From positions 8,746 to 72,745 of the IMG/VR virus record IMGVR_UViG_3300035034_000461: a stretch of DNA of 64,000 nucleotides. One strand, given 5' to 3'. Each line of letters begins with the position of its first letter. Within the stretch, counting starts at the first letter, position 1. A program made the translations under genes and the position numbers. Source of the DNA: a virus. The notes beneath the pieces are model-generated. The model did not search any database. It worked only from the letters and a program-made list of their open reading frames with translations, and was not told the DNA's origin. Shown in pieces: positions 1 through 64,000 of the stretch.

Positions 1-49
1 ATGAAACCTGATAATTTATTCAAATGAAAGACAGAATATCATAAACACT

Positions 50-370
50 ATGAAAACATTTTTACAATTTTTGACCGAGGATCTGTCTCCTGAAACTGTG
101 GAAGCTCTTGGGGGTTATGAAAATTTTCCTCCAAATCAACCATCTCCAAATGAGGAGGAGTATTATGATAATATCGAATTTCTGGACTTTAAGCATTACA
201 TGTCAGAGCAGATTGCTACCGTATCAGAATACATTGCCTCTCAGGGCATCACAGAGCAAGATCATATCAAACAAGCACTTAATGACGCATTTATGAAACC
301 CGAGATTCAGAGGGCATTCCGGCTTCATTATGCAACCCAATTCCCCGATAAAGTTAATGAAAAACGATAA
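50..370 (+). CDS. hypothetical protein with capsid-targeting-like N-terminus
   Basis: ORF starts MKTFLQFLTE, resembling the T4 internal-protein leader MKTYQEFIAE. Confidence 0.6.
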   Translation: MKTFLQFLTEDLSPETVEALGGYENFPPNQPSPNEEEYYDNIEFLDFKHYMSEQIATVSEYIASQGITEQDHIKQALNDAFMKPEIQRAFRLHYATQFPDKVNEKR

Positions 371-863
371 TAGACCGTTTGGAGAACTTCCCGAGAGTGA
401 CTTGTCATATGAGGAAAAGGGTGCTATAATGACTTTGTTAGAAATCCCGAAAATGTCACAAACCAATCAAGATAAATTTTCCCAATGTCGGAAGATGTCG
501 GAGATTATTTTAGAACTGACTAATAGGGGGATAATCACAACTAAAAATAATGAAATGACTATTAAGTTACCAGAAGAGAAAGATAAAGATTTTTGGGAAG
601 TGGAAACCTACGACGATAATGATAATCCAATTTATACATCAAAATCTACATATGAATTGGAGGAAGATGGAAGTGGTGCTTATCAGTGGAGGATTCATCC
701 CAAACTTGTTGATATGAAAATCATTTGGGTTAATGAGAGTGATAAAGATATCAATTTTGGAAATGAAGAGTGCTTTGATTCCATGGAAGATGCTGAAGAG
801 TATTTCCGAGGATTAAATGCAGAAATGCTTGAGCAAATTCAAAAGGAATTATATTATGAGTGA
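357..863 (+). CDS. hypothetical acidic protein
   Basis: ORF track 330..863; ATG at 357 overlapping the upstream gene end is the more plausible start. Confidence 0.6.
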   Translation: MKNDNRPFGELPESDLSYEEKGAIMTLLEIPKMSQTNQDKFSQCRKMSEIILELTNRGIITTKNNEMTIKLPEEKDKDFWEVETYDDNDNPIYTSKSTYELEEDGSGAYQWRIHPKLVDMKIIWVNESDKDINFGNEECFDSMEDAEEYFRGLNAEMLEQIQKELYYE

Positions 864-1222
864 GCAGTGGGAAGGCGGCAAGGGGGACAAAAATCGGGTC
901 GCGGATCATAAAGCGTTCTGCGATAATTATGACTTGATTTTTAAAAAAGATATATTACCATATGCGACGGAGATCTTGAATATTGATCCAAATCTGAAAA
1001 ATATAGAAATATTAAAAGAAAAAGAAAAAGAAAATGACAATTAATCAAATTATAGAATTTGTGGAGTTTGATCAAAGTGTAGAAGGACTTCGAGAAACCT
1101 TGGAAGAATTTGCATCCGATTCGTATATCATGGGATATGATGATCGTAGGATTGAGGAAGAGGAAGAACGCGCCTATTATGCTGGATTTTCCGCATATGG
1201 TAAGAGGGAGGATTGGGAGTGA
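856..1222 (+). CDS. two small hypothetical proteins (856..1044, 1034..1222)
   Basis: tightly packed co-oriented ORFs. Confidence 0.5.
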
Positions 1223-1323
1223 TGCGGAGAATCACCATTTTTCCCAAACTGGCTACCACAGGGTCAATGCTATTGTTGTGAATGCGCTTGTGAATATTGG
1301 ATGGAGGAAGATGAAGAGGAGGA

Positions 1324-1887
1324 GTGATGGAAAAAGTTAAAAGATATTACGCTGGAATTGGATCGAGAAGCGTTCCGACTGTTATTACCAATCATATGAC
1401 CGACATTGCAGGTCAGTTGGAGAAGGTGGGGCTTACCTTAAGGTCTGGAAATGCGGCGGGGAGTGATCAGGCTTTTGCGAAGGGAGTGGAGAAAGCTCAA
1501 ATATGGCTACCCCACCATGAATTTAATTACGACGATAGGAACCCCAATCATGATTATAAATTGGTTGGATATGATGATGAGGAAGCTATCGAATCAGTAT
1601 CTAAGTTTCACCCTAAACCTTCGGCATTGGGAGACTTTGGATTATCGGCGATGGCACGAAATTTCAGACAATTGATGGGATTAAATGAACCCGATTCGGA
1701 ATTCGTTATATGTTGGACACCGGATGGTAAAGATTCGGGTGGGACGGGTCAAGCGATTCGTATTGCCAATCATTATGATATCCCCGTGTTCAATTTATAC
1801 AATACTGATGCAGAAGAGATCATGAATCAGATTTGTTTCATGGAAAGAATACGAGAAGGGGGAAATCCTTGGAGTAGTAAAAACTAG
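1324..1887 (+). CDS. SLOG/DprA-like nucleotide-binding protein
   Basis: YAGIGSR, LRSGNAAGSDQAF, ICWT and GGTGQAIRIA motifs of SLOG-fold phage proteins. Confidence 0.75.
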   Translation: MMEKVKRYYAGIGSRSVPTVITNHMTDIAGQLEKVGLTLRSGNAAGSDQAFAKGVEKAQIWLPHHEFNYDDRNPNHDYKLVGYDDEEAIESVSKFHPKPSALGDFGLSAMARNFRQLMGLNEPDSEFVICWTPDGKDSGGTGQAIRIANHYDIPVFNLYNTDAEEIMNQICFMERIREGGNPWSSKN

Positions 1888-1901
1888 GATACAATAAAAA
1901 C

Positions 1902-2585
1902 ATGAATTACGAAATTTTAAAAAATAGAGAGAAGTTCCAAGAATTTCTTGAGTGGCTACCGGACTGTAAAGAGAACGAGCAATTTTATATTGCACTTTTC
2001 TCCAGAAAAAAATATTGTCCCGAAGTCCCTTGGATCAAAAGTGATAAAGCGCAGCTTAAGCGAGGAACTTCAACCAAAGAGAGATTGGAGCAAAAGATCA
2101 TGCAAATGGAATGTGCTTTTGGATCTTATAAGCATGGGGAAAATCCTGTTCCCCAAGAATCCTTGGCATTATACATCTCAACCAATCCAAGGGATCTATG
2201 GAAGGCTACAATACGCTCCATAGGAGCTTTGGCTAAGGTGGTGGAGTGCTATGGTCATAATTCCAACCCTCATCAGGAAGTGATGTCTGAGATTCAAAGA
2301 ACGGCTGGAACTAGAAAATACATCACATTTGATATTGATGAGAAAAATGATAAGCTTCTGGAAGAAGTGATTGGTATCGTGGATGGTAAGTGTGACGTTC
2401 TGGAAACCCGTGGAGGTTATCATGTATTTGTTCACAAGGCACTTGTAGATGATATCACGGATAAGAAGTGGTATAAGAGGATTACTGATATGCCAGCATG
2501 TGATCAAGCGGGAGATACTATGTCCCCCATTGCGGGGTGTTTACAGGGAATGTTTGTCCCCCACTTTATATATAGAATCAAATAA
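1902..2585 (+). CDS. conserved phage protein, possibly AEP/prim-pol-like
   Basis: FDID followed by ETRGGYH resembles AEP motifs I and II. Confidence 0.45.
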   Translation: MNYEILKNREKFQEFLEWLPDCKENEQFYIALFSRKKYCPEVPWIKSDKAQLKRGTSTKERLEQKIMQMECAFGSYKHGENPVPQESLALYISTNPRDLWKATIRSIGALAKVVECYGHNSNPHQEVMSEIQRTAGTRKYITFDIDEKNDKLLEEVIGIVDGKCDVLETRGGYHVFVHKALVDDITDKKWYKRITDMPACDQAGDTMSPIAGCLQGMFVPHFIYRIK

Positions 2586-2586
2586 T

Positions 2587-2835
2587 ATGACAGGATTAAC
2601 TTGGAAAGACGAACAATTTTGGAAAAATGTTGTAGATGCAACATTAAGATCGGACGTGGAAAATTGGATTAATGTTATTCATTCTGGTAACGCCATTGAG
2701 TTTGAGTGGATGGAAGATGTGCAGGTTCTACCTATTGTATGTTATATGGACGCCAGAACCCCCTGTCAAATTAGCATGTCAGAGCCTCCTCCGTGGTTGA
2801 TGTTGCGAATGATACTAGCATTTGATAAAAACTAG
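2587..2835 (+). CDS. hypothetical protein
   Basis: ATG at 2587 right after the upstream stop; ends in the KN-TAG of the promoter element. Confidence 0.55.
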   Translation: MTGLTWKDEQFWKNVVDATLRSDVENWINVIHSGNAIEFEWMEDVQVLPIVCYMDARTPCQISMSEPPPWLMLRMILAFDKN

Positions 2836-2849
2836 GATACAATCGAATT

Positions 2850-3248
2850 ATGGAAACAAGTAAAAATGAGCTTAGGATGTATTTCTTCGTAATGGGCAAT
2901 ATTAGTGGCCGACAACAGGGCATACAAGCGGGACATGCCGCATTGGAATATTCCATTTATCATGGGAACTCGGATGAATATAAAGATTTTGTGAATAATC
3001 ATAAAACTTTCATTCTATTGGATGGTGGGGGATCTGAGGCTATGATTAAAAGGATTGAGGAAATACACAACTTCAAAATTCCATGTGCATTGTTCACTGA
3101 GCCAGACCTCGGTAACTCCGTAAGTGCTATCGCGTTTATATTACCCGATACTGTTTATAATTACGATACCTCACCACCTGATTATGAATCTTCTGAGGAA
3201 TTCAATATCAATGCATGGATTAAGGGTTTTAAATTAGCTAGTAATTAA
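2850..3248 (+). CDS. peptidyl-tRNA hydrolase (PTH2-like)
   Basis: QAGHAALE and FTEPDLGNSVSAIA match PTH2-family motifs. Confidence 0.7.
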   Translation: METSKNELRMYFFVMGNISGRQQGIQAGHAALEYSIYHGNSDEYKDFVNNHKTFILLDGGGSEAMIKRIEEIHNFKIPCALFTEPDLGNSVSAIAFILPDTVYNYDTSPPDYESSEEFNINAWIKGFKLASN

Positions 3249-3251
3249 TAT

Positions 3252-3671
3252 ATGAAATTTGAAAACTCGGAAAGAACGGTTATCATAACTAGGGGGACAA
3301 GTGGTGCGGGTAAAACCACTTTTTGTGATATTATCGCAGAACCTAAAATTATATGTTGTGCGGATGATCATTTTTATAAGGATGGTGTTTATACATTCGT
3401 TCTTGAGGAACTTGGACATGCTCATAAGAAATGTCAAAATAAATTCAATGAAGCTCTTGATGATAACAGATTAAAAAATATCATTGTGGCCAATACAAAT
3501 GTGTCCCCAAGAGACTTTGCATATTACGTCATGAGAGCGGAGCAAGAAAATATTAAGGTAACTTATGTTGTAATTGAGAAACGTCATGATAATATCAATT
3601 CCCACGCATGTCCTGAACACGTTTTGGAACTCCAAGAACGAAATCTTAGAAGTAGCCTGAAACTTAGATAA
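3252..3671 (+). CDS. P-loop kinase (AAA_33 / polynucleotide kinase-like)
   Basis: Walker A GTSGAGKT, ADDHF, NTN. Confidence 0.8.
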   Translation: MKFENSERTVIITRGTSGAGKTTFCDIIAEPKIICCADDHFYKDGVYTFVLEELGHAHKKCQNKFNEALDDNRLKNIIVANTNVSPRDFAYYVMRAEQENIKVTYVVIEKRHDNINSHACPEHVLELQERNLRSSLKLR

Positions 3672-3673
3672 TT

Positions 3674-4126
3674 ATGAAAGAATTTTTAATAGAATATGAA
3701 AATGAAATTTGTTCGGAGTTTGGAAACGAATCGTGGTTTAGGGAAAGGGAAGAAAGGAGCTTTGAAAAGGCTAGGAAAATTCCCGAATCGGAATATAACG
3801 GTCCGGTATTTGATGACGATACTTTTTATTACTCAGTTGAGGAGTTCTATGATATGTGGGTGTGTGATGGGAATGATGAAGATGAAGACATGGAACTTCC
3901 CAAGTTTCTAACATCATCAGAAGAAAGACGAACCATACGTCCAGAAGATCTTGATCATGCCATTGAAAATATTATGGAAAATGTCGAATTAGATGAATTG
4001 CCTGAGTATCACATTCCTCAATATCTAAGGGATGCGTGGGATAAGTTCTGCGAGGAAGAGAGTAGCACATATTATATGAGGGATGACGATGAGGTTGTTA
4101 TTTTGGAGGGTTTGAAAAATGAGTAA
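3674..4126 (+). CDS. hypothetical acidic protein
   Basis: 150-aa ORF in an operon. Confidence 0.6.
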   Translation: MKEFLIEYENEICSEFGNESWFREREERSFEKARKIPESEYNGPVFDDDTFYYSVEEFYDMWVCDGNDEDEDMELPKFLTSSEERRTIRPEDLDHAIENIMENVELDELPEYHIPQYLRDAWDKFCEEESSTYYMRDDDEVVILEGLKNE

Positions 4127-4766
4127 ACTGATAGCCGTAGGTGACATTCATGGAGAACTATATCAATTGCAGAAAGTTTTCAACAAGCTTTCAATTGACA
4201 AAGGGGATAAGATTATTTTCCTTGGGGATTACATTGATCGTGGGAATCATAGTAAGCAGGTGATTGATTTTATCATAGATCTTAAAAATAGACATGATGT
4301 GATATGCCTTCAGGGTAATCATGAGATGATGGCTATGGATGTGAACGATGGAAAAGGGGGTTGGCAAATGTTCTCATCTTGGATGATGAATGGTGGTCGG
4401 ACATGCCTAGATTCATATGGACAACATCTCAACCAGTTGGATGTGATGTTTGATATTCATGGGGAATTTTTCAATTCTTTGAAACTCTACCACGAAGAGG
4501 AAAATTATATTTTTGTCCATGGTTATCTTGATTCTGATGAGGATTTAGATAAGCAGAGTGGGTGGTCAGTCCTCTGGAATAGGTTTGAGGATATCCACCC
4601 TCATAAATCGGGTAAGACTGTTGTGTGTGGTCATACAGTCCAAAAGGGAGGTATCACTGATATGGGTTATAAAATATGTATTGATACGGGATCTTGTTTT
4701 CCGAGTGGTTATTTGACTGCCATGATAATTGATGGCGTTAAGGTGAGCTACGTGGATAGTCGATAA
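4119..4766 (+). CDS. metallophosphoesterase (lambda NinI-like Ser/Thr phosphatase)
   Basis: GDIHG, GDYIDRG, GNHE, GHT, IDTG motifs. Confidence 0.9.
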   Translation: MSKLIAVGDIHGELYQLQKVFNKLSIDKGDKIIFLGDYIDRGNHSKQVIDFIIDLKNRHDVICLQGNHEMMAMDVNDGKGGWQMFSSWMMNGGRTCLDSYGQHLNQLDVMFDIHGEFFNSLKLYHEEENYIFVHGYLDSDEDLDKQSGWSVLWNRFEDIHPHKSGKTVVCGHTVQKGGITDMGYKICIDTGSCFPSGYLTAMIIDGVKVSYVDSR

Positions 4767-4787
4767 AAACTAGGATACAATTTGGGG

Positions 4788-5018
4788 ATGAAACGAGAAA
4801 AAGTGAAGCAATCTATGACCATTCAAAAATTTAAACCCTCAACAAAGTTCACCACCTATAGAAATGGTGGCGTCGCTGAAATTATATACGTGGATAGAAA
4901 GAACACCCTTTATTGCGTTTTGTCCCTTGACAATGAGGGTAATATGATTCATCATCTTGCCAACGGAAGGGTAAATCTTAGCGAAGGGGCAGATTCCCCA
5001 CGCGATCTCATTTTATAA
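4788..5018 (+). CDS. hypothetical protein
   Basis: ATG 6 nt after TACAAT of the promoter element. Confidence 0.55.
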   Translation: MKREKVKQSMTIQKFKPSTKFTTYRNGGVAEIIYVDRKNTLYCVLSLDNEGNMIHHLANGRVNLSEGADSPRDLIL

Positions 5019-5029
5019 AAATAAACAAT

Positions 5030-6109
5030 ATGAAATTACCAGATCCAGAACAATTTAAACTTAAAGATTGCACCATTGGCGGTGATGATTGCTGGCTTAT
5101 CACGCCTAACAATATCACGGCAAAGTGGGATGAGTATAACCTATGGTTCCGATCTATCATCATTCGTAAGAGTGATAGTTACGTGGTGAACTGTTCGTTT
5201 GGAAAATTTTTCAACTTCGCAGAGAAGCCTGATTTATCACCATTTCCACTAGATCAACCATTTGAGATTTTGGAGAAACATGACGGATCTACATTAGTTG
5301 TCGGTTCTCATAATGGAGAACTCATTCACCGGACTCGGGGTAATACTAATGCTGAACAATTAGATAATGGGCATGAAATTGAATTCTTGAAAAATAAATA
5401 TCCCAAGGTATTCAACGCCGTATATGATCATCATGATTACACATTTTTATATGAATGGGAAACTCCCAACAATGTGATAGTCATAAGGCGGGTATCTGAA
5501 CCCACTCTTACATTAATTGGGTGCGTCGATAATCGAAACCTTAGATATATAAGTCAGGAGGACTTGGACGCAATGGGTGAGATACTTGGCGTTGATCGAC
5601 CTAAGAGATTTGAATTTAATTCTATATCATCTTGTATTGAGGAGGTTGGAGAGTGGAAGGATAGCGAGGGCATCGTCATCTATTCAAAGGATGGACAATC
5701 ACTTCGTAAGATTAAAGCTTCCCTATATCTAAAATTACATTCTCTCCTATCAGGACTTAAAAATGTCAATAACGTATTGGATGTGTTTATGGAATCTCCG
5801 AAGTTCACCACATCAGAGGATTTTTACGACTATTTGAACATCACCATGGATTTTGAAATTGCGGAAAGATGTAAAGATTTCATCGAAGAAATTATTCCAG
5901 CGTATAATGAAGCTCTGATTAAAATTGGAAGAGTTGAGGATTTTTTGAAGACCATCAAAACAGGATTCTCTCGTAAGGAACAAGCTATTGAAATTCAGAA
6001 ACATTGGAGCGATTGGCGCGTATCCTTCAGTTTCCAAATTCTTGACAATAAGGAACTGGACGATAAGATCTTGCGTAGGGCAATTGAAGCAGAACTTATT
6101 AAAAAGTAG
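5030..6109 (+). CDS. RNA ligase 1 (T4 Rnl1-like)
   Basis: KFFN, motif I EKHDGS, YEW, EGIV and KIK ligase motifs. Confidence 0.85.
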   Translation: MKLPDPEQFKLKDCTIGGDDCWLITPNNITAKWDEYNLWFRSIIIRKSDSYVVNCSFGKFFNFAEKPDLSPFPLDQPFEILEKHDGSTLVVGSHNGELIHRTRGNTNAEQLDNGHEIEFLKNKYPKVFNAVYDHHDYTFLYEWETPNNVIVIRRVSEPTLTLIGCVDNRNLRYISQEDLDAMGEILGVDRPKRFEFNSISSCIEEVGEWKDSEGIVIYSKDGQSLRKIKASLYLKLHSLLSGLKNVNNVLDVFMESPKFTTSEDFYDYLNITMDFEIAERCKDFIEEIIPAYNEALIKIGRVEDFLKTIKTGFSRKEQAIEIQKHWSDWRVSFSFQILDNKELDDKILRRAIEAELIKK

Positions 6110-6121
6110 AATACAATAATC

Positions 6122-6361
6122 ATGAAGAAAATAACATTACTAACTAGCAAAATCTGTGGTCCGAGTGTCATGCTTAGAAATAAACTTGAGGATGCTGATA
6201 TAAAAATTGAGGCATTGGAAATTCTTGATAATATTGTCATTGCTAAGAAATATGGTATTAGATCTGTGCCACGTTTAATTGTGGAAGAAGAGTCTGGAGA
6301 ATTTGAAGTAATTCAAGGGACGGATTATATAGTGCAAGCAATCAAAGATAACCAATTATGA
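6122..6361 (+). CDS. thioredoxin/glutaredoxin-like protein (CGPS)
   Basis: CGPS active-site variant and YGIRSVP cis-Pro loop. Confidence 0.7.
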   Translation: MKKITLLTSKICGPSVMLRNKLEDADIKIEALEILDNIVIAKKYGIRSVPRLIVEEESGEFEVIQGTDYIVQAIKDNQL

Positions 6362-6475
6362 AAATTACCAAAGAATACATATTAAAAATTTATAAAAGTT
6401 GGAATGATCGTGAACTTATTCTATGTAACTTAGAACGTGATCGCCTTGAAAAACATGAATGAAACGAAAGACATT

Positions 6476-6661
6476 ATGAAGCCAAAAACTCCAGAGACTA
6501 CCCGCCGTGGGAGGTTATCTACTGCGTGTTGTTCTCCTTTTTTGGATGGGGTGCAACTAATGAAGGGCGATTGCCTAGAACGAATGAAGGAGATACCAGA
6601 CGGGTCAGTAGATATGATCCTGACTGATCCACCGACATTTACCATTGACAACCGTATATAG
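6476..6661 (+). pseudogene. N-terminal fragment 1 of DNA methyltransferase, broken after DPP
   Basis: MKGDCLERMKEIPDGSVDMILTDPP, then homology stops at 6634. Confidence 0.8.
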
Positions 6662-6673
6662 CTGGGGTATATT
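6645..6673 (+). promoter_or_regulatory. sigma70-type promoter of the HNH gene (leaderless)
   Basis: TTGACA-N17-TATATT, ATG 6 nt downstream at 6680. Confidence 0.75.
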
Positions 6674-6679
6674 TCCTAT

Positions 6680-7306
6680 ATGAAAAATACAGAACAAAAT
6701 ATTATTGAAGGATATAGGCGCGGAGAAACAAGTCTGCGTGACGTAGCCCTCCTGTGCTGTACGGATCACCATAGAGTTAAACGAGTGTTAGAGGCTAATG
6801 GTATTGAGGTCATAAAGGCTAAGTGCAAGCCTTTCACTAAAGAGCATCGCAGGAAAATAGGCATGAAATCAAAAGGTAGACAATCAAATCTAGGCAAAAA
6901 AATGCCTAAAAGCTCTCTATATAAGAACATGGCCGCACACATCCGGTTCGACGTAACAAGCAAATGGCTATCAGGCTTTAGTGATGTAGAGAAGTTAAAG
7001 TTCCTGAACTCCGCAATAACAAGGCGCGGTGGAAGGTTTGACCTAACAACTAATGACTACGTTGGATATATTGAAAAATTCTATGACGACCGCCAATTTA
7101 ACGATATTTATTTTGCGTGGATCACCTCTCAAAAGAATAAGTGGATCAGGCCGACGATAGACCATATCAATCCAAGAGCGAACGGGGGAGAAAACGATTT
7201 AGACAACCTGCAATTCTTAACATGGTTCGAGAATAGAGCAAAGTGCGATATGACACAGGCAGAATGGGATAACGTAAAATTAAACATGAAGGATTATCTA
7301 ATATGA
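6680..7306 (+). CDS. HNH homing endonuclease with NUMOD3-like segment
   Basis: TIDHINPRANGGENDLDNLQFLTWFENRAK; FTKEHRRKIG. Confidence 0.85.
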   Translation: MKNTEQNIIEGYRRGETSLRDVALLCCTDHHRVKRVLEANGIEVIKAKCKPFTKEHRRKIGMKSKGRQSNLGKKMPKSSLYKNMAAHIRFDVTSKWLSGFSDVEKLKFLNSAITRRGGRFDLTTNDYVGYIEKFYDDRQFNDIYFAWITSQKNKWIRPTIDHINPRANGGENDLDNLQFLTWFENRAKCDMTQAEWDNVKLNMKDYLI

Positions 7307-7428
7307 CAACCAATGGAGACTTGGGTTTGTCAGCATCTGATTTTCGTCTGTGGCAGGGTGACTGTCTGGAAGAAATGAAACGTATCCCCGATAACTCGGT
7401 GGATATGGTGCTGACAGACCCTCCTTAA
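7303..7428 (+). pseudogene. N-terminal fragment 2 of DNA methyltransferase, ending DPP-stop
   Basis: MTTNGDLG...QGDCLEEMKRIPDNSVDMVLTDPP-TAA; ATG overlaps the HNH stop (ATGA). Confidence 0.8.
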
Positions 7429-7431
7429 CTT

Positions 7432-8091
7432 TACGGAACGACCGCTTGCAAATGGGATTCGATTATTGACTTACCACTAATGTGGGAGCAGCTGAAGCGG
7501 ATCATCAAGCCTAATGGGGCTATTGTGATGACTGCAAGCCAACCGTTCACCTCCGCACTTGTAATGAGCAACCCAAAGTGGTTCAAGCATGAATGGATAT
7601 GGCATAAATCAAAATCAGGTAGCGCATTCACTGCTAAATTCCGCCCTATGGCGAAACACGAAAGTATTCTCGTCTTTGGGAAAGGTCGAGTAGCCTACAC
7701 TCCCCAAATGACGGCAGGAGAACCTTACTCTCGGACACGGAAACCCCCTCCGATCAATAACCATAAGCTAGGGCTTGGGTGTAAAGGTGAATCTACAACG
7801 GTAAATACAGGGACTCGCTACCCCGAAAGCGTCCAGTTCTTTCAGCAAAAATGGAGGAGGCAAGACCAAGTGCACCCAACACAAAAGCCCGTTGCACTCA
7901 TGGAATACCTCATAAAAACCTATACCAATGAAGGCGAAACAGTCCTTGATTTTACAATGGGAAGTGGGACGACTGGCGTTGCTTGTGTGAACCTAAACCG
8001 TGGCTTCATTGGTATTGAATTAGATGAAAAATATTTCCAGATAGCCTCTGAACGAATCCATGGTGGGATCACAGCAGAAGATTGTTTCTAA
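7432..8091 (+). CDS. C-terminal part of N4/N6 DNA methyltransferase (beta class)
   Basis: resumes YGTTACKWD in frame after TAA CTT; HPTQKP, VLDFTMGSGTTG, GIELD. Confidence 0.85.
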   Translation, partial: YGTTACKWDSIIDLPLMWEQLKRIIKPNGAIVMTASQPFTSALVMSNPKWFKHEWIWHKSKSGSAFTAKFRPMAKHESILVFGKGRVAYTPQMTAGEPYSRTRKPPPINNHKLGLGCKGESTTVNTGTRYPESVQFFQQKWRRQDQVHPTQKPVALMEYLIKTYTNEGETVLDFTMGSGTTGVACVNLNRGFIGIELDEKYFQIASERIHGGITAEDCF

Positions 8092-8123
8092 TAAAACCCA
8101 TTGACAGATAACAAAATAACCAG

Positions 8124-8131
8124 TATAAATA
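8124..8131 (+). promoter_or_regulatory. T4 late-type promoter TATAAATA
   Basis: exact TATAAATA, 5 nt before ATG 8137; TTGACA also at 8101. Confidence 0.6.
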
Positions 8132-8136
8132 ACAAC

Positions 8137-8424
8137 ATGCCAAAAGAAACAATGACACCAACAGGATCTAATCTTAAATTTGCTAAAGAAATGAAGGGGA
8201 TATTCGGAGAATATAAGACAACATGGTTGTGCCCTATCATGTTGAGTATCAACAAGGTTTGCCTAGATGTGTGTGAACTTGATAAATACTTACAAAACAG
8301 GTTCAAATATGATGAGGGGACAGATATTTCGATGCGAGATTATGTCACAGAAAAATATGGGGAACAAGCGATGGGAACAATTCAAAGGTGGGTAAAAGGG
8401 GAGCAAGCTTTCCAAAAGAAATAA
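8137..8424 (+). CDS. hypothetical protein
   Basis: ORF after the promoter. Confidence 0.6.
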   Translation: MPKETMTPTGSNLKFAKEMKGIFGEYKTTWLCPIMLSINKVCLDVCELDKYLQNRFKYDEGTDISMRDYVTEKYGEQAMGTIQRWVKGEQAFQKK

Positions 8425-8517
8425 ATGAAGAAAAATCTCTTTATTGTGTTGACGAATAGATAGGATGTGGTAATCTTTAATTATCGAAAGGGAGGAAACG
8501 CCGAACGATAAACAACC

Positions 8518-8835
8518 ATGAAAACAATCGCCCAACAACTAAACATCACGGACTTCCCATTCATCATCAAGCATAATAACGGGAAACAAACTTACTACGA
8601 AGATTCGACAGGATATTGGGGCAAACGAGAATATGATTCAAACAGTAACCAAACTTACTTCGAAAATTCGACGGGGTATTGGAGCAAACTTGAATACGAT
8701 TCGAACGGAAACAAAACTTACTACGAAAATTCAGAAGATGACATCATCGACGACAGACCAAAGACAACTTTCACCATGAAGGAAATCGCAGAAAAGCTTG
8801 GTGTTGCTGTAGAAACACTCCAAATCAAAGACTGA
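8518..8835 (+). CDS. MKTIAQQL-family variable repeat protein
   Basis: N-cap, 21-aa repeats, HTH-like C-cap. Confidence 0.9.
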   Translation: MKTIAQQLNITDFPFIIKHNNGKQTYYEDSTGYWGKREYDSNSNQTYFENSTGYWSKLEYDSNGNKTYYENSEDDIIDDRPKTTFTMKEIAEKLGVAVETLQIKD

Positions 8836-8838
8836 AAT

Positions 8839-9156
8839 ATGAAAACAATTGCACAACAACTCAACATTAAGGATTTTCCGTTTACTATCAGAGATAAGAA
8901 AGGCCGCCAGATTTACTACGAAGCTTCGTATGGATACTGGATTAAATATGAATACGATTCGAACGACAATCTAATTCACTGCGAATATTCCGACGGACAT
9001 TGGGCAGAATACGAATACGATTCAAACGGCAATCAGACTTTCTCCGAAGATTCAAAAGGACACATCATCGATAATAGACCAAAGAATACTTTCACCATCA
9101 AGGAACTCGCCGAGAAGCTTGGAGTTCCTGTAGAAACCCTTCGTATCAAAGACTGA
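8839..9156 (+). CDS. MKTIAQQL-family variable repeat protein
   Basis: paralog architecture. Confidence 0.9.
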   Translation: MKTIAQQLNIKDFPFTIRDKKGRQIYYEASYGYWIKYEYDSNDNLIHCEYSDGHWAEYEYDSNGNQTFSEDSKGHIIDNRPKNTFTIKELAEKLGVPVETLRIKD

Positions 9157-9160
9157 TATT

Positions 9161-9541
9161 ATGAAAACAATCGCACAGCAACTCAACGTCAAGGATTTTC
9201 CGTTTATCATCAAGGATAAGAACGGCAATCCGACTTACTTCGAATATTCCGTCGGAAATTGGTCAAAATACGAATACGATTCAAACGGCAATCAAATCTA
9301 CTTCGAAAATTCAGACGGATTCTGGATCAAACGGAAATACGATTCAAACGGCAATCAGACTTACTTCAAATATTCAGACGGATATTGGTCCAAATTCGAA
9401 TATGATTCAAACGGCAAAGAAATCTACTGCGAAGATTCATATGGATATATCATCGATAACAGACCAAAGACTACTTTCACCATGAAGGAACTCGCAGACA
9501 AGCTTGGAGTTGCTGTAGAAACCCTGCAAATCAAAGACTGA
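9161..9541 (+). CDS. MKTIAQQL-family variable repeat protein
   Basis: paralog with one extra 21-aa repeat. Confidence 0.9.
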   Translation: MKTIAQQLNVKDFPFIIKDKNGNPTYFEYSVGNWSKYEYDSNGNQIYFENSDGFWIKRKYDSNGNQTYFKYSDGYWSKFEYDSNGKEIYCEDSYGYIIDNRPKTTFTMKELADKLGVAVETLQIKD

Positions 9542-9545
9542 TATT

Positions 9546-9584
9546 ATGAAAACAATTGCACAACATCGAAACATTAAAGAATAA
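9546..9584 (+). pseudogene. collapsed MKTIAQQL unit (MKTIAQHRNIKE)
   Basis: N-cap start joined to C-cap-like atcgaaac/attaaaga. Confidence 0.65.
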
Positions 9585-9588
9585 TATC

Positions 9589-9849
9589 ATGAAAACAATT
9601 GCACAGCAACTAAACGTTAAAGACTTTCCGTTTATCATCAACGATAAGAACGGGGATACGATCTACTACGAATATTCAGACGGATTCTGGATCAAACGGG
9701 AATACGATTCAAACGGCAATCAGACTTACTTCGAATATTCAGACGGATTCGTCTATAGCGTCGATAATAAACCAAAGAATACTTTCAGCATGAAGGAACT
9801 TGCAGACAAACTGGGAGTTCCAATCGAAACCCTCCGCATTAAAGACTGA
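9589..9849 (+). CDS. MKTIAQQL-family variable repeat protein
   Basis: paralog; true ATG at 9589. Confidence 0.9.
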   Translation: MKTIAQQLNVKDFPFIINDKNGDTIYYEYSDGFWIKREYDSNGNQTYFEYSDGFVYSVDNKPKNTFSMKELADKLGVPIETLRIKD

Positions 9850-10065
9850 AAACTAAAAGATAATAAATCATGAAAATAAAATATTACAATGACGATAAGG
9901 AGAAAGATCAATCCCATGAGTTACATGTAGATGAGTTCCAAAGCGAGATTGAGGGAAATTGGGATGTATCTATTAGCGCGTATGGGAAAGATAGGGACGA
10001 GGCTGGAGTAAATCTATTGAAGTAGATTAGTTTGCTGAGAGATTATCTGGAAGAACAATTAGAAT

Positions 10066-10725
10066 ATGTATAAAATTATAAAACATAAATGGGATGATCG
10101 CAATAAGCTATTTTTCTCATCAGATTGGCACAACTTCCACGAAGCTATGGCTTGGGATGTCCCTATCTGGAAAGGAAGGGGGTATTCATCGCCTGAAGAA
10201 TCTTGGCAGGATGTGATCAATAAAATTAACGCTAGGGTGGGAGAGCACGATACAATTTATTATCTTGGTGATTCTTTTCTCAATGTGAAAGATGATCTTG
10301 ATGTTGAAGATTGGTTTGCTAAGATCAAATGTCAGAACATTATGTATTTGATGGGAAATCATGAAAGCACTCCATATCGCATTTACAAGCAACAGGTTAA
10401 AGAACAATATGGATTGGATGATGTTGAGGTATATCCCCTAAAGTGGAAGAATGTGACATTCCTTGGGAATCATCAGGAAATACTTGTCGGGAAAAAAGTG
10501 ATTGTGCTAAACCATTTTCCGATCAGTTCCCATCACCACGCTGGGCGGGGTTCGTGGGGGCTATTTGGACACACACACGGAAACTATGAACAAACATTAC
10601 CGCAGTATCCAATTGGTAAAAGGTTAGATATGTCTTGGGACGTTAAAAACGATATTTGGTCTTTTGATGAAATATATGATGTTATGTCCACTAAGACAGT
10701 GGAGGTATTGGATCATGCAAGATGA
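10066..10725 (+). CDS. calcineurin-like metallophosphoesterase
   Basis: SDWH, LGD, GNHE, HFP, GHTH motifs. Confidence 0.85.
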   Translation: MYKIIKHKWDDRNKLFFSSDWHNFHEAMAWDVPIWKGRGYSSPEESWQDVINKINARVGEHDTIYYLGDSFLNVKDDLDVEDWFAKIKCQNIMYLMGNHESTPYRIYKQQVKEQYGLDDVEVYPLKWKNVTFLGNHQEILVGKKVIVLNHFPISSHHHAGRGSWGLFGHTHGNYEQTLPQYPIGKRLDMSWDVKNDIWSFDEIYDVMSTKTVEVLDHAR

Positions 10726-10853
10726 AATTAAAGATATTATAATGGCTGCTGAAGATCTTATATATCTATACCCATTATATAGAGATCATCCAAGGGAAGA
10801 GGATTTAATTGCTTGGGAAAATTTACAAATAGCTATTTTTAATTTTAAAGAAT

Positions 10854-11469
10854 ATGACAGAAGAAATGAAGTGGGAAGATAAAATAGAAGAAATTGAAGA
10901 TGAATTGAATGATTTGAAATTTTCTGTGAAACATGAAACTGAGGACTTGCAAATTCTAAATGATAAGATACAATTACTCAAAGAGAAACACCAAGAGTTT
11001 ATGGATGATCTTTTAATTGAACAGATACTAGAAAGGGTAACACGAGAACACTATGGAAAAGTTGACTAACATTTCGGGAAACATTAAATGGAAAATTCTA
11101 TAAAATTCAAATGTTCAATTTGTGGGAATCCATGTAAGGAGAGTGGGGAAATATTACCATCTCTAGATCCTCAAACGATTGATCGGAGTGCTATAGAGGT
11201 TCCATGTGAATGTTGTTACACTATCCCAATTTTAAAAATATAAATTTATGAACAAACAAAATAAAAAAAATAAAGCATGGCTTCGTAATCCAGATCAAAT
11301 CAAAAATCCTAAAATTTTTCGTGCTGAGTTTACGCAAAATAAGGATGGATCATTTCGAATGCTGGAGAGCAATGTTCTCACTAGGAGGAATCAGTATACT
11401 GGAGAGTGGACACGCATGAACACACGAGACTTTTCACGCGAGCTGAGACATAAACTCGTATCCGAGTAA
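10854..11469 (+). CDS. small hypothetical proteins (10854..11069, 11248..11469)
   Basis: ORF track. Confidence 0.5.
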
Positions 11470-11490
11470 AAACTAGGATAGAATAAGCTT

Positions 11491-11649
11491 ACCGGACGAC
11501 TGGACGTATCACGGGAATTTGCAACAAATAGATACAACCAGTGACAGCGGGAGAGAACTGCGCGGATTTATAAATTCTAGAAAAGTAAGCTTGAATATTC
11601 TGGGATATCAACAATAATTGAAGCTCGGTGAGGTGCAAAGCCTCTACCA
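11491..11649 (+). ncRNA. candidate structured non-coding RNA
   Basis: follows a promoter element lacking an ATG; nested stems ACTGG/CCAGT, GTATC/GATAC, ATTTG/CAAAT; 3' T-arm-like hairpin GGTGAGG-TGCAAAG-CCTCTACC ending CCA. Confidence 0.55.
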
Positions 11650-11687
11650 TTTTAAAATCACAAAAACGTAAATCGAAGAATAACAAT

Positions 11688-11960
11688 ATGATAGACAACA
11701 AGTCCATTACTGATCCACATACCAAGCTTATTGGTAGAATGCAGAAAAAGATCGATAGTCGCAATCGTAAGATCGAGGGCATGGCTCGGAAAATTGATAC
11801 TCTGGAAGCTACCTTAGCTTGGAGAAATATCGATCTTGAATCAATATCAAGAAATCTCAAACAGGAAGTAGAGAACGCTCTTTGCAATGTCAGGATGATT
11901 CCCGTGGGGGGTATGAGCAAAACTTCAAAAATTTTAGAGATTCGGACAGTTGATGAATAG
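11688..11960 (+). CDS. hypothetical coiled-coil protein
   Basis: ATG 11688 in frame with ORF 11628..11960. Confidence 0.55.
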   Translation: MIDNKSITDPHTKLIGRMQKKIDSRNRKIEGMARKIDTLEATLAWRNIDLESISRNLKQEVENALCNVRMIPVGGMSKTSKILEIRTVDE

Positions 11961-11984
11961 TAAAAACTAGGATATAATAACCCC

Positions 11985-12767
11985 ATGCGAGACAAACTAA
12001 TCATAGGTTCCCATGCAATGCGCCACTGGTTTCCTGACTTTCCACGAGAACCAAAAGATATTGATTATATCTCTAAGGATGATATCATGAGTAGAGAGGA
12101 AGAGCATCACTGGATTTCCGAGTTCCAATATTTCTTAGATAACAACGAAGATGATACATATTTGGATGCTAAACATCTAATCACTTTGAAGGAAAGTCAT
12201 GCTGGATGGAATATCAATTGGGAGAAGACAATGCACGACATCACATTCCTACAACGTAAGGGATTGAAAGCTGATAGGACTGTATATAGTAAATTGGTCA
12301 AAGGTTGGATAAAAATTCACGGAGTTCGGTGGGTATCGATGAAGAATAAGGATTCCACCACATTCTTTGAGGATGCTGTAGATCGTAAGTATGTGCATGA
12401 TGATATCCACGAAGCTATCAGTGTATATGATAAACCTCTATTTGAATCCCTCGTTGTCGAGGGTGTGACATGCTCCGAGGATGGCTTTAATAAGTTGTCA
12501 TATGAGGATAAAATCCTTTTGGTGAAAGAAGAGGTATGGGTGACAGCGTTGGAACGATGGCTGATTCCCGAGGACTTCAAGATGCATCATCAGGTAGCAT
12601 ACTCCCGAGCATTGAAAAAATTGGCAACAACTATGTCATCAGGATATTTCAAATTTTTCATACTTGATAATTGGAATGATCTAAGGTATGATAGCTCTAA
12701 AGAATATATTGAGAAATTTAAACAAGCAGAAAAAAATAACAAAATAAGAAAATATGAAAAGCATTGA
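11985..12767 (+). CDS. conserved phage protein with nucleotidyltransferase-like N-terminus
   Basis: IIGS...PKDID resembles the GS/DxD motif of pol-beta NTases. Confidence 0.55.
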   Translation: MRDKLIIGSHAMRHWFPDFPREPKDIDYISKDDIMSREEEHHWISEFQYFLDNNEDDTYLDAKHLITLKESHAGWNINWEKTMHDITFLQRKGLKADRTVYSKLVKGWIKIHGVRWVSMKNKDSTTFFEDAVDRKYVHDDIHEAISVYDKPLFESLVVEGVTCSEDGFNKLSYEDKILLVKEEVWVTALERWLIPEDFKMHHQVAYSRALKKLATTMSSGYFKFFILDNWNDLRYDSSKEYIEKFKQAEKNNKIRKYEKH

Positions 12768-14879
12768 AGAGCAAATAGTAGATAAGGAAGCCGAGTTGGA
12801 ACAACTTCGACTCAAGGCATCATCAGTAAAGAACTTTGAACCAACTCTCCCAAATATTATTGAGATTGTGAAGCAAGTTTGTAATGAATGCCAAGGAGGA
12901 GGAGATTACCAAATTGAGAGAGGGGGGGACTATCTATCTTTTGATGATGATGGTAACTTCTTCACCATCCTGGGGGGTAAATGGAGATTTGAGGTTGTGG
13001 AACGTCGTGGTGGATATGAAGGCTGTGGAGAAGAACACTGGATCGCGTTCAAAGTCTTTTCCTCCAATGATTTTAGTAATGATCTAACATATTGGGAAAT
13101 CCCCGGATACTATGCATCTTATGAAGGTGGTAATCTTGAATATGATGATATCTTCCAAGTTAAACCTAAAGAAAAAACAATTACAGTATATGAAAAAATT
13201 AATTAATAAAATATATTTCTCCCTATATGCCACAGCCGTTTTGTTTTGGTGGCTCGTCGTGGAATTCTTTGAGTGGATCGGTGGAGTCGGTAAGAATAAA
13301 AACTAGAACATAATAATAATAACACTATGAGACAAACAGCATTAATGGAATATATTAGGAATGAATACAACAATCCATATGGAGTGTGTGTGGCCGTTCG
13401 GGTGGGAGATGAAATCAAATATGGGTATTCTCTCTGTAATGAGAAGGCCGATCAATATGATAAGAAGTTGGGTATTCAAATTGCTACAAATCGGGCAATG
13501 AGTGATCATATTCTTCCAGAATCCCGTGAGAGGAAAAGTTTAATTTGGGAAAGTTATGTATCTCTTCAGAACCGCGCCGTCAAATATTTCAAGGACGTTG
13601 AACACCCCGATATTCTTGGGGTGATATTATAATGAGTGGTCATTTTTTTACATATAGCGATGACGGTAAACTCATGACTCATATATCATTCTCTGATATA
13701 TATGAGTATAAGGGATTCACCTTTGAATTCCATTCATATTGCGGACCGATTAAATTAAACAAGGATTGGGAACCATCCAAAAGAACTGGAAGAAAATTCT
13801 ATAAAATTTTGAGAGAATGGGATAAGCTATCTGAAGAAGCAAAAGAAGAAACGAGAATATAACAATATGAAATTACTAGGAGTTAAAAGTAAAACAAGAT
13901 GTATCGCGTCTATCAGTCGGCACGACTATAGAACTCATTACAAATTAATGGCAGATGGTGGCCAACCCAATACATTTGGATTTTCTGGATATACCAGAGG
14001 GCGGGGAGAAAGTTGTTGGTTTGAAGTTCCTCAGACCTTCTCGGAGTTATATGAAGATTACACATTTTGTGGATTTCGTCATAAGAAGCGTAAGTATGGT
14101 GTTTGGAAATTAGAAGACGTAAAAATTTTAGATGAGTCCGAATGGCCAAAGGACGATGATATGGATCTTCTGATTGAGAATACCATTTGGGGAACATATG
14201 GTAAGGATGGGGGTGAGGATTTACATTACATTCATTTGAAGGATGCCGATACAGATCATCTCAACAATATTCTAACGCAGGGATTACCTTCCGATGAGTT
14301 GAAAAATATAATTGGAACTATCCTCGTTAGGAGAAATCAACTAAAATATCCATGAAAATTGAAACACCGGAAGATATCAAGGAACTGAAAAAATATTCCA
14401 ATCGGAGGGGATTTGTTGTAAGATTTAACCCCCCATCCAAAAAAGACGACTGTTCTCAAATTTGCAAATCCCTTATAGATGCGAAAATCATTGAAGAGAA
14501 TCCTGATAAAGTATTTTCTTACCAAGGATTGTGGATATTTATATTCCAAGAGAATAGTAAATTCGATGCCCCCGAATTCTATGGGAAATGCGAACATGTG
14601 GGAACAATGACTCAAATGTGGCAAGTTGATGATTTGGGTAGATTCATTGATGCTATCCCTTTGTAAAAACTAGAATATAATAAAAATATGACAGAACATG
14701 ATGAGTGGAACTTTGGCCTAGGAGCTAAGTATGGAAAAATCGATAATCGTGGGGGGCTAAATCCTTATCGTGCATTGGATGAGGATTGGTCTAACTTCCG
14801 AAAAGCAGTTTGGGGGGTTATAGATTACGCACATTGGCTTGAATATCAAAGAGGTTATCTATCCAAAAATCCGAGATGA
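12754..14879 (+). CDS. hypothetical proteins (12754..13206, 13327..13632, 13632..13862, 13867..14355, 14352..14666, 14688..14879)
   Basis: abutting co-oriented ORFs, two preceded by the promoter element. Confidence 0.6.
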
Positions 14880-15358
14880 ATATCTTCGCAATTGATAATG
14901 ATCCCGTTCAAGCTGCAAGGTGGCTTGTGGATAAGCATATGAAAATGATGTTGGAGGGATGTCAGATACTTTGCACACTATTCCACAAGCAGGGAATAGA
15001 AGCTCCATATCGTAAAACCCACGAGAATCATCCTTCAACTCTTTGGGCTGGTAGAACAAATGATAATCTACAATGGACAATTGATCATGCCCATGAGATA
15101 TCCAATGAATATACATCGAGATATGGCAAGATTCACAAAAGCCTCAAAGTTTTGAAATGGTGTGATACGAATAAGCACCGCCTAGGATTTGATCAAGATG
15201 GCTTACAGAAATTTTCTTTGGCTATCAATAGTGATTCGATTTGTAGGACATTGGATGAATGGGATGAGAGTGATTCGGTGAATTGCTATCGCCTATTCTA
15301 TAAACATGACAAAGCACATTTGCATCAGTGGAAGAGAAATAAACCAGAATGGATATAA
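14876..15358 (+). CDS. pyrimidine-dimer DNA glycosylase (DenV-like)
   Basis: MNIF..D.DP..A..L.DKH..KM..E..Q.L and THENHP. Confidence 0.75.
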   Translation: MNIFAIDNDPVQAARWLVDKHMKMMLEGCQILCTLFHKQGIEAPYRKTHENHPSTLWAGRTNDNLQWTIDHAHEISNEYTSRYGKIHKSLKVLKWCDTNKHRLGFDQDGLQKFSLAINSDSICRTLDEWDESDSVNCYRLFYKHDKAHLHQWKRNKPEWI

Positions 15359-15362
15359 TAAT

Positions 15363-15962
15363 ATGAAATACGAACTAACAGAAAATAAAAAGACATATTT
15401 AGGAATAACATTATATCAAATCAAAGCTCTTAAAAACTTTGGGAGTGTTAAGAGGGGCGATCTTGGAGGTTGGATTGAAGGGGAATCCAACTTATCACAA
15501 GAAGGAAATTCTTATGTGTATGGAAATGCTTATGTGTATGGAAATGCTAGAGTGTATGGAAATGCTTATGTGTGTGGAAATGCTTATGTGTGTGGAAATG
15601 CTCATGTGTCTGGAAATGCTCATGTGTCTGGAAATGCTCATGTGTATGAAAATGCTAGAGTGTATGAAAATGCTTATGTGTATGAAAATGCTAGAGTGTA
15701 TGAAAATGCTTATGTGTATGGAAATGCTTATGTGTCTGGAAATGCTATTATAGAAAAATCCGAGGACTATATAAACATTCCAAACCTACGATATAATCTA
15801 ACTATCACTCCTCAAAATGTTGTTGGAGGATGTAGAATCTTCACACACAAAGAGTTTCGAGATCTTACATTAGAACAATGTGAAGACAGGAGATGGAGTC
15901 AAAAGGAATTGGATGCTTACAAATCAGTATTGACTTTGTTCTTATCCATGCAAGAATACTGA
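15363..15962 (+). CDS. hexapeptide-repeat (left-handed beta-helix) protein
   Basis: about 13 tandem (G/E)NAxVY hexapeptides after GDLGGWIE.E.NLSQ. Confidence 0.8.
   Translation: MKYELTENKKTYLGITLYQIKALKNFGSVKRGDLGGWIEGESNLSQEGNSYVYGNAYVYGNARVYGNAYVCGNAYVCGNAHVSGNAHVSGNAHVYENARVYENAYVYENARVYENAYVYGNAYVSGNAIIEKSEDYINIPNLRYNLTITPQNVVGGCRIFTHKEFRDLTLEQCEDRRWSQKELDAYKSVLTLFLSMQEY
15503..15747 (+). repeat. 18-bp coding tandem repeat
   Basis: ggaaatgcttatgtgtat repeated about 13 times. Confidence 0.9.
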
Positions 15963-15963
15963 T

Positions 15964-16836
15964 ATGAACGAAACATACTTAATAATTACGGGGATAGTGG
16001 CGGTGATATCAATCATCGGAATATACAATCGATGGTTTGATCAATTTGAATCTTTTACGAAATTTATAACAGTCATTCTATCAACTATGGCAGCAATTGT
16101 GATGTTAATGGGATCTTTTTTCGCGACCCTTGGGGATGATACCTCACATGATTATAACGCAAAGACTGAAAGGATTGACGATGTTATTATTGTCAAATCT
16201 GGAGATTTTCCAATTCAAACAACTTCAGATATGAAATATATTGATAAGGAATTGTATATTACAAGGACTCAAAAACATAACGCTTGGGGATTCCCCCTAT
16301 TATATACATATGAAATCAAAATTAGACAATAATCGAAAGACCAAAAACATCCAATGCAACCATTTGTATAAAAACTAGGATACACTTACCCCATGCAGCT
16401 TTTAGAGTCATCAGGTAAAGTAGTCGTCAACAAATCAAAAGAGAGGATCGTTCTTGATACTTCTCCTGAGATTCTGGACTATTACCACTGGTTTATTAGG
16501 CGTAGATTCTGGATTGAATTGCAAAAACCTCTGCATGGCTCTCATATCACCATATCTTTTCACAAATATAATAAAGATATTGACTGGCAACGTGCATCCT
16601 ATTACGACGGAGAAACATTACCATTCAAATATGATGTAGAGGTCGTTAGAGGTGGTTATACGAAAGGATTTATCATGTTCTATCTGAAAGTGTATTCCGA
16701 GGAATTGGATGCGTTTAAGCGGGATGTGGGAATTATTGACGATTTTGGATATAAAGGACTTCATTTAACGCTGGGTAACACGAAATCAGGAGTTCGTCTT
16801 TGGTGGCCAGAAATGATCACGATTGATAAAAACTAG
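15964..16836 (+). CDS. membrane protein (15964..16332) and hypothetical protein (16393..16836)
   Basis: two hydrophobic segments in the first; the second has HIT and HLT motifs suggesting a 2H phosphoesterase fold. Confidence 0.55.
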
Positions 16837-16895
16837 GATATAATAGAATTATGAAAATTAAAAAAACACTAATTGGAGAAAAAGAATAATAGGAA

Positions 16896-17774
16896 ATGAG
16901 CATATATAAAACAGTTGTCCCGCCCATCAAGTGCCAAGGCATTAAAACCAAGCTTGTTCCCTGGGTTAGAGCGATCATTCCAACCGACTTTGATGGCACT
17001 TGGATTGAACCCTTTATGGGGTCCGGTGTGGTTGCTTTCAATATTCGCCCAAAGAAGGCGATTCTTGGCGACACCAATCCCCATTTGATCGCGTTTTACC
17101 AAGCGGTTAGTGATAAGAAAATTACGGCTGCATCGGTTCGTCAATTTCTTGAGAAAGAGGGGGCAGAGCTTCTCCGAACCGGAGGAGAGCATTACTACAC
17201 CGTCCGAGAGCGATTCAACCTACACCATGATCCAATCGACTTTCTATTTCTTAACCGCTCATGCTTCAACGGCATGATTCGATTTAACAAGAAAGGCGGC
17301 TTCAATGTTCCTTTCTGTCGAAAACCGAACAGATTCGCAAAGGCTTTGATTACCAAAATAGCGAATCAGGTTCAGGCCGTGTCTGATGCGATGAGCGTTG
17401 GTGATTACGAGTTTCATCTTCAGCCATTCAGTGAGACCATTGCCGTCGCTTCTGAGGGCGACTTTCTATATTGTGATCCCCCATATATTGATCGTCACGT
17501 TACCTACTTCAATGGTTGGGATGAGTCACACGAATTAGAGCTGGAGGAGGCTCTCGCATCCTCGCCGTGCCCATTCATCCTTTCGACATGGCACCACAAT
17601 GATTACAGGCGCAATACATACATTGATTCTTTGTGGTCTAAATACAGCATTCTGACGCGGGAGCATTTTTATCATGTTGGCGCGTCTGAAGCCAACCGGA
17701 ACCCGATGATCGAAGCGTTGGTAACTAATTTCGATGCCACGATTGAAGATTCTCCTCTGGAATCATTTGAGTAG
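16896..17774 (+). CDS. dam: Dam-family DNA adenine methyltransferase
   Basis: EPFMGSG, FNVPF, YCDPPY; visibly higher GC than flanks. Confidence 0.85.
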
Positions 17775-17939
17775 ATGCGTCTGCTCAAACCCGCTGCAAA
17801 ATACAAGGGGATAACAAGTCGTGGCTGACCAACAGGCTACCCGTCGCGTGTCGAAAGGATCATGGAACAGAGAATTGGATACAGAAACTTATGATATCAA
17901 GGAAATATTTTTCACCTTATAATTTGAAATAATAAAAAT

Positions 17940-20648
17940 ATGAAAAGAGTAGTAATTAATGAATGTTATGGGGGGTTTAGTCTTTCCCATGAGGCGGTGA
18001 TGCGATACGCAGAACTGGTAGGGATGACGCTATATGCTGATAAAAAATATAGCCGGTATTCCTACTATAAAGTCCCTAAAGAGGAATATGACAAGGAAGC
18101 GAAAAAATCCTTGGAGGAATGTGGGAATTATAAAAATGTCAATAAGATGGGTATATATTTTCACGACCGAGATATAGAACGTGACGATCCCAATCTGATT
18201 AAGGTTGTGGAAGAACTCGGAGAGGCTGCGAATGGGGAGTTCGCTGAACTTAAGATTATTGAAATTCCCGATGACATTCAATGGGAAGTTTCGGAATATG
18301 ATGGCATGGAGTCAATTCATGAAGTGCATAAGTCTTGGTCATAAAAACTAGAATACAATAACGACACAATGAAAGCAACAATATGGAAAGCTTACTATCG
18401 CATGACAATGGGTAGGGAAGTAGCAGACAAAGCAATGGCCAATGCGTCCCTAATGGTGATTAATTTAGAGGGTTCAACGGCTGGAAAAATATCCCATTTT
18501 TATAATAATAATACGGGAGAACAAATTAGGGGCTGGACTAAGAGGAAATACTCATCTTCCACTACCAACCAACATCCTCTAATTACAAAATATAACTGAT
18601 ATGAAATATATAACTTTAGTATTATTCGGAATCATCTCAACAATTTGGGAGGGATATGTCCTGAGTATCGTGTGGTCTTGGTTCATCGCTTCTAAATTTG
18701 ATCTACCAGAATTGGGAGTCGTATCAGCAATTGGATTGATCATGGTTGCGAAGTTCGTAACCTTTGCATATATTCCGGCATATAAAAAGAGCGATGATCA
18801 GGCTACATTCCTACAAATTGTGGAATCAGTTACTTTCCGAGTTACGTATTCCACCATAACTCTCGGAGTGGGATGGATAGTCCACCAATTCGCTTGATAA
18901 AAACTAGAATACAATAACGACACAATGAATACGAAAACACAAACACTGACATCAGATCAGATCATCCACCAATTCGCTTGATAAAAACTAGAATACAATA
19001 ACGACACAATGAATACGAAAACACAAACACTGACATCAGATCAGATTATCAACAATCTACTCAACTCGAAGGGGCAATTTGTCCGAGTCGTGTGGAAGAG
19101 TGATGTTAAACCCGCAGCAATTCACAAGGACAAGGTTCTTGAAAAACGGACAAGTGCCGTGGTTCGATCTGGAGTCAACTTCGCCAATCTTTCCGCTGTG
19201 AAAGAGGGCATTGCCAATGATGAGAGGGGGGAAGTTCAAGAATTACCTTGGGGTCAATGGTTATCATTCCCATATGTCATCGAGCATAAAGATACTCTAT
19301 ATCTCCGTATGTATCCAAGTGATACTAAATCTACCACCGTCTATTATGTCAATGGTGAGACAGTGGATAAGAGCGACTTTATCGCACTTCTTACTCCATC
19401 GGAATCTAAAAAAATCACGGAAGGCGTGGCTCCTCCATGCTTCAACGTGAAGCGTGATAATATCATCTCAACTGAAGATTTTAACGAGGAATAATATGAT
19501 TAAATTTACACAAGAAGATGACATTAAACCAACCCCAACCTTTGGAGACGTTGTAATAGATCAATTCTTCGTAGATGGTGGTCAACTATGGCAAAAAATA
19601 GATTCTACGTCTGCTAATCTAATAGCAGCTGCCAATGGAAATCCATTATCAAATCACGACTCAAAATATCATACAGATGATCCCATTGATAGGATCATCT
19701 CAAAGGTAACTAAAATCGAATTTTAATAATCTCAACAAAACAACATATGACAAAAAACAAAAAAACAGTAAACTGTATCGCACATAACGTAAGTAAGCCA
19801 CAACGGGGAGTTACATGTAACACACCATCTACTAAAGGAGCGTTCGCATGTCTTCATGCTAATCGCGGTGGGGTTGCTAAACTTCGTAAGAGGGGATTCA
19901 CAGACACACAAATTGCAGCAGTGTTCCAACGCGCTGGTATGCCAGTTAATAATATCGCAGTTCACAACTGGTCGAATGTTAATATGACAAGCCGCCCTAA
20001 GATGAAGTTTAAGATGGGAGATCTCGTCAAGCGTGGTAAGGAACTTTTGATCGTGCAATCGTCAAATCCAAAGCTCAAAACTATGGTGCTTATGGACAAG
20101 GACAATAAGAATATGGAGGTTCCTATGAAGCTCTCCATGTTCCGCAAGGTTTTATAAAAACTAGGTTATACTCCACCCATGACAGAAGATAAAAGATTGT
20201 TTGGGTGGAGTGTAAAAAACCTTCGGACAGGGGAGGTTGTGAGATATTCAGCTTCCTATAATTTTCCAGTAACTAAAGATCATGTTATCTAATCTCCGAG
20301 TATTAGCGATTGGGCTGGTGGTGATCCTTTCAGGGTATATCCTCCTGAAGATGGTGAGAAATAGGAAATAATATGACACTTGATAAACTAAAAATAGCAA
20401 TGGATAAGTGGTTTAGTAATCCACAGAATCTAATTGATTTTGAAAAAAAGATGGAAGAAATGAGCAATAGCGATCTTGATCATCTTCCTTGGGAGATGCG
20501 TAAAGAATATTGTTATTGTAAGAAAGAGGAAGATCATTGTGGGACATGTTCATGTGGAAAATCGGGACATATGCGATCAATGGGGATGGGAACAGATACA
20601 TGGTGTGATGAATGTTATCAAATCGATTCCAAACGAATTCTCTATTAA
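17940..20648 (+). CDS. hypothetical proteins (17940..18344, 18369..18599, 18601..18897 membrane, 19009..19494, 19496..19726, 19747..20157, 20373..20648)
   Basis: co-oriented ORFs, several directly after the promoter element. Confidence 0.6.
18881..19046 (+). repeat. 84-bp tandem duplication spanning stop-promoter-start
   Basis: tccaccaattcgcttgataaaaactagaatacaat...cagatcagat at 18881 and 18965. Confidence 0.9.
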
Positions 20649-20672
20649 TAAAAACTAGGATATTATGAAAAC

Positions 20673-21152
20673 ATGAAACTGGAAAGACTACAATTAGTTA
20701 CTTCTAATCGTCCCTGTGATGTTATTAGATATTGGCATGAGGACAATCAGATGTTGTTAGATCCTCCATATCAAAGGGGGAATGTGTGGGGGGTGATTAG
20801 GCAACGCAATCTAATTCGTTCTCTCATTCAAAATATTCCAATTCCCTCAATCATTATCAACGATAGATGGAAAGCAGGGTGGGATGATACATTATCATGT
20901 GTGGTCATTGATGGTAAACAGCGTATGACTACGTTCTTGCAATTCTTCTCAAGTGAATTGGAAATCCCCGGAGAGTGGTTGGGGATGGTCGGGATGGTAA
21001 CATTTGATGATTTGGATCTTCCCACACAGAGATCTTTCAGACAAATGCCTTTGGCTTTTTCCGAAGGAACTTTGAAAAGTCTGGAAGATGAAAAGATGGT
21101 GTTTGATCTTGTCAATTTTGGAGGAGTTCCACAAGGGGAATCCGATTTATAA
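20673..21152 (+). CDS. DUF262 (GmrS/ParB-like) domain protein
   Basis: PPYQRG.VW, IPIP and VIDGKQR motifs. Confidence 0.8.
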   Translation: MKLERLQLVTSNRPCDVIRYWHEDNQMLLDPPYQRGNVWGVIRQRNLIRSLIQNIPIPSIIINDRWKAGWDDTLSCVVIDGKQRMTTFLQFFSSELEIPGEWLGMVGMVTFDDLDLPTQRSFRQMPLAFSEGTLKSLEDEKMVFDLVNFGGVPQGESDL

Positions 21153-21173
21153 AAACTAGGATACAATAAGGAC

Positions 21174-21509
21174 ATGAAATTCAAATTCATTAGATCAGCA
21201 ATCGGACTTCCTTTATTCTTCATCGGAGTCGCACTTCCATATGCAACTTCGGGAGTTTACTTCTTCTATTTTCTGGGATGTTTCCTAGCATTGGGGGGAG
21301 CATATCAATTATCTAAGTGTGTCAAGCACGATGCGGAGGGAATGGGGTGGATGTTTTTGGGATTACCAATTTTCTTCCTATCCATGCAATACAACGCATA
21401 TTTCTTTCTTGCAGATCTTGGTATCACGGGATTCACGATTGCAATCACAAGGATGATGTCATCTCTGATTGGTGGATTGATGATTATGATGAGCTTTGGA
21501 AGGGAATAA
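21174..21509 (+). CDS. multi-pass membrane protein
   Basis: four hydrophobic segments. Confidence 0.65.
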   Translation: MKFKFIRSAIGLPLFFIGVALPYATSGVYFFYFLGCFLALGGAYQLSKCVKHDAEGMGWMFLGLPIFFLSMQYNAYFFLADLGITGFTIAITRMMSSLIGGLMIMMSFGRE

Positions 21510-21945
21510 TATGAAAAATATATAGAAGATGCTATTGAGATATCAATTGCGGATGATGATGTTGAACTATTTGAAGATTTCTTAGACTTTGCAGATCGGG
21601 TTATTAATAATAGATATTTGCAACATAGGGGGGAAGCCTATAAGGGGAGTGCAACTACTTTACCACTATTCGATTTTCGAATTAATCAAGTGAAGTATAA
21701 ATTTGATCGATTTGAAGTATATTATGAGACTTCCAAAGTCATACATGATTTTGAAAAATTTGATGTAGATCCTAGATCCTTGTAGATAACTGGCAAGATC
21801 AAGTTGATGAGATGATTAATAATAGGGCTAAGGCGATGGTGGAAGAAAAATTTGATAAAATCAGAGATAAAATTTCCGATTTTGAAAATACTCTTGATGA
21901 GTGGATTGTGGAAAGCTTTGGTAAAAACTAGAATACACTAGCAAC

Positions 21946-22722
21946 ATGAACGACAACAAAATCAGGGAAAAGCTCGCTAAAATGCTCACTCTTGCTGGAG
22001 ACAATACAGCAAGTCAGGGGGAGATTGACAATGCTCTTGCAATGGCAACTCAGATGATGGTTAAGTATAACCTCACACGGGATGACATCGACATGTCTCA
22101 AGACGATCCTATCAAGAATATCAAATATTCATCTAATACCGCTTTTACACTATCGGGTAAAGTGTATGTGTGGGAACTTTCTTTAGCTCATTTCATCTCT
22201 GATTTTATGGGAACTGTGAATCATTATATCAATAGTGGGAGATATAACAAACGTCCCAATGGTTTGCAAGAATTTGACAGCAATGGGAATCCCGTTGCAA
22301 CTCGTATGATCACATTCTATGGCGCGGAGGATGACTGTGAGATTGCAGTATCTTTATATCATGAGCTTCAAAAAGCCATTCAAATGGCTGCGGTAGTTCG
22401 CTATGGTAAATGGGCTAAAGGGGATGGTGGAGTCTATTGTGAGGGATTTGTGCAAGGTCTTGTGGATAGTAATGTGAATGAGATTCAGAAACTTAAAGAC
22501 TGCGATGCTCAAACCAATGCTCTTATTCTTGTATCGGAGCAAACACAACTAGCCATTCGTTCGGGGGCGACATCGTGGTTGGCTAAGTCTAAGGGTATAA
22601 AGCTTCGTAAGACTCAGGGATCATCTGGTGCTTCGGGATCTGGTAATGCTAGGCGTGAGGGTCGCAATGATGGATCTAATTATGGGGTTGAAAAACAAGG
22701 CGCAACGTGTAAGATTGGATAG
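21946..22722 (+). CDS. DUF2786-like domain protein
   Basis: KIREKLAKMLTLA...GE...A...A..MMVKYNL N-terminus. Confidence 0.7.
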   Translation: MNDNKIREKLAKMLTLAGDNTASQGEIDNALAMATQMMVKYNLTRDDIDMSQDDPIKNIKYSSNTAFTLSGKVYVWELSLAHFISDFMGTVNHYINSGRYNKRPNGLQEFDSNGNPVATRMITFYGAEDDCEIAVSLYHELQKAIQMAAVVRYGKWAKGDGGVYCEGFVQGLVDSNVNEIQKLKDCDAQTNALILVSEQTQLAIRSGATSWLAKSKGIKLRKTQGSSGASGSGNARREGRNDGSNYGVEKQGATCKIG

Positions 22723-22825
22723 TATGAACGATATAAAAGATAAGATTGATCTAAGTATGGGGTTGAAAAACAAGGCGCAACGTGTAAGATTGGATAGTAT
22801 GAGCGATATAAAAGATAAGATTGAT
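22673..22825 (+). repeat. 75-bp tandem duplication
   Basis: gatctaa.tatggggttgaaaaacaaggcg...gataagattgat at 22673 and 22748. Confidence 0.9.
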
Positions 22826-23078
22826 AAGATTAATAACTCATCTTTTAAAAAAGCTCAGAAGCTTATATACAAATGGGTGAAGACGAAACAGATTACATTC
22901 AGAGAATTTACAACTTTATGTGAGTGTAATAGAAATGCGATTTAATTATAAAAACTAGGATACAATAACGACATGCGAGATCAAAATTACATTAACAAAT
23001 ACATCGAAAGTATTCCGAGCTATGAACTTAGGAATGTCATGAAAAATTTAAAGATGAATTAATTAAACACTTACAAAT

Positions 23079-24440
23079 ATGACAACCGAAGATAGAGAAA
23101 TAGTTAAGATGATGGAACAATATGGGGGGAGCTTTGTTAAGTCTCTTACTCGCGCAATCTATTGTGCAGACACTAATAATTTTCAAAAGATTAAGGATGC
23201 ATTCCCCGAATTGTGGGTAAGATACAGAGAATTTGTGAAGGAAGACATTAGTGAACTACCCACGGCACAAGGCCATGGGCGTTCACAAATGATGAATTAG
23301 TAAAAACTAGGACATACTCACATCATGCAATACAAACTTACACACGCTCAAACACTTCCATTCTCTAAACGGAAAGGAGTAGATTCTGATGCAGTTTATA
23401 ATTTCCTATGCACAAGACACTATGCGTCATACATTGACAACTTCGCCAATGTATCCATGGATGCTCTTTTGTATAAGTGGAATGAGGCGACCCTAAAGGC
23501 GATCCAAGATGGACTCAAAGTGTAAAAACTAGAATATAATAACGACATGACAAAGACAAGCGATCTTAGAAAAATGGTGGAAGCTGATAACGCAGAAAAG
23601 AATCTGACAGTTTCCAAAAACAAATTCAAATCCTTTGCGGATTCTCAATCATGGTCAAATGATCAAGTTATTGAATCTTATCGGAAAATTGGAGAGGCGA
23701 CTACAGTAGCTGATGAAACTCATAAGAAGTTTATCAAGATCGGCCCAGCCAAACGTGATGCGGCAAAAGTTCTTCATAAGAAACTAGAGGATTATGGAAT
23801 GTTCATTGCTTCTCAAGGTGGATACTATTCAGGATCAGTATCACAAACGGTATTCTTTCAAGATCGTCCATCTGCACATACTACGGTATCTTCTGGTGAA
23901 CAATACTCAAGAGGTTGCACGTATCGCAAGAATGATGCAGATCATATCGTTGAATTCAATATGGATAATGCAAAGACTTTAGACGCGAATTGGGATATTG
24001 TGGAACTCTCTAAGAAAGATAGTCTATATATCATTGATATCAAAAAGCTAAAAAGTGGAGCGTTTGAATGTGTTTGGGTGACAATTAAGAATAAACAAAT
24101 TGTATCCGAAAGAGGATTTGTTGCTAAAATCGGAGACATGCTATATCATAGCACGAAATCTGAAAAACATGCTTTGGATGGTATCAAACGCAAACATACC
24201 ATGAACAAGAAAAACAGTCGGGAGAATGTTTTAAGCCGCCTTAAAAACTCTTCGGAGATTACTATGGGGGATGTTCGTAAACTTACAGGATGGTGTTCTG
24301 CGGGATGTAAGGCATGGGTGGAACGTTACATGGATGGGAAGAGTAGAGCAAAGCGTGAAGAGGTTGTGGAAGCTGCTAAGAAAGCCAAAGATAACGGGGA
24401 TACATATGCGCCTAGGTTACTGGATCTTCTTGGTGTGTAG
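23079..24440 (+). CDS. hypothetical proteins (23079..23300, 23325..23525, 23547..24440)
   Basis: ORFs following promoter elements. Confidence 0.6.
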
Positions 24441-24639
24441 AAACTAGGATAATATAAAGCTATGAAATGTCCGAAATGTGATAATGCGAAAGACTGACAT
24501 TTGGATCAGGAGAACTTGATTTTTATGGATATTGGGAATTCCCATGTGATTATCATGCTAGGGAACATGAGAAGAAATATCCCGAAGATGGCGAACAATG
24601 GCCACCCCCAATTGGTAAAAACTAGGATACAATAACACC

Positions 24640-25617
24640 ATGCTATTAAACACACAAGAAACAGGATTCACCAAATGCTCAGAGGTTGCCATTCCCGATG
24701 GCTTCTACAATCGTATGTCCACGGGATGTGATGAAATTGATCTGATGTTTGGAACTGAAGAGTTTCGGGGATTTCTTCCGGGATCTGCTATCACCATTAC
24801 GGGAACTCCCGGGGCGGGAAAAACTACAATGCTTTGTCAAGTTCTCGAAATGCTTAACAAGAACGGTAAAAAAACCGGATATGCTTCGGGGGAAGAGGCT
24901 CAATTTCAAGTAGCCTATACCACCAAACGTCTCGGAGTTACTGATATCGATATCGCTCATATTAAAGATGTTGAAGTGATTGCAGAGGCCATGAAGTCAT
25001 ATGATGTTATGGTTATTGATAGCTTTCAAGCTCTCCGTTCCAATAACGAAAAACTTGGTAAGAAAGCCTTTCTACAATATGCTCAAGATACACTATTGAA
25101 TGCAGCTAAGGATAATGAATGCACGTTGATTTTCGTTCTCCATATTACTACTGGTGGACTTCCTAAAGGTGGCACTGATATTATTCATGCGGTGGATGTC
25201 AATGTAAGTATCACAGTTGATAAAGATGATAAAACTATCCGAGTGATTAATATATATAAAAATCGCTTTGGAGCTACAAAACTTCATAAAGCGACTATGA
25301 CGCATAAAGGCTTCGACTTCCAAGGTGAGTATGTTCCCCCTTCCGATGACGCAAAAGAGGATACTAAATCTCCTCGTAAGCCAATGAGCGAAGAGCGTGA
25401 AGAGGTCGTCATGGGTATCACAGAGCCTCCTCACATCACTCTGCCAAGGGTCATGCAAGACTTGGGGGTAGGTGGTCAAACGGCTGGTATCCTCCTACGT
25501 GAGATGGTAGGTAAGGGCAAGCTTAAAAAGTATGGGAGAGGTGCGGAAGCGATCTGGAAATTTTGCAAAGTTGGTCAAGACATTTATAACAATTATAAAG
25601 AAACACAAAAAGTTTAA
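24640..25617 (+). CDS. RadA/Sms-like RecA-family ATPase
   Basis: STGCDEID, GTPGAGKTT, SGEE, IDSFQ, HAVD, KNRFG. Confidence 0.85.
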   Translation: MLLNTQETGFTKCSEVAIPDGFYNRMSTGCDEIDLMFGTEEFRGFLPGSAITITGTPGAGKTTMLCQVLEMLNKNGKKTGYASGEEAQFQVAYTTKRLGVTDIDIAHIKDVEVIAEAMKSYDVMVIDSFQALRSNNEKLGKKAFLQYAQDTLLNAAKDNECTLIFVLHITTGGLPKGGTDIIHAVDVNVSITVDKDDKTIRVINIYKNRFGATKLHKATMTHKGFDFQGEYVPPSDDAKEDTKSPRKPMSEEREEVVMGITEPPHITLPRVMQDLGVGGQTAGILLREMVGKGKLKKYGRGAEAIWKFCKVGQDIYNNYKETQKV

Positions 25618-25854
25618 GATATGAATCATACTGATAAATTCGATGGAAAAGCTCCTCCCACGGTGGAGAATGTTATTAAGATTCTTAATGAACTTCCCAA
25701 AGATTTGATATGTCACTTTAGACCAAAGTATCACGGTGATATGTCATGTTTCGATGAGATACCTCTAAACATGCATGGAATTGCAATTCTTGAAGACGAG
25801 AATGGAGAAGATCGGGTGACATTTTTAACATAAAAACTAGAATACAATAAGGAC

Positions 25855-26115
25855 ATGAAAACAATCGCACAACAACTAAACATTACGTACTTTCCGTTTA
25901 CTATCAAAGATAAGAACGGCAATCAGACTTACTTCGAAAATTCCAACGGATATTGGTTCAAACGTGAATTCGATTCGAACGGCAAAGAAATTTACTTCGA
26001 AAATTCCGATGGCGATATCCTCGATAACAGACCGAAGAAGCATGTCACTCTCACCATAAAGGAAATTGCCGACAAGCTCGGAGTCGATGTAAAAACCCTT
26101 CAAATCAAAGACTAA
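25855..26115 (+). CDS. MKTIAQQL-family variable repeat protein
   Basis: paralog architecture. Confidence 0.9.
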   Translation: MKTIAQQLNITYFPFTIKDKNGNQTYFENSNGYWFKREFDSNGKEIYFENSDGDILDNRPKKHVTLTIKEIADKLGVDVKTLQIKD

Positions 26116-26118
26116 TAT

Positions 26119-26565
26119 ATGAAAACAATCGCACAACAACTAAACGTTACGGACTTTCCGTGCATCATCAAAGATAATAACGGTAAAGAAACTTACTACG
26201 AAGTTTCAGGCGGATATTGGATTAAGCGTGAATACGATTCGAACGGCAATCAGACTTACTACGAAGATTCGACGGGATATTGGGACAAACGTGAATTTAA
26301 TAAAAACGGTAAAGAAACTTACCACGAAAATTCGACGGGATATTGGAACAAACGAGAATTCGATAAGAACGGTAAAGAAACTTACTACAAAGATTCGACG
26401 GGATATTGGGACAAACGAAAATTTAATAAGAACGGGAAAGAAATTTACCACGAAAATTCGACATCTGGCGTTATCACCGGCAATAGACCAAAGGTAACTC
26501 TCACACTACAAGAAATCGCCGAAAAGCTCGGTATCGATGTAAAAACCCTTCAAATCAAAGACTGA
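26119..26565 (+). CDS. MKTIAQQL-family variable repeat protein
   Basis: paralog with more repeats. Confidence 0.9.
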   Translation: MKTIAQQLNVTDFPCIIKDNNGKETYYEVSGGYWIKREYDSNGNQTYYEDSTGYWDKREFNKNGKETYHENSTGYWNKREFDKNGKETYYKDSTGYWDKRKFNKNGKEIYHENSTSGVITGNRPKVTLTLQEIAEKLGIDVKTLQIKD

Positions 26566-26669
26566 TATTATGAAACTACTACTCCTTGCATCTTCTGCCG
26601 CTGTATCGTCAAGCGACGCGCATGGGAGCTTGAGCTTTGGAATCGCGGAAACACACAAACAGTAAAAAG

Positions 26670-27227
26670 ATGAAAGAACATCTAATGATTGATCTCGAGA
26701 CGCTCGGGACGGTATCAAACACGGTCATCACCAGCATCGGTGCAGTGTTATTCGATTCAAACGGGCGAGTAATCGATGAATTTCATTCAGACGTGTCGAT
26801 GGCATCGTGCGTAGATCTTGGTATGAAGATCGATCCAGCCACGATGTCTTGGTGGATGGGCCAAAGCAAGGTCGCTCAGGCTCACATCGTTCTACCAGAC
26901 GAGACCAAACGCACACTCGGCGAAGCTCTATTACACCTTTCTGACTTTCTCCATGAGGTTGCGGCCGATCCGAGCGAAACCAGAGTATGGGGCAACGGAG
27001 CTTCGTTCGATAACTCGATGATGCAATATTCTTACAAATTGGTAGGTGAGGAGTTGCCGTGGAAGTTCTGGAATGATCGCTGTTTCCGCACGGTGAAGAA
27101 TATATGTGGACATATTAAGCCCGATCCGCGCCTTGGAACTCACCACGACGCCTTAGACGACGCGAAGCATCAGGCTAGTCACCTCATCAAAATCTCTCGA
27201 GCGTACCCAAATGTCCTCGACACATAG
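26670..27227 (+). CDS. DEDDh 3'-5' exoribonuclease (Rv2179c-like)
   Basis: MIDLETLG, WGNGASFD, HHDALDDA; higher GC than flanks. Confidence 0.85.
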   Translation: MKEHLMIDLETLGTVSNTVITSIGAVLFDSNGRVIDEFHSDVSMASCVDLGMKIDPATMSWWMGQSKVAQAHIVLPDETKRTLGEALLHLSDFLHEVAADPSETRVWGNGASFDNSMMQYSYKLVGEELPWKFWNDRCFRTVKNICGHIKPDPRLGTHHDALDDAKHQASHLIKISRAYPNVLDT

Positions 27228-27300
27228 TTGAAAATAATGAAATTAGTGGTGTACAAACCGCTGAAAGTATGGTAGAATTATCTAGTAAGGAAACTATATT

Positions 27301-27681
27301 ATGAAAACAATCGCCCAACAACTAAACGTTAAGGATTTTCCATTTATCATCAAAGATAAGAACGGTAAACGAACTTACTCTGAAGATTCGACGGGGTATT
27401 GGAGCAAACGAGAATATGATAAAAACGGTAAACAAACTTACTACGAAGATTCCAACAGATATTGGTGCAAACGAGAATTCGATAAGATCGGGAATCAAAC
27501 TTACTTCGAAGATTAGACGTATTGGAGCAAACGAGAATCTGATTCTAACGGCTGCGAAATTTACTTAGAAGATTCGACATCTGGCGTTATCACCGATGAC
27601 AGACCGAAGGTAACTTTCACTATCAAAGAGATCGCCGAAAAGCTCGGTATCGATGTAAAAACCCTTCAAATTAAAAAATAA
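27301..27681 (+). pseudogene. MKTIAQQL-family paralog with premature TAG
   Basis: TCG to TAG at 27514-27516; the frame continues to an intact C-cap ending 27681. Confidence 0.85.
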
Positions 27682-27707
27682 TTTCATAAGTTAAACACTT
27701 ATATCAT

Positions 27708-27784
27708 TCTCCTATAGCTCAATCGGTTAGAGCGTCATTTTCATAAAGTGGGGGTTCTTGGTTCAAGTCCAAGTGGGAGAACCA
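27708..27784 (+). tRNA. tRNA-CAT (likely Ile2)
   Basis: cloverleaf TCTCCTA...TT CAT AA...TTCAAGT...TGGGAGA A CCA; directly upstream of tilS. Confidence 0.85.
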
Positions 27785-27804
27785 ATTTTAATATATATAT
27801 AAAC

Positions 27805-28419
27805 ATGATCAAAGTATTTCCAGACATCCCCAAAAAGTTTACCTTACTGGTATCTGGTGGCGTTGATAGTGTGGTGGCCTGCGTGTGGCTCAAAAAAGTA
27901 TATAGAAAAGAATTTGAAGTTCTCCACTTCAATCATAATATACAAGAGTCAAATCGGTTCATGGAAAGTTCAGTATTGAGCCTATGTAAAGATTTGAATA
28001 TCAACATTTCGGTGATATTCAAGCCAAAGGGGGGGGATGTATCGGAAAATAGTCTGAGAGCTTGGAGACTTTCAAATTTAAAATCCATCGGTGGAAACTT
28101 CATAACGGCTCATCACATGGGAGATGTAAAGGAAAACTATCTTTCGAATTGTATTAAGGGTCATGGTGGTCACGTTCCCATCGCAAAGCATACTGACCTC
28201 AATTCATACACAAAAGTATATCATCCATTTCTACTGACAAATAAAGACGACTTCGTTGAATACGCTAAAAATGAAAAATTGCGACGATACATTGTAGAAG
28301 ATCCCACAAACACTTCCATGTGTCACACGAGAAACTGGATCAGAAAAATGATTGGAGAGATGGAAGATCGTGGACTTGGCATGGAGAAAATGATCAGGAG
28401 AAACTTTTATAAAAACTAG
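27805..28419 (+). CDS. tilS: tRNA(Ile)-lysidine synthetase (catalytic domain only)
   Basis: SGGVDS PP-loop, HFNH, TAHH..D..E, PFL, EDPTN, RNWIR. Confidence 0.85.
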   Translation: MIKVFPDIPKKFTLLVSGGVDSVVACVWLKKVYRKEFEVLHFNHNIQESNRFMESSVLSLCKDLNINISVIFKPKGGDVSENSLRAWRLSNLKSIGGNFITAHHMGDVKENYLSNCIKGHGGHVPIAKHTDLNSYTKVYHPFLLTNKDDFVEYAKNEKLRRYIVEDPTNTSMCHTRNWIRKMIGEMEDRGLGMEKMIRRNFYKN

Positions 28420-28436
28420 GATACACTAACGACACA

Positions 28437-31400
28437 ATGAACTACGACGAAATGACATCAGATGAATTGTTTGAACTTGCGGAAAATAAAAAGCTGGAAG
28501 AATCAAATATCAAAACGGGGGAATTACAACTTTATGTGTGGGAGGAGTTTGAGCCTGATTACACAAGTGGACTAGCGTTTACTTTGGCTAGAAGCTTGAA
28601 AGATGCCAAGAGGCAAGTAATGGAAGAGCGAAACAGCTGTGATGTTTATGGTTGGGGGACTTTAACCGTTCATGGTCTAACCGATCCTATTACCTATCGG
28701 GTATCTGGGGGAGGCTAACTGATAAAAACTAGGATACACTAACGACACAATGAAAACACTACAAAGTAACTGGATGGGTGGAGCAAGTCACGTTCCCACA
28801 AAATATCGCGCATCTTCCAAGGGTAAGATCTTCACTCGTAATGAGAGAATTTCTATTATCCTCAACGAAGCTCACAGGGTGGAGGCCAAGATCAAACGCT
28901 TGGAACTTATCACCAAGGCTAAGGAAGAAGCTGCGAAGGAAAAGAACGCTCGCCAATCTTTCTTCAAGGCTAATGCGGCAATGATGGAGAATCCTACTGC
29001 TAAGCTTCGCAAGAGTAAGGATGGATTCTTCCTACAAGGTCGTAATGAGCGGGGATCTTTCCTTCCTAAGATCACTATCTAATATCATGGGCGCACATAG
29101 CACACTAAGATTCTCTAGGGGTAAAGCCATTGATTATATCAATCTAACGATGGCGAAAAATACCCTATCTGATAAGGACTTGGAACACCTTATGGATGTT
29201 CTACTAGAATCACAACTCTATAACTGTGCATCATCTCTGATTTTGATGATGATGGAAAAATAATTGAATAATAAAAACTAAAATACAATAACGACATGTG
29301 GAAACCATTTAAAAAGAACGTAGACAAGTTGGAAATCAAATTGGCGGGACTACTCGCATTGAAAACCAGTATGCGAGAAGTTATGAACGCCGCCAGGAAA
29401 TCTACGTGGTATTATATTGAGGACTATGATAAGGTTGTCGTGAAAATTGCAGAACTGGAAAAGGAAATCGAAATTCTTAAAAGATAATACTATGAATAAC
29501 AATTTATTAGCTGTGGCAATATATATCATTAGTTCACTTATATTCCTTATAATTGGATTTATTGGAGGTAGTCGTTATGAGTTTACGCGAGTTATGGGGG
29601 AAGCTCATAAACTTGGATATACACAACACCTCATTAATTCGAAACATGAATCAACGTATATATGGCGCGACTTCCACGATGTTGAAAAACATTATTCAGG
29701 ATTGGAGGAAGAATTCCTAGAGGATTTACCCGAGTTTGAAGTGGATAGTAAAAACTAGGATATCATAGGCTCATGGAAACGAGAACATTTGAAATCGAAA
29801 TCGAAGAGGGGGAACTTGAAATTGTCAGCGGGGAAGTTAAGTCTCCACATGGAATGTTAGAAGTGGAGGCGGTGATTAAATTCCATGCCGATTTGGTGAC
29901 TGAACATCATGGGCAAAGCCTTTATGAATATTATCACACGGTGGAGGAAATCACAAGCATGGAACTATTCGATTGGGATGGCCAAGAGATTGATCTATCT
30001 GATGTTGAGGAAAAATTTCTATTTGAATATGTCAAAGAATCAATTGAAATCATGGATATTGAGGAATAATAACGAGTAAAAACTAGGATAAAATAACACC
30101 ATGATTGAATATACTAAAGTTCCCAAGGTTTCCGGTTCATCCATTCAAACGATTAACATCTCAAAGGATGGTAAGTCATACGGTCAAATGTGGACATGGC
30201 CAAACACAAAAAATGAGACGCATCCATGGCATGTCAAATTGCTGAATAATACTCACAATATTTCATATGCCATGCCAAAAGCCAAATCATTGAAGCAACT
30301 TAAAACATGGGTGGAAGCATAATGACACAAGATCGAATCACACTAATAAAAATCAAAGCTGATGAATCTAGGTTACAATCATATCCAACATTGAGAGTGG
30401 GACAATCTCTGATGAATTCTTTATATACCATTGATAAGGAACTATATAAAGATGTTATGTTAGATGGATGTGATCCTTTTTACGATGATCGAAAGATTGA
30501 AGCATTTTGGAACTTTTTAAAAACTAGGATAAACTAACACCATGACGACAATCGAAACGACACTATTTAGTTATACAGAACTATCCGAAGATGCCAAGAA
30601 ATTGGTAATCCAAAACAAAATCAAATCTGCGGAAACGGATGATATGTTCTTACAATATTCATCGGATAGCATGATGGATTCTCTCAAATCTATTACAGAA
30701 TCTTGCAGTCTCAAAATGGTGGACTGGTGCTTTGGCTCATACTCTAGGAATTATTGTGTAAAGGTTCGTAATGATTACTACGAAGATCTGGAAGGCAATC
30801 GTGCAATCGCATGGTTTCTAAGGGTTCTAATTGATAATGGTTATAGCCGCCCTAAGAAGTTTAAAGATATGAAATTCAATGGAGTGTGTGGATTCACTGG
30901 AATGGGATATGATGAAGATATCTTAGAAACCATTTACGGGGAATTGCTTAATGGGAAAACCGTAGCTAAGGCATTTGACTCGGTAGGTAAGAAACTATCA
31001 GATATGCTATATGATGAATATGTATATCTAACAAGTGAAGAGGGTATCATGGATCATCTCGACGAAAAAGAGGAAATCTATACAGAAGATGGAGAGGAAT
31101 ATTAACTTTTAACAATAAACAAATATAATAATATGGGATTTTTTTTCATGGAAAGCAAGTATATATCCTTTCCAAACCCAAGGGGACGATCAGGGGGTGG
31201 AAATTGCTTTATCTATCAGTGTAGGTAATGCGAGTTTCGACGTAAGAGATTTTGAGTAAAAACTAGAATACAATAGCACTATGAATATAAACGAAATGGA
31301 AGATGGTCAAGTGGGAATCGTGACTAAATGGGTTGATTTCACTCCGATGGTAGGACAAATAGTCCAGAGGTATGGAAATAAGATAATCGTAATTGGAAAA

Positions 31401-33633
31401 CACTCAGGAAAAACTTATACTAATATTTTGAGTTCTTCGAGTTCTTCGAATTTGGATGGGTATACAGTAACTATTATCACGGAAATCAATGTCACTTACA
31501 CGGAGACAATTACCAAAAATACAACAATCACTTTATAAAAACTAGAGTAAGATATGGACATGATGAATATCCAATACGACAACACCGCAAAAGTCAAAGC
31601 TGAAGCAGATAGGAATGAAAATCTTATCAATCGTGTGGATGCCAAGGTGAAAGGGTTCGCTAAGTATAACACGCCTGAGTGTATTATCGGGAAGAATGCT
31701 TACAACGTCAACGGGTGCAAGGTTGGGAAAGTGGAAGCGGTATCCAGAGACTCTCTAGTTATCCGTGGTCAATGGCAACGGGTGGAAGAGTGGAAACCTA
31801 CGCCATGGACTGCTGAAGAGAAGGAGGCGTATTGGAATCACCGCAAGGTGGAATCTGAAAGAATTCACAATCAAACGCAAATATTCTATTACAATCTAAG
31901 GGAAAAGGCAAAGCTTCGCAAGGAATTCACTGGCCGATAAAAAATAGGATATTATAACGACATGTGGACAACTAAGAAATTTACAACCTCCAAAAAGCTC
32001 AAAGAGTGGACGGAAAATAATCATCACAAATACCAGATCGTGGAGATTGCAATTAATAATGGATGGGCAGTTGATTACAAGATGCTGCGAATCATTGGGT
32101 AAAAACTACAACACACTAGCAACATGACAACGGAAGAGGTTCACAACAGTCTATGTTCCTATGATACCAGAAATACTTTATATGCGGACAACCTCGTGTG
32201 CCACGACGCTGGAGATATCCCTACGGCGCGGGAAGGTTGCTATTGCGATAATTGTTTCTCTGGAAGAGACGCGCTGGCAGTGGAAGTCTTAAGGTATCGA
32301 GAAAAACTTGGAGAGTGGACGGAAAATAACACCCACAGATACCAAACGTGTAATTAAATATTAGTATGTCCAGAAAAGTAAATCACTGGCCGATAAAAAC
32401 TACAATAGACTGAGGACATGCAAGACAAACAATGTAACTGCTGTGAACCATTGGGTAAAAACTAGAATATAATAAGGACATGAAGATGACACTAAGCACA
32501 CACGATATCGCACACGAACTTTATAACGATAATAATTCAGATTTTTCTTGGAACGGGGCAAACGCTCTCGCGGAATATCTGAGTCAACTGGAAGATGACA
32601 TGGGGGAAACACTTGAATTTGATAAGGTCGGAATCAGTTGTGATTTCTCGGAATATAATAGCCTTGTGGAATGGGCTAAGGATTACTTTTCAGACTGGAG
32701 AGAAGATCTTTATATTGAAGAAGATGCGGATGAAGATGATATTGATAGCGTTATCCAAGATTACATTTACGATCATGGCCAACTCATTGAATTTGACGGC
32801 GGAATCATCGTATCATCTTTCTAAGATAACTCTCTGATTATCAAAGAGTTAATAAAACGTAAAAACTAGAATACAATAACGCCATGACGAAAGAAGAACT
32901 TAGAGTAAAGTATCCTGACATTGCAATCGAAACCATTTGGGTGCAAGATCCATATTTCAGTTGGGATGGAGATGGGGAAGATCCAAGGGGTAGTGGTTAT
33001 TTTCCCTATGATGTGGAAGTAAGAGCTACGAGAATTACCAATGGGGAACTTGTGGAAGGATCTGCTCATATAGGAGGATCATATTCAAGGGAAGGTGAAC
33101 ATTGCCCTGATATTAATGGAAATTTCCGACAACTGGCACGGGAAGCAATTGAGAATTGCCTTAAGGGAATTTAAGTTATGTTACACGGAAAAATAGATTT
33201 CATTCTAATCTTAACAGCCATAATTTTATTTCTTGTGGGAATGTGGCAATTCGCACTACTAGCTCTCTTTATTATGTTTATCTTTTCATCATCTGATGAT
33301 CGATCGTAAAAACTAGGATATACTAAGGACATGACAAACCAAGAAAAAGCACAAGAATTCAAATCAACCTGCGAAAAATACGGGTTCACTTATTCATTCA
33401 CTCCTAGCGTGATCAGAGTATTTAAGACAATTCCAATTGGAGATCATATAGCCTTCCGTGAGTGTGATATGATGGTGGGAAGCGTTCTAAGTAAAGCTCC
33501 TCTAAGGGGTGGTAGTGAGTGGGGAACGGATGGAGGGAGTATCGGTGGAATGACTGCAATCAACACCGGAAAATTTCAAATGAATAAGTCCGGTTCTGGT
33601 AAGGCATTTATCAATGCACTAGCAAAGATCTAA
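28437..33633 (+). CDS. array of small early hypothetical proteins (28437..28718, 28750..29082, 29296..29487, 29492..29758, 29773..30069, 30101..30322, 30322..30537, 30542..31105, 31281..31538, 31560..31940, 32124..32357, 32480..32824, 32884..33174, 33331..33633)
   Basis: nearly all start directly after the promoter element; several are very acidic. Confidence 0.65.
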
Positions 33634-33659
33634 TATAAAAACTAGGATAGAATGACAAT

Positions 33660-34334
33660 ATGAAAACAATCGCACAACAACTAAACGTTAAAGACTTTCC
33701 GTATATCATCACAGATAAAGACGGTAATCAAACTTACTTCGAAGATACGTACGGATTTTGGAACAAACGAGAATATGATAAAAACGGTAAAGAAACTTAC
33801 TTCGAAAATACGACGGGATATTGGAGCAAACGAAAATTTAATAAGAACGGGAAAGAAATTTACCACGAAAATTCGACATCTGGCGTTATCACCGATGACA
33901 GACCAAAGACAAACTCAGAGTTCCTGCCAAACCCCTTCGCATCAAAGACTATTATGAAAACAATCGCACAACAACTAAACGTTACGGACTTTCCGTTCAT
34001 CATCAAAGATAATAACGGTAAAGAAACTTACTACGAAGATTCGAAGGGATATTGGCTCAAACGAGAACATGATAAGAACGGTGAACGAACTTACTACGAA
34101 GATTCGACGGGACATTGGGTCAAACGAAAATTTGATAAAAACGGTAAACAAACTTACTACGAAGATTCGTACGGATATTGTTACAAAAGGGAATTTGATT
34201 CGAACGGTAAAGAAACTTACCACGAAAATCCGGATGGAAAGGTCATCGATAATAGGCCAAAGGTAACTTTCACTATCAAAGAGATCGCTGAAAAGCTTGG
34301 AGTTGCTGTAGAGACTCTAAGGATCAAAGAGTAA
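33660..34334 (+). CDS. MKTIAQQL-family fused double unit
   Basis: two units joined by TNSEFLPNPFASKTI. Confidence 0.9.
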   Translation: MKTIAQQLNVKDFPYIITDKDGNQTYFEDTYGFWNKREYDKNGKETYFENTTGYWSKRKFNKNGKEIYHENSTSGVITDDRPKTNSEFLPNPFASKTIMKTIAQQLNVTDFPFIIKDNNGKETYYEDSKGYWLKREHDKNGERTYYEDSTGHWVKRKFDKNGKQTYYEDSYGYCYKREFDSNGKETYHENPDGKVIDNRPKVTFTIKEIAEKLGVAVETLRIKE

Positions 34335-34355
34335 AAACTAGGATATACTGAGGAC

Positions 34356-34592
34356 ATGCAAGACAAACCAAAGACATTCCGCAATTCTAAAGGTGAACAA
34401 GAAACCATCAAATGGCCAAAGGGTAAAGTCATTTCCAATGTGGGAGACGTTTATCTTATTCAACAAAGTAAGCACTTATTTGCCACCGTTTACGGATTGG
34501 AAGTGAAAGAAGGGTTTATATTAGACGACGCTATTTCATCCTTTGGATATTCCGCATATCATCAAGCGGAATGCGAAGGACTCACTAAGTAA
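34356..34592 (+). CDS. hypothetical protein
   Basis: MQDKPKT start shared with 39305. Confidence 0.6.
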   Translation: MQDKPKTFRNSKGEQETIKWPKGKVISNVGDVYLIQQSKHLFATVYGLEVKEGFILDDAISSFGYSAYHQAECEGLTK

Positions 34593-34613
34593 AAACTAGA
34601 ATACAATAAGGAC

Positions 34614-35225
34614 ATGAAAACAATCACCCAACAACTAAACGCTAAAGACTTTCCGTATATCATCAAAGATAAAGACGGTAATCAAACTTACTACGAAGAT
34701 ACGTACGGATTTTGGAACAAACGAGAATTCGATAAAAACGGCAATCAGACTTACTACGAAGATTCGACGGGATATTGGGACAAACGTGAATATGATTCGA
34801 ACAGTAACCAAACTTACTTCAAAATTTCGACATCTGGCGTTATCATCGATAACAGACCAAAGACAAACTCAGAGTTCCTGCCAAACCCCTTCGCATCAAA
34901 GAATATTATAAAAACAATCGCACAACAACTAAGCGTCACAGACTTTCCGTTTCGTATCAGAGATAAGAACGGGAAAGAAACTTACCACGAAGATTCAGAC
35001 GGATATTGGTTCAAACGAGAATTCGATAAAAACGGGAAACAGACTTACTACGAAATTTCGACGGGATATTGGATTAAACGTGAATTTGATTCGAACGGCA
35101 ATCAAATCTACTTCGAAGATTCCCACGGAGGTATCATCGATAACAGACAAAAGAATACTTTCACCATCAAGGAATTCGCAGACAAGCTTGGAGTTGCCGT
35201 AGAAACCCTGCAAATCAAAGACTGA
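34614..35225 (+). CDS. MKTIAQQL-family fused double unit
   Basis: same linker as 33660. Confidence 0.9.
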   Translation: MKTITQQLNAKDFPYIIKDKDGNQTYYEDTYGFWNKREFDKNGNQTYYEDSTGYWDKREYDSNSNQTYFKISTSGVIIDNRPKTNSEFLPNPFASKNIIKTIAQQLSVTDFPFRIRDKNGKETYHEDSDGYWFKREFDKNGKQTYYEISTGYWIKREFDSNGNQIYFEDSHGGIIDNRQKNTFTIKEFADKLGVAVETLQIKD

Positions 35226-35228
35226 TAT

Positions 35229-38200
35229 ATGAAAACAATTGCACAACAACTAAACATCAAAGACTTTCCATTCAAGATCAAGGATAAGAACGGTAAAGAA
35301 ACTTACTACGAAGATTCTGACGGATATTGGAACAAACGTGAATATGATTCGAACGGGAAAGAAACTTACTTCGAAGATTCGACGGGATATTGGATTAAAC
35401 GTGAATACGATTCGAACGGCAACATCAATTACTCCAAAAATTCCGGAGGGTATTGGGTAAAATACGAACACGATTCGAACGGCAATGAAATTTACTACGA
35501 AAATTCGACAGGACATATCATCGATAAAAGACCAAAGACAACTTTCACCATCAAGGAATTCGCAGACAAGCTTGGAGTTGCTGTAGAGAGTCTAAGGATC
35601 AAAGGGTAAAAACTAGGATATACTGAGGACATGAAAACAATCGCCCAACAACTAAACATCACAAGCTTTCCGTTCATCATCAAGGATAAGAACGGGAAAG
35701 AAATTTACCACGAATATTCCGACGGACATTGGGCAAAATACAAATACGATTCAAACGGCAATCAAACTTACCACGAAGATTCGACATTTGGCGTTATCAC
35801 CGATGACAGACCAAAGACTACTTTCACCATCAAGGAGATCGCCGAGAAGCTTGAGAAGCTTGAGAAGCTAGTAGTTGCCTTAGAAACCCTGCAAATCAAA
35901 GACTGATATATGAAAACCATCGCACAACAACTAAACGTTACTGACTTCCCGTTCATCATCAAAGATAAAAACGGCAATCGAATCTACTTCGAATATTCAG
36001 ACGGATATTGGTTCAAATACGAATACGATTCGAACAGTAACCAAACTTACTACGAAATTTCGACGGGATATTGGAGCAAACGAAAATCTAATAAGAACGG
36101 GAAAGAAACATACTACGAAGATTCGACGGGGTATTGGCGTAAACGAGAATATGATTCGAACAGTAACCAAACTTACTACGAAAATTTAGACGGATTCTGG
36201 ATCAAACGGGAATACGATTCAAACGGCAATCAGACTTACTTCAAAAATTCAGACGGATATTGGGCAAAATACGAATACGATAAGGACGGTAATCAAGTTT
36301 ACTCCGAAGATTCCGATGGAATCATCGTCGATAGAAGACCAAAGGTCACTTTCACCATGAAGGAAATCGCCGAGAAGCTTGGAGTTGCCGTAGAAACCCT
36401 GCAAATCAAAGACTGATATATGAAAACAATTGCACAACAACTAAGCATTAAAGACTTTCCGTTTATCATCAAGGATAAGAACGGCAATCGAATCTACTTC
36501 GAATGTTCCGACGGGTATTGGGTAAAACGGGAATACGATTCAAAGGGCAAAGTAATTTACTGCGAAGATTCCGAAGGATATTGGGTAAAACGCGAATACG
36601 ATTCTAACGGTAATAAGACTTACTTCGAAAATTCACATAAAACCATTATCAACAACAGACCAAAGACTACTTTCACCATGAAAGAAATCGCCCAGAAGCT
36701 TGGCGTTGCTATAGAAGCCCTTCAAATCAAAGACTAATATTATGAAAACAATTGCACAACAACTAAGCATTAAAGACTTTCCATTTATTATCACAGATAA
36801 AGACGGCAATCAGACTTACTCTGAAGATACTTACGGATTTTGGAACAAACGAGAATATGATGAAAACGGTAAAGAAACTTACTTCGAAAATACGACGGGA
36901 TATTGGAGCAAACGAGAATACGATAAAAACGGTAAACAAACTTACTCCGAAAATTCCAAAGGACTTTGGATCAAACGAGAATATGATTCAAAGGGCAAAG
37001 AAACTTACTCCGAAGATTCCAACGGATTTTGGATCAAACGAGAATACGATAAAAACGGTAAAGAATCTTACTACGAAAATTCCGATAGAGGAATCATCGA
37101 CAACAGACCAAAGAAGCATGTCACTCTCACCATGAAAGAAATCGCCCAGAAGCTTGGCGTTGCTATAGAAACCCTGCAAATCAAAGACTAATATTATGAA
37201 AACAATTGCACAACAACTAAGCATTAAAGACTTTCCGTTTATCATCAAGGATAAGAACGGTAAACGAACTTACTCTGAAGATTCATACGGATATTGGTTC
37301 AAACGAGAATATGATAAAAACGGTAAACAAACTTACTCCGAAGATTCCAACGGATTTTGGAGCAAACGAGAATACGATTCGAACGGAGGTCTAAGCTACT
37401 TCGAAAATTCCAACGGATATTGGTCAAAATACGAATACGATTCGAACGGCAATGAAATCTACTGCGAAGATTCATATGGATATATCATCGATAACAGACC
37501 AAAGAATACTTTCACCATCAAGGAGATCGCCGAGAAGCTTGGAGTTGCCGTAGAGAGTCTAAGGATCAAAGGGTAAAAACTAGGATATACTGAGGACATG
37601 AAAACAATTGCACAACAACTAAGCGTCACAGACTTTCCGTTTCGTATCAACGATAAGAACGGCAATACGATCTACTTCGAAAATTCAGACGGATTTTGGG
37701 TAAAATACGAATTTGATAAAAACAGCAATCAGACTTACCACGAAAATTCAGACGGATATTGGTCCAAATTCGAATATGATAAGAACGGGAAAGAAACTTA
37801 CCACGAAAATTCATATGGATATATCATCGATAATAGGCCAAAGGTCACTTTCACCATGAAGGAACTCGCAGACAAGCTTGGAGTTGCTGTAGAAACCCTG
37901 CAAATCAAAGACTGATATATGAAAACCATCGCCCAACAACTAAGCATTAAAGACTTTCCGTTTATCATCAAAGATAAAAACGGGAAACAAACTTACTTCG
38001 AAAATTCCGACGGATATTGGGTAAAACGGGAATACGATTCAAAGGGCAAAGTAATTTACTGCGAAGATTCCGAAGGATATTGTTACAAATTCGAATACGA
38101 TTCGAACGGCAAAGAAATTTACTCCGAAGATTCCGATGGATTCTGGTCCAAATACGAATACGATTCGAACGGCAATCAGACTTACTACGAAGATTCAGAC

Positions 38201-38638
38201 GGATATATCATCGATAACAGACCAAAGAATACTTTCACCATCAAGGAGATCGCAGACAAGCTTGGAGTTGCCGTAGAGAGTCTAAGGATCAAAGAGTAAA
38301 AACTAGGATATACTGAGGACATGAAAACAATCGCCCAACAACTAAACATTAAAGACTTTCCGTTCATCATCAAGGATAAGAATGGCAATCTAATTCACTC
38401 CGAATATTCAGGCGGATATTGGGTAAAATTCGAATACGATTCAAAGGGCGATCAGACTTACTGCGAAGATTCAGACGGATTCTGGATTAAATGGGAATAC
38501 GATTCGAACGGCAATCAAATCTACTACGAAAATTCCGATGGATATATCATCGATAACAGACCAAAGAATACTTTCACCATCAAGGAGATCGCAGACAAGC
38601 TTGGAGTTGCCGTAGAAACCCTTCAAATCAAAGACTGA
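35229..38638 (+). CDS. nine tandem MKTIAQQL-family paralogs (35229..35609, 35631..35906, 35910..36416, 36420..36737, 36742..37191, 37196..37576, 37598..37915, 37919..38299, 38321..38638)
   Basis: conserved caps, variable number of 63-bp repeats. Confidence 0.92.
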
Positions 38639-38642
38639 TATT

Positions 38643-38894
38643 ATGAAAACAATTACACAAGACATTCTCAAAGCTTCTCGTATCCAAACCATCTACGAAG
38701 ATGTGGATGGTAAGATTACAATCGAAGATATGGACGCCGTGGTCGGAGGGGGATTGGATGAATTTTATATTATCGTATCCGGTGAGTATCTAACCATTGA
38801 CATCTACCCTAGCGACATCGCAAGAGTGTTGGGGGATATGATCATCTTTGATAAAGTATCTGATTATACTAATATCGTATTGCGTCTATATTAA
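38643..38894 (+). CDS. hypothetical protein with MKTITQ start fused to an unrelated body
   Basis: first codons match the paralog N-cap, the rest is unrelated. Confidence 0.6.
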   Translation: MKTITQDILKASRIQTIYEDVDGKITIEDMDAVVGGGLDEFYIIVSGEYLTIDIYPSDIARVLGDMIIFDKVSDYTNIVLRLY

Positions 38895-38962
38895 ACGAAA
38901 GACTTGATACTTCGATTCCAGTCGGATATATCACTTTATAAAAACTAGAATACAATAAGGAC

Positions 38963-40149
38963 ATGAAAACAATCGCACAACAACTAAACATCAAAGACTT
39001 TCCGTTTATTATCACAGACAAAGACGGTAATCAAACTTACTCCGAAAATTCCAACGGATTTTGGAGCAAACGTGAATATGATTCGAACAGTAACCAAACT
39101 TACCACGAAAATTCGACGGGATATTGGCACAAACGAGAATTCGATAAAAACGGTAAAGAAACTTACTTAGAAATTTCAACATCTGGCGTTATCATCGACA
39201 AAAGACCAAAGGTAACTCTCACACTACAAGAAATCGCTGAAAAGCTTGGAGTTGCTGTAGAGAGTCTAAGGATCAAAGAGTAAAAACTAGAATAGACTAA
39301 GGACATGCAAGACAAACCAAAGACAACTCAGAACCCCTTCGCATCAAAGACTATTATGAAAACAATCACACAACAGCTAAACGTCAAAGATTTTCCGCTT
39401 ATCATTAAAGATAATAAAAAAACTCACTCCGAAGATTCAGATAGATCTTGGATCAAACGAGAATATAATTCGGAAGGATACCTAACTTTCTCCGAAGACC
39501 GAACAGGATACTGGATCAAACGAGAATATAATTCGGAAGGTTTCGAGACCTTCACGATAGATTCAAATACGTCTTGGATCAAACGAGAATATGATTCGGA
39601 AGGTAAGGAAATCTACTCCAGAAATTCAGCCGACGAGATCATCGACAACAGACCATAGACAACTTGGAGTTGATATTAAAACCCTCCGCATTAAAGACTA
39701 ATAATATGAAAACAATCGCGCAACAACTAAACATTAAGGACTTTCCGTTTATCATCAAGGATAAGAACAGTAAACAAACTTACTTCGAAGCTTCGTACGG
39801 ATATTGGGTTAAGCGTGAATACGATAAGATCGGTAACCAAACTTACCACGAAGATTCGAAGGGATATTGGAGCAAACGAGAATTTGATTCGAACGGTAAA
39901 CGAACTTACTACGAAGATTCCAACGGATATTGGAGCAAACGTGAATATGATTCGAACAGTAACCAAACTTACTACGAAAATTCGAAGGGATATTGGAGCA
40001 AACAAAAATTTGATAAAAACGGTTTCGAAACTTACTACGAAAATTCAGACGGCGTTATCATCGACAACAGGCCAAAGGTAACTTTCACTATCAAAGAGAT
40101 CGCAGACAAGCTTGGAGTTGCTGTAGAGAGTCTAAGGATCAAGGAGTAA
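38963..40149 (+). CDS. three MKTIAQQL-family paralogs (38963..39283, divergent and truncated 39305..39658, 39706..40149)
   Basis: paralog architecture; C-cap remnant LGVDIKTLRIKD after 39658. Confidence 0.85.
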
Positions 40150-40281
40150 ATCTAGGATAGACTATATAATTTTGAAGTTATGCCAAGATTTGAATCATAC
40201 TCACAAGGTCACCATAGAATCAAAGAGGGCTTTGCAGTTGAAGGCATTTTCGAACGGTAAAAACTAGGATATACTGAGGAC

Positions 40282-41541
40282 ATGACAGCAACCGACATTA
40301 AAAATTTACTCGCGGACATTGTTCCAAACGCTCATGTAATTATCAAGGAGAAACAATGCCTCGGTAGTTCATATATCGCAATACACATTGCAGCAAGTGA
40401 TTATCTTATTAACGATGTAAGGGGACAATTCCCCGCGCATGTTTCTCTATCCTTTGACCCAAAGACTCTGGAACTTGGGGTGCAAATCTTTGGAGGGATG
40501 GGAGGGCAATCAATTTATCGCAATATTGACCCTACAATCGACAAGGAACGTCATAATGTTCTGGGACGCATCAGGCTACCTTTCCGCCGTCCTATGGCCA
40601 ATCCTGAGGCAATCAAACGGGCAATCTCCAAGTTTGCAGAGAATTGGAAGAAAGCAATTAAAGACAATATGGAACTTATGCGGTTTATTGATAAAGTGGA
40701 TTACGAGAAAGCCATTTCGTAAAAACTAGGATAGAATAGGGACATGACAAAGCAATACACCGTTTCAACCAAATTACAAAGCAACGACAAGCTTTTCCCT
40801 TTCGCGGGGATGATTAATAACGTTAAAGTTGTATCGTGTCAAACCGATCAAAACGCTATGGAAGGCGCGGAAAGAATCTTAAAAGTCTTACAAGATTGCA
40901 AAGCTGGCTTAAGAGACTCAAGCGGCAGTGGAATCGACATTGATAAACTTGACAAAGCACTTGGCAATCGGTAAAAACTAGCGTAAACTGAACCTATGCA
41001 AGACATGATCATTACCCTTCCCAAAGAATTGAAGAAATCCATGGACAAAGGATATCTGGAAGTGGAATCTTTGGTGGTTTTCCTTTTTGTGGAAAAAGGA
41101 TTCTCCAATCCATTGGGTAAGAAATTCAGAGATACCGCATTGCGAGACTTAACCAAAGATGGGCGTCATATTCGTAGTTGCTCAATCGATGCAGAAACGG
41201 GAGATATGCACATAAAGTTTGCGTAAAAACTAGGATACAATAACACTATCATGAAAAACAAGACATTCTACATGTTTATCGGAGATAACGATAACCAATT
41301 GAAAAATAAGAGTAAGCGATTTGTCGTCTTAGCTGATACTATCAAGGATACTAATCAAGCACAATTCATTGGAGTGGTGGTTGCAACTAATAAGAAAGCC
41401 GCGCATTCAATTGGAGAGGAAAGTTACAATTGGGGAAACCCTTTGTATGACATGGCGCGTGGGAGTTATCCGCCCTTTGTTCCTGTTTCCTCTGAGTTCA
41501 TTCTAGCCAACTTTGATAAGAGCAATCTTAGTAAAAACTAG
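40282..41541 (+). CDS. early hypothetical proteins (40282..40722, 40744..40974, 40996..41226, 41251..41541)
   Basis: each follows a promoter element. Confidence 0.65.
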
Positions 41542-41707
41542 AATAGACTAAGGACATGCTAATCAAATACACATACACAGTAGAAGTGAAAGATTCCATG
41601 AAATTGTGGATAGCGTGTTGAGGGTGGGATAGAGGAATATGGGGGGATAAAAACTAGGATAGAATAATATCATGACAACGATCTGAATACTGAAATATAA
41701 CACTTTC

Positions 41708-41782
41708 GCGCTTGTAGCTCAAGGGTAGAGCAAACGACTCATAATCGTTAGGTTACTGGTTCGAATCCAGTCGGGCGCACCA
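41708..41782 (+). tRNA. tRNA-Ile2(CAT)
   Basis: GCGCTTG...AACGA CT CAT AA TCGTT...TTCGAAT...CGGGCGC A CCA; GACTCATAATC loop as in bacterial ileX-type tRNA. Confidence 0.9.
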
Positions 41783-42102
41783 CTTTATAAAAACTAGGAT
41801 AGAATAATATCATGACAACGCAACAATACATCACGCCAACGCAACAATACCTACTAGATCTTTATCATGAATATTGTAATGACTTCCTCACAATCGCTTT
41901 CATGGCGGAAAAAAAGGAAATCAGTCCTGAAACTCTCAAATCAATGGTGGATGAAGGGCGTAAAATTTCCTTGGAAATCAGTGCGCTTTAAATTGACTCT
42001 GACTCTAGGGAGAAAAAGCTTGTAGCCCTTTGAATATAAGGGTTTGTAAAAATAGACAATCGGCTATAAATATTATAAAAACTAGGATAGACTGATATCA
42101 CC

Positions 42103-42351
42103 ATGAAGCCACCTAGAAATATCCCACGGACTGGGTGGAAGCTCCCATCTCATTGCTTGGGTTGTAATGCTGCTGATAGTTTTTATATACAATTAGTAAA
42201 AAGCTCTCAAATGATCCATGGAGAAGAAACTTCATACCAAACTAAGAAGTATGTATGCCACCATTGTGGAGCCTCCGTCCTTTCCCCCGATCAGATTAGT
42301 CAAGGCGTGAAAGATGCGGTCTTAGCATACCAGCGAAGTGTAGGATTATAA
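42103..42351 (+). CDS. MqsA/YgiT-type zinc-ribbon protein
   Basis: CLGC ... CHHCG with MqsA-like spacing. Confidence 0.6.
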   Translation: MKPPRNIPRTGWKLPSHCLGCNAADSFYIQLVKSSQMIHGEETSYQTKKYVCHHCGASVLSPDQISQGVKDAVLAYQRSVGL

Positions 42352-42375
42352 AAACTAGGATATACTGATATCACC

Positions 42376-45300
42376 ATGAACGACATCACTTCGACCATAA
42401 CATCTGAGAAGATTAAAATATCCATTGGAACTCATACCAGTATCCTTAATGAGACTACTCTCAATAAGATTAATAAGGATGATATTATCAAATCACTTAG
42501 ATCTTTGAAAGATAAGTGCAAAGCATCCAATGTAACCTTGCGAGGATATAACAAAACGCTTGCATTTATTAAAGATAATTATTCAGCTTATCTCAGTGAA
42601 TATAGACATAGACAATTCTTATTCGATGAAGTACGCGTAAAGGCTCAAAACATGCTAGAATCATCAGAGGATGGCGTTCTAGACGCTGAAATGCAAAAGG
42701 AATGCACGACTACTAGAAATGAGATGCTAAGCTTAAATTGGCGTTCTACGCTCCTTTCTAAGTTTAATGGTCTTTCTTATAAACTTGAAGGATATGAAAA
42801 CAAAAACCTATCAGACTTCACCATGATATATATCGGACAATAAACCATTCTCAATAAGCCTTTCTAGCCCTAGGGAGAGAGAGGCTGCATCCCTTTAACT
42901 ACGGGGAAACGTGAAAATACTCTTATTGAGACTGATCTATTAGGACATTATAAAAACTAGAGTAAGATAATACCATGACCATAAAGGAAATACTAGCGAC
43001 AATCGGACTAATCGTGCTTATCCTATTCACAATTTGGGTGGACAACCAATGGGAAGTTAAGCCAACCGAAGTTCATTCCCCTATTCATAAAAACTAGGAT
43101 AAGATATTACTACCATGAAACACTCATTATTCACTCAATCATACAAAGGTTTATATATTCATTCACATTGCAACGGGGAAAATTCAATCGTTCAATGCAC
43201 CATGCCTTTCAAGAATCTACGTGGTAAGTCCGTGGAGAATATGAAACGCCGTATTAGAAATGAGATCAAGAGAACGATGGAATTCGTCACAGAAGAAAGC
43301 TTTTTAAGACTTCCAAACGACTTGAATGGCAATCCTCGCTACTATCTTTCATCTCAGGATACTACTGAAAAGCTTGCAAGGGAAGCTGGCGGGACTATGT
43401 ATCGCGGGAACAGATATGGCGCGGGATGGGTATTCTCGACGTATAACCTTCGCGGGACAGTTACAACTCTAAACGCATAACCCTTGGACATTACACTAAT
43501 TTTAGCGATTATCGTTCTGGGATGCGTCGGGCTGTATGTCATTGCTGGGATTATCCTACTGATATTCATCTTTAAGTAAAAACTAGAGTAAACTGGTAAC
43601 ATGACCAAGACAATGAAACACGACATGAGCCTAAGATTCCGCGCTAAGGAAAAGCAACTTAGGCGCAATGCTAAGATTCTCTTGAAGGATATTTTCGGAT
43701 TTGCTACCCTCAAGGAAGCTCGTCAATGGCTCATTGATCATTCTAAAGATGGGTATTGCATACTAAAAAAGGATGGCGTGGAAGTCTTCTATGCGTCCAA
43801 TTGTCGCCCCGGTTATAAGTTTCAAATGGGAGGAAATCACAAGGGAATTTTCGTATCGACACCTTTTTAAAAACTAGAGTAAACTGGTAACATGACCAAC
43901 GCCATGAAATACTCCATCAGAATCACGCACAACGATCCGTCATTAGGCGAACAAGTCTTTTTCTTGTTATATAACAATCGCACCTCTTGGGGTATTGTCA
44001 CGGCTGGGAAACATCTCAGAAGCTACCTCGCAGTATGCGGAAACGACTACACTGCCGTGATTGAAGAAGCCTAAGACTTTTTAAAAACTAGAGTAAACTG
44101 GTAACATGACCAAGACAATGAAATACTATATCGCAGCATACACACTCCGCAAAGATGGGGAAGAGGAGGAAGTCATCCTTTTTGAAGACGCAAATTGGTC
44201 TGATGTCCTAGTTAAAAAATGGAACGAGTTATACGAAAATTTCAAGTTCGGAGATAAGACAATTCGAGGATGGTATTCCGATGAACATCAGACCCGCCTG
44301 ATTTGTAGCCATCGATCCGAATAAGACTTTTTAAAAACTACAACATACTACCCATATATGAAACTTAAAATGGACATTAACGGCAACAAGACTCTTTACA
44401 TTCTTCGTGGTGACAAGACTCTCCGCATTCAAACCAATGGCAACCTTCCTAAGACTCACAGAGACGGGATTGGATCATGGACTGAAGCAGAGGTCGATGC
44501 GTATCACAGGAGCATCTTTCTAAGCCTTTATAAAAACTAAGCTAAACTGATACTGCCATGAGAAAAGTAACACAACAAGCAGCAGCCGCCTTTCACGGCT
44601 CCCGCAAATTCAAAAGCGGAGCAACGCAAGTCAATCCCCGCCTAGGAGGAGTCGAGCTAGTCCTTCACGGTAGCGTGATTGCCCGTGAGATCGATGGAGG
44701 GGGGCTTTCAGTCAATCTCTGCGGCTATCCCACCAAAGTCACCCGCGAACGTCTCAATAGCCTTCACGGCGTCTCAATCTCTCAAGATAAAGGCATTCAA
44801 TATCTCAATGGAGAGGTAATGCCCGAAAATGGCTGGGTGAAAATTTCATAGGTGCGTCATGGCAAAGTCCCCTCTCTTGGGTGGTTCTAAGAGAGGGGCG
44901 ACCATGTCACTTTATAAAAACTACAATATACTGATACCATGACTAAGACCATGAACCCACTAGAAACATTCATCCTACCAGAAACATTCATCGATTACAG
45001 CGGCAATCCACGCGCTACGGATTTCCCTAAAGGGAAGCTTATATTCAACGATGGCGATATTTACTTGTTCGGTATGGCAAACGATTACACGATCGTATAT
45101 ACTTCAACCATTCAAGAAACGTTCACGCGCCTATCTTATGCCATGGCAAGGGCAAAGGTGGTAACTCTGCAAGATCATCAGGCCAAGTGCGAAGCAAGCA
45201 TGAAGTTGAGCGGCTTTCGCTAAGGAGAATGACACGTTATAAAAACTACAATATACTGATACCACTTTGAAAACTGTAAACTTAAAAAAGCACGTATGGG

Positions 45301-47370
45301 AAGGCTGGACTGTTCAATGTTTCGTTGACGAGCTAGAACCTCAACTTGATCAAGCTAGAATTGGGAACTCAATTCTTCGTTTTCCTAAAAGCAAGGATGA
45401 TTTGAGAAAGTTTCTTAAAGAGAATCAGCCCTATTACAAGAAGGAAATAAAAGATCTCGTCGCCTATTTTAGCATAAGATACGGATTGAAATAAAACCAA
45501 GCTCTTAATAATCGCTCGCTCATTAAATTGAGCGAGCCTTTCCGGTGCAACCTGTAAAAACTAGGATAGACTGATACTGCCATGAAGAACATCACAACCC
45601 CTGCACAAGACATCGCACGCCACGCACGCCTTTACGCTGCGTATCAAGATACCATTCGCAATGAGGATGCGGATCAAAACGACTATGACTCAAGAGAGAG
45701 CAAGCACTTCGATTTCTGCCTAAGGGGAAGTTCTAAGAACGACGGGAAGGAATACTTCACCCGCTCTCCCTACGCTACCGTGCAAGCTTGTGGCGGTGGC
45801 TTCATCGTTCACAACGTGCCAACGGGTAAGAATTGGCCTTTCGCTACGTGGGAGGGCGCAATGTCCATGCGTGGTGGCGTGTCCGCACGATATAAACATA
45901 TTGAGACATCAGGAGAGTTCAAGGTTTCCTAAGCTTCTAAGGTTTCCTAACTTGGGCAGTTCCGAGAGAGGGGCGACCATGTCACTTTTTAAAAACTACA
46001 GTAAACTGTAACTACCATGAAACGATTCAATTTCACCGCTAAGGATACCGCCGTAATCAATGAACACATGTCTGCAATCACCAGACGTATTGAGGAGGCG
46101 ACTAATGATTCTCTCGTGGCTATGACTCGGTCTTCCGATCCATCTCAAAGTGATATTTATGAGAAAATTATTGCTATGAACATGAAGCAAGCGAAAAAGG
46201 AAATAAAAATGCTATGCTTTGAAGTTCAATCTTATAAGTAAAATAAGGTTTCCTAACTTGGGCAGTTCCGAGAGAGGGGCGACCATGTCACTTTTTAAAA
46301 ACTACAGTAAACTGTAACTACCATGAAAATGAAATACTCCATCAGAATCACGCACAACGATCCTTCACTAGGCGAACAAGTCTTTTTCTTATCTCACAAC
46401 AATCGCACCGCTTGGGTCATTGCCACGGCTAGGAAACATCTCAGTAGCTATCTAGAAGTATGTGGAAACGATTACACTGCCGTGATTGAAGAAGCCTAAG
46501 ACATTTATAGACTAAACTCACAGACTTTATGAAATAACACCCACCGATTGTAAAAACTAGGATAGACTAAACTCACAGACTTTATGAAATACATCAACAC
46601 CACCCCACACTCCATCTTCGAAGTAGAAACTGGCAGAACATTCCCATCTAGCGAGCATCTTACCCGTGTCAGCGTGTCTAATGAGTTTGTTTCCGTAAGC
46701 GGCGGCGTTCGCCTCTTTAGCACCACATACGGCGTCGTGACTGGTTTGCCAGCAAGCGAGGATGGGGTGCTTTTCATAGTTTCCGCGCTTGTCAAGCTTG
46801 CAGCAAACAAGGAGAAGCGTTTCGACGTGGTTTCTCCCGGCGAGCTTCTACGTGACGAAAATGGCAATCCAGTCGGGTGCAGGGGATTCTCCCTCTAAGA
46901 CTTTATAAAAACTACACTAAACTGATACTACCATGAGCAATACCACACCAGCCACACTCCACACTCTGATTCACTCCTGCGGATCGGTGCAACATGTAAT
47001 GTTGACACCCGAGGATGTTCAATATCTCGTCGGTCTTCAGATCAAAAATGACGAGTTTGCCCCTCAAGAAGTTTACCCTGTATAAAAACTACAGTAAAAT
47101 AATACTACCATGACCACTGAAATTGAAGCATATCAAGATATTAAGAACCGCCGCAGATCCATTACAGCGCGCAACGCCGGCTTGCGTATGGCAGGAAAAG
47201 CAGATCAGCAAAGTGCTTTGCCAGATCTTCCTGCCAAGCCTATGAAGTATCTGTTGACTGATTCAGAGGGCGGTTACTTCGGCATGGAATATGACAAAGA
47301 GACGGCTCATGAGTATGCCGAAGAGCGTGGTTATCTTGTCATAGCTTTGCCTTTCGATAAAGCTATGTAA
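42376..47370 (+). CDS. array of small early hypothetical proteins (42376..42843, 43115..43480, 43601..43870, 43892..44074, 44106..44324, 44358..44540, 44558..44851, 44939..45223, 45267..45494, 45582..45932, 46017..46241, 46323..46499, 46584..46898, 47110..47370)
   Basis: each begins after a promoter element; 43892 and 46323 are paralogs (MKYSIRITHNDPSLGEQVFFL). Confidence 0.65.
45938..46328 (+). repeat. 85-bp perfect direct repeats flanking gene 46017..46241
   Basis: taaggtttcctaac...taaaaactacagtaaactgtaactaccatgaaa at 45938 and 46244. Confidence 0.9.
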
Positions 47371-47381
47371 ATTCTTTATAT

Positions 47382-47421
47382 AAAAACCACATCTTTCCTA
47401 TTAGGAAAGATGTGGTTTTTT
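47382..47421. terminator. perfect 19-bp inverted repeat, bidirectional terminator-like
   Basis: aaaaaccacatctttccta-t-taggaaagatgtggttttt. Confidence 0.8.
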
Positions 47422-47427
47422 GTTGTT

Positions 47428-47830
47428 AGGTATATATATATATATATATATACATAGGGGGAGACATACAATATACTGTTAGGCATACATATGTATGTAT
47501 ATACATATGGGGGGTGGAGTTAGGTATTGCTTATACATATGCCGGGGGTGGAGTTAGGTATTGCTTATATGTATGCCGGGGGGAGATATGCCTTCGATGC
47601 CATGGTATATATATGCATATATATGTATATACATACATATGGGGGGGTGGAGTTAGGTATTGCTTATATATAGGGGAGGGGGGAGGTATGCCTTTGATGC
47701 CATGGCAAAAATTTTTTTGGTAAATTCCCGATAAATTCCAATTGGCAAAAATTTTTTTGCCGAAATTTTTACAGATTTTACCCCAAATTTTTATATAAAT
47801 CTTTACCTCTATACATATCTATATTTTTGG
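47428..47830. repeat. non-coding repeat region (possible origin or terminus)
   Basis: (TA)11, 3x GGGGGTGGAGTTAGGTATTGCTTATA, 2x tatgcctt.gatgccatgg, 2x tggcaaaaatttttttg. Confidence 0.75.
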
Positions 47831-47840
47831 AGTTCATTGG

Positions 47841-48933
47841 TTATTTGGAGATGTCTCGATCAAGATCGGACTGATGCCAGTTGAGGGATAGCAGGGCAAA
47901 CTCAAGAGCCTCTAGTGCGACCCTCTTAGCCCCCGAGTTGGATCTAGCCCCTTTGATCGTAATAGTGTTGCCCGATGGTGTATGTTCTATTGTGACCGCT
48001 GGCAACTGAACTCCTACGTGCTGCCCACCAAATGGTCTTGCATTCGGAGTTGAGATTATAAGTTGAGATTCGTGTATCATTTATCAATAAGTTCGATGTA
48101 AAAGTAATGGTTTATACCGATAGTATTTCCACTTGTCCCATCATATGTCCAATACCAATCGTCCTTTTTCGCCAAGCCATAAATCATATTACTTCTCCGA
48201 TAAGCAAATCCTCTTCCCACCCATTTCTTGCCATCTGGGGCTTCGGGTAGGGATGGCCACCCCTCGGGAATTGGGATACCATTATCTTCGGGTAGCGTTG
48301 GGGGAAGAGTGGTCAAGATTTCTCGGACACGCACTACTTTCCACGAATCCCCCTTCTCAGGAGGACGATCATACTTATGATGTTCACCAACTACAATACC
48401 TTCTTTAAACGATGAATTCCCTTTGGTGCTAACAATGACATCCCACTCCCTTGACTCCACAGGGATTTCTACGAGGTCTTCCAGTGCAGCGGCATAGTAA
48501 TCTCTTCCATTCAATATCAAGGACTTCCCGTTATGTTCCCCGACGATTTCGACAGGCTTTCCATTATGTGTGTATTTTTTCATAATTTATTATATATCTA
48601 TTTTGAGATTATTGTTCCGATGGGTTGCCATGTAGAAGCATGGTAAGTCGTTGGATCGGACGCTTCTTGTGACAGGCGTTCCGCCTTTTTATTTGGGTAA
48701 TTTTCGGAATTCTTATAATTCTCATATTCTATACCACTTAGTTCCGAATCATAACACTCAACTTCCCATGACCTTCTTTTTGGCTTTACCCCTATATATC
48801 CGCCGTCAATATATGTAATAGTCCCCCATTGTTTATATGATAATTTTACAGTAAGATGATCATCATGTTGTAATCTCCTTGGTTGTAGTAATGTTATGGG
48901 TGTCATTATTTCAACCCTATCTCCCTCTTTCAT
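47841..48933 (-). CDS. three hypothetical proteins (47841..48080, 48077..48583, 48598..48933)
   Basis: minus-strand operon; 47841 has GGQHVG...EHTPSG resembling the GGQ domain of release factors/ArfB. Confidence 0.6.
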
Positions 48934-48981
48934 AAGTTGACTTTACCACGACAATATGATAAAGTCAACTTAAATAAGAAA

Positions 48982-50493
48982 ATGCAGCACTTCAAGATGT
49001 TTTATGAAAATATGGAAGATAACTTTTCCGGTAAGTGGGAGGATGCTTTGCGCTCTTCTGAGGAGCTTTCCGTAGCAGTTGATCTCATGGGTAATATGAA
49101 GTCCAAGATCTCGGGAGAGATTTATATAGTGGGGGGAGTTCCCCGCGATCTTTTGATGGGAGGAGAGATTGATGATGTGGATCTGGCAACCAACATGCCC
49201 TTTGAAGAGATTGCCAAACATTTCAAAATTGCCAATATATCTAAGAACGATTCCCAACCTGTGTATGCAATCAAGTGGAAAGATTACACTTACGATCTTG
49301 CCAAGTTCCGTGAGGATTCCGGTGATCTAGGAAGGCAGAATAATGTTTCAAAAGAAACGGACTCCTTTGAATCGGATACATCCAGAAGAGACATATCGAT
49401 CAATGCTTTTGGTATGGATGAAAATGGAACTCTTGTGGATTACCAAGGAGGTATTCAGGATTTGGAAAATAAGATCATCCGTGCTGTGGGAGATGCTAAA
49501 CAGAGATTCAAGGAAGATGCCACTCGTATTCTTCGGGTGTTTCGGTTTGCTGCTAAGATGGACTTTGATATTGAGGAAAAAACCAAAGCTGCTGCCATCG
49601 AACTTAAAGATCTTCTCAGCGACCCCTCTGCGATCTCCATGGAATCCATATCCAAAGAGTTTTATAAATCAGCTAAGTCTGGAAGAACTCTTTCTAACTT
49701 TTTAAAGAAGCTTCAAGACACGGGAATCCTACATGACATTCTACCCGAGTTCACAAGCATGGAAGGATTTGACCACAATCCCGAACACCACCCCGAGGGG
49801 GATTCTCAAGTTCTGGGACATATATATGAATGTCTCAATGTATCTCCCTACAATGATCCTGTGATAAATCTGGCAGTCCTTTTCCACGATTTCGGAAAGG
49901 CTACTACCCGTGGAACAAGCGATTCAGGACATTCCAATTATCATGGACATGAAGGGGCAGGGGTTCCTATTGTTGAAGATATTTTCAACCGTCTTCGATT
50001 CGCTGAATTATCGGCAAATGATAAGAAAAATATATTATTCGCGGTGGATCGTCATATGCTTATTCATAAGTTGGATGATCTTACCATGAAGACCCTAGTC
50101 AAGCTTATCCAAAATCCGGCGTGGGAAGTTGTCAAGGCTGTGGGGTATTGTGATGAAGCTTCGCGTGGATCGGGACATTTTGACGCAAAAGCATTTGAAG
50201 AGAAGATTCAAAGAGCGGAAGAGCGGGTTGCTAAAGTTGGGGGAAATGATCCCAATGCTGGTAGAGAAGTTATCAAAAAATACGTGGATGGTAACAAACT
50301 CATGCAGTGGTTCCCCGCCCTTAAAACCGATAAGAGTAAGTTCAAGGATATTATGTCTGGAATGCAGGAGTATATTATGAACTCTCTGGAACAAGGAACG
50401 GAACCCAACGAAGAAGAGCTTAAAAATATCGGCAATGGGATTTTATCAGAATCGCGGTTTGATATTTTATATAGACGAATCCTTTCTAAATAA
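48982..50493 (+). CDS. cca: CCA-adding enzyme / tRNA nucleotidyltransferase with HD domain
   Basis: VGGVPRD..DDVDLAT, RRDISINA, EDATRILR, LFHDFGK; ATG 5 nt after TAAATA. Confidence 0.9.
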   Translation: MQHFKMFYENMEDNFSGKWEDALRSSEELSVAVDLMGNMKSKISGEIYIVGGVPRDLLMGGEIDDVDLATNMPFEEIAKHFKIANISKNDSQPVYAIKWKDYTYDLAKFREDSGDLGRQNNVSKETDSFESDTSRRDISINAFGMDENGTLVDYQGGIQDLENKIIRAVGDAKQRFKEDATRILRVFRFAAKMDFDIEEKTKAAAIELKDLLSDPSAISMESISKEFYKSAKSGRTLSNFLKKLQDTGILHDILPEFTSMEGFDHNPEHHPEGDSQVLGHIYECLNVSPYNDPVINLAVLFHDFGKATTRGTSDSGHSNYHGHEGAGVPIVEDIFNRLRFAELSANDKKNILFAVDRHMLIHKLDDLTMKTLVKLIQNPAWEVVKAVGYCDEASRGSGHFDAKAFEEKIQRAEERVAKVGGNDPNAGREVIKKYVDGNKLMQWFPALKTDKSKFKDIMSGMQEYIMNSLEQGTEPNEEELKNIGNGILSESRFDILYRRILSK

Positions 50494-50497
50494 CACC

Positions 50498-52525
50498 ATG
50501 CACGAAAATCTTTCTCTTTTATATGAATCTATTCTGATCTCAGAAATGACCGAAAAGGTTGTGAATTACGTTCAAAAACATACAGAGGATCTACCATTTG
50601 ATTCCATATTTGGAGACAAGTTGCGTATTATAATTCCCGTGAAAACATCATCCATTGTTGGGGACATCTTGAATGATCTGAAGAAGATAAATGGGTTCTC
50701 ATCAATTGATCCGATGAAAGGGGAAATCCTTCGGAAAATAAAAATTGATCCTAAGTATGGACAAGGGGAAGAGAAAATCCAAACGGTTAATATCGGAAAG
50801 GCTATTCAATCCCTTAAAATTGATCCTGAGAAGAAAAAGGAATATATGTCTTGGTATGCCAAATATAAGGACTCCTTACCGCAGGAGATGAAGAAGACAT
50901 CCGACCATTCCATTATTTTAACCCGCGCTCCCGTCGATGTTGTGCGTATGAGTGATCACCGGAATATATCCTCATGTCATTCCCAAGGTGATAGTCACTT
51001 TCAATGCGCTGTCCAAGAAGCACTCACAGGAGGAGCGGTTGCATACTTGGTAAATTCCGATACTTTAGAATCATATATCGATAGCGACGATTTCCAAATG
51101 GATGATCTCTTTGATGATAGAGAAAGGGGTAGGAGAGGCTTGGAACCACCCGTGGCTAGGTTGAGGATTCGTAGATATATTATAGACGGGGTGGAATATG
51201 CACTACCAGAAAAACAAATATATGGAAATTTAAAAATCCCCGGATTCTTCAAGTCTGTCAGAGACTTTCTGGATGGAAAGCAGGATCTAGGCTCAATCGA
51301 TTTTAATGAAAAAGATATTGAAATTAGAGGAGGTTCATATGAAGATAATGATTCTCAATATCTCATAAACGCTTACTTCGGCAGAGATTCAGAACGGGGG
51401 GATAATCTGGGGGATATTGATATGGTCGATCAATATGAAGAGGATGATCGTGACATCGATGGGATATATGGATGGGAAGAAGAGATGCATGAGCTTGTAA
51501 GTAATTATGAAAGCAGATTAAACTATGCCTCCGTCGGGGCTGATTACGATAATCATCCTGATGGTGGTGGTGCATATGTAATGGCATGGGGGGAGATAAC
51601 CTTCGATATGTCAGGACACGATCTTCCAGAAGACATTGAGGAATTGGAACAAGCTGAGGCTTATGATATTTATAGGGTTAAAAAATATGATAATGGTGTT
51701 ATGTGGTGGTCTTCTTTTATATCGTCAGTGGATAGTGATTTAACCTCCTTGGGGGATGCAGAATATACTATAAATTTCAATGATCAATATCAACTTACCT
51801 TTTTATATAAAGAAGTTTTATACGATGAAGATTCTTTGGATACTTTTTTCAATAATATAAGATATCTAGATATTTCTTATCAGAAATATGAAGATGATAT
51901 ATACCAATCCATGTTACAATCTCTTCCCGATATGGAAGAGGTTGAGGAAGACGGCATCGAACTGGAAGAGGTTGAGGAAGACGGCATCGAACTGGAAAAA
52001 TTTGATATTGAAGTCGGTTATTCTGCCAGTAAAGCAGAATGCAACATTACGTGTTATACGAAGTCGGAAGATTACGATTTTATGAGAGATTTAGAAAAAC
52101 ATTTCAAATCAATCCCTCCTTATTATGTAAATCGATGTTTTCATAAATTTGTATCTGATATACATAAACCTATTCAAAAATCAGGAGAACAGATGGAATT
52201 CAAAAAATTCTTTGAGTCATTTAATAATTCCTTCGATTTAAATGAATATGTGAGGAGCTTTACCTTATTAAATATAGATTTGAGAGCGGGTTACTTCACG
52301 GTAAAGTTGGAAGTGGTATCACGGTCAAATGATAAGATGTTCATGGAAATATTACAATCCATGGAAGGTAATTTCAAATACGTTGAACTCTTTATATTTT
52401 ATATAATCATGTCCAAATTTTGGGGAGATGTGGATATGAAATCAACATACTCCGATCTTCATAATCAAATGTCACCAGATATGCTAAAGCTTCAAAGGAT
52501 ATTCCTAAAATATAGAAAGTTTTAA
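50498..52525 (+). CDS. large acidic hypothetical protein
   Basis: 675-aa ORF; TAAATA-N5-ATG; internal 30-bp duplication near 51932-51991. Confidence 0.75.
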   Translation: MHENLSLLYESILISEMTEKVVNYVQKHTEDLPFDSIFGDKLRIIIPVKTSSIVGDILNDLKKINGFSSIDPMKGEILRKIKIDPKYGQGEEKIQTVNIGKAIQSLKIDPEKKKEYMSWYAKYKDSLPQEMKKTSDHSIILTRAPVDVVRMSDHRNISSCHSQGDSHFQCAVQEALTGGAVAYLVNSDTLESYIDSDDFQMDDLFDDRERGRRGLEPPVARLRIRRYIIDGVEYALPEKQIYGNLKIPGFFKSVRDFLDGKQDLGSIDFNEKDIEIRGGSYEDNDSQYLINAYFGRDSERGDNLGDIDMVDQYEEDDRDIDGIYGWEEEMHELVSNYESRLNYASVGADYDNHPDGGGAYVMAWGEITFDMSGHDLPEDIEELEQAEAYDIYRVKKYDNGVMWWSSFISSVDSDLTSLGDAEYTINFNDQYQLTFLYKEVLYDEDSLDTFFNNIRYLDISYQKYEDDIYQSMLQSLPDMEEVEEDGIELEEVEEDGIELEKFDIEVGYSASKAECNITCYTKSEDYDFMRDLEKHFKSIPPYYVNRCFHKFVSDIHKPIQKSGEQMEFKKFFESFNNSFDLNEYVRSFTLLNIDLRAGYFTVKLEVVSRSNDKMFMEILQSMEGNFKYVELFIFYIIMSKFWGDVDMKSTYSDLHNQMSPDMLKLQRIFLKYRKF

Positions 52526-53936
52526 CCATTCCCCGAATCTCAAATCAGTATCACAATCCAGATATTTCTTATATCTTAATTGTGAACGAGTTAGCTTAGG
52601 AGGGTCGGGAGATTGTTCTTGAACTTCCCACATACCATCTTTCGTCACCATATAGTATTTCATATCACCATCCTTATCCCAAGATCTATCCCCACGGAAC
52701 ATCATCCCCATATCAACTAACTTTTCACAAATGATCCCATCTGGACTTTTTGGATCAGTGTAGAAATTATTCCTATATTGATTACCTTGTCCATATTGAT
52801 CAACTCCCAAAGAATGTTGGAGGATGTGTAACTCTTCTTTTGTCATTGATCTATTCATAATTATTCTTCTTAAGATTTTCTATATATACAGGAGTTCCCA
52901 TCCAAGCTTCTTTTAAAGCATCAGTCGTGTGATACGAAAAAAGATCCTTCAACATACAACACGCTTCAGGAATTCCATCTTTCAAAGAAAACCAAATTAG
53001 TTGAAGTGGTAGTGTTACTACAAATATAAGAAAGAGTAATATCACCATACCTTTACGAATCCATCCATTTTCCATTTTACAAATTTTCATAATCACGCTC
53101 CAAACATTCCAACAATCCACTCATGGACATCATCATCCTCCAGTTCTCGATAATCAAATAAAGTGTCTTCAATCGCAATTAAAAAATTAGGATTGATGTG
53201 TTCATATTCTTCCTTCGATCTACGTCTGAGAACATTCATCATTTCGTCGTATATGGATTCTTTCATTTCTTCTCTTGAAAAATTATTGGTCGATCTTGGT
53301 CATGCTGCGATGCGAATTCAAAATCGTGTCCGTTAAGCATGAGGTGGTTGACCATAGTTATCGCCAGTATTTTCATGGCAGATGCAGGAATATCTGAGAT
53401 AGACAAATCTCCAATTTGGATTCCATACTCATCCCATTCAATATCTCGATCAGTATATTCCCCCCCGTAAGTAGATATATAATGATCGAGTTCGATGTTG
53501 GTGTCTAATGATATGTTCATGGTAGTCTTTTGATGATTTAAACGAGTCTATTGGAAATCATAATGGTTCCGTCAGATTTTTCTGCCATTTTCTTTATATG
53601 TCTAGCTTCTTTTAAAGAATCTGCGTATTTAAACCCCCAATCGTTTATATAATCACGATACATCCAAATTGAATGTGACCTATTGAAGGTATGTGGATAT
53701 TCCCCATTATTCAAATAGTCCCAAATAGAGTCATCTGACATTTTTTTAAACCTTTTTGGGATACACCACAACCACTTTTCTTCTTTCGCAGCAGCGATCA
53801 GAATAGCCTTACATTCTTCCGCCCTTTTTTTATAATCCTTCCTCGATACTTTGACCTCTTCTTCATATTTTTCCACGGCTTGGATTACATCTCCACAATC
53901 CACCCACATCATTGCACCAATCATATTATCATTCAT
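52505..53936 (-). CDS. hypothetical proteins (52505..52858, 52851..53120, 53263..53520, 53538..53936)
   Basis: minus-strand run starting after a reverse promoter element at 53951. Confidence 0.6.
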
Positions 53937-54468
53937 CGTTTAATTGTAGTCTAGTTTTTATCTCGTCGGGAGATGAATAGACAATCTCATTTGGAATCAC
54001 TTCATACTCCAAACCTTTCATCTTCTCCACGTATTTTTTACCCATCCCTTTAACCAAATATCCAATCGTAACATGGGGGTGGTAATCTGGATAATCACTC
54101 TCGTATGGGAAATTATCCATGAGGCGTTCATTCATATCCTGAATGGTTTTTGAGTCATCCTTCACATCAAATTTGAGAACATCATACTTTTCATTTTCAA
54201 ATAGAGAGGCATTCGCAAGTATGAGAGGTGGAACTTTGAAATCTTCCAATTCCCCCAAAACATCATACCCCTTAACATCAGGATCGAATCCATAGAGCAA
54301 CGTGCAATGTGTTTCATCCTCCAATCCATAGTCATCATCCTCTATGTAAATATCTTCATCATCAATCATATCATGAATCTCCTGCATTTGAGGAAGATTG
54401 AAATACAACATTGCACATCCTTTAGATACGTTTGATCTTTCTAGGAAGAACTTTAAGAATTTTTTCAT
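53929..54468 (-). CDS. 2H phosphoesterase, Acb1/T4 57B-like
   Basis: two HxT motifs: ETHCTLLYG and YPDYHPHVTIGY. Confidence 0.75.
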   Translation of the reverse strand: MKKFLKFFLERSNVSKGCAMLYFNLPQMQEIHDMIDDEDIYIEDDDYGLEDETHCTLLYGFDPDVKGYDVLGELEDFKVPPLILANASLFENEKYDVLKFDVKDDSKTIQDMNERLMDNFPYESDYPDYHPHVTIGYLVKGMGKKYVEKMKGLEYEVIPNEIVYSSPDEIKTRLQLNDE

Positions 54469-54499
54469 CACGTTATTTTAACACTACAATAGTAGAAAA

Positions 54500-54799
54500 T
54501 CAACCAAATAATCTCTCAATTTTTCTATCAATGTTTAACCATTTGATATAATTATCACCATGGCAGGTTTCATTCTCTTTACAGAAACATGCAATGGTCT
54601 TATCTCTTAGATCTTCCACCGCTTCCTGTAGCTCCCGATTGCTGATCAAATATTCCCAATGTTTTTGAATTGCTTCCCTTTTTGTGGAAACTTTAAACGT
54701 GGCTAGAGTGTTATCCTTATATGAGAAAGGATTGCCGTATATACTCGGGCGGCATATACACACATCATGATTCTGTGATATATGAACTCTTTTCGTCAT
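54500..54799 (-). CDS. DUF4326 domain protein
   Basis: RPSIYGNPF, IACFC, CHGD. Confidence 0.8.
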   Translation of the reverse strand: MTKRVHISQNHDVCICRPSIYGNPFSYKDNTLATFKVSTKREAIQKHWEYLISNRELQEAVEDLRDKTIACFCKENETCHGDNYIKWLNIDRKIERLFG

Positions 54800-55112
54800 C
54801 CCCTTTAAAATCTACAGTAATTGTCACATGTGCATCCCAATCTTTAATGGGGTGAGGATTACCCTTGATCGTTTTATGTAATTGTTCTAGCACTTGACGA
54901 GTGATTGCATTCTTTTTATTTTCCCCACAGATCTCATATACGATTGATTTAGCTTCTAAATCATCCAGATCAGAGTATTCATAATACTGGTGAAATTTAT
55001 CCATCCTAGCACTTTTAAATTTTAGCGTGATGTATTGTTTACCGAAATAACCCTCCCATGGTTCTTTGGTAAATTTCCACCCCAACTTTTCATATTTTTC
55101 TTTATCAATCAT
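54765..55112 (-). CDS. hypothetical protein
   Basis: ORF in operon. Confidence 0.55.
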   Translation of the reverse strand: MIDKEKYEKLGWKFTKEPWEGYFGKQYITLKFKSARMDKFHQYYEYSDLDDLEAKSIVYEICGENKKNAITRQVLEQLHKTIKGNPHPIKDWDAHVTITVDFKGDDEKSSYITES

Positions 55113-55690
55113 TTTATATCGTATGTGTATGTATATTTTCCTTTAGTTTTCATATAAAAAGCTTCACCTGATTCTAAGGCATCTTTAACTCTCTTAGCGA
55201 ACGGCTTTAGAACTCCTTTATATTTCGTTCTTATGGTTTTGTCGTGATATGTTCTATCCCCCCACTTGATTATACTCGCCCCTTTGATCTCATCCCCCAT
55301 CTTAAAATTAGAAGCTTTGTATATGGTTCCTTCATGTCCCCATTGTTTATCTGCATAAGATACCACAACACCACACCCCCAATCTTTTTTCAAGAGTCTT
55401 AATGACCTTCCTATAAAGAAAGATTCCGCATTTCTTGGGGTGTCATCCACACAACATAGGCGACGAAGTTCAATAACTTTGGAAGCTTCATCGGAGAATT
55501 TCTTCCACTGATTTGCCATTGCCATCCTACCATAAAACATACCACCCTTCAAATTATCATCTGGGTCATATAAAGCATAGCAGTGATCGGCAATACAGCC
55601 ATTGATAGACTTGGAATAGTGCCAAGTCTCAATGAAATCTCTGATATCGGATCTTTTTATCCTTTTAACTGTCCACCCCTGTAATGCCAT
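55109..55690 (-). CDS. Mom-like GNAT DNA modification enzyme
   Basis: WHYS, ELRRL, NAESFFI, VVSYAD...GHEGTIYKASNF. Confidence 0.75.
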   Translation of the reverse strand: MALQGWTVKRIKRSDIRDFIETWHYSKSINGCIADHCYALYDPDDNLKGGMFYGRMAMANQWKKFSDEASKVIELRRLCCVDDTPRNAESFFIGRSLRLLKKDWGCGVVVSYADKQWGHEGTIYKASNFKMGDEIKGASIIKWGDRTYHDKTIRTKYKGVLKPFAKRVKDALESGEAFYMKTKGKYTYTYDIK

Positions 55691-55721
55691 CTAAAATATG
55701 GTAACATGTGTTACAATAAAA

Positions 55722-57055
55722 TCAATACCTAGTCACGGCGTTTATAAGATTTTTAATTTGGGGACTTACGCGATCCACAAAATCTTCAGCAGTTCTAGCA
55801 TCTCTGCGGAAATCCAAATCGGAAGTATCCAAAGAAACTCCTATCTTACTGAGAACTGGTTTATTAAAGATACTACCGTTGTTGTGATGAATATGAAATA
55901 ACTTATCAAGTGTTTCCATCATCTTCACCGTCTTATTTGATTTATAATAATCTAATAGTGTTTGCGATAGCTTTGCGATCTTAGCCCAAGCATCTCCCCC
56001 AACGCTATACACTTGTTCCTTTCCAGTCTCGGGAGATACATAAACTTCCCCACCATATTCTTGGAACCAGCCACTGTTGGGGGATTTCCATAGATCAGAT
56101 GCGAAAAAATCGCTCATATTCGAGAAGGATGGCTTACCTTTTAAAATCATAGCTGGGGTAGGATTTACAAATTCTCCAGTCTTTAGAAGATATTGCATAT
56201 AACTTTCATTTAGCCATTCCTTCAACTCATCTTGATTAACCCATAATTCATCTTCAGCATGTTCCGACTCATCCGAAATTAGATTGGCCATACCAATGAC
56301 CATAACCTTGGACATAGATTTCGCAGCTTCTTCAAACATGAAATCTACTCTATCGTTCAACCCCCCGGGCATAATAGTTTGATCGACTTTATATCCGTAA
56401 TGTTTTTTACCCTCACCATATCTCCAATATAAATCATATAACGCATATATATCGTAAAACATTGTAGCGAATTTATTTGGAGGAGAATACGACTTCTCCA
56501 ATATAATCCTATGTAATTTCTTGGGGTTAATTAGTTCCCGTTTGGTAAATCGTTGCATTGTTATATTTAGATTAATCTAGTTTTTATCTCCATATAGATG
56601 CTTCTGAGCAATCATAATGAAGTGATCAGCAACCCAGCAAACCGCAGCAGAATACAGTGCCACGTAGAAAAAATTCTGGGAGTTTATAAGTCCAAAAACC
56701 AAACCTATCCAAAACCCCATACATAGGGAACATTTGAACAGTTCCTTAAAGAACTGCCACTTTATCAACCTCTCCCTAATAAAATTTAGGATTGAACCAT
56801 ACTTCATGATGTAGCAGGTTCCTATCATATAGACAGTTTGGAAATATAGTAGCTCCATTAACCTAAGATAATTTTTTTATCGCTGATAGACTTTACACCA
56901 TCGGAGATTAGCATCGCTTCCTCTCGCTTGACGATAATCTTGTTACCATTATCATCGGTGATTTCCACCATACCATTTTCAAGATCAGTAACCACTGGAC
57001 ATCCATTGTTGTTGCAGCAGAGCTTCACGCTATTATCATTAATATATTTGATCAT
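55722..57055 (-). CDS. hypothetical proteins (55722..56558, 56577..56858 membrane CxxC, 56858..57055)
   Basis: ORFs with TAAATA-type upstream motifs. Confidence 0.6.
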
Positions 57056-57105
57056 ATCTTCTATTTATCATTCATGAGATATTGATTTGTTTCATTGTTC
57101 ATAAT

Positions 57106-57741
57106 TTAATACCCCCAAGCCTCCAAAGAATACTTAAATGGTTGATTTGGTAATTCTCTTACCAAATCCAACATCTCAAATGCACATTCTCTAGTCTCTT
57201 GTTGCGTGTCTGGCTTAGTCCTCAAACCCCAAAAATGAAGATATGATAGAAGTGAACCCGTCCACATAAATTGAGTCTCCAGTGCCAAGGGTAGAATTAT
57301 CCTAGCTTGCTCTTTAGCAACACCAGCATCGCATAGATCCTTATACAAGGATGACCCCCTTCTTATATGTTCATCAATCCGTTCAATGAGATATGGAGAA
57401 TCGATCACCCCATCACTGCCTTGTTTAGATGAAGATGATTGCTTCCTAAGTTCATCAATCTTCCAGTAGTTATCACTGAAGTCCACATATCTACCACTGA
57501 TTGAGTTTGCGGACATTCCCGCTTGATGCTTGAATAGCTGTCTCTCCACAAATATAGGGCATTCAATCCTGAATTGTAGTTGGGGGTGTCTAAATGGTGC
57601 TGTGTGTTTATGATCCACTAGATACTTGATAAGTTTTTGGTCTTTTATATCAAAAAGATTTTTAGTCTTACCATAGCTGACTCTGGCGGCGTTCACCACC
57701 ATCAAATCATCACCAAAAAAATTAATTAATTCTGCTTTCAT
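57106..57741 (-). CDS. thyX: flavin-dependent thymidylate synthase
   Basis: VNAARVSY, HTAPF, RQLFKH, SISGRY, EQARIILP. Confidence 0.92.
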   Translation of the reverse strand: MKAELINFFGDDLMVVNAARVSYGKTKNLFDIKDQKLIKYLVDHKHTAPFRHPQLQFRIECPIFVERQLFKHQAGMSANSISGRYVDFSDNYWKIDELRKQSSSSKQGSDGVIDSPYLIERIDEHIRRGSSLYKDLCDAGVAKEQARIILPLALETQFMWTGSLLSYLHFWGLRTKPDTQQETRECAFEMLDLVRELPNQPFKYSLEAWGY

Positions 57742-57818
57742 GTTATATTTTATTCGTGATCTGCACCGAGATAATCATCTCCACCAAATTCACCCTGCTC
57801 AATTATAGCACTCTTCAA

Positions 57819-58049
57819 TCAAATTGCAACCCCACTTTTAAATTCTTCCTCAAATGGAATATCCCTTACCTCATGCTCAATGTGTTTGAGGTTGACTTCA
57901 TCTTGCTTTAGAAGATTTCTAATATTATCAATCCTAGCCAAAATCTGGTAAACCGTGGCAGGGGCATATTTCATAAAGTCCTCGGAATGAGAACCATTGA
58001 AACGGTATCTACCATCTTCTCCTTTTGTATATTCGTCTTCGTATCTCAT
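57819..58049 (-). CDS. hypothetical protein
   Basis: ORF in operon. Confidence 0.5.
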   Translation of the reverse strand: MRYEDEYTKGEDGRYRFNGSHSEDFMKYAPATVYQILARIDNIRNLLKQDEVNLKHIEHEVRDIPFEEEFKSGVAI

Positions 58050-58426
58050 TTTTTCACGATTATTTTCATAAACATTGGATACTTCTTGATCCGTCTTTTC
58101 GCTTCTGCATAACTCCCACAGAATACATCAATTACGATATTATTTTTCCCGAGTTTCTTAGATGCTGTTCGTTTTTTAACAGCACTTCCCGTATCTTTTG
58201 CAATAAGGTATCTGCCCATTTTGGGGATATATACCTTAGATCCATATGGGATGATCTTCGGGTCAACCGCAATGGTCTTGCCGCACACTGCGGTTTTTCC
58301 AGTTGCGGTAATTGTCCCAACCTGCCCACCATCTCCCGGCCAGTAGTAAGTTACCCGCGCCAACATCTCAACATTCTCAGCTTGGAGAGGCAAAGCCATC
58401 ATTAGTATTAATAGTATTTTTTTCAT
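58046..58426 (-). CDS. secreted 3D-domain (MltA-like) cell-wall protein
   Basis: signal peptide; TATG, AVDPKIIPYGS, DTG, IDVF. Confidence 0.8.
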   Translation of the reverse strand: MKKILLILMMALPLQAENVEMLARVTYYWPGDGGQVGTITATGKTAVCGKTIAVDPKIIPYGSKVYIPKMGRYLIAKDTGSAVKKRTASKKLGKNNIVIDVFCGSYAEAKRRIKKYPMFMKIIVKK

Positions 58427-58534
58427 AATTTATTTATTCGTCGTCAGGATGCGTTTGGAATATTTTTATCCATACCACAATTTACCACACGAAAATAAAA
58501 AATCAAGCCAAATACCGATATATATTCGATGACT

Positions 58535-59257
58535 TTAAGCAATCTTGATATTATCTTTATAGATATTATTGAATGTAAATGTTGCAATATTCCCATTTTC
58601 ATTTTTAAAATTTAGATCAGAATATAATTCTAGTTTGTCAAAATTAAATATTTCAAGAATAATAACTTCGTCCGAGTTCCAATTTTTATTACTAGCTAAA
58701 GTTTTTGCAAAAAATTGTGTGTAAGTTTTGGAATTTCCAATCATCAGATAAATCCTATTTCCATCGTGATTAAAATTAGTTTCTGATTCCCTTGGAACTA
58801 AACCAAACTTTTGAATTTTTTCTAGATATTTCTTATTAGTAACATGAAAACATCTTTTACCCTTAAGAAGATTGGGGTCAATTATGAAAGAAAATTTAGG
58901 TTCAATGAAAAGTCCAGTTTCATCATTTCCATATGGTTCAATAAACGCAATAAAATATCCATATGTAATAAGATTTTTTTTAAGATCCTCTATCATATTT
59001 TCTGATATGTCCTCATTTTTAAAAAATATTGAAATCCCCGAAGATTTGTTATCTTTATCGAATATATCAGATTGTATATGACTATGATTTGGATATTTTC
59101 TAGTTATCATAGAGATCACAGAGCTATATGGATATGATGTGATCAATCCTTCTGATAGAAGGATATTTTCCTTAATTTCATTCATACTTCCCACTATTCC
59201 ATGTTCATGTTTATACACAGAGAACATATCTCTGTGAAAATTTTTAAATTTATTCAT
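58535..59257 (-). CDS. hypothetical protein with possible ADP-ribosyltransferase/Tpt1-like C-domain
   Basis: FHVT..K..I.K.GL.PR and RIYL; start MNKFKNF at 59257. Confidence 0.5.
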   Translation of the reverse strand: MNKFKNFHRDMFSVYKHEHGIVGSMNEIKENILLSEGLITSYPYSSVISMITRKYPNHSHIQSDIFDKDNKSSGISIFFKNEDISENMIEDLKKNLITYGYFIAFIEPYGNDETGLFIEPKFSFIIDPNLLKGKRCFHVTNKKYLEKIQKFGLVPRESETNFNHDGNRIYLMIGNSKTYTQFFAKTLASNKNWNSDEVIILEIFNFDKLELYSDLNFKNENGNIATFTFNNIYKDNIKIA

Positions 59258-59303
59258 GCCAGAATTTATCACACAAAAATAAAAAATCAAGCTAAATACC
59301 GAT

Positions 59304-59996
59304 ATGAAGAAATATCTAATTCTCTTACTCATACCATTCATGTTCGTGTCATGCGCCAATGATATCACATCAGATGCCTATATCCCGAAGGCTCCCATTG
59401 TCACAGAAAGCGCGAAGCCTGATCTGGATAAGACTAATGTAGATATCGACAAGTCCATTGAAGGTAACGTGAGGATTGATGAGAATATCAAGGATCAGAT
59501 TCAAGCTCTGGTGGATCAAAATAAAAGTATCTCCCAAGTTCTCCTACAGGCAGAGACAATTAAGATTAAAGCTGATTCCAAAGTTCTCGTAACCGAGATA
59601 GAGGCCGTCAATCTAATCGAAGAACTGAAAAAGGTTGAATCTCGTAATTTACTTTTAGAAACTGATACAAATAAAATTTCGGGGATTATTAAGAAACAAA
59701 AAATTGATCTGAATACGGCTAAAGTAAATCTTAAAAATGCTACAGATAAGGCCAATGACAAAGAATCAGAAGCAAGGGAGGCTCAAGATAAGTTAGCTCA
59801 AGTATCCGCTTCTGTCAAATTAAAAAATGTAGAAGTCTCTCAATTGCAGAAAGAGAAGGAGAAGCTAATTAAACAAGCTGCGGATGCTAAGGTGTATAAG
59901 AAAATTATATTGTGGTCTGTTGGTATTTTCCTGCTCTGGTTGGTAGTTAAAAATGTCCTAATGGTTTACCTACCCACTACTAGATTCCGCATCTAA
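59304..59996 (+). CDS. lipoprotein with coiled coil and C-terminal TM (unimolecular spanin candidate)
   Basis: lipobox FVS-C at residue 17, heptad-rich middle, IILWSVGIFLLWLVV near the C-terminus; adjacent to holin and endolysin. Confidence 0.65.
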   Translation: MKKYLILLLIPFMFVSCANDITSDAYIPKAPIVTESAKPDLDKTNVDIDKSIEGNVRIDENIKDQIQALVDQNKSISQVLLQAETIKIKADSKVLVTEIEAVNLIEELKKVESRNLLLETDTNKISGIIKKQKIDLNTAKVNLKNATDKANDKESEAREAQDKLAQVSASVKLKNVEVSQLQKEKEKLIKQAADAKVYKKIILWSVGIFLLWLVVKNVLMVYLPTTRFRI

Positions 59997-60004
59997 ATAG
60001 TATT

Positions 60005-60391
60005 ATGAGAGATCCACTAGACAAAGAAAACTTCCTATGTGGAAATCGCCAAAGGTGGGCGGTTATATTCATATTATGTGGAGCTATTGTATTATTCGTC
60101 AACATCTTTATCGGGGTTGAGTTTGAACCTTCCCCATATATGCAATTTCTCATAGCCATTGGATCTCTATTCATACTAGGAGCATCGGGGGATTCTTGGT
60201 TAAAAACTTATAGTGCAAAATCTATCAAAGAAACTGTAGTAAAGGAAGAAACAAAAAGAATTGACAAGGCTTCTAAGGTTGACACCTCATCACCAACTAA
60301 GGAGGAAGTAGAGGAATTTCAAATTAAACATCAAGATGATCCAAGCTATGCTCCCATAGAGTGGACAGAAAAGCAGGAGGTAGAGCAGTGA
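60005..60391 (+). CDS. holin-like membrane protein
   Basis: two TM segments, charged tail, directly upstream of the endolysin. Confidence 0.6.
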   Translation: MRDPLDKENFLCGNRQRWAVIFILCGAIVLFVNIFIGVEFEPSPYMQFLIAIGSLFILGASGDSWLKTYSAKSIKETVVKEETKRIDKASKVDTSSPTKEEVEEFQIKHQDDPSYAPIEWTEKQEVEQ

Positions 60392-61176
60392 GTGGTTTTA
60401 AGATAAAATTGGTGCAGGAATTATTGAAAGATAATGGTGTGTATCGGGGTAAAATCGACGGAGACTTTGGAAAATTGTCTAGAGAAGCAGTTAGGAAATA
60501 TTACGACTTCCCCCTAGATTGGAATGACTCAAGACTTGTAGTGGGTTGCATACAAGTTATTTGCATTAAGAATGGATTTTCCGCTGGAATCATCGATGGG
60601 TTTTGGGGGCAATTTACCGAAAAGGCTTATAATCAACTGTTGACTCTTCTTGGTAAGAAAGAAAAATCCATCATCGTATCCCCCAATGCTGATACTAAAA
60701 AGTCTTATAATAAGTGGCCAAGACCTGACTACGATAGTATGGTTAGATTTTACGGGAAGGTTGGAACTAATCAAACTACGATGACGCTTCCTTATGAGAT
60801 GGAATTGGCGTGGGATTCAAGTGTGAAAATCAAAAGATTTACATGTCACATGAAGGTGAAAGATGCCTTTGGTATAATATTTGAAGAAACTTTAAAACAT
60901 TACGGCAAAGACGCCATAAAAGAATTACAACTGGATAGCTTTGGGGGGTGTTTAAATGTTCGGAAAATGCGCGGAGGATCTTCTTGGAGTAAACACTCTT
61001 GGGGGTGTGCGTATGACCTCGATCCAGATAGAAATCGTCTGAAATGGGGAAGAGATTCTGCCTATTTCGCTAAACCTGAATACAAACCATATTGGGATAT
61101 TGTGGAATCTCAAGGTGGTAAAAGCTTGGGAATATTAAAGAACTACGACTGGATGCACGTAGAGATGACTGATTAA
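60388..61176 (+). CDS. endolysin: peptidoglycan-binding domain plus M15 peptidase
   Basis: IDGDFG/IDGFWG repeats, R..RGGSSWSKHSWGCAYD, DWMHVE; GTG start with AGGAGG SD. Confidence 0.85.
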   Translation: MSGFKIKLVQELLKDNGVYRGKIDGDFGKLSREAVRKYYDFPLDWNDSRLVVGCIQVICIKNGFSAGIIDGFWGQFTEKAYNQLLTLLGKKEKSIIVSPNADTKKSYNKWPRPDYDSMVRFYGKVGTNQTTMTLPYEMELAWDSSVKIKRFTCHMKVKDAFGIIFEETLKHYGKDAIKELQLDSFGGCLNVRKMRGGSSWSKHSWGCAYDLDPDRNRLKWGRDSAYFAKPEYKPYWDIVESQGGKSLGILKNYDWMHVEMTD

Positions 61177-61430
61177 CGCTTAGTTGGTCGGCTATCGACA
61201 ATATCACTAAATTCATCTTTATTAATATACCAAAAAGGTTTTTTACCATCTTCGTATCTCATTTTTGCAAAGTCACTTGGATGGGCAATTACATGAGAAA
61301 TCAATCTTATCATGTTGGTTACATTGGAATCGTCCCAATTATCATCTCTCCTTGCTCTGATGAAAGCTAGAAATGGGAAGGATATAATTCCTAATATAAA
61401 AAATGAGAATGCTATTAATATGTATGCCAT
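61173..61430 (-). CDS. small membrane protein
   Basis: N-terminal TM; TAAATA-N5-ATG. Confidence 0.6.
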   Translation of the reverse strand: MAYILIAFSFFILGIISFPFLAFIRARRDDNWDDSNVTNMIRLISHVIAHPSDFAKMRYEDGKKPFWYINKDEFSDIVDSRPTKR

Positions 61431-61466
61431 AAATATATTTATCTCAACTCCGGTTTGAATTGTCAA

Positions 61467-61539
61467 TGGAGAATAGTCGCAGAATCGAACTGCGGATCGA
61501 GGATTTGGATACCCCACCTTACCACTCGGCTAACCATTC
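61467..61539 (-). tRNA. atypical tRNA, Cys-like body with CCA anticodon
   Basis: acceptor, D and T arms intact, U73-CCA; imperfect anticodon arm GGGGT AT CCA AA TCCTC. Confidence 0.55.
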
Positions 61540-61623
61540 TTGTTATGAGGATAATACTCTAGTTTTTATCATTGTCAAGGAATTGACTAAACCCCCTAGA
61601 GGGCATTGGAGTGAAAATAAAAT

Positions 61624-61697
61624 TGGTAGATCTGGAAAGATTTGAACTTTCTCTATTCCTTTCAAAGAGGAAGGTGCGGCCATTACACTACAAATCA
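61624..61697 (-). tRNA. tRNA-Gln(TTG)
   Basis: TTCCT CT TTG AA AGGAA; CCA encoded. Confidence 0.85.
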
Positions 61698-61708
61698 GTT
61701 ATAAAATT

Positions 61709-61784
61709 TGGAGGCGCAAGTAGGGATCGAACCCACGACCTGAGATTTACAAAATCCCTGCTCTGCCAACTGAGCTATTACGCC
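61709..61784 (-). tRNA. tRNA-Thr(TGT)
   Basis: GGGAT TT TGT AA ATCTC; CCA encoded. Confidence 0.9.
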
Positions 61785-61786
61785 TT

Positions 61787-61862
61787 TGGTTCTTGTGGTA
61801 GGACTTGAACCTACAACTTACTCATTAAAAGTGAGCTATTCTACCAATTGAATTACACAAGA
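61787..61862 (-). tRNA. tRNA-Lys(TTT)
   Basis: GCTCA CT TTT AA TGAGT; CCA encoded. Confidence 0.9.
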
Positions 61863-61864
61863 TT

Positions 61865-61939
61865 TGGTCTACCGTCAGAAAATCGAATTCTGCTTAACTT
61901 GATCCCAAATCAAGTGCCTCACCAGTCGGCCTACGGAAG
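61865..61939 (-). tRNA. tRNA-Pro(TGG)
   Basis: CTTGA TT TGG GA TCAAG; CCA encoded. Confidence 0.85.
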
Positions 61940-61945
61940 ATAAAA

Positions 61946-62023
61946 AGTCTAAGACATAGGAATCGAACCTATGATATTCTAATCACCACGGATTAGACGC
62001 TCTACCATTTGAGCTATCAAAGT
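61946..62023 (-). tRNA. pseudo-tRNA with extended anticodon arm
   Basis: D and T arms canonical; 7-bp stem TCTAATC/GATTAGA with 6-nt loop; poor acceptor stem, no CCA. Confidence 0.5.
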
Positions 62024-62024
62024 T

Positions 62025-62099
62025 TGGCTGACAAGGTAGGATTCGAACCTACAACCTAGTGATTAACAATCACCCACTCTGCCGTTGAGCTACTTGTCA
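62025..62099 (-). tRNA. tRNA-Asn(GTT)
   Basis: GGTGA TT GTT AA TCACT; G73-CCA. Confidence 0.9.
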
Positions 62100-62146
62100 G
62101 TTATAATACATATTTGTTTACTGTCGTTATGCATCCTGACGACCTT

Positions 62147-62221
62147 TGGTATTTCCAGCGAGAATTGAACTCGCATCTAATGGTTGAAAACCATTTGTCC
62201 TAACCGTTAGACGATGGAAAC
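62147..62221 (-). tRNA. tRNA-Glu(TTC)
   Basis: AATGG TT TTC AA CCATT; CCA encoded. Confidence 0.9.
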
Positions 62222-62223
62222 AT

Positions 62224-62298
62224 TGGAGCGTCATATCGGGCTTGAACCGATCCTACCCACTTGGAAGGAGGGCGTGCCACCGACAACACTTATGACGC
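62224..62298 (-). tRNA. tRNA-Gly(TCC)
   Basis: CCCTC CT TCC AA GTGGG; U73-CCA. Confidence 0.9.
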
Positions 62299-62300
62299 TT

Positions 62301-62378
62301 TGGTGGGAGAGGTAGGATTCGAACCCACACATGAATAGAGAATGAGCCTATGCAACACCAGATATTGCTTGCTCTCCC
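62301..62378 (-). tRNA. atypical tRNA-CAT (Met/Ile)
   Basis: ATAGG CT CAT TC TCTAT with a pyrimidine at 37; acceptor GGGAGAG/CTCTCCC A CCA. Confidence 0.65.
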
Positions 62379-62487
62379 ATTTATAAAATTGAATTTTACC
62401 CCTATGGGATGTCACATATCAATAATCAGTGATCTCTTGGGCTTTTCAGGTAATCCCTCGTCTTGAACCTATCTAATCTTTAAAATA

Positions 62488-62517
62488 AAAAAACCTCCAC
62501 TTTTTCGGTGGAGGTTG
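62488..62517 (-). terminator. intrinsic terminator hairpin upstream of the tRNA cluster
   Basis: minus strand aacctccacc-gaaaaa-gtggaggtt followed by a T-run. Confidence 0.65.
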
Positions 62518-62746
62518 CATCATATTCTAGTTTTTATCAAATATAATCAACCACCCCCGAACATTGTCGGATTCCCTTTCTCGGTCTGTTGATTATGTTT
62601 TTGCATCTTCTGTAAATCTATTTAGTGTTTGTAGTCTGAAAATTTGTAGAGGGGTATGATTGGATGATCGAAATACCGCTCAATTCGCTCCCCGTCAGGC
62701 GTTTCCTACCTGCTACTTTTTTATTTAATCACAGCTTCCTTAATTG

Positions 62747-63007
62747 TCAAGCGGCAATTTTACTCAGCCCCAACAAGTATCTCCGCAAAGGATGTAGACT
62801 ACCTTCTCCTTTATGGATAAGCAACTGACTACCATCCACCAGACTCTTTACCATATAGCCACTTTTCTTCTCATCAAGATCTACGAGTCCACGCTTCATA
62901 GCATCCTTGAGCATATTCATGATTGCTTTCTTATCCCCGTGAGATCCCCCACCCTTCTCCAAAATCATCTCTACATACAAATTGCCAATATCGTCAAATG
63001 AACTCAT
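62747..63007 (-). CDS. hypothetical protein
   Basis: TAAATA-N5-ATG; MSSFDDIGNLYVEMILE leader. Confidence 0.6.
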   Translation of the reverse strand: MSSFDDIGNLYVEMILEKGGGSHGDKKAIMNMLKDAMKRGLVDLDEKKSGYMVKSLVDGSQLLIHKGEGSLHPLRRYLLGLSKIAA

Positions 63008-63179
63008 AATATTATTTAACGTATTTCCTTCTCTTCATATGTCCACTGACTGAACTGTGCCAGTTCCTTTCTACGATTAAAGTCCCTTCTCATTGAAGAA
63101 TCCTCCGATCCTCTTTTTTCAAAGTCTAAAGATTCGTAAATTTCGCTTATTTGTTGTTGATCATTCATTTAATTATTTA

Positions 63180-64000
63180 TTACATTATTGATATTGTCTC
63201 TATGTGAGTTCCCAAATAATAATCAAACAATTGTTCAAATGAGCTTTCTAGCTGTAGAATAATGTCTCGGGCATATATAGGATCTTCAAGTCTGTAATTC
63301 CTACCCGTATCGTTCCCCCATGCCTTTTTATTACTATCAGTTAAATTTTCTGGTGGCTCATTGAAGGAGAGTTCCCCATCAGCCAATAAATACTGAGCAA
63401 AACATTCATATATAAACTCTCCAGTTCTTGGGAGTTTCTTCATTCTAGCACTACGAAACTTACCAATGGATTCAAATAAATTACGAACAATATGTTGATT
63501 TGAATATATTAACTCATTTCTACCATGCTCTAGCGATACACCATAGCAATCAGTTAATAGCTCACGGATTCCACGATCTATTTCTCTCATGAAAGGCTGG
63601 ATTGAATTATCATTATAACGCTTACGATATGTAGCGGCCATGGAATGTCCAATTCTATGTGCTATTAACCACGATGTAAGTGCCACCTTCTCCGCCGCAG
63701 AGTTATTTGTGAAGAATATGGTGATCTCATTCTCCCCGGGTTCTGGAAAATCCACCCCAGATTTTAATCCAAGTAACTCCTCAATCTGCTGTAGATCAAC
63801 TTTACCGACCTCTGAGTGCTTCCATGCGTTGGGTAATTTAACAAAATACAAATTAAAGTCCCAATTACCGATACGATTGAATTTATCTTCCAGCTTCTTC
63901 AATCCAGATGGAGATGATAATATACCCACGGATGCCTTATCATAACCATGTCTATTTTTCTTATCGTCCCACTTACCAATCTTCTGCATATTGGTAAGTG
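63180..64000 (-). CDS. hypothetical protein with zincin-like HxxxH motif, probably 5'-truncated by the window edge
   Basis: LIAHRIGH and a downstream E (YECFAQ); frame open to the window end. Confidence 0.5.
   Translation of the reverse strand, partial: LTNMQKIGKWDDKKNRHGYDKASVGILSSPSGLKKLEDKFNRIGNWDFNLYFVKLPNAWKHSEVGKVDLQQIEELLGLKSGVDFPEPGENEITIFFTNNSAAEKVALTSWLIAHRIGHSMAATYRKRYNDNSIQPFMREIDRGIRELLTDCYGVSLEHGRNELIYSNQHIVRNLFESIGKFRSARMKKLPRTGEFIYECFAQYLLADGELSFNEPPENLTDSNKKAWGNDTGRNYRLEDPIYARDIILQLESSFEQLFDYYLGTHIETISIM

Follow-up and report, generated by a model that had tools for sequence, protein, structure and literature searches.

Why should a phage devote roughly 9 kb to around two dozen paralogues of one small protein family, an outlay that is unusual for such a virus? 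This question is raised by a large uncultured lake-water phage, of which a stretch of 64,000 nucleotides (hereafter the window) was analysed. The original prediction, made from the letters of this stretch, had claimed 21 open reading frames (ORFs) comprising 23 units in three clusters, each with a constant N-cap, a varying number of 21-residue repeats and a constant C-cap, and translation gave exactly these counts and this architecture. A unit consists of the N-cap (a short helix and a strand), one to five full 21-residue repeats, a half repeat and the C-cap, and 63-bp periods were detected throughout by Tandem Repeats Finder. The units measure 86-168 aa with pI values in the window from 4.7 to 8.8, and no signal peptide was found in the family proteins. 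A six-frame search for the N-cap returned 25 matches, on the plus strand only; three extras lie beyond the 21 ORFs, two of them in the window (a stub of 12 aa at 9546 and a chimera of 83 aa at 38643) and one immediately before its start, where a protein of 297 aa contains a family unit. From the window 58 full repeats were extracted, and the near-invariant framework that had been proposed was recovered in them: Y4 (53/58), E6 (53/58), S8 (51/58), G10 (55/58), W12 (56/58), K14 (57/58), D18 (52/58), N20 (48/58) and G21 (50/58), with Tyr or Phe at position 17 in 55/58. All twelve residues listed for the position after W were present, together with Tyr, which occurs there in the two repeats that carry Cys for Trp.

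All units lie on the plus strand. Cluster 1 (8518-9849; four ORFs) holds two units of 105 aa with two full repeats each (8518..8835 and 8839..9156), one of 126 aa with three (9161..9541) and one of 86 aa with a single full repeat (9589..9849), as well as the 12-aa stub (9546..9584), a remnant in which the N-cap start alone is retained. Cluster 2 (25855-27681; three ORFs) is made up of an 86-aa unit with one full repeat and a promoter-like element immediately upstream (25855..26115), a 148-aa unit with four full repeats (26119..26565) and a unit interrupted at codon 72 by an in-frame TAG (27301..27681), for which an uninterrupted variant exists in the protein collection (P0011).

Cluster 3 (33660-40149) contains 14 ORFs and 16 units; two of these ORFs, at 33660 and 34614, are double units formed by fusion. 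In the first double unit (33660..34334; 224 aa, 2 + 3 full repeats) a C-cap remnant that has shifted frame serves as linker, and the second (34614..35225; 203 aa, 2 + 2 full repeats) has the same junction, its internal start codon having become Ile. They are followed by a 126-aa unit with three full repeats (35229..35609), a 91-aa unit with one (35631..35906) whose C-cap bears a 9-bp tandem insertion at 35844-35869, the longest unit with 168 aa and five full repeats (35910..36416) and a 105-aa unit with two (36420..36737). The 149-aa unit at 36742..37191 (four full repeats) is a mosaic, repeats 1-2 being nearest to 33660 and repeats 3-4 nearest to its neighbour at 37196..37576 (126 aa, three full repeats), the member used for folding. 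Further units of 105 aa with two full repeats (37598..37915), 126 aa with three (37919..38299) and 105 aa with two (38321..38638) precede the 83-aa chimera (38643..38894), in which N-cap residues 1-6 are joined to an unrelated body without a family match. The last three are a 106-aa unit with two full repeats (38963..39283), a divergent 117-aa unit with three repeats (39305..39658), whose C-cap is deleted and whose N-terminal extension is a C-cap remnant in another frame, and a unit of 147 aa from its ATG with four full repeats (39706..40149), the open frame of which extends upstream to a TTG at 39664.

Many copies had also been placed directly behind early promoters. The promoter-like element AAAACTAGRATAYA occurs 54 times (52 on the plus strand) against 0.26 expected, and 8 of the 21 ORFs directly follow it: besides 25855, these are the ORFs starting at 33660, 34614, 35631, 37598, 38321, 38963 and 39305, with the plus-strand element at 33638..33651, 34592..34605, 35609..35622, 37576..37589, 38299..38312, 38941..38954 and 39283..39296, respectively. 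To that extent the claim holds, although the element is only promoter-like and its label "early" is assumed from gene layout only. Most ORFs without the element directly upstream start 3-4 nt past the preceding stop. The array is set in a region dense in promoter-like elements and small genes, a layout that resembles a region for host takeover; no conserved neighbour gene pointing to a pathway was found.

An array of this kind might be a product of faulty assembly or repetitive DNA in decay. Short-read assemblies do shatter at it, public contigs covering it only in short pieces with none that spans it, and three units are broken or degenerate (27301, 39305 and the stub at 9546), which indicates that individual copies are dispensable. 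Nevertheless, 18 units have full open frames, and the caps, with pN/pS of 0.18 and 0.24 at pS of 0.45-0.49, are under purifying selection. All repeats differ from one another (best nucleotide matches 0.73-0.94), and a collapse or expansion artefact is therefore unlikely. In addition, contigs of two sequencing runs, one of which may be the source sample, cover 30/30 and 29/30 bins, mostly at ≥99% identity, and similar arrays stand on independent contigs. Artefact or decay is hence considered highly improbable. Because the caps are under purifying selection and 1570 homologues of similar length, almost all viral, are found in databases, the feature is beyond chance; the genes are functional and form a genuine multigene family, the products of which are small, soluble phage proteins.

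The family is almost restricted to viruses. Its atlas clusters are 100% viral, and among prokaryotes, taken as one genome for each of 185,579 species, only 8 loci were recovered, each of them on a short contig from a single-cell or metagenome-assembled genome. Thousands of relatives occur in aquatic metagenomes. Homologues elsewhere include poly-unit proteins as long as 1780 aa, and other phage contigs carry arrays of 10 copies (L007) or 3-5 copies each (L003, L004, L006 and L008-L010). No Pfam or PHROG family covers these proteins. Among the 50,697 phage records of the collection, the sole relative is the hypothetical protein encoded by gene 42 of Verrucomicrobia phage P8625 (54% identity, 129 residues), which differs from the window members in being single-copy and in having a divergent N-terminus and another C-terminal tail.

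What do these proteins look like? A YD-like beta-hairpin scaffold had been suggested, and AlphaFold2, Foldseek, VIA-align and the matches of the family profile to Rhs proteins agree on it. In the AlphaFold2 model of the 37196 member (pLDDT 94.1, pTM 0.72; nine strands, helices at residues 4-7 and 108-115) the repeats are predicted to form an open, single-layer beta-sheet. The best Foldseek match in the PDB was RhsA (7q97_A; E 1.9e-5, rmsd 1.6 Å, 82 columns), and the 32 matches at E ≤ 0.001 are chiefly Rhs, teneurin or Tc proteins. Foldseek superpositions on solved YD shells had an rmsd of 1.3-2.5 Å across 82-90 columns; VIA-align retrieved the Rhs core 8qja_A (Z 11.6, rmsd 2.8 Å, 89 residues). 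The family profile hit 11,154 representatives at E ≤ 1e-3, among them giant proteins of 2165-2576 aa matched at E 1e-46 to 3e-51, and 23-31 Pfam RHS_repeat stretches were counted in each of the 4/4 giants scanned. Window members stay below the Pfam gathering threshold: RHS_repeat itself was absent at E ≤ 1 from 4/4 window members scanned and was matched at that level in 6/45 family members (best E 0.0091).

To our knowledge, YD repeats are otherwise known almost solely from the very large Rhs, Tc and teneurin proteins, whose shells they build. With these (PF05593; Rhs T6SS effectors, Tc toxin B-C components, teneurins) the phage family has in common the ~21-residue beta-hairpin and its Y-D-x-N-G turn. 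Whereas Rhs proteins build a closed shell from dozens of repeats, the phage proteins have an open sheet of one to five repeats with dedicated caps, lack the core/autoproteolysis domain, the toxin domain and the secretion signal, and are viral and encoded in tandem multi-copy arrays. NCBIfam RHS_core scored 15.7 bits against a cut-off of 2000, indicating no Rhs core, and neither a toxin nor a core domain was found in Pfam scans. An identity as Rhs/Tc encapsulating toxin was accordingly rejected for proteins of this length and repeat number. The family is a stand-alone "mini-YD" module, and the YD repeat as a capped, free-standing and essentially virus-specific module of 86-168 residues is new.

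Reshuffling of the repeats by recombination had been predicted as well, and several observations bear it out. Repeat number differs between units in 21-aa (63-bp) steps, and the nearest relative lies in another gene for 50/58 repeats. Minor synonymous codons amount to 2/303 at six two-fold framework codons as against 37/253 at conserved two-fold cap codons (Fisher p 1e-11). This freezing is not codon bias, because TAC and AAC make up 25% and 32% of the respective codon pairs in 35 other window genes. In other phages the synonymous choice is different and again uniform inside each (TAT 23/23 and GGC 22/23 in L007; GAG 9/9 in L016); framework codons that are uniform per genome and different between genomes therefore indicate concerted evolution by recombination among repeats. 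Window copies also group together in the cap tree (3 label changes versus 14.8 when shuffled). Codon association is strong for 4/5 adjacent pairs (V 0.59-0.82) and mostly non-significant at ≥14 codons, so the association between variable codons fades inside a single repeat. Judged from these sequence patterns, the repeats of this genome evolve in concert. The roughly 60 repeats trade sequence via unequal crossing-over and short-tract gene conversion, by which framework codons are kept nucleotide-identical, repeat number is altered in 63-bp steps, short variable "cassettes" are shuffled and units are now and then fused or truncated. Framework codons frozen to the nucleotide level within this genome are new, and their homogenisation together with lasting diversity at set positions provides a clean natural example, in a virus, of concerted evolution under which variability is retained.

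The claim of a diversified surface was upheld in part. Odd positions 5-19 are variable and even positions 4-18 conserved: window entropy reaches 3.07 bits at position 13, 2.55 at 9, 2.22 at 5 and 1.93 at 7, compared with 0.13-0.67 bits at the even positions, and the pattern recurs in 175 repeats from 33 other loci. Sequence periodicity and the predicted strands suggest that the variable residues share one face. Over 27 independent nearest-repeat pairs, pN/pS of the variable positions against global pS is 1.05 (95% CI 0.78-1.42), and position 13 is the only borderline one (1.51, 0.99-2.15). A dN/dS "at or below neutral" had been named beforehand as speaking against the claim, and the variable positions lie on that line; their pN/pS neither demonstrates nor rules out positive selection, being equally compatible with diversifying selection and with surface residues free of constraint. 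Furthermore, the third bases of S8 and G21, which are synonymous sites, are likewise highly diverse, so that part of the repeat diversity needs no selection; these bases are tightly linked to neighbouring variable codons.

Variation at fixed positions could in principle stem from targeted hypermutation by a diversity-generating retroelement, and NNC codons could indeed encode every residue observed at position 13. However, the actual third bases at this position are C 40, A 11 and T 7, Trp is common there in L007, and variation goes beyond adenines, with variable codons changing at all bases. No RVT_1 match or reverse transcriptase was found in the 72.7-kb record (about 35% complete), and no template/variable repeat pair was seen. 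Without reverse transcriptase in the record, template repeat or adenine specificity, this explanation is largely refuted, and we regard it as extremely improbable.

Alternatively, the array may serve dosage: many near-equivalent copies, with a promoter for each copy group and similarity kept by concerted evolution, would supply one abundant early protein, and the variation would be a neutral by-product. Concerted evolution is the usual mark of such arrays, several promoter-like elements lie inside this one, the variable positions have a pN/pS close to 1, and the poly-unit homologues of up to 1780 aa suggest that "many units" matter. Yet the odd positions keep up to 3 bits though synonymous variation in the framework is nearly gone (2/303), which disfavours dosage because homogenisation should have wiped out neutral variation as well. 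Copy length also varies from 86 to 168 aa, and the pI range of 4.7 to 8.8 implies that the products are non-equivalent. Taken together, a dosage array appears rather unlikely.

We tentatively favour the reading that the mini-YD array is a repertoire of soluble binding proteins, at a probability of roughly 45%. The even-numbered framework residues would hold the sheet together, whereas the odd residues 5, 7, 9, 13 and 15, which vary between repeats and between copies, would sit on the opposite face and the adjoining turn and form a putative ligand-binding surface. The two dozen paralogues would then be binders with differing specificities, expressed from the promoter-dense small-gene region, and their constant caps may only seal the sheet ends or may also dock a common partner. 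The targets are probably host proteins, and the analogy with immunity proteins built of beta-hairpin repeats makes components of defence or toxin systems one candidate class. MORN-variant (PF07661) or YwqK-type immunity proteins are small and cytoplasmic, consist of ~22-residue beta-hairpin repeats and bind a protein toxin. They offer a precedent for a binder or anti-toxin role, although their consensus differs and no toxin gene adjoins the array; MORN_2 (PF07661) gave sub-threshold matches in only 3/45 family members (best E 0.081). By such analogy, anti-defence activity of mini-YD proteins is plausible.

Other systems resemble the array in single respects. The OspA central sheet and the TCP domain of CPAP/SAS-4 are likewise open, solvent-exposed sheets without a hydrophobic core, and the title of its PDB entry describes the TCP domain as binding a peptide along one face; both matches are weak (OspA mutants, Foldseek E about 1e-3; TCP domain, VIA-align Z 4.5), and neither has a sequence relationship to mini-YD. 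Poxvirus ankyrin/PRANC host-range proteins and the ankyrin, MORN and FNIP expansions of giant viruses are lineage-specific paralogues with presumed host interaction. They too comprise many paralogues with variable repeats and a constant terminal module, but the analogy is functional only: the fold differs (alpha-helical ankyrin, not the beta-sheet of YD repeats), the hosts are eukaryotic and homology is lacking. Should the binder reading be true, these phage proteins would make up a new class for host interaction or counter-defence, and protein engineering would gain a compact beta-sheet scaffold whose length is naturally adjustable. Should it be wrong, name and function are still wanted for a family encountered in many uncultured phages of lakes and the sea.

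A bolder version would make the array a recombination-driven diversity generator that shuffles cassettes on the binder face against variable host proteins. The frozen framework segments of about 60 repeats would serve as homology arms, and gene conversion and unequal crossing-over would recombine a limited set of loop and strand cassettes and alter repeat number. New variable-face combinations would keep arising on the two dozen binders, letting the virus keep pace with host defence effectors or toxins, a logic similar to that of antigenic-variation and variable-lymphocyte-receptor cassette systems. We consider this version unlikely.

Binding might instead be directed at carbohydrates or the envelope, with the aromatic-rich hairpin repeats acting as decoration or adsorption modules. 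Tyr, Phe or Trp account for 10-19% of residues, and YD and choline-binding-type hairpin repeats are frequently surface-binding modules. On the other hand, the proteins carry no signal peptide, the array lies among small non-structural genes with no structural gene identified adjoining it, none is annotated beside the P8625 copy, and the Pfam cell-wall-binding repeat is not listed for window members at E ≤ 1. Such a role is very unlikely.

The C-cap itself is weakly helix-turn-helix-like, which raises the possibility that it works as such on DNA or RNA, with the YD sheet as adjustable spacer or protein-contact module and the roughly 50 copies of the promoter-like element as a possible target. 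In the model a helix spanning 108-115 is followed, after a turn, by a short one at 119-121, and sub-threshold C-cap matches were obtained to Sigma70_r4 (19/45; best E 0.0062, weak), MerR (6), Sigma70_r4_2 (6), HTH_11 (4) and HTH_17 (2), MerR giving the best window score (16.1 bits). A C-cap profile search also listed natural helix-turn-helix regulators at E 0.05-0.9. All of these matches nevertheless fall under the curated cut-offs (28.2 bits for MerR), the tail has only ~22 residues without a wing or third helix, and the proteins are mostly acidic, with a net negative charge in 15/20 ORFs scored. A regulatory role is therefore judged quite unlikely. The top matches of the C-cap profile were designed helical repeats, so the tail is a generic alpha-alpha hairpin, and homologues retain the N-cap and repeats but swap in unrelated tails.

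The capped mini-YD proteins constitute a virus-specific family that has been expanded to about two dozen copies in this phage. The window was taken as bases 8746-72745 of a linear 72,745-base IMG/VR virus record, whose completeness was estimated by CheckV at about 35%, and has a G+C content of 38.6%. Six-frame searching of the window for the N-cap returned 25 matches, every one on the + strand. When each match was read to its stop codon, the count agreed with that of the original prediction, namely 21 ORFs comprising 23 units in three + strand clusters: 8518-9849 (4 ORFs), 25855-27681 (3 ORFs) and 33660-40149 (14 ORFs, 16 units). N-cap matches also include a remnant stub of 12 aa at 9546 (+), and an 83-aa chimera at 38643-38894 (+) carries the first six N-cap residues followed by an unrelated protein without family match, which suggests recombination at the gene start common to the family. 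Just upstream of the window, at positions 7879-8772 of the same record, a 297-aa protein contains an embedded unit (N-cap and two repeats) flanked by an N-terminal domain of ~140 aa and a C-terminal domain of ~65 aa, neither of which has a Pfam match.

Tandem Repeats Finder detected a 63-bp period throughout the array. The 58 full repeats extracted from the window are distributed as one, two, three, four and five repeats in 3, 10, 6, 3 and 1 units, respectively, and behind every run come a half repeat and the conserved boundary Ile-Ile-Asp-Asn-Arg-Pro-Lys. The framework residues are near-invariant, as had been claimed, each being kept by 48-57 of the 58 repeats. A number of copies are altered. 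In the unit at 27301-27681, codon 72 is an in-frame TAG; an uninterrupted variant in the protein collection, P0011, carries a sense residue there, so the stop reflects either a polymorphism, an error in sequencing or a gene that has only recently become a pseudogene. The unit within ORF 39305 has lost its C-cap. ORFs 33660 and 34614 are two-unit fusions, whose common linker is the frame-shifted remnant of a deleted C-cap, and the internal start codon of 34614 has been changed to Ile.

Neither Pfam, PHROGs nor NCBIfam gave an above-threshold match for the family members scanned; in PHROGs, three of four members had none and the fourth matched a PHROG of unknown function weakly (E 0.0084). The ESM Atlas, searched as named clusters without the Rhs families, yielded no usable match. 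The AlphaFold2 model of a 126-aa member (45 homologues; pLDDT 94.1, pTM 0.72) begins with a short helix, runs through nine beta-strands and closes at the C-terminus with a helix and, after a turn, a short helix. It superposes on solved YD shells of Rhs, teneurin and Tc proteins by Foldseek (best E 1.9e-5, rmsd 1.3-2.5 A over 82-90 columns) and on a YD shell by VIA-align (Z 11.6, rmsd 2.8 A over 89 residues), with weaker matches to single-layer sheets, i.e. OspA mutants and the CPAP TCP domain (Z 4.5). Searching with the family profile recovered 11,154 cluster representatives at E <= 1e-3 (3,868 at <= 1e-10), including proteins of 2,000-7,700 aa; all four of those scanned bear 23-31 Pfam RHS_repeat stretches. 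Because both the fold and the profile match RHS_repeat proteins, the family repeat is a true YD repeat, which bears out the proposed beta-hairpin repeat scaffold. Identity with Rhs toxins was rejected: the mini-YD proteins lack a closed shell, a core domain and a toxin domain. Homodimer prediction with two copies and the family alignment scored 0.00 and gave no answer either way.

A word-indexed search retrieved 1,570 proteins of 69-221 aa (E <= 1e-3), all of them unnamed or labelled 'hypothetical' or 'YD repeat-containing'; their lengths peak near 105, 127 and 148 aa, that is, in one-repeat steps. Longer forms number 62, reach 1,780 aa and include poly-unit proteins and units fused to other C-terminal domains. 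The nearest Atlas clusters are entirely viral (100%), and the Verrucomicrobia phage P8625, with a single copy bearing a different tail, is the sole carrier among 50,697 phage records. Among 185,579 prokaryotic species represented by one genome each only 8 loci were found, every one of them on a short contig from a single-cell or metagenome-assembled genome. Relatives occur at 35 IMG/VR loci, and copy number varies among them, with 10 tandem copies at L007 and 3-5 at L003, L004, L006 and L008-L010. When 1481 ORFs of the window and of 36 other loci were clustered all against all, no neighbouring gene family proved to be conserved; the next two clusters in size consist of alternative-frame ORFs overlapping the repeats. 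A full-text literature search, with supplementary files outside its scope, returned nothing on small YD-repeat phage proteins or the mini-YD family. At L007:861-2394, two ORFs (204 and 272 aa) directly precede the 10-copy array and by eye resemble a recombinase of the single-strand-annealing type and an exonuclease. In P8625, a RecT-family gene lies 3.6 kb upstream of the family copy.

Variability is confined to defined positions of the repeat. The hypervariable positions that had been proposed were recovered by per-position entropy in the window, with maxima at 13 (3.07 bits), 9 (2.55), 2 (2.25), 5 (2.22) and 7 (1.93), compared with 0.13-0.67 bits at the even positions 4-18 of the 58 repeats. 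The odd/even alternation recurs at 33 other loci (175 repeats), where the even positions are partly imposed by the search pattern. Since the predicted strands fall on repeat positions 2-6 and 12-17, this alternation points to one conserved and one variable face. By sheet geometry, the conserved face would comprise Y4, E6, W12, K14 and E16 and the variable face positions 5, 13, 15 and 17, with 7 and 9 probably lying in the adjoining turn.

Selection was assessed on 27 disjoint nearest-repeat pairs, since all 1485 pairs are saturated and non-independent. The pN/pS of the variable positions was 1.05 against global pS (95% CI 0.78-1.42) and 2.05 against the pS of their own codons (Fisher p 0.03); position 13 alone gave 1.51 (0.99-2.15) and the framework positions 0.27. 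With the intervals of 0.78-1.42 and 0.99-2.15, positive selection is not demonstrated; of the diversified surface envisaged in the original prediction, variability at defined positions is borne out.

Indirect evidence that the diversity is maintained comes from the synonymous sites. The caps have pS of 0.45 (N-cap) and 0.49 (C-cap), so the copies are old at the synonymous level, and their pN/pS of 0.18 and 0.24 indicates maintenance by protein-level selection. At the six two-fold framework codons (Y4, E6, K14, E16, D18, N20), minor synonyms make up only 2 of 303, versus 37 of 253 at conserved two-fold cap codons (Fisher p 1e-11). Codon bias was ruled out, because in 35 other window genes TAC and AAC are the minority (25% and 32% of their respective codon pairs) and because the Tyr codon depends on repeat position, TAC being used at 4 (53/53) and TAT at 11 (37/38). 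Other phages have made different choices, uniform inside each genome: L007 repeats use TAT (23/23), GGC (22/23) and AAT (20/23), L004 repeats TAT (24/26) and AAG (21/26), and GAG is uniform in L016 (9/9) and L014 (8/8). Such uniformity within and difference between genomes demonstrates concerted evolution, in which the repeats of one genome exchange sequence. The window copies also group in a cap tree (3 label changes versus 14.8 when shuffled), which is poorly resolved with its 56 columns. Homogenisation has thus erased framework synonymous variation and not the neighbouring amino-acid variation, from which it is argued that the latter is maintained. That the copies instead form a dosage array is considered unlikely.

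Concerted evolution was accompanied by recombinational shuffling of the repeats, as the reshuffling originally proposed would have it. For 50 of the 58 repeats the best nucleotide match (0.73-0.94 identity) sits in another gene, and genes are mosaic in make-up: in 36742, for instance, repeats 1-2 resemble 33660 and repeats 3-4 resemble 37196. Synonymous variants of S8 and G21 are linked to the variable codon next to them and move with it as discrete cassettes. The codon association decays within the repeat: for adjacent pairs Cramer's V is 0.59-0.82 (p <= 0.0005 in four of five pairs), and at 14 or more codons apart it is mostly non-significant; V was restricted to codons seen 5 or more times, as rare codons dominate the unrestricted version. 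A diversity-generating retroelement was rejected because the 72,745-base record, about 35% complete, contains no reverse transcriptase and the variable-codon changes are not adenine-specific.

Taken with the structural part, a binder function is given a probability of roughly 0.45, ahead of its rivals: the variable face would bind ligands, and the paralogues may represent a repertoire directed at host proteins. Anti-defence would be one plausible target class by analogy, beta-hairpin-repeat immunity proteins being a precedent for such targets. Binding to a surface or to carbohydrate is considered very improbable. A role as helix-turn-helix regulators is somewhat less remote, yet still improbable: the C-cap gave sub-threshold matches to Sigma70_r4 in 19 and to MerR in 6 of 45 members, natural regulators appeared with the tail-only profile at E 0.05-0.9 only, and designed helical repeat proteins ranked top when the C-cap profile was compared with PDB sequences, their scores being inflated by their own repetition. 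DNA mimics and strongly basic DNA binders were rejected, since member pI (4.7-8.8) is not extreme.

A conserved element of 14 nt, AAAACTAGRATAYA, or about 20 bp when described as TAAAAACTAG(G/A)ATAnA(A/C)T, occurs in 54 copies (52 on +; 0.26 expected) over 1880-46566, for example at 25833, 33309 and 40260. At 43 of the 48 sites examined, the distance from the end of its TAnAAT-like part to the following ATG is 8 nt (33 sites) or 11 nt (10 sites). Many family copies had been described as lying directly behind early promoter elements; the element directly precedes 8 of the 21 ORFs, and in most of the remainder the start lies 3-4 nt behind the preceding stop codon. A classical -35/-10 promoter was rejected, given that the element has no -35 partner and that sigma-70-like sites between 33000 and 41000 fall below expectation (15 versus 21); terminator-like sites there number 1 versus 6.5 expected. 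The element looks like a putative phage-specific promoter that would yield nearly leaderless transcripts. The run of small genes behind such elements on the + strand (about 1.9-46.6 kb) looks like a putative host-takeover region. At 18881-19050, an 84-bp direct duplication (98% identical) doubles a promoter-like element and a gene start.

Five public runs were found to contain the window stretch, all lake-water metagenomes and none listed as RNA. Public contigs cover 30 of 30 bins of the window in run X1 and 29 of 30 in run X2, one of which may be the source sample of the record, mostly at >=99% identity and in short pieces only. No public piece spans the array, and its order derives from a single assembly. 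Read comparison gave three 'joints', two of which begin at 33655 and skip 676 and 6602 bases with a shorter side of 20 letters; being located at the repeated promoter-like element, both are treated as assembly-graph ambiguities.

Beyond the family, Pfam matches identified a T4-type RNA ligase (5030-6109), a Dam-type N6-adenine methyltransferase (16896-17774), a KaiC/RadA-like ATPase (24640-25617) and a CCA-adding tRNA nucleotidyltransferase with HD domain (48937-50493). Together with eleven tRNA genes (61467-62378 on the - strand, 27708-27784 and 41708-41782), these four enzymes point to a set for tRNA repair or maintenance of the kind typical in large phages. The phage collection contains no close cultured relative: a 696-aa ORF has no match there, the best identity for the CCA-adding enzyme is 34%, and the ATPase has distant RadA-like matches only. 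The anticodons Glu-TTC, Lys-TTT, Gly-TCC, Asn-GTT, Trp-CCA and Gln-TTG fit GAA, AAA, GGA, AAC, TGG and CAA, which are frozen or commonest in the repeat family; the equally frozen TAC (Tyr) and GAT (Asp) have no tRNA among the eleven, and the fit may be coincidence. Within ORF 15306-15962, an 18-bp tandem repeat of 13.5 copies occupies 15504-15746. Two non-family ORFs in or beside cluster 2 show motifs by eye, DEDD-exonuclease-like at 26637-27227 and a PP-loop (SGGxDS) at 27748-28419.
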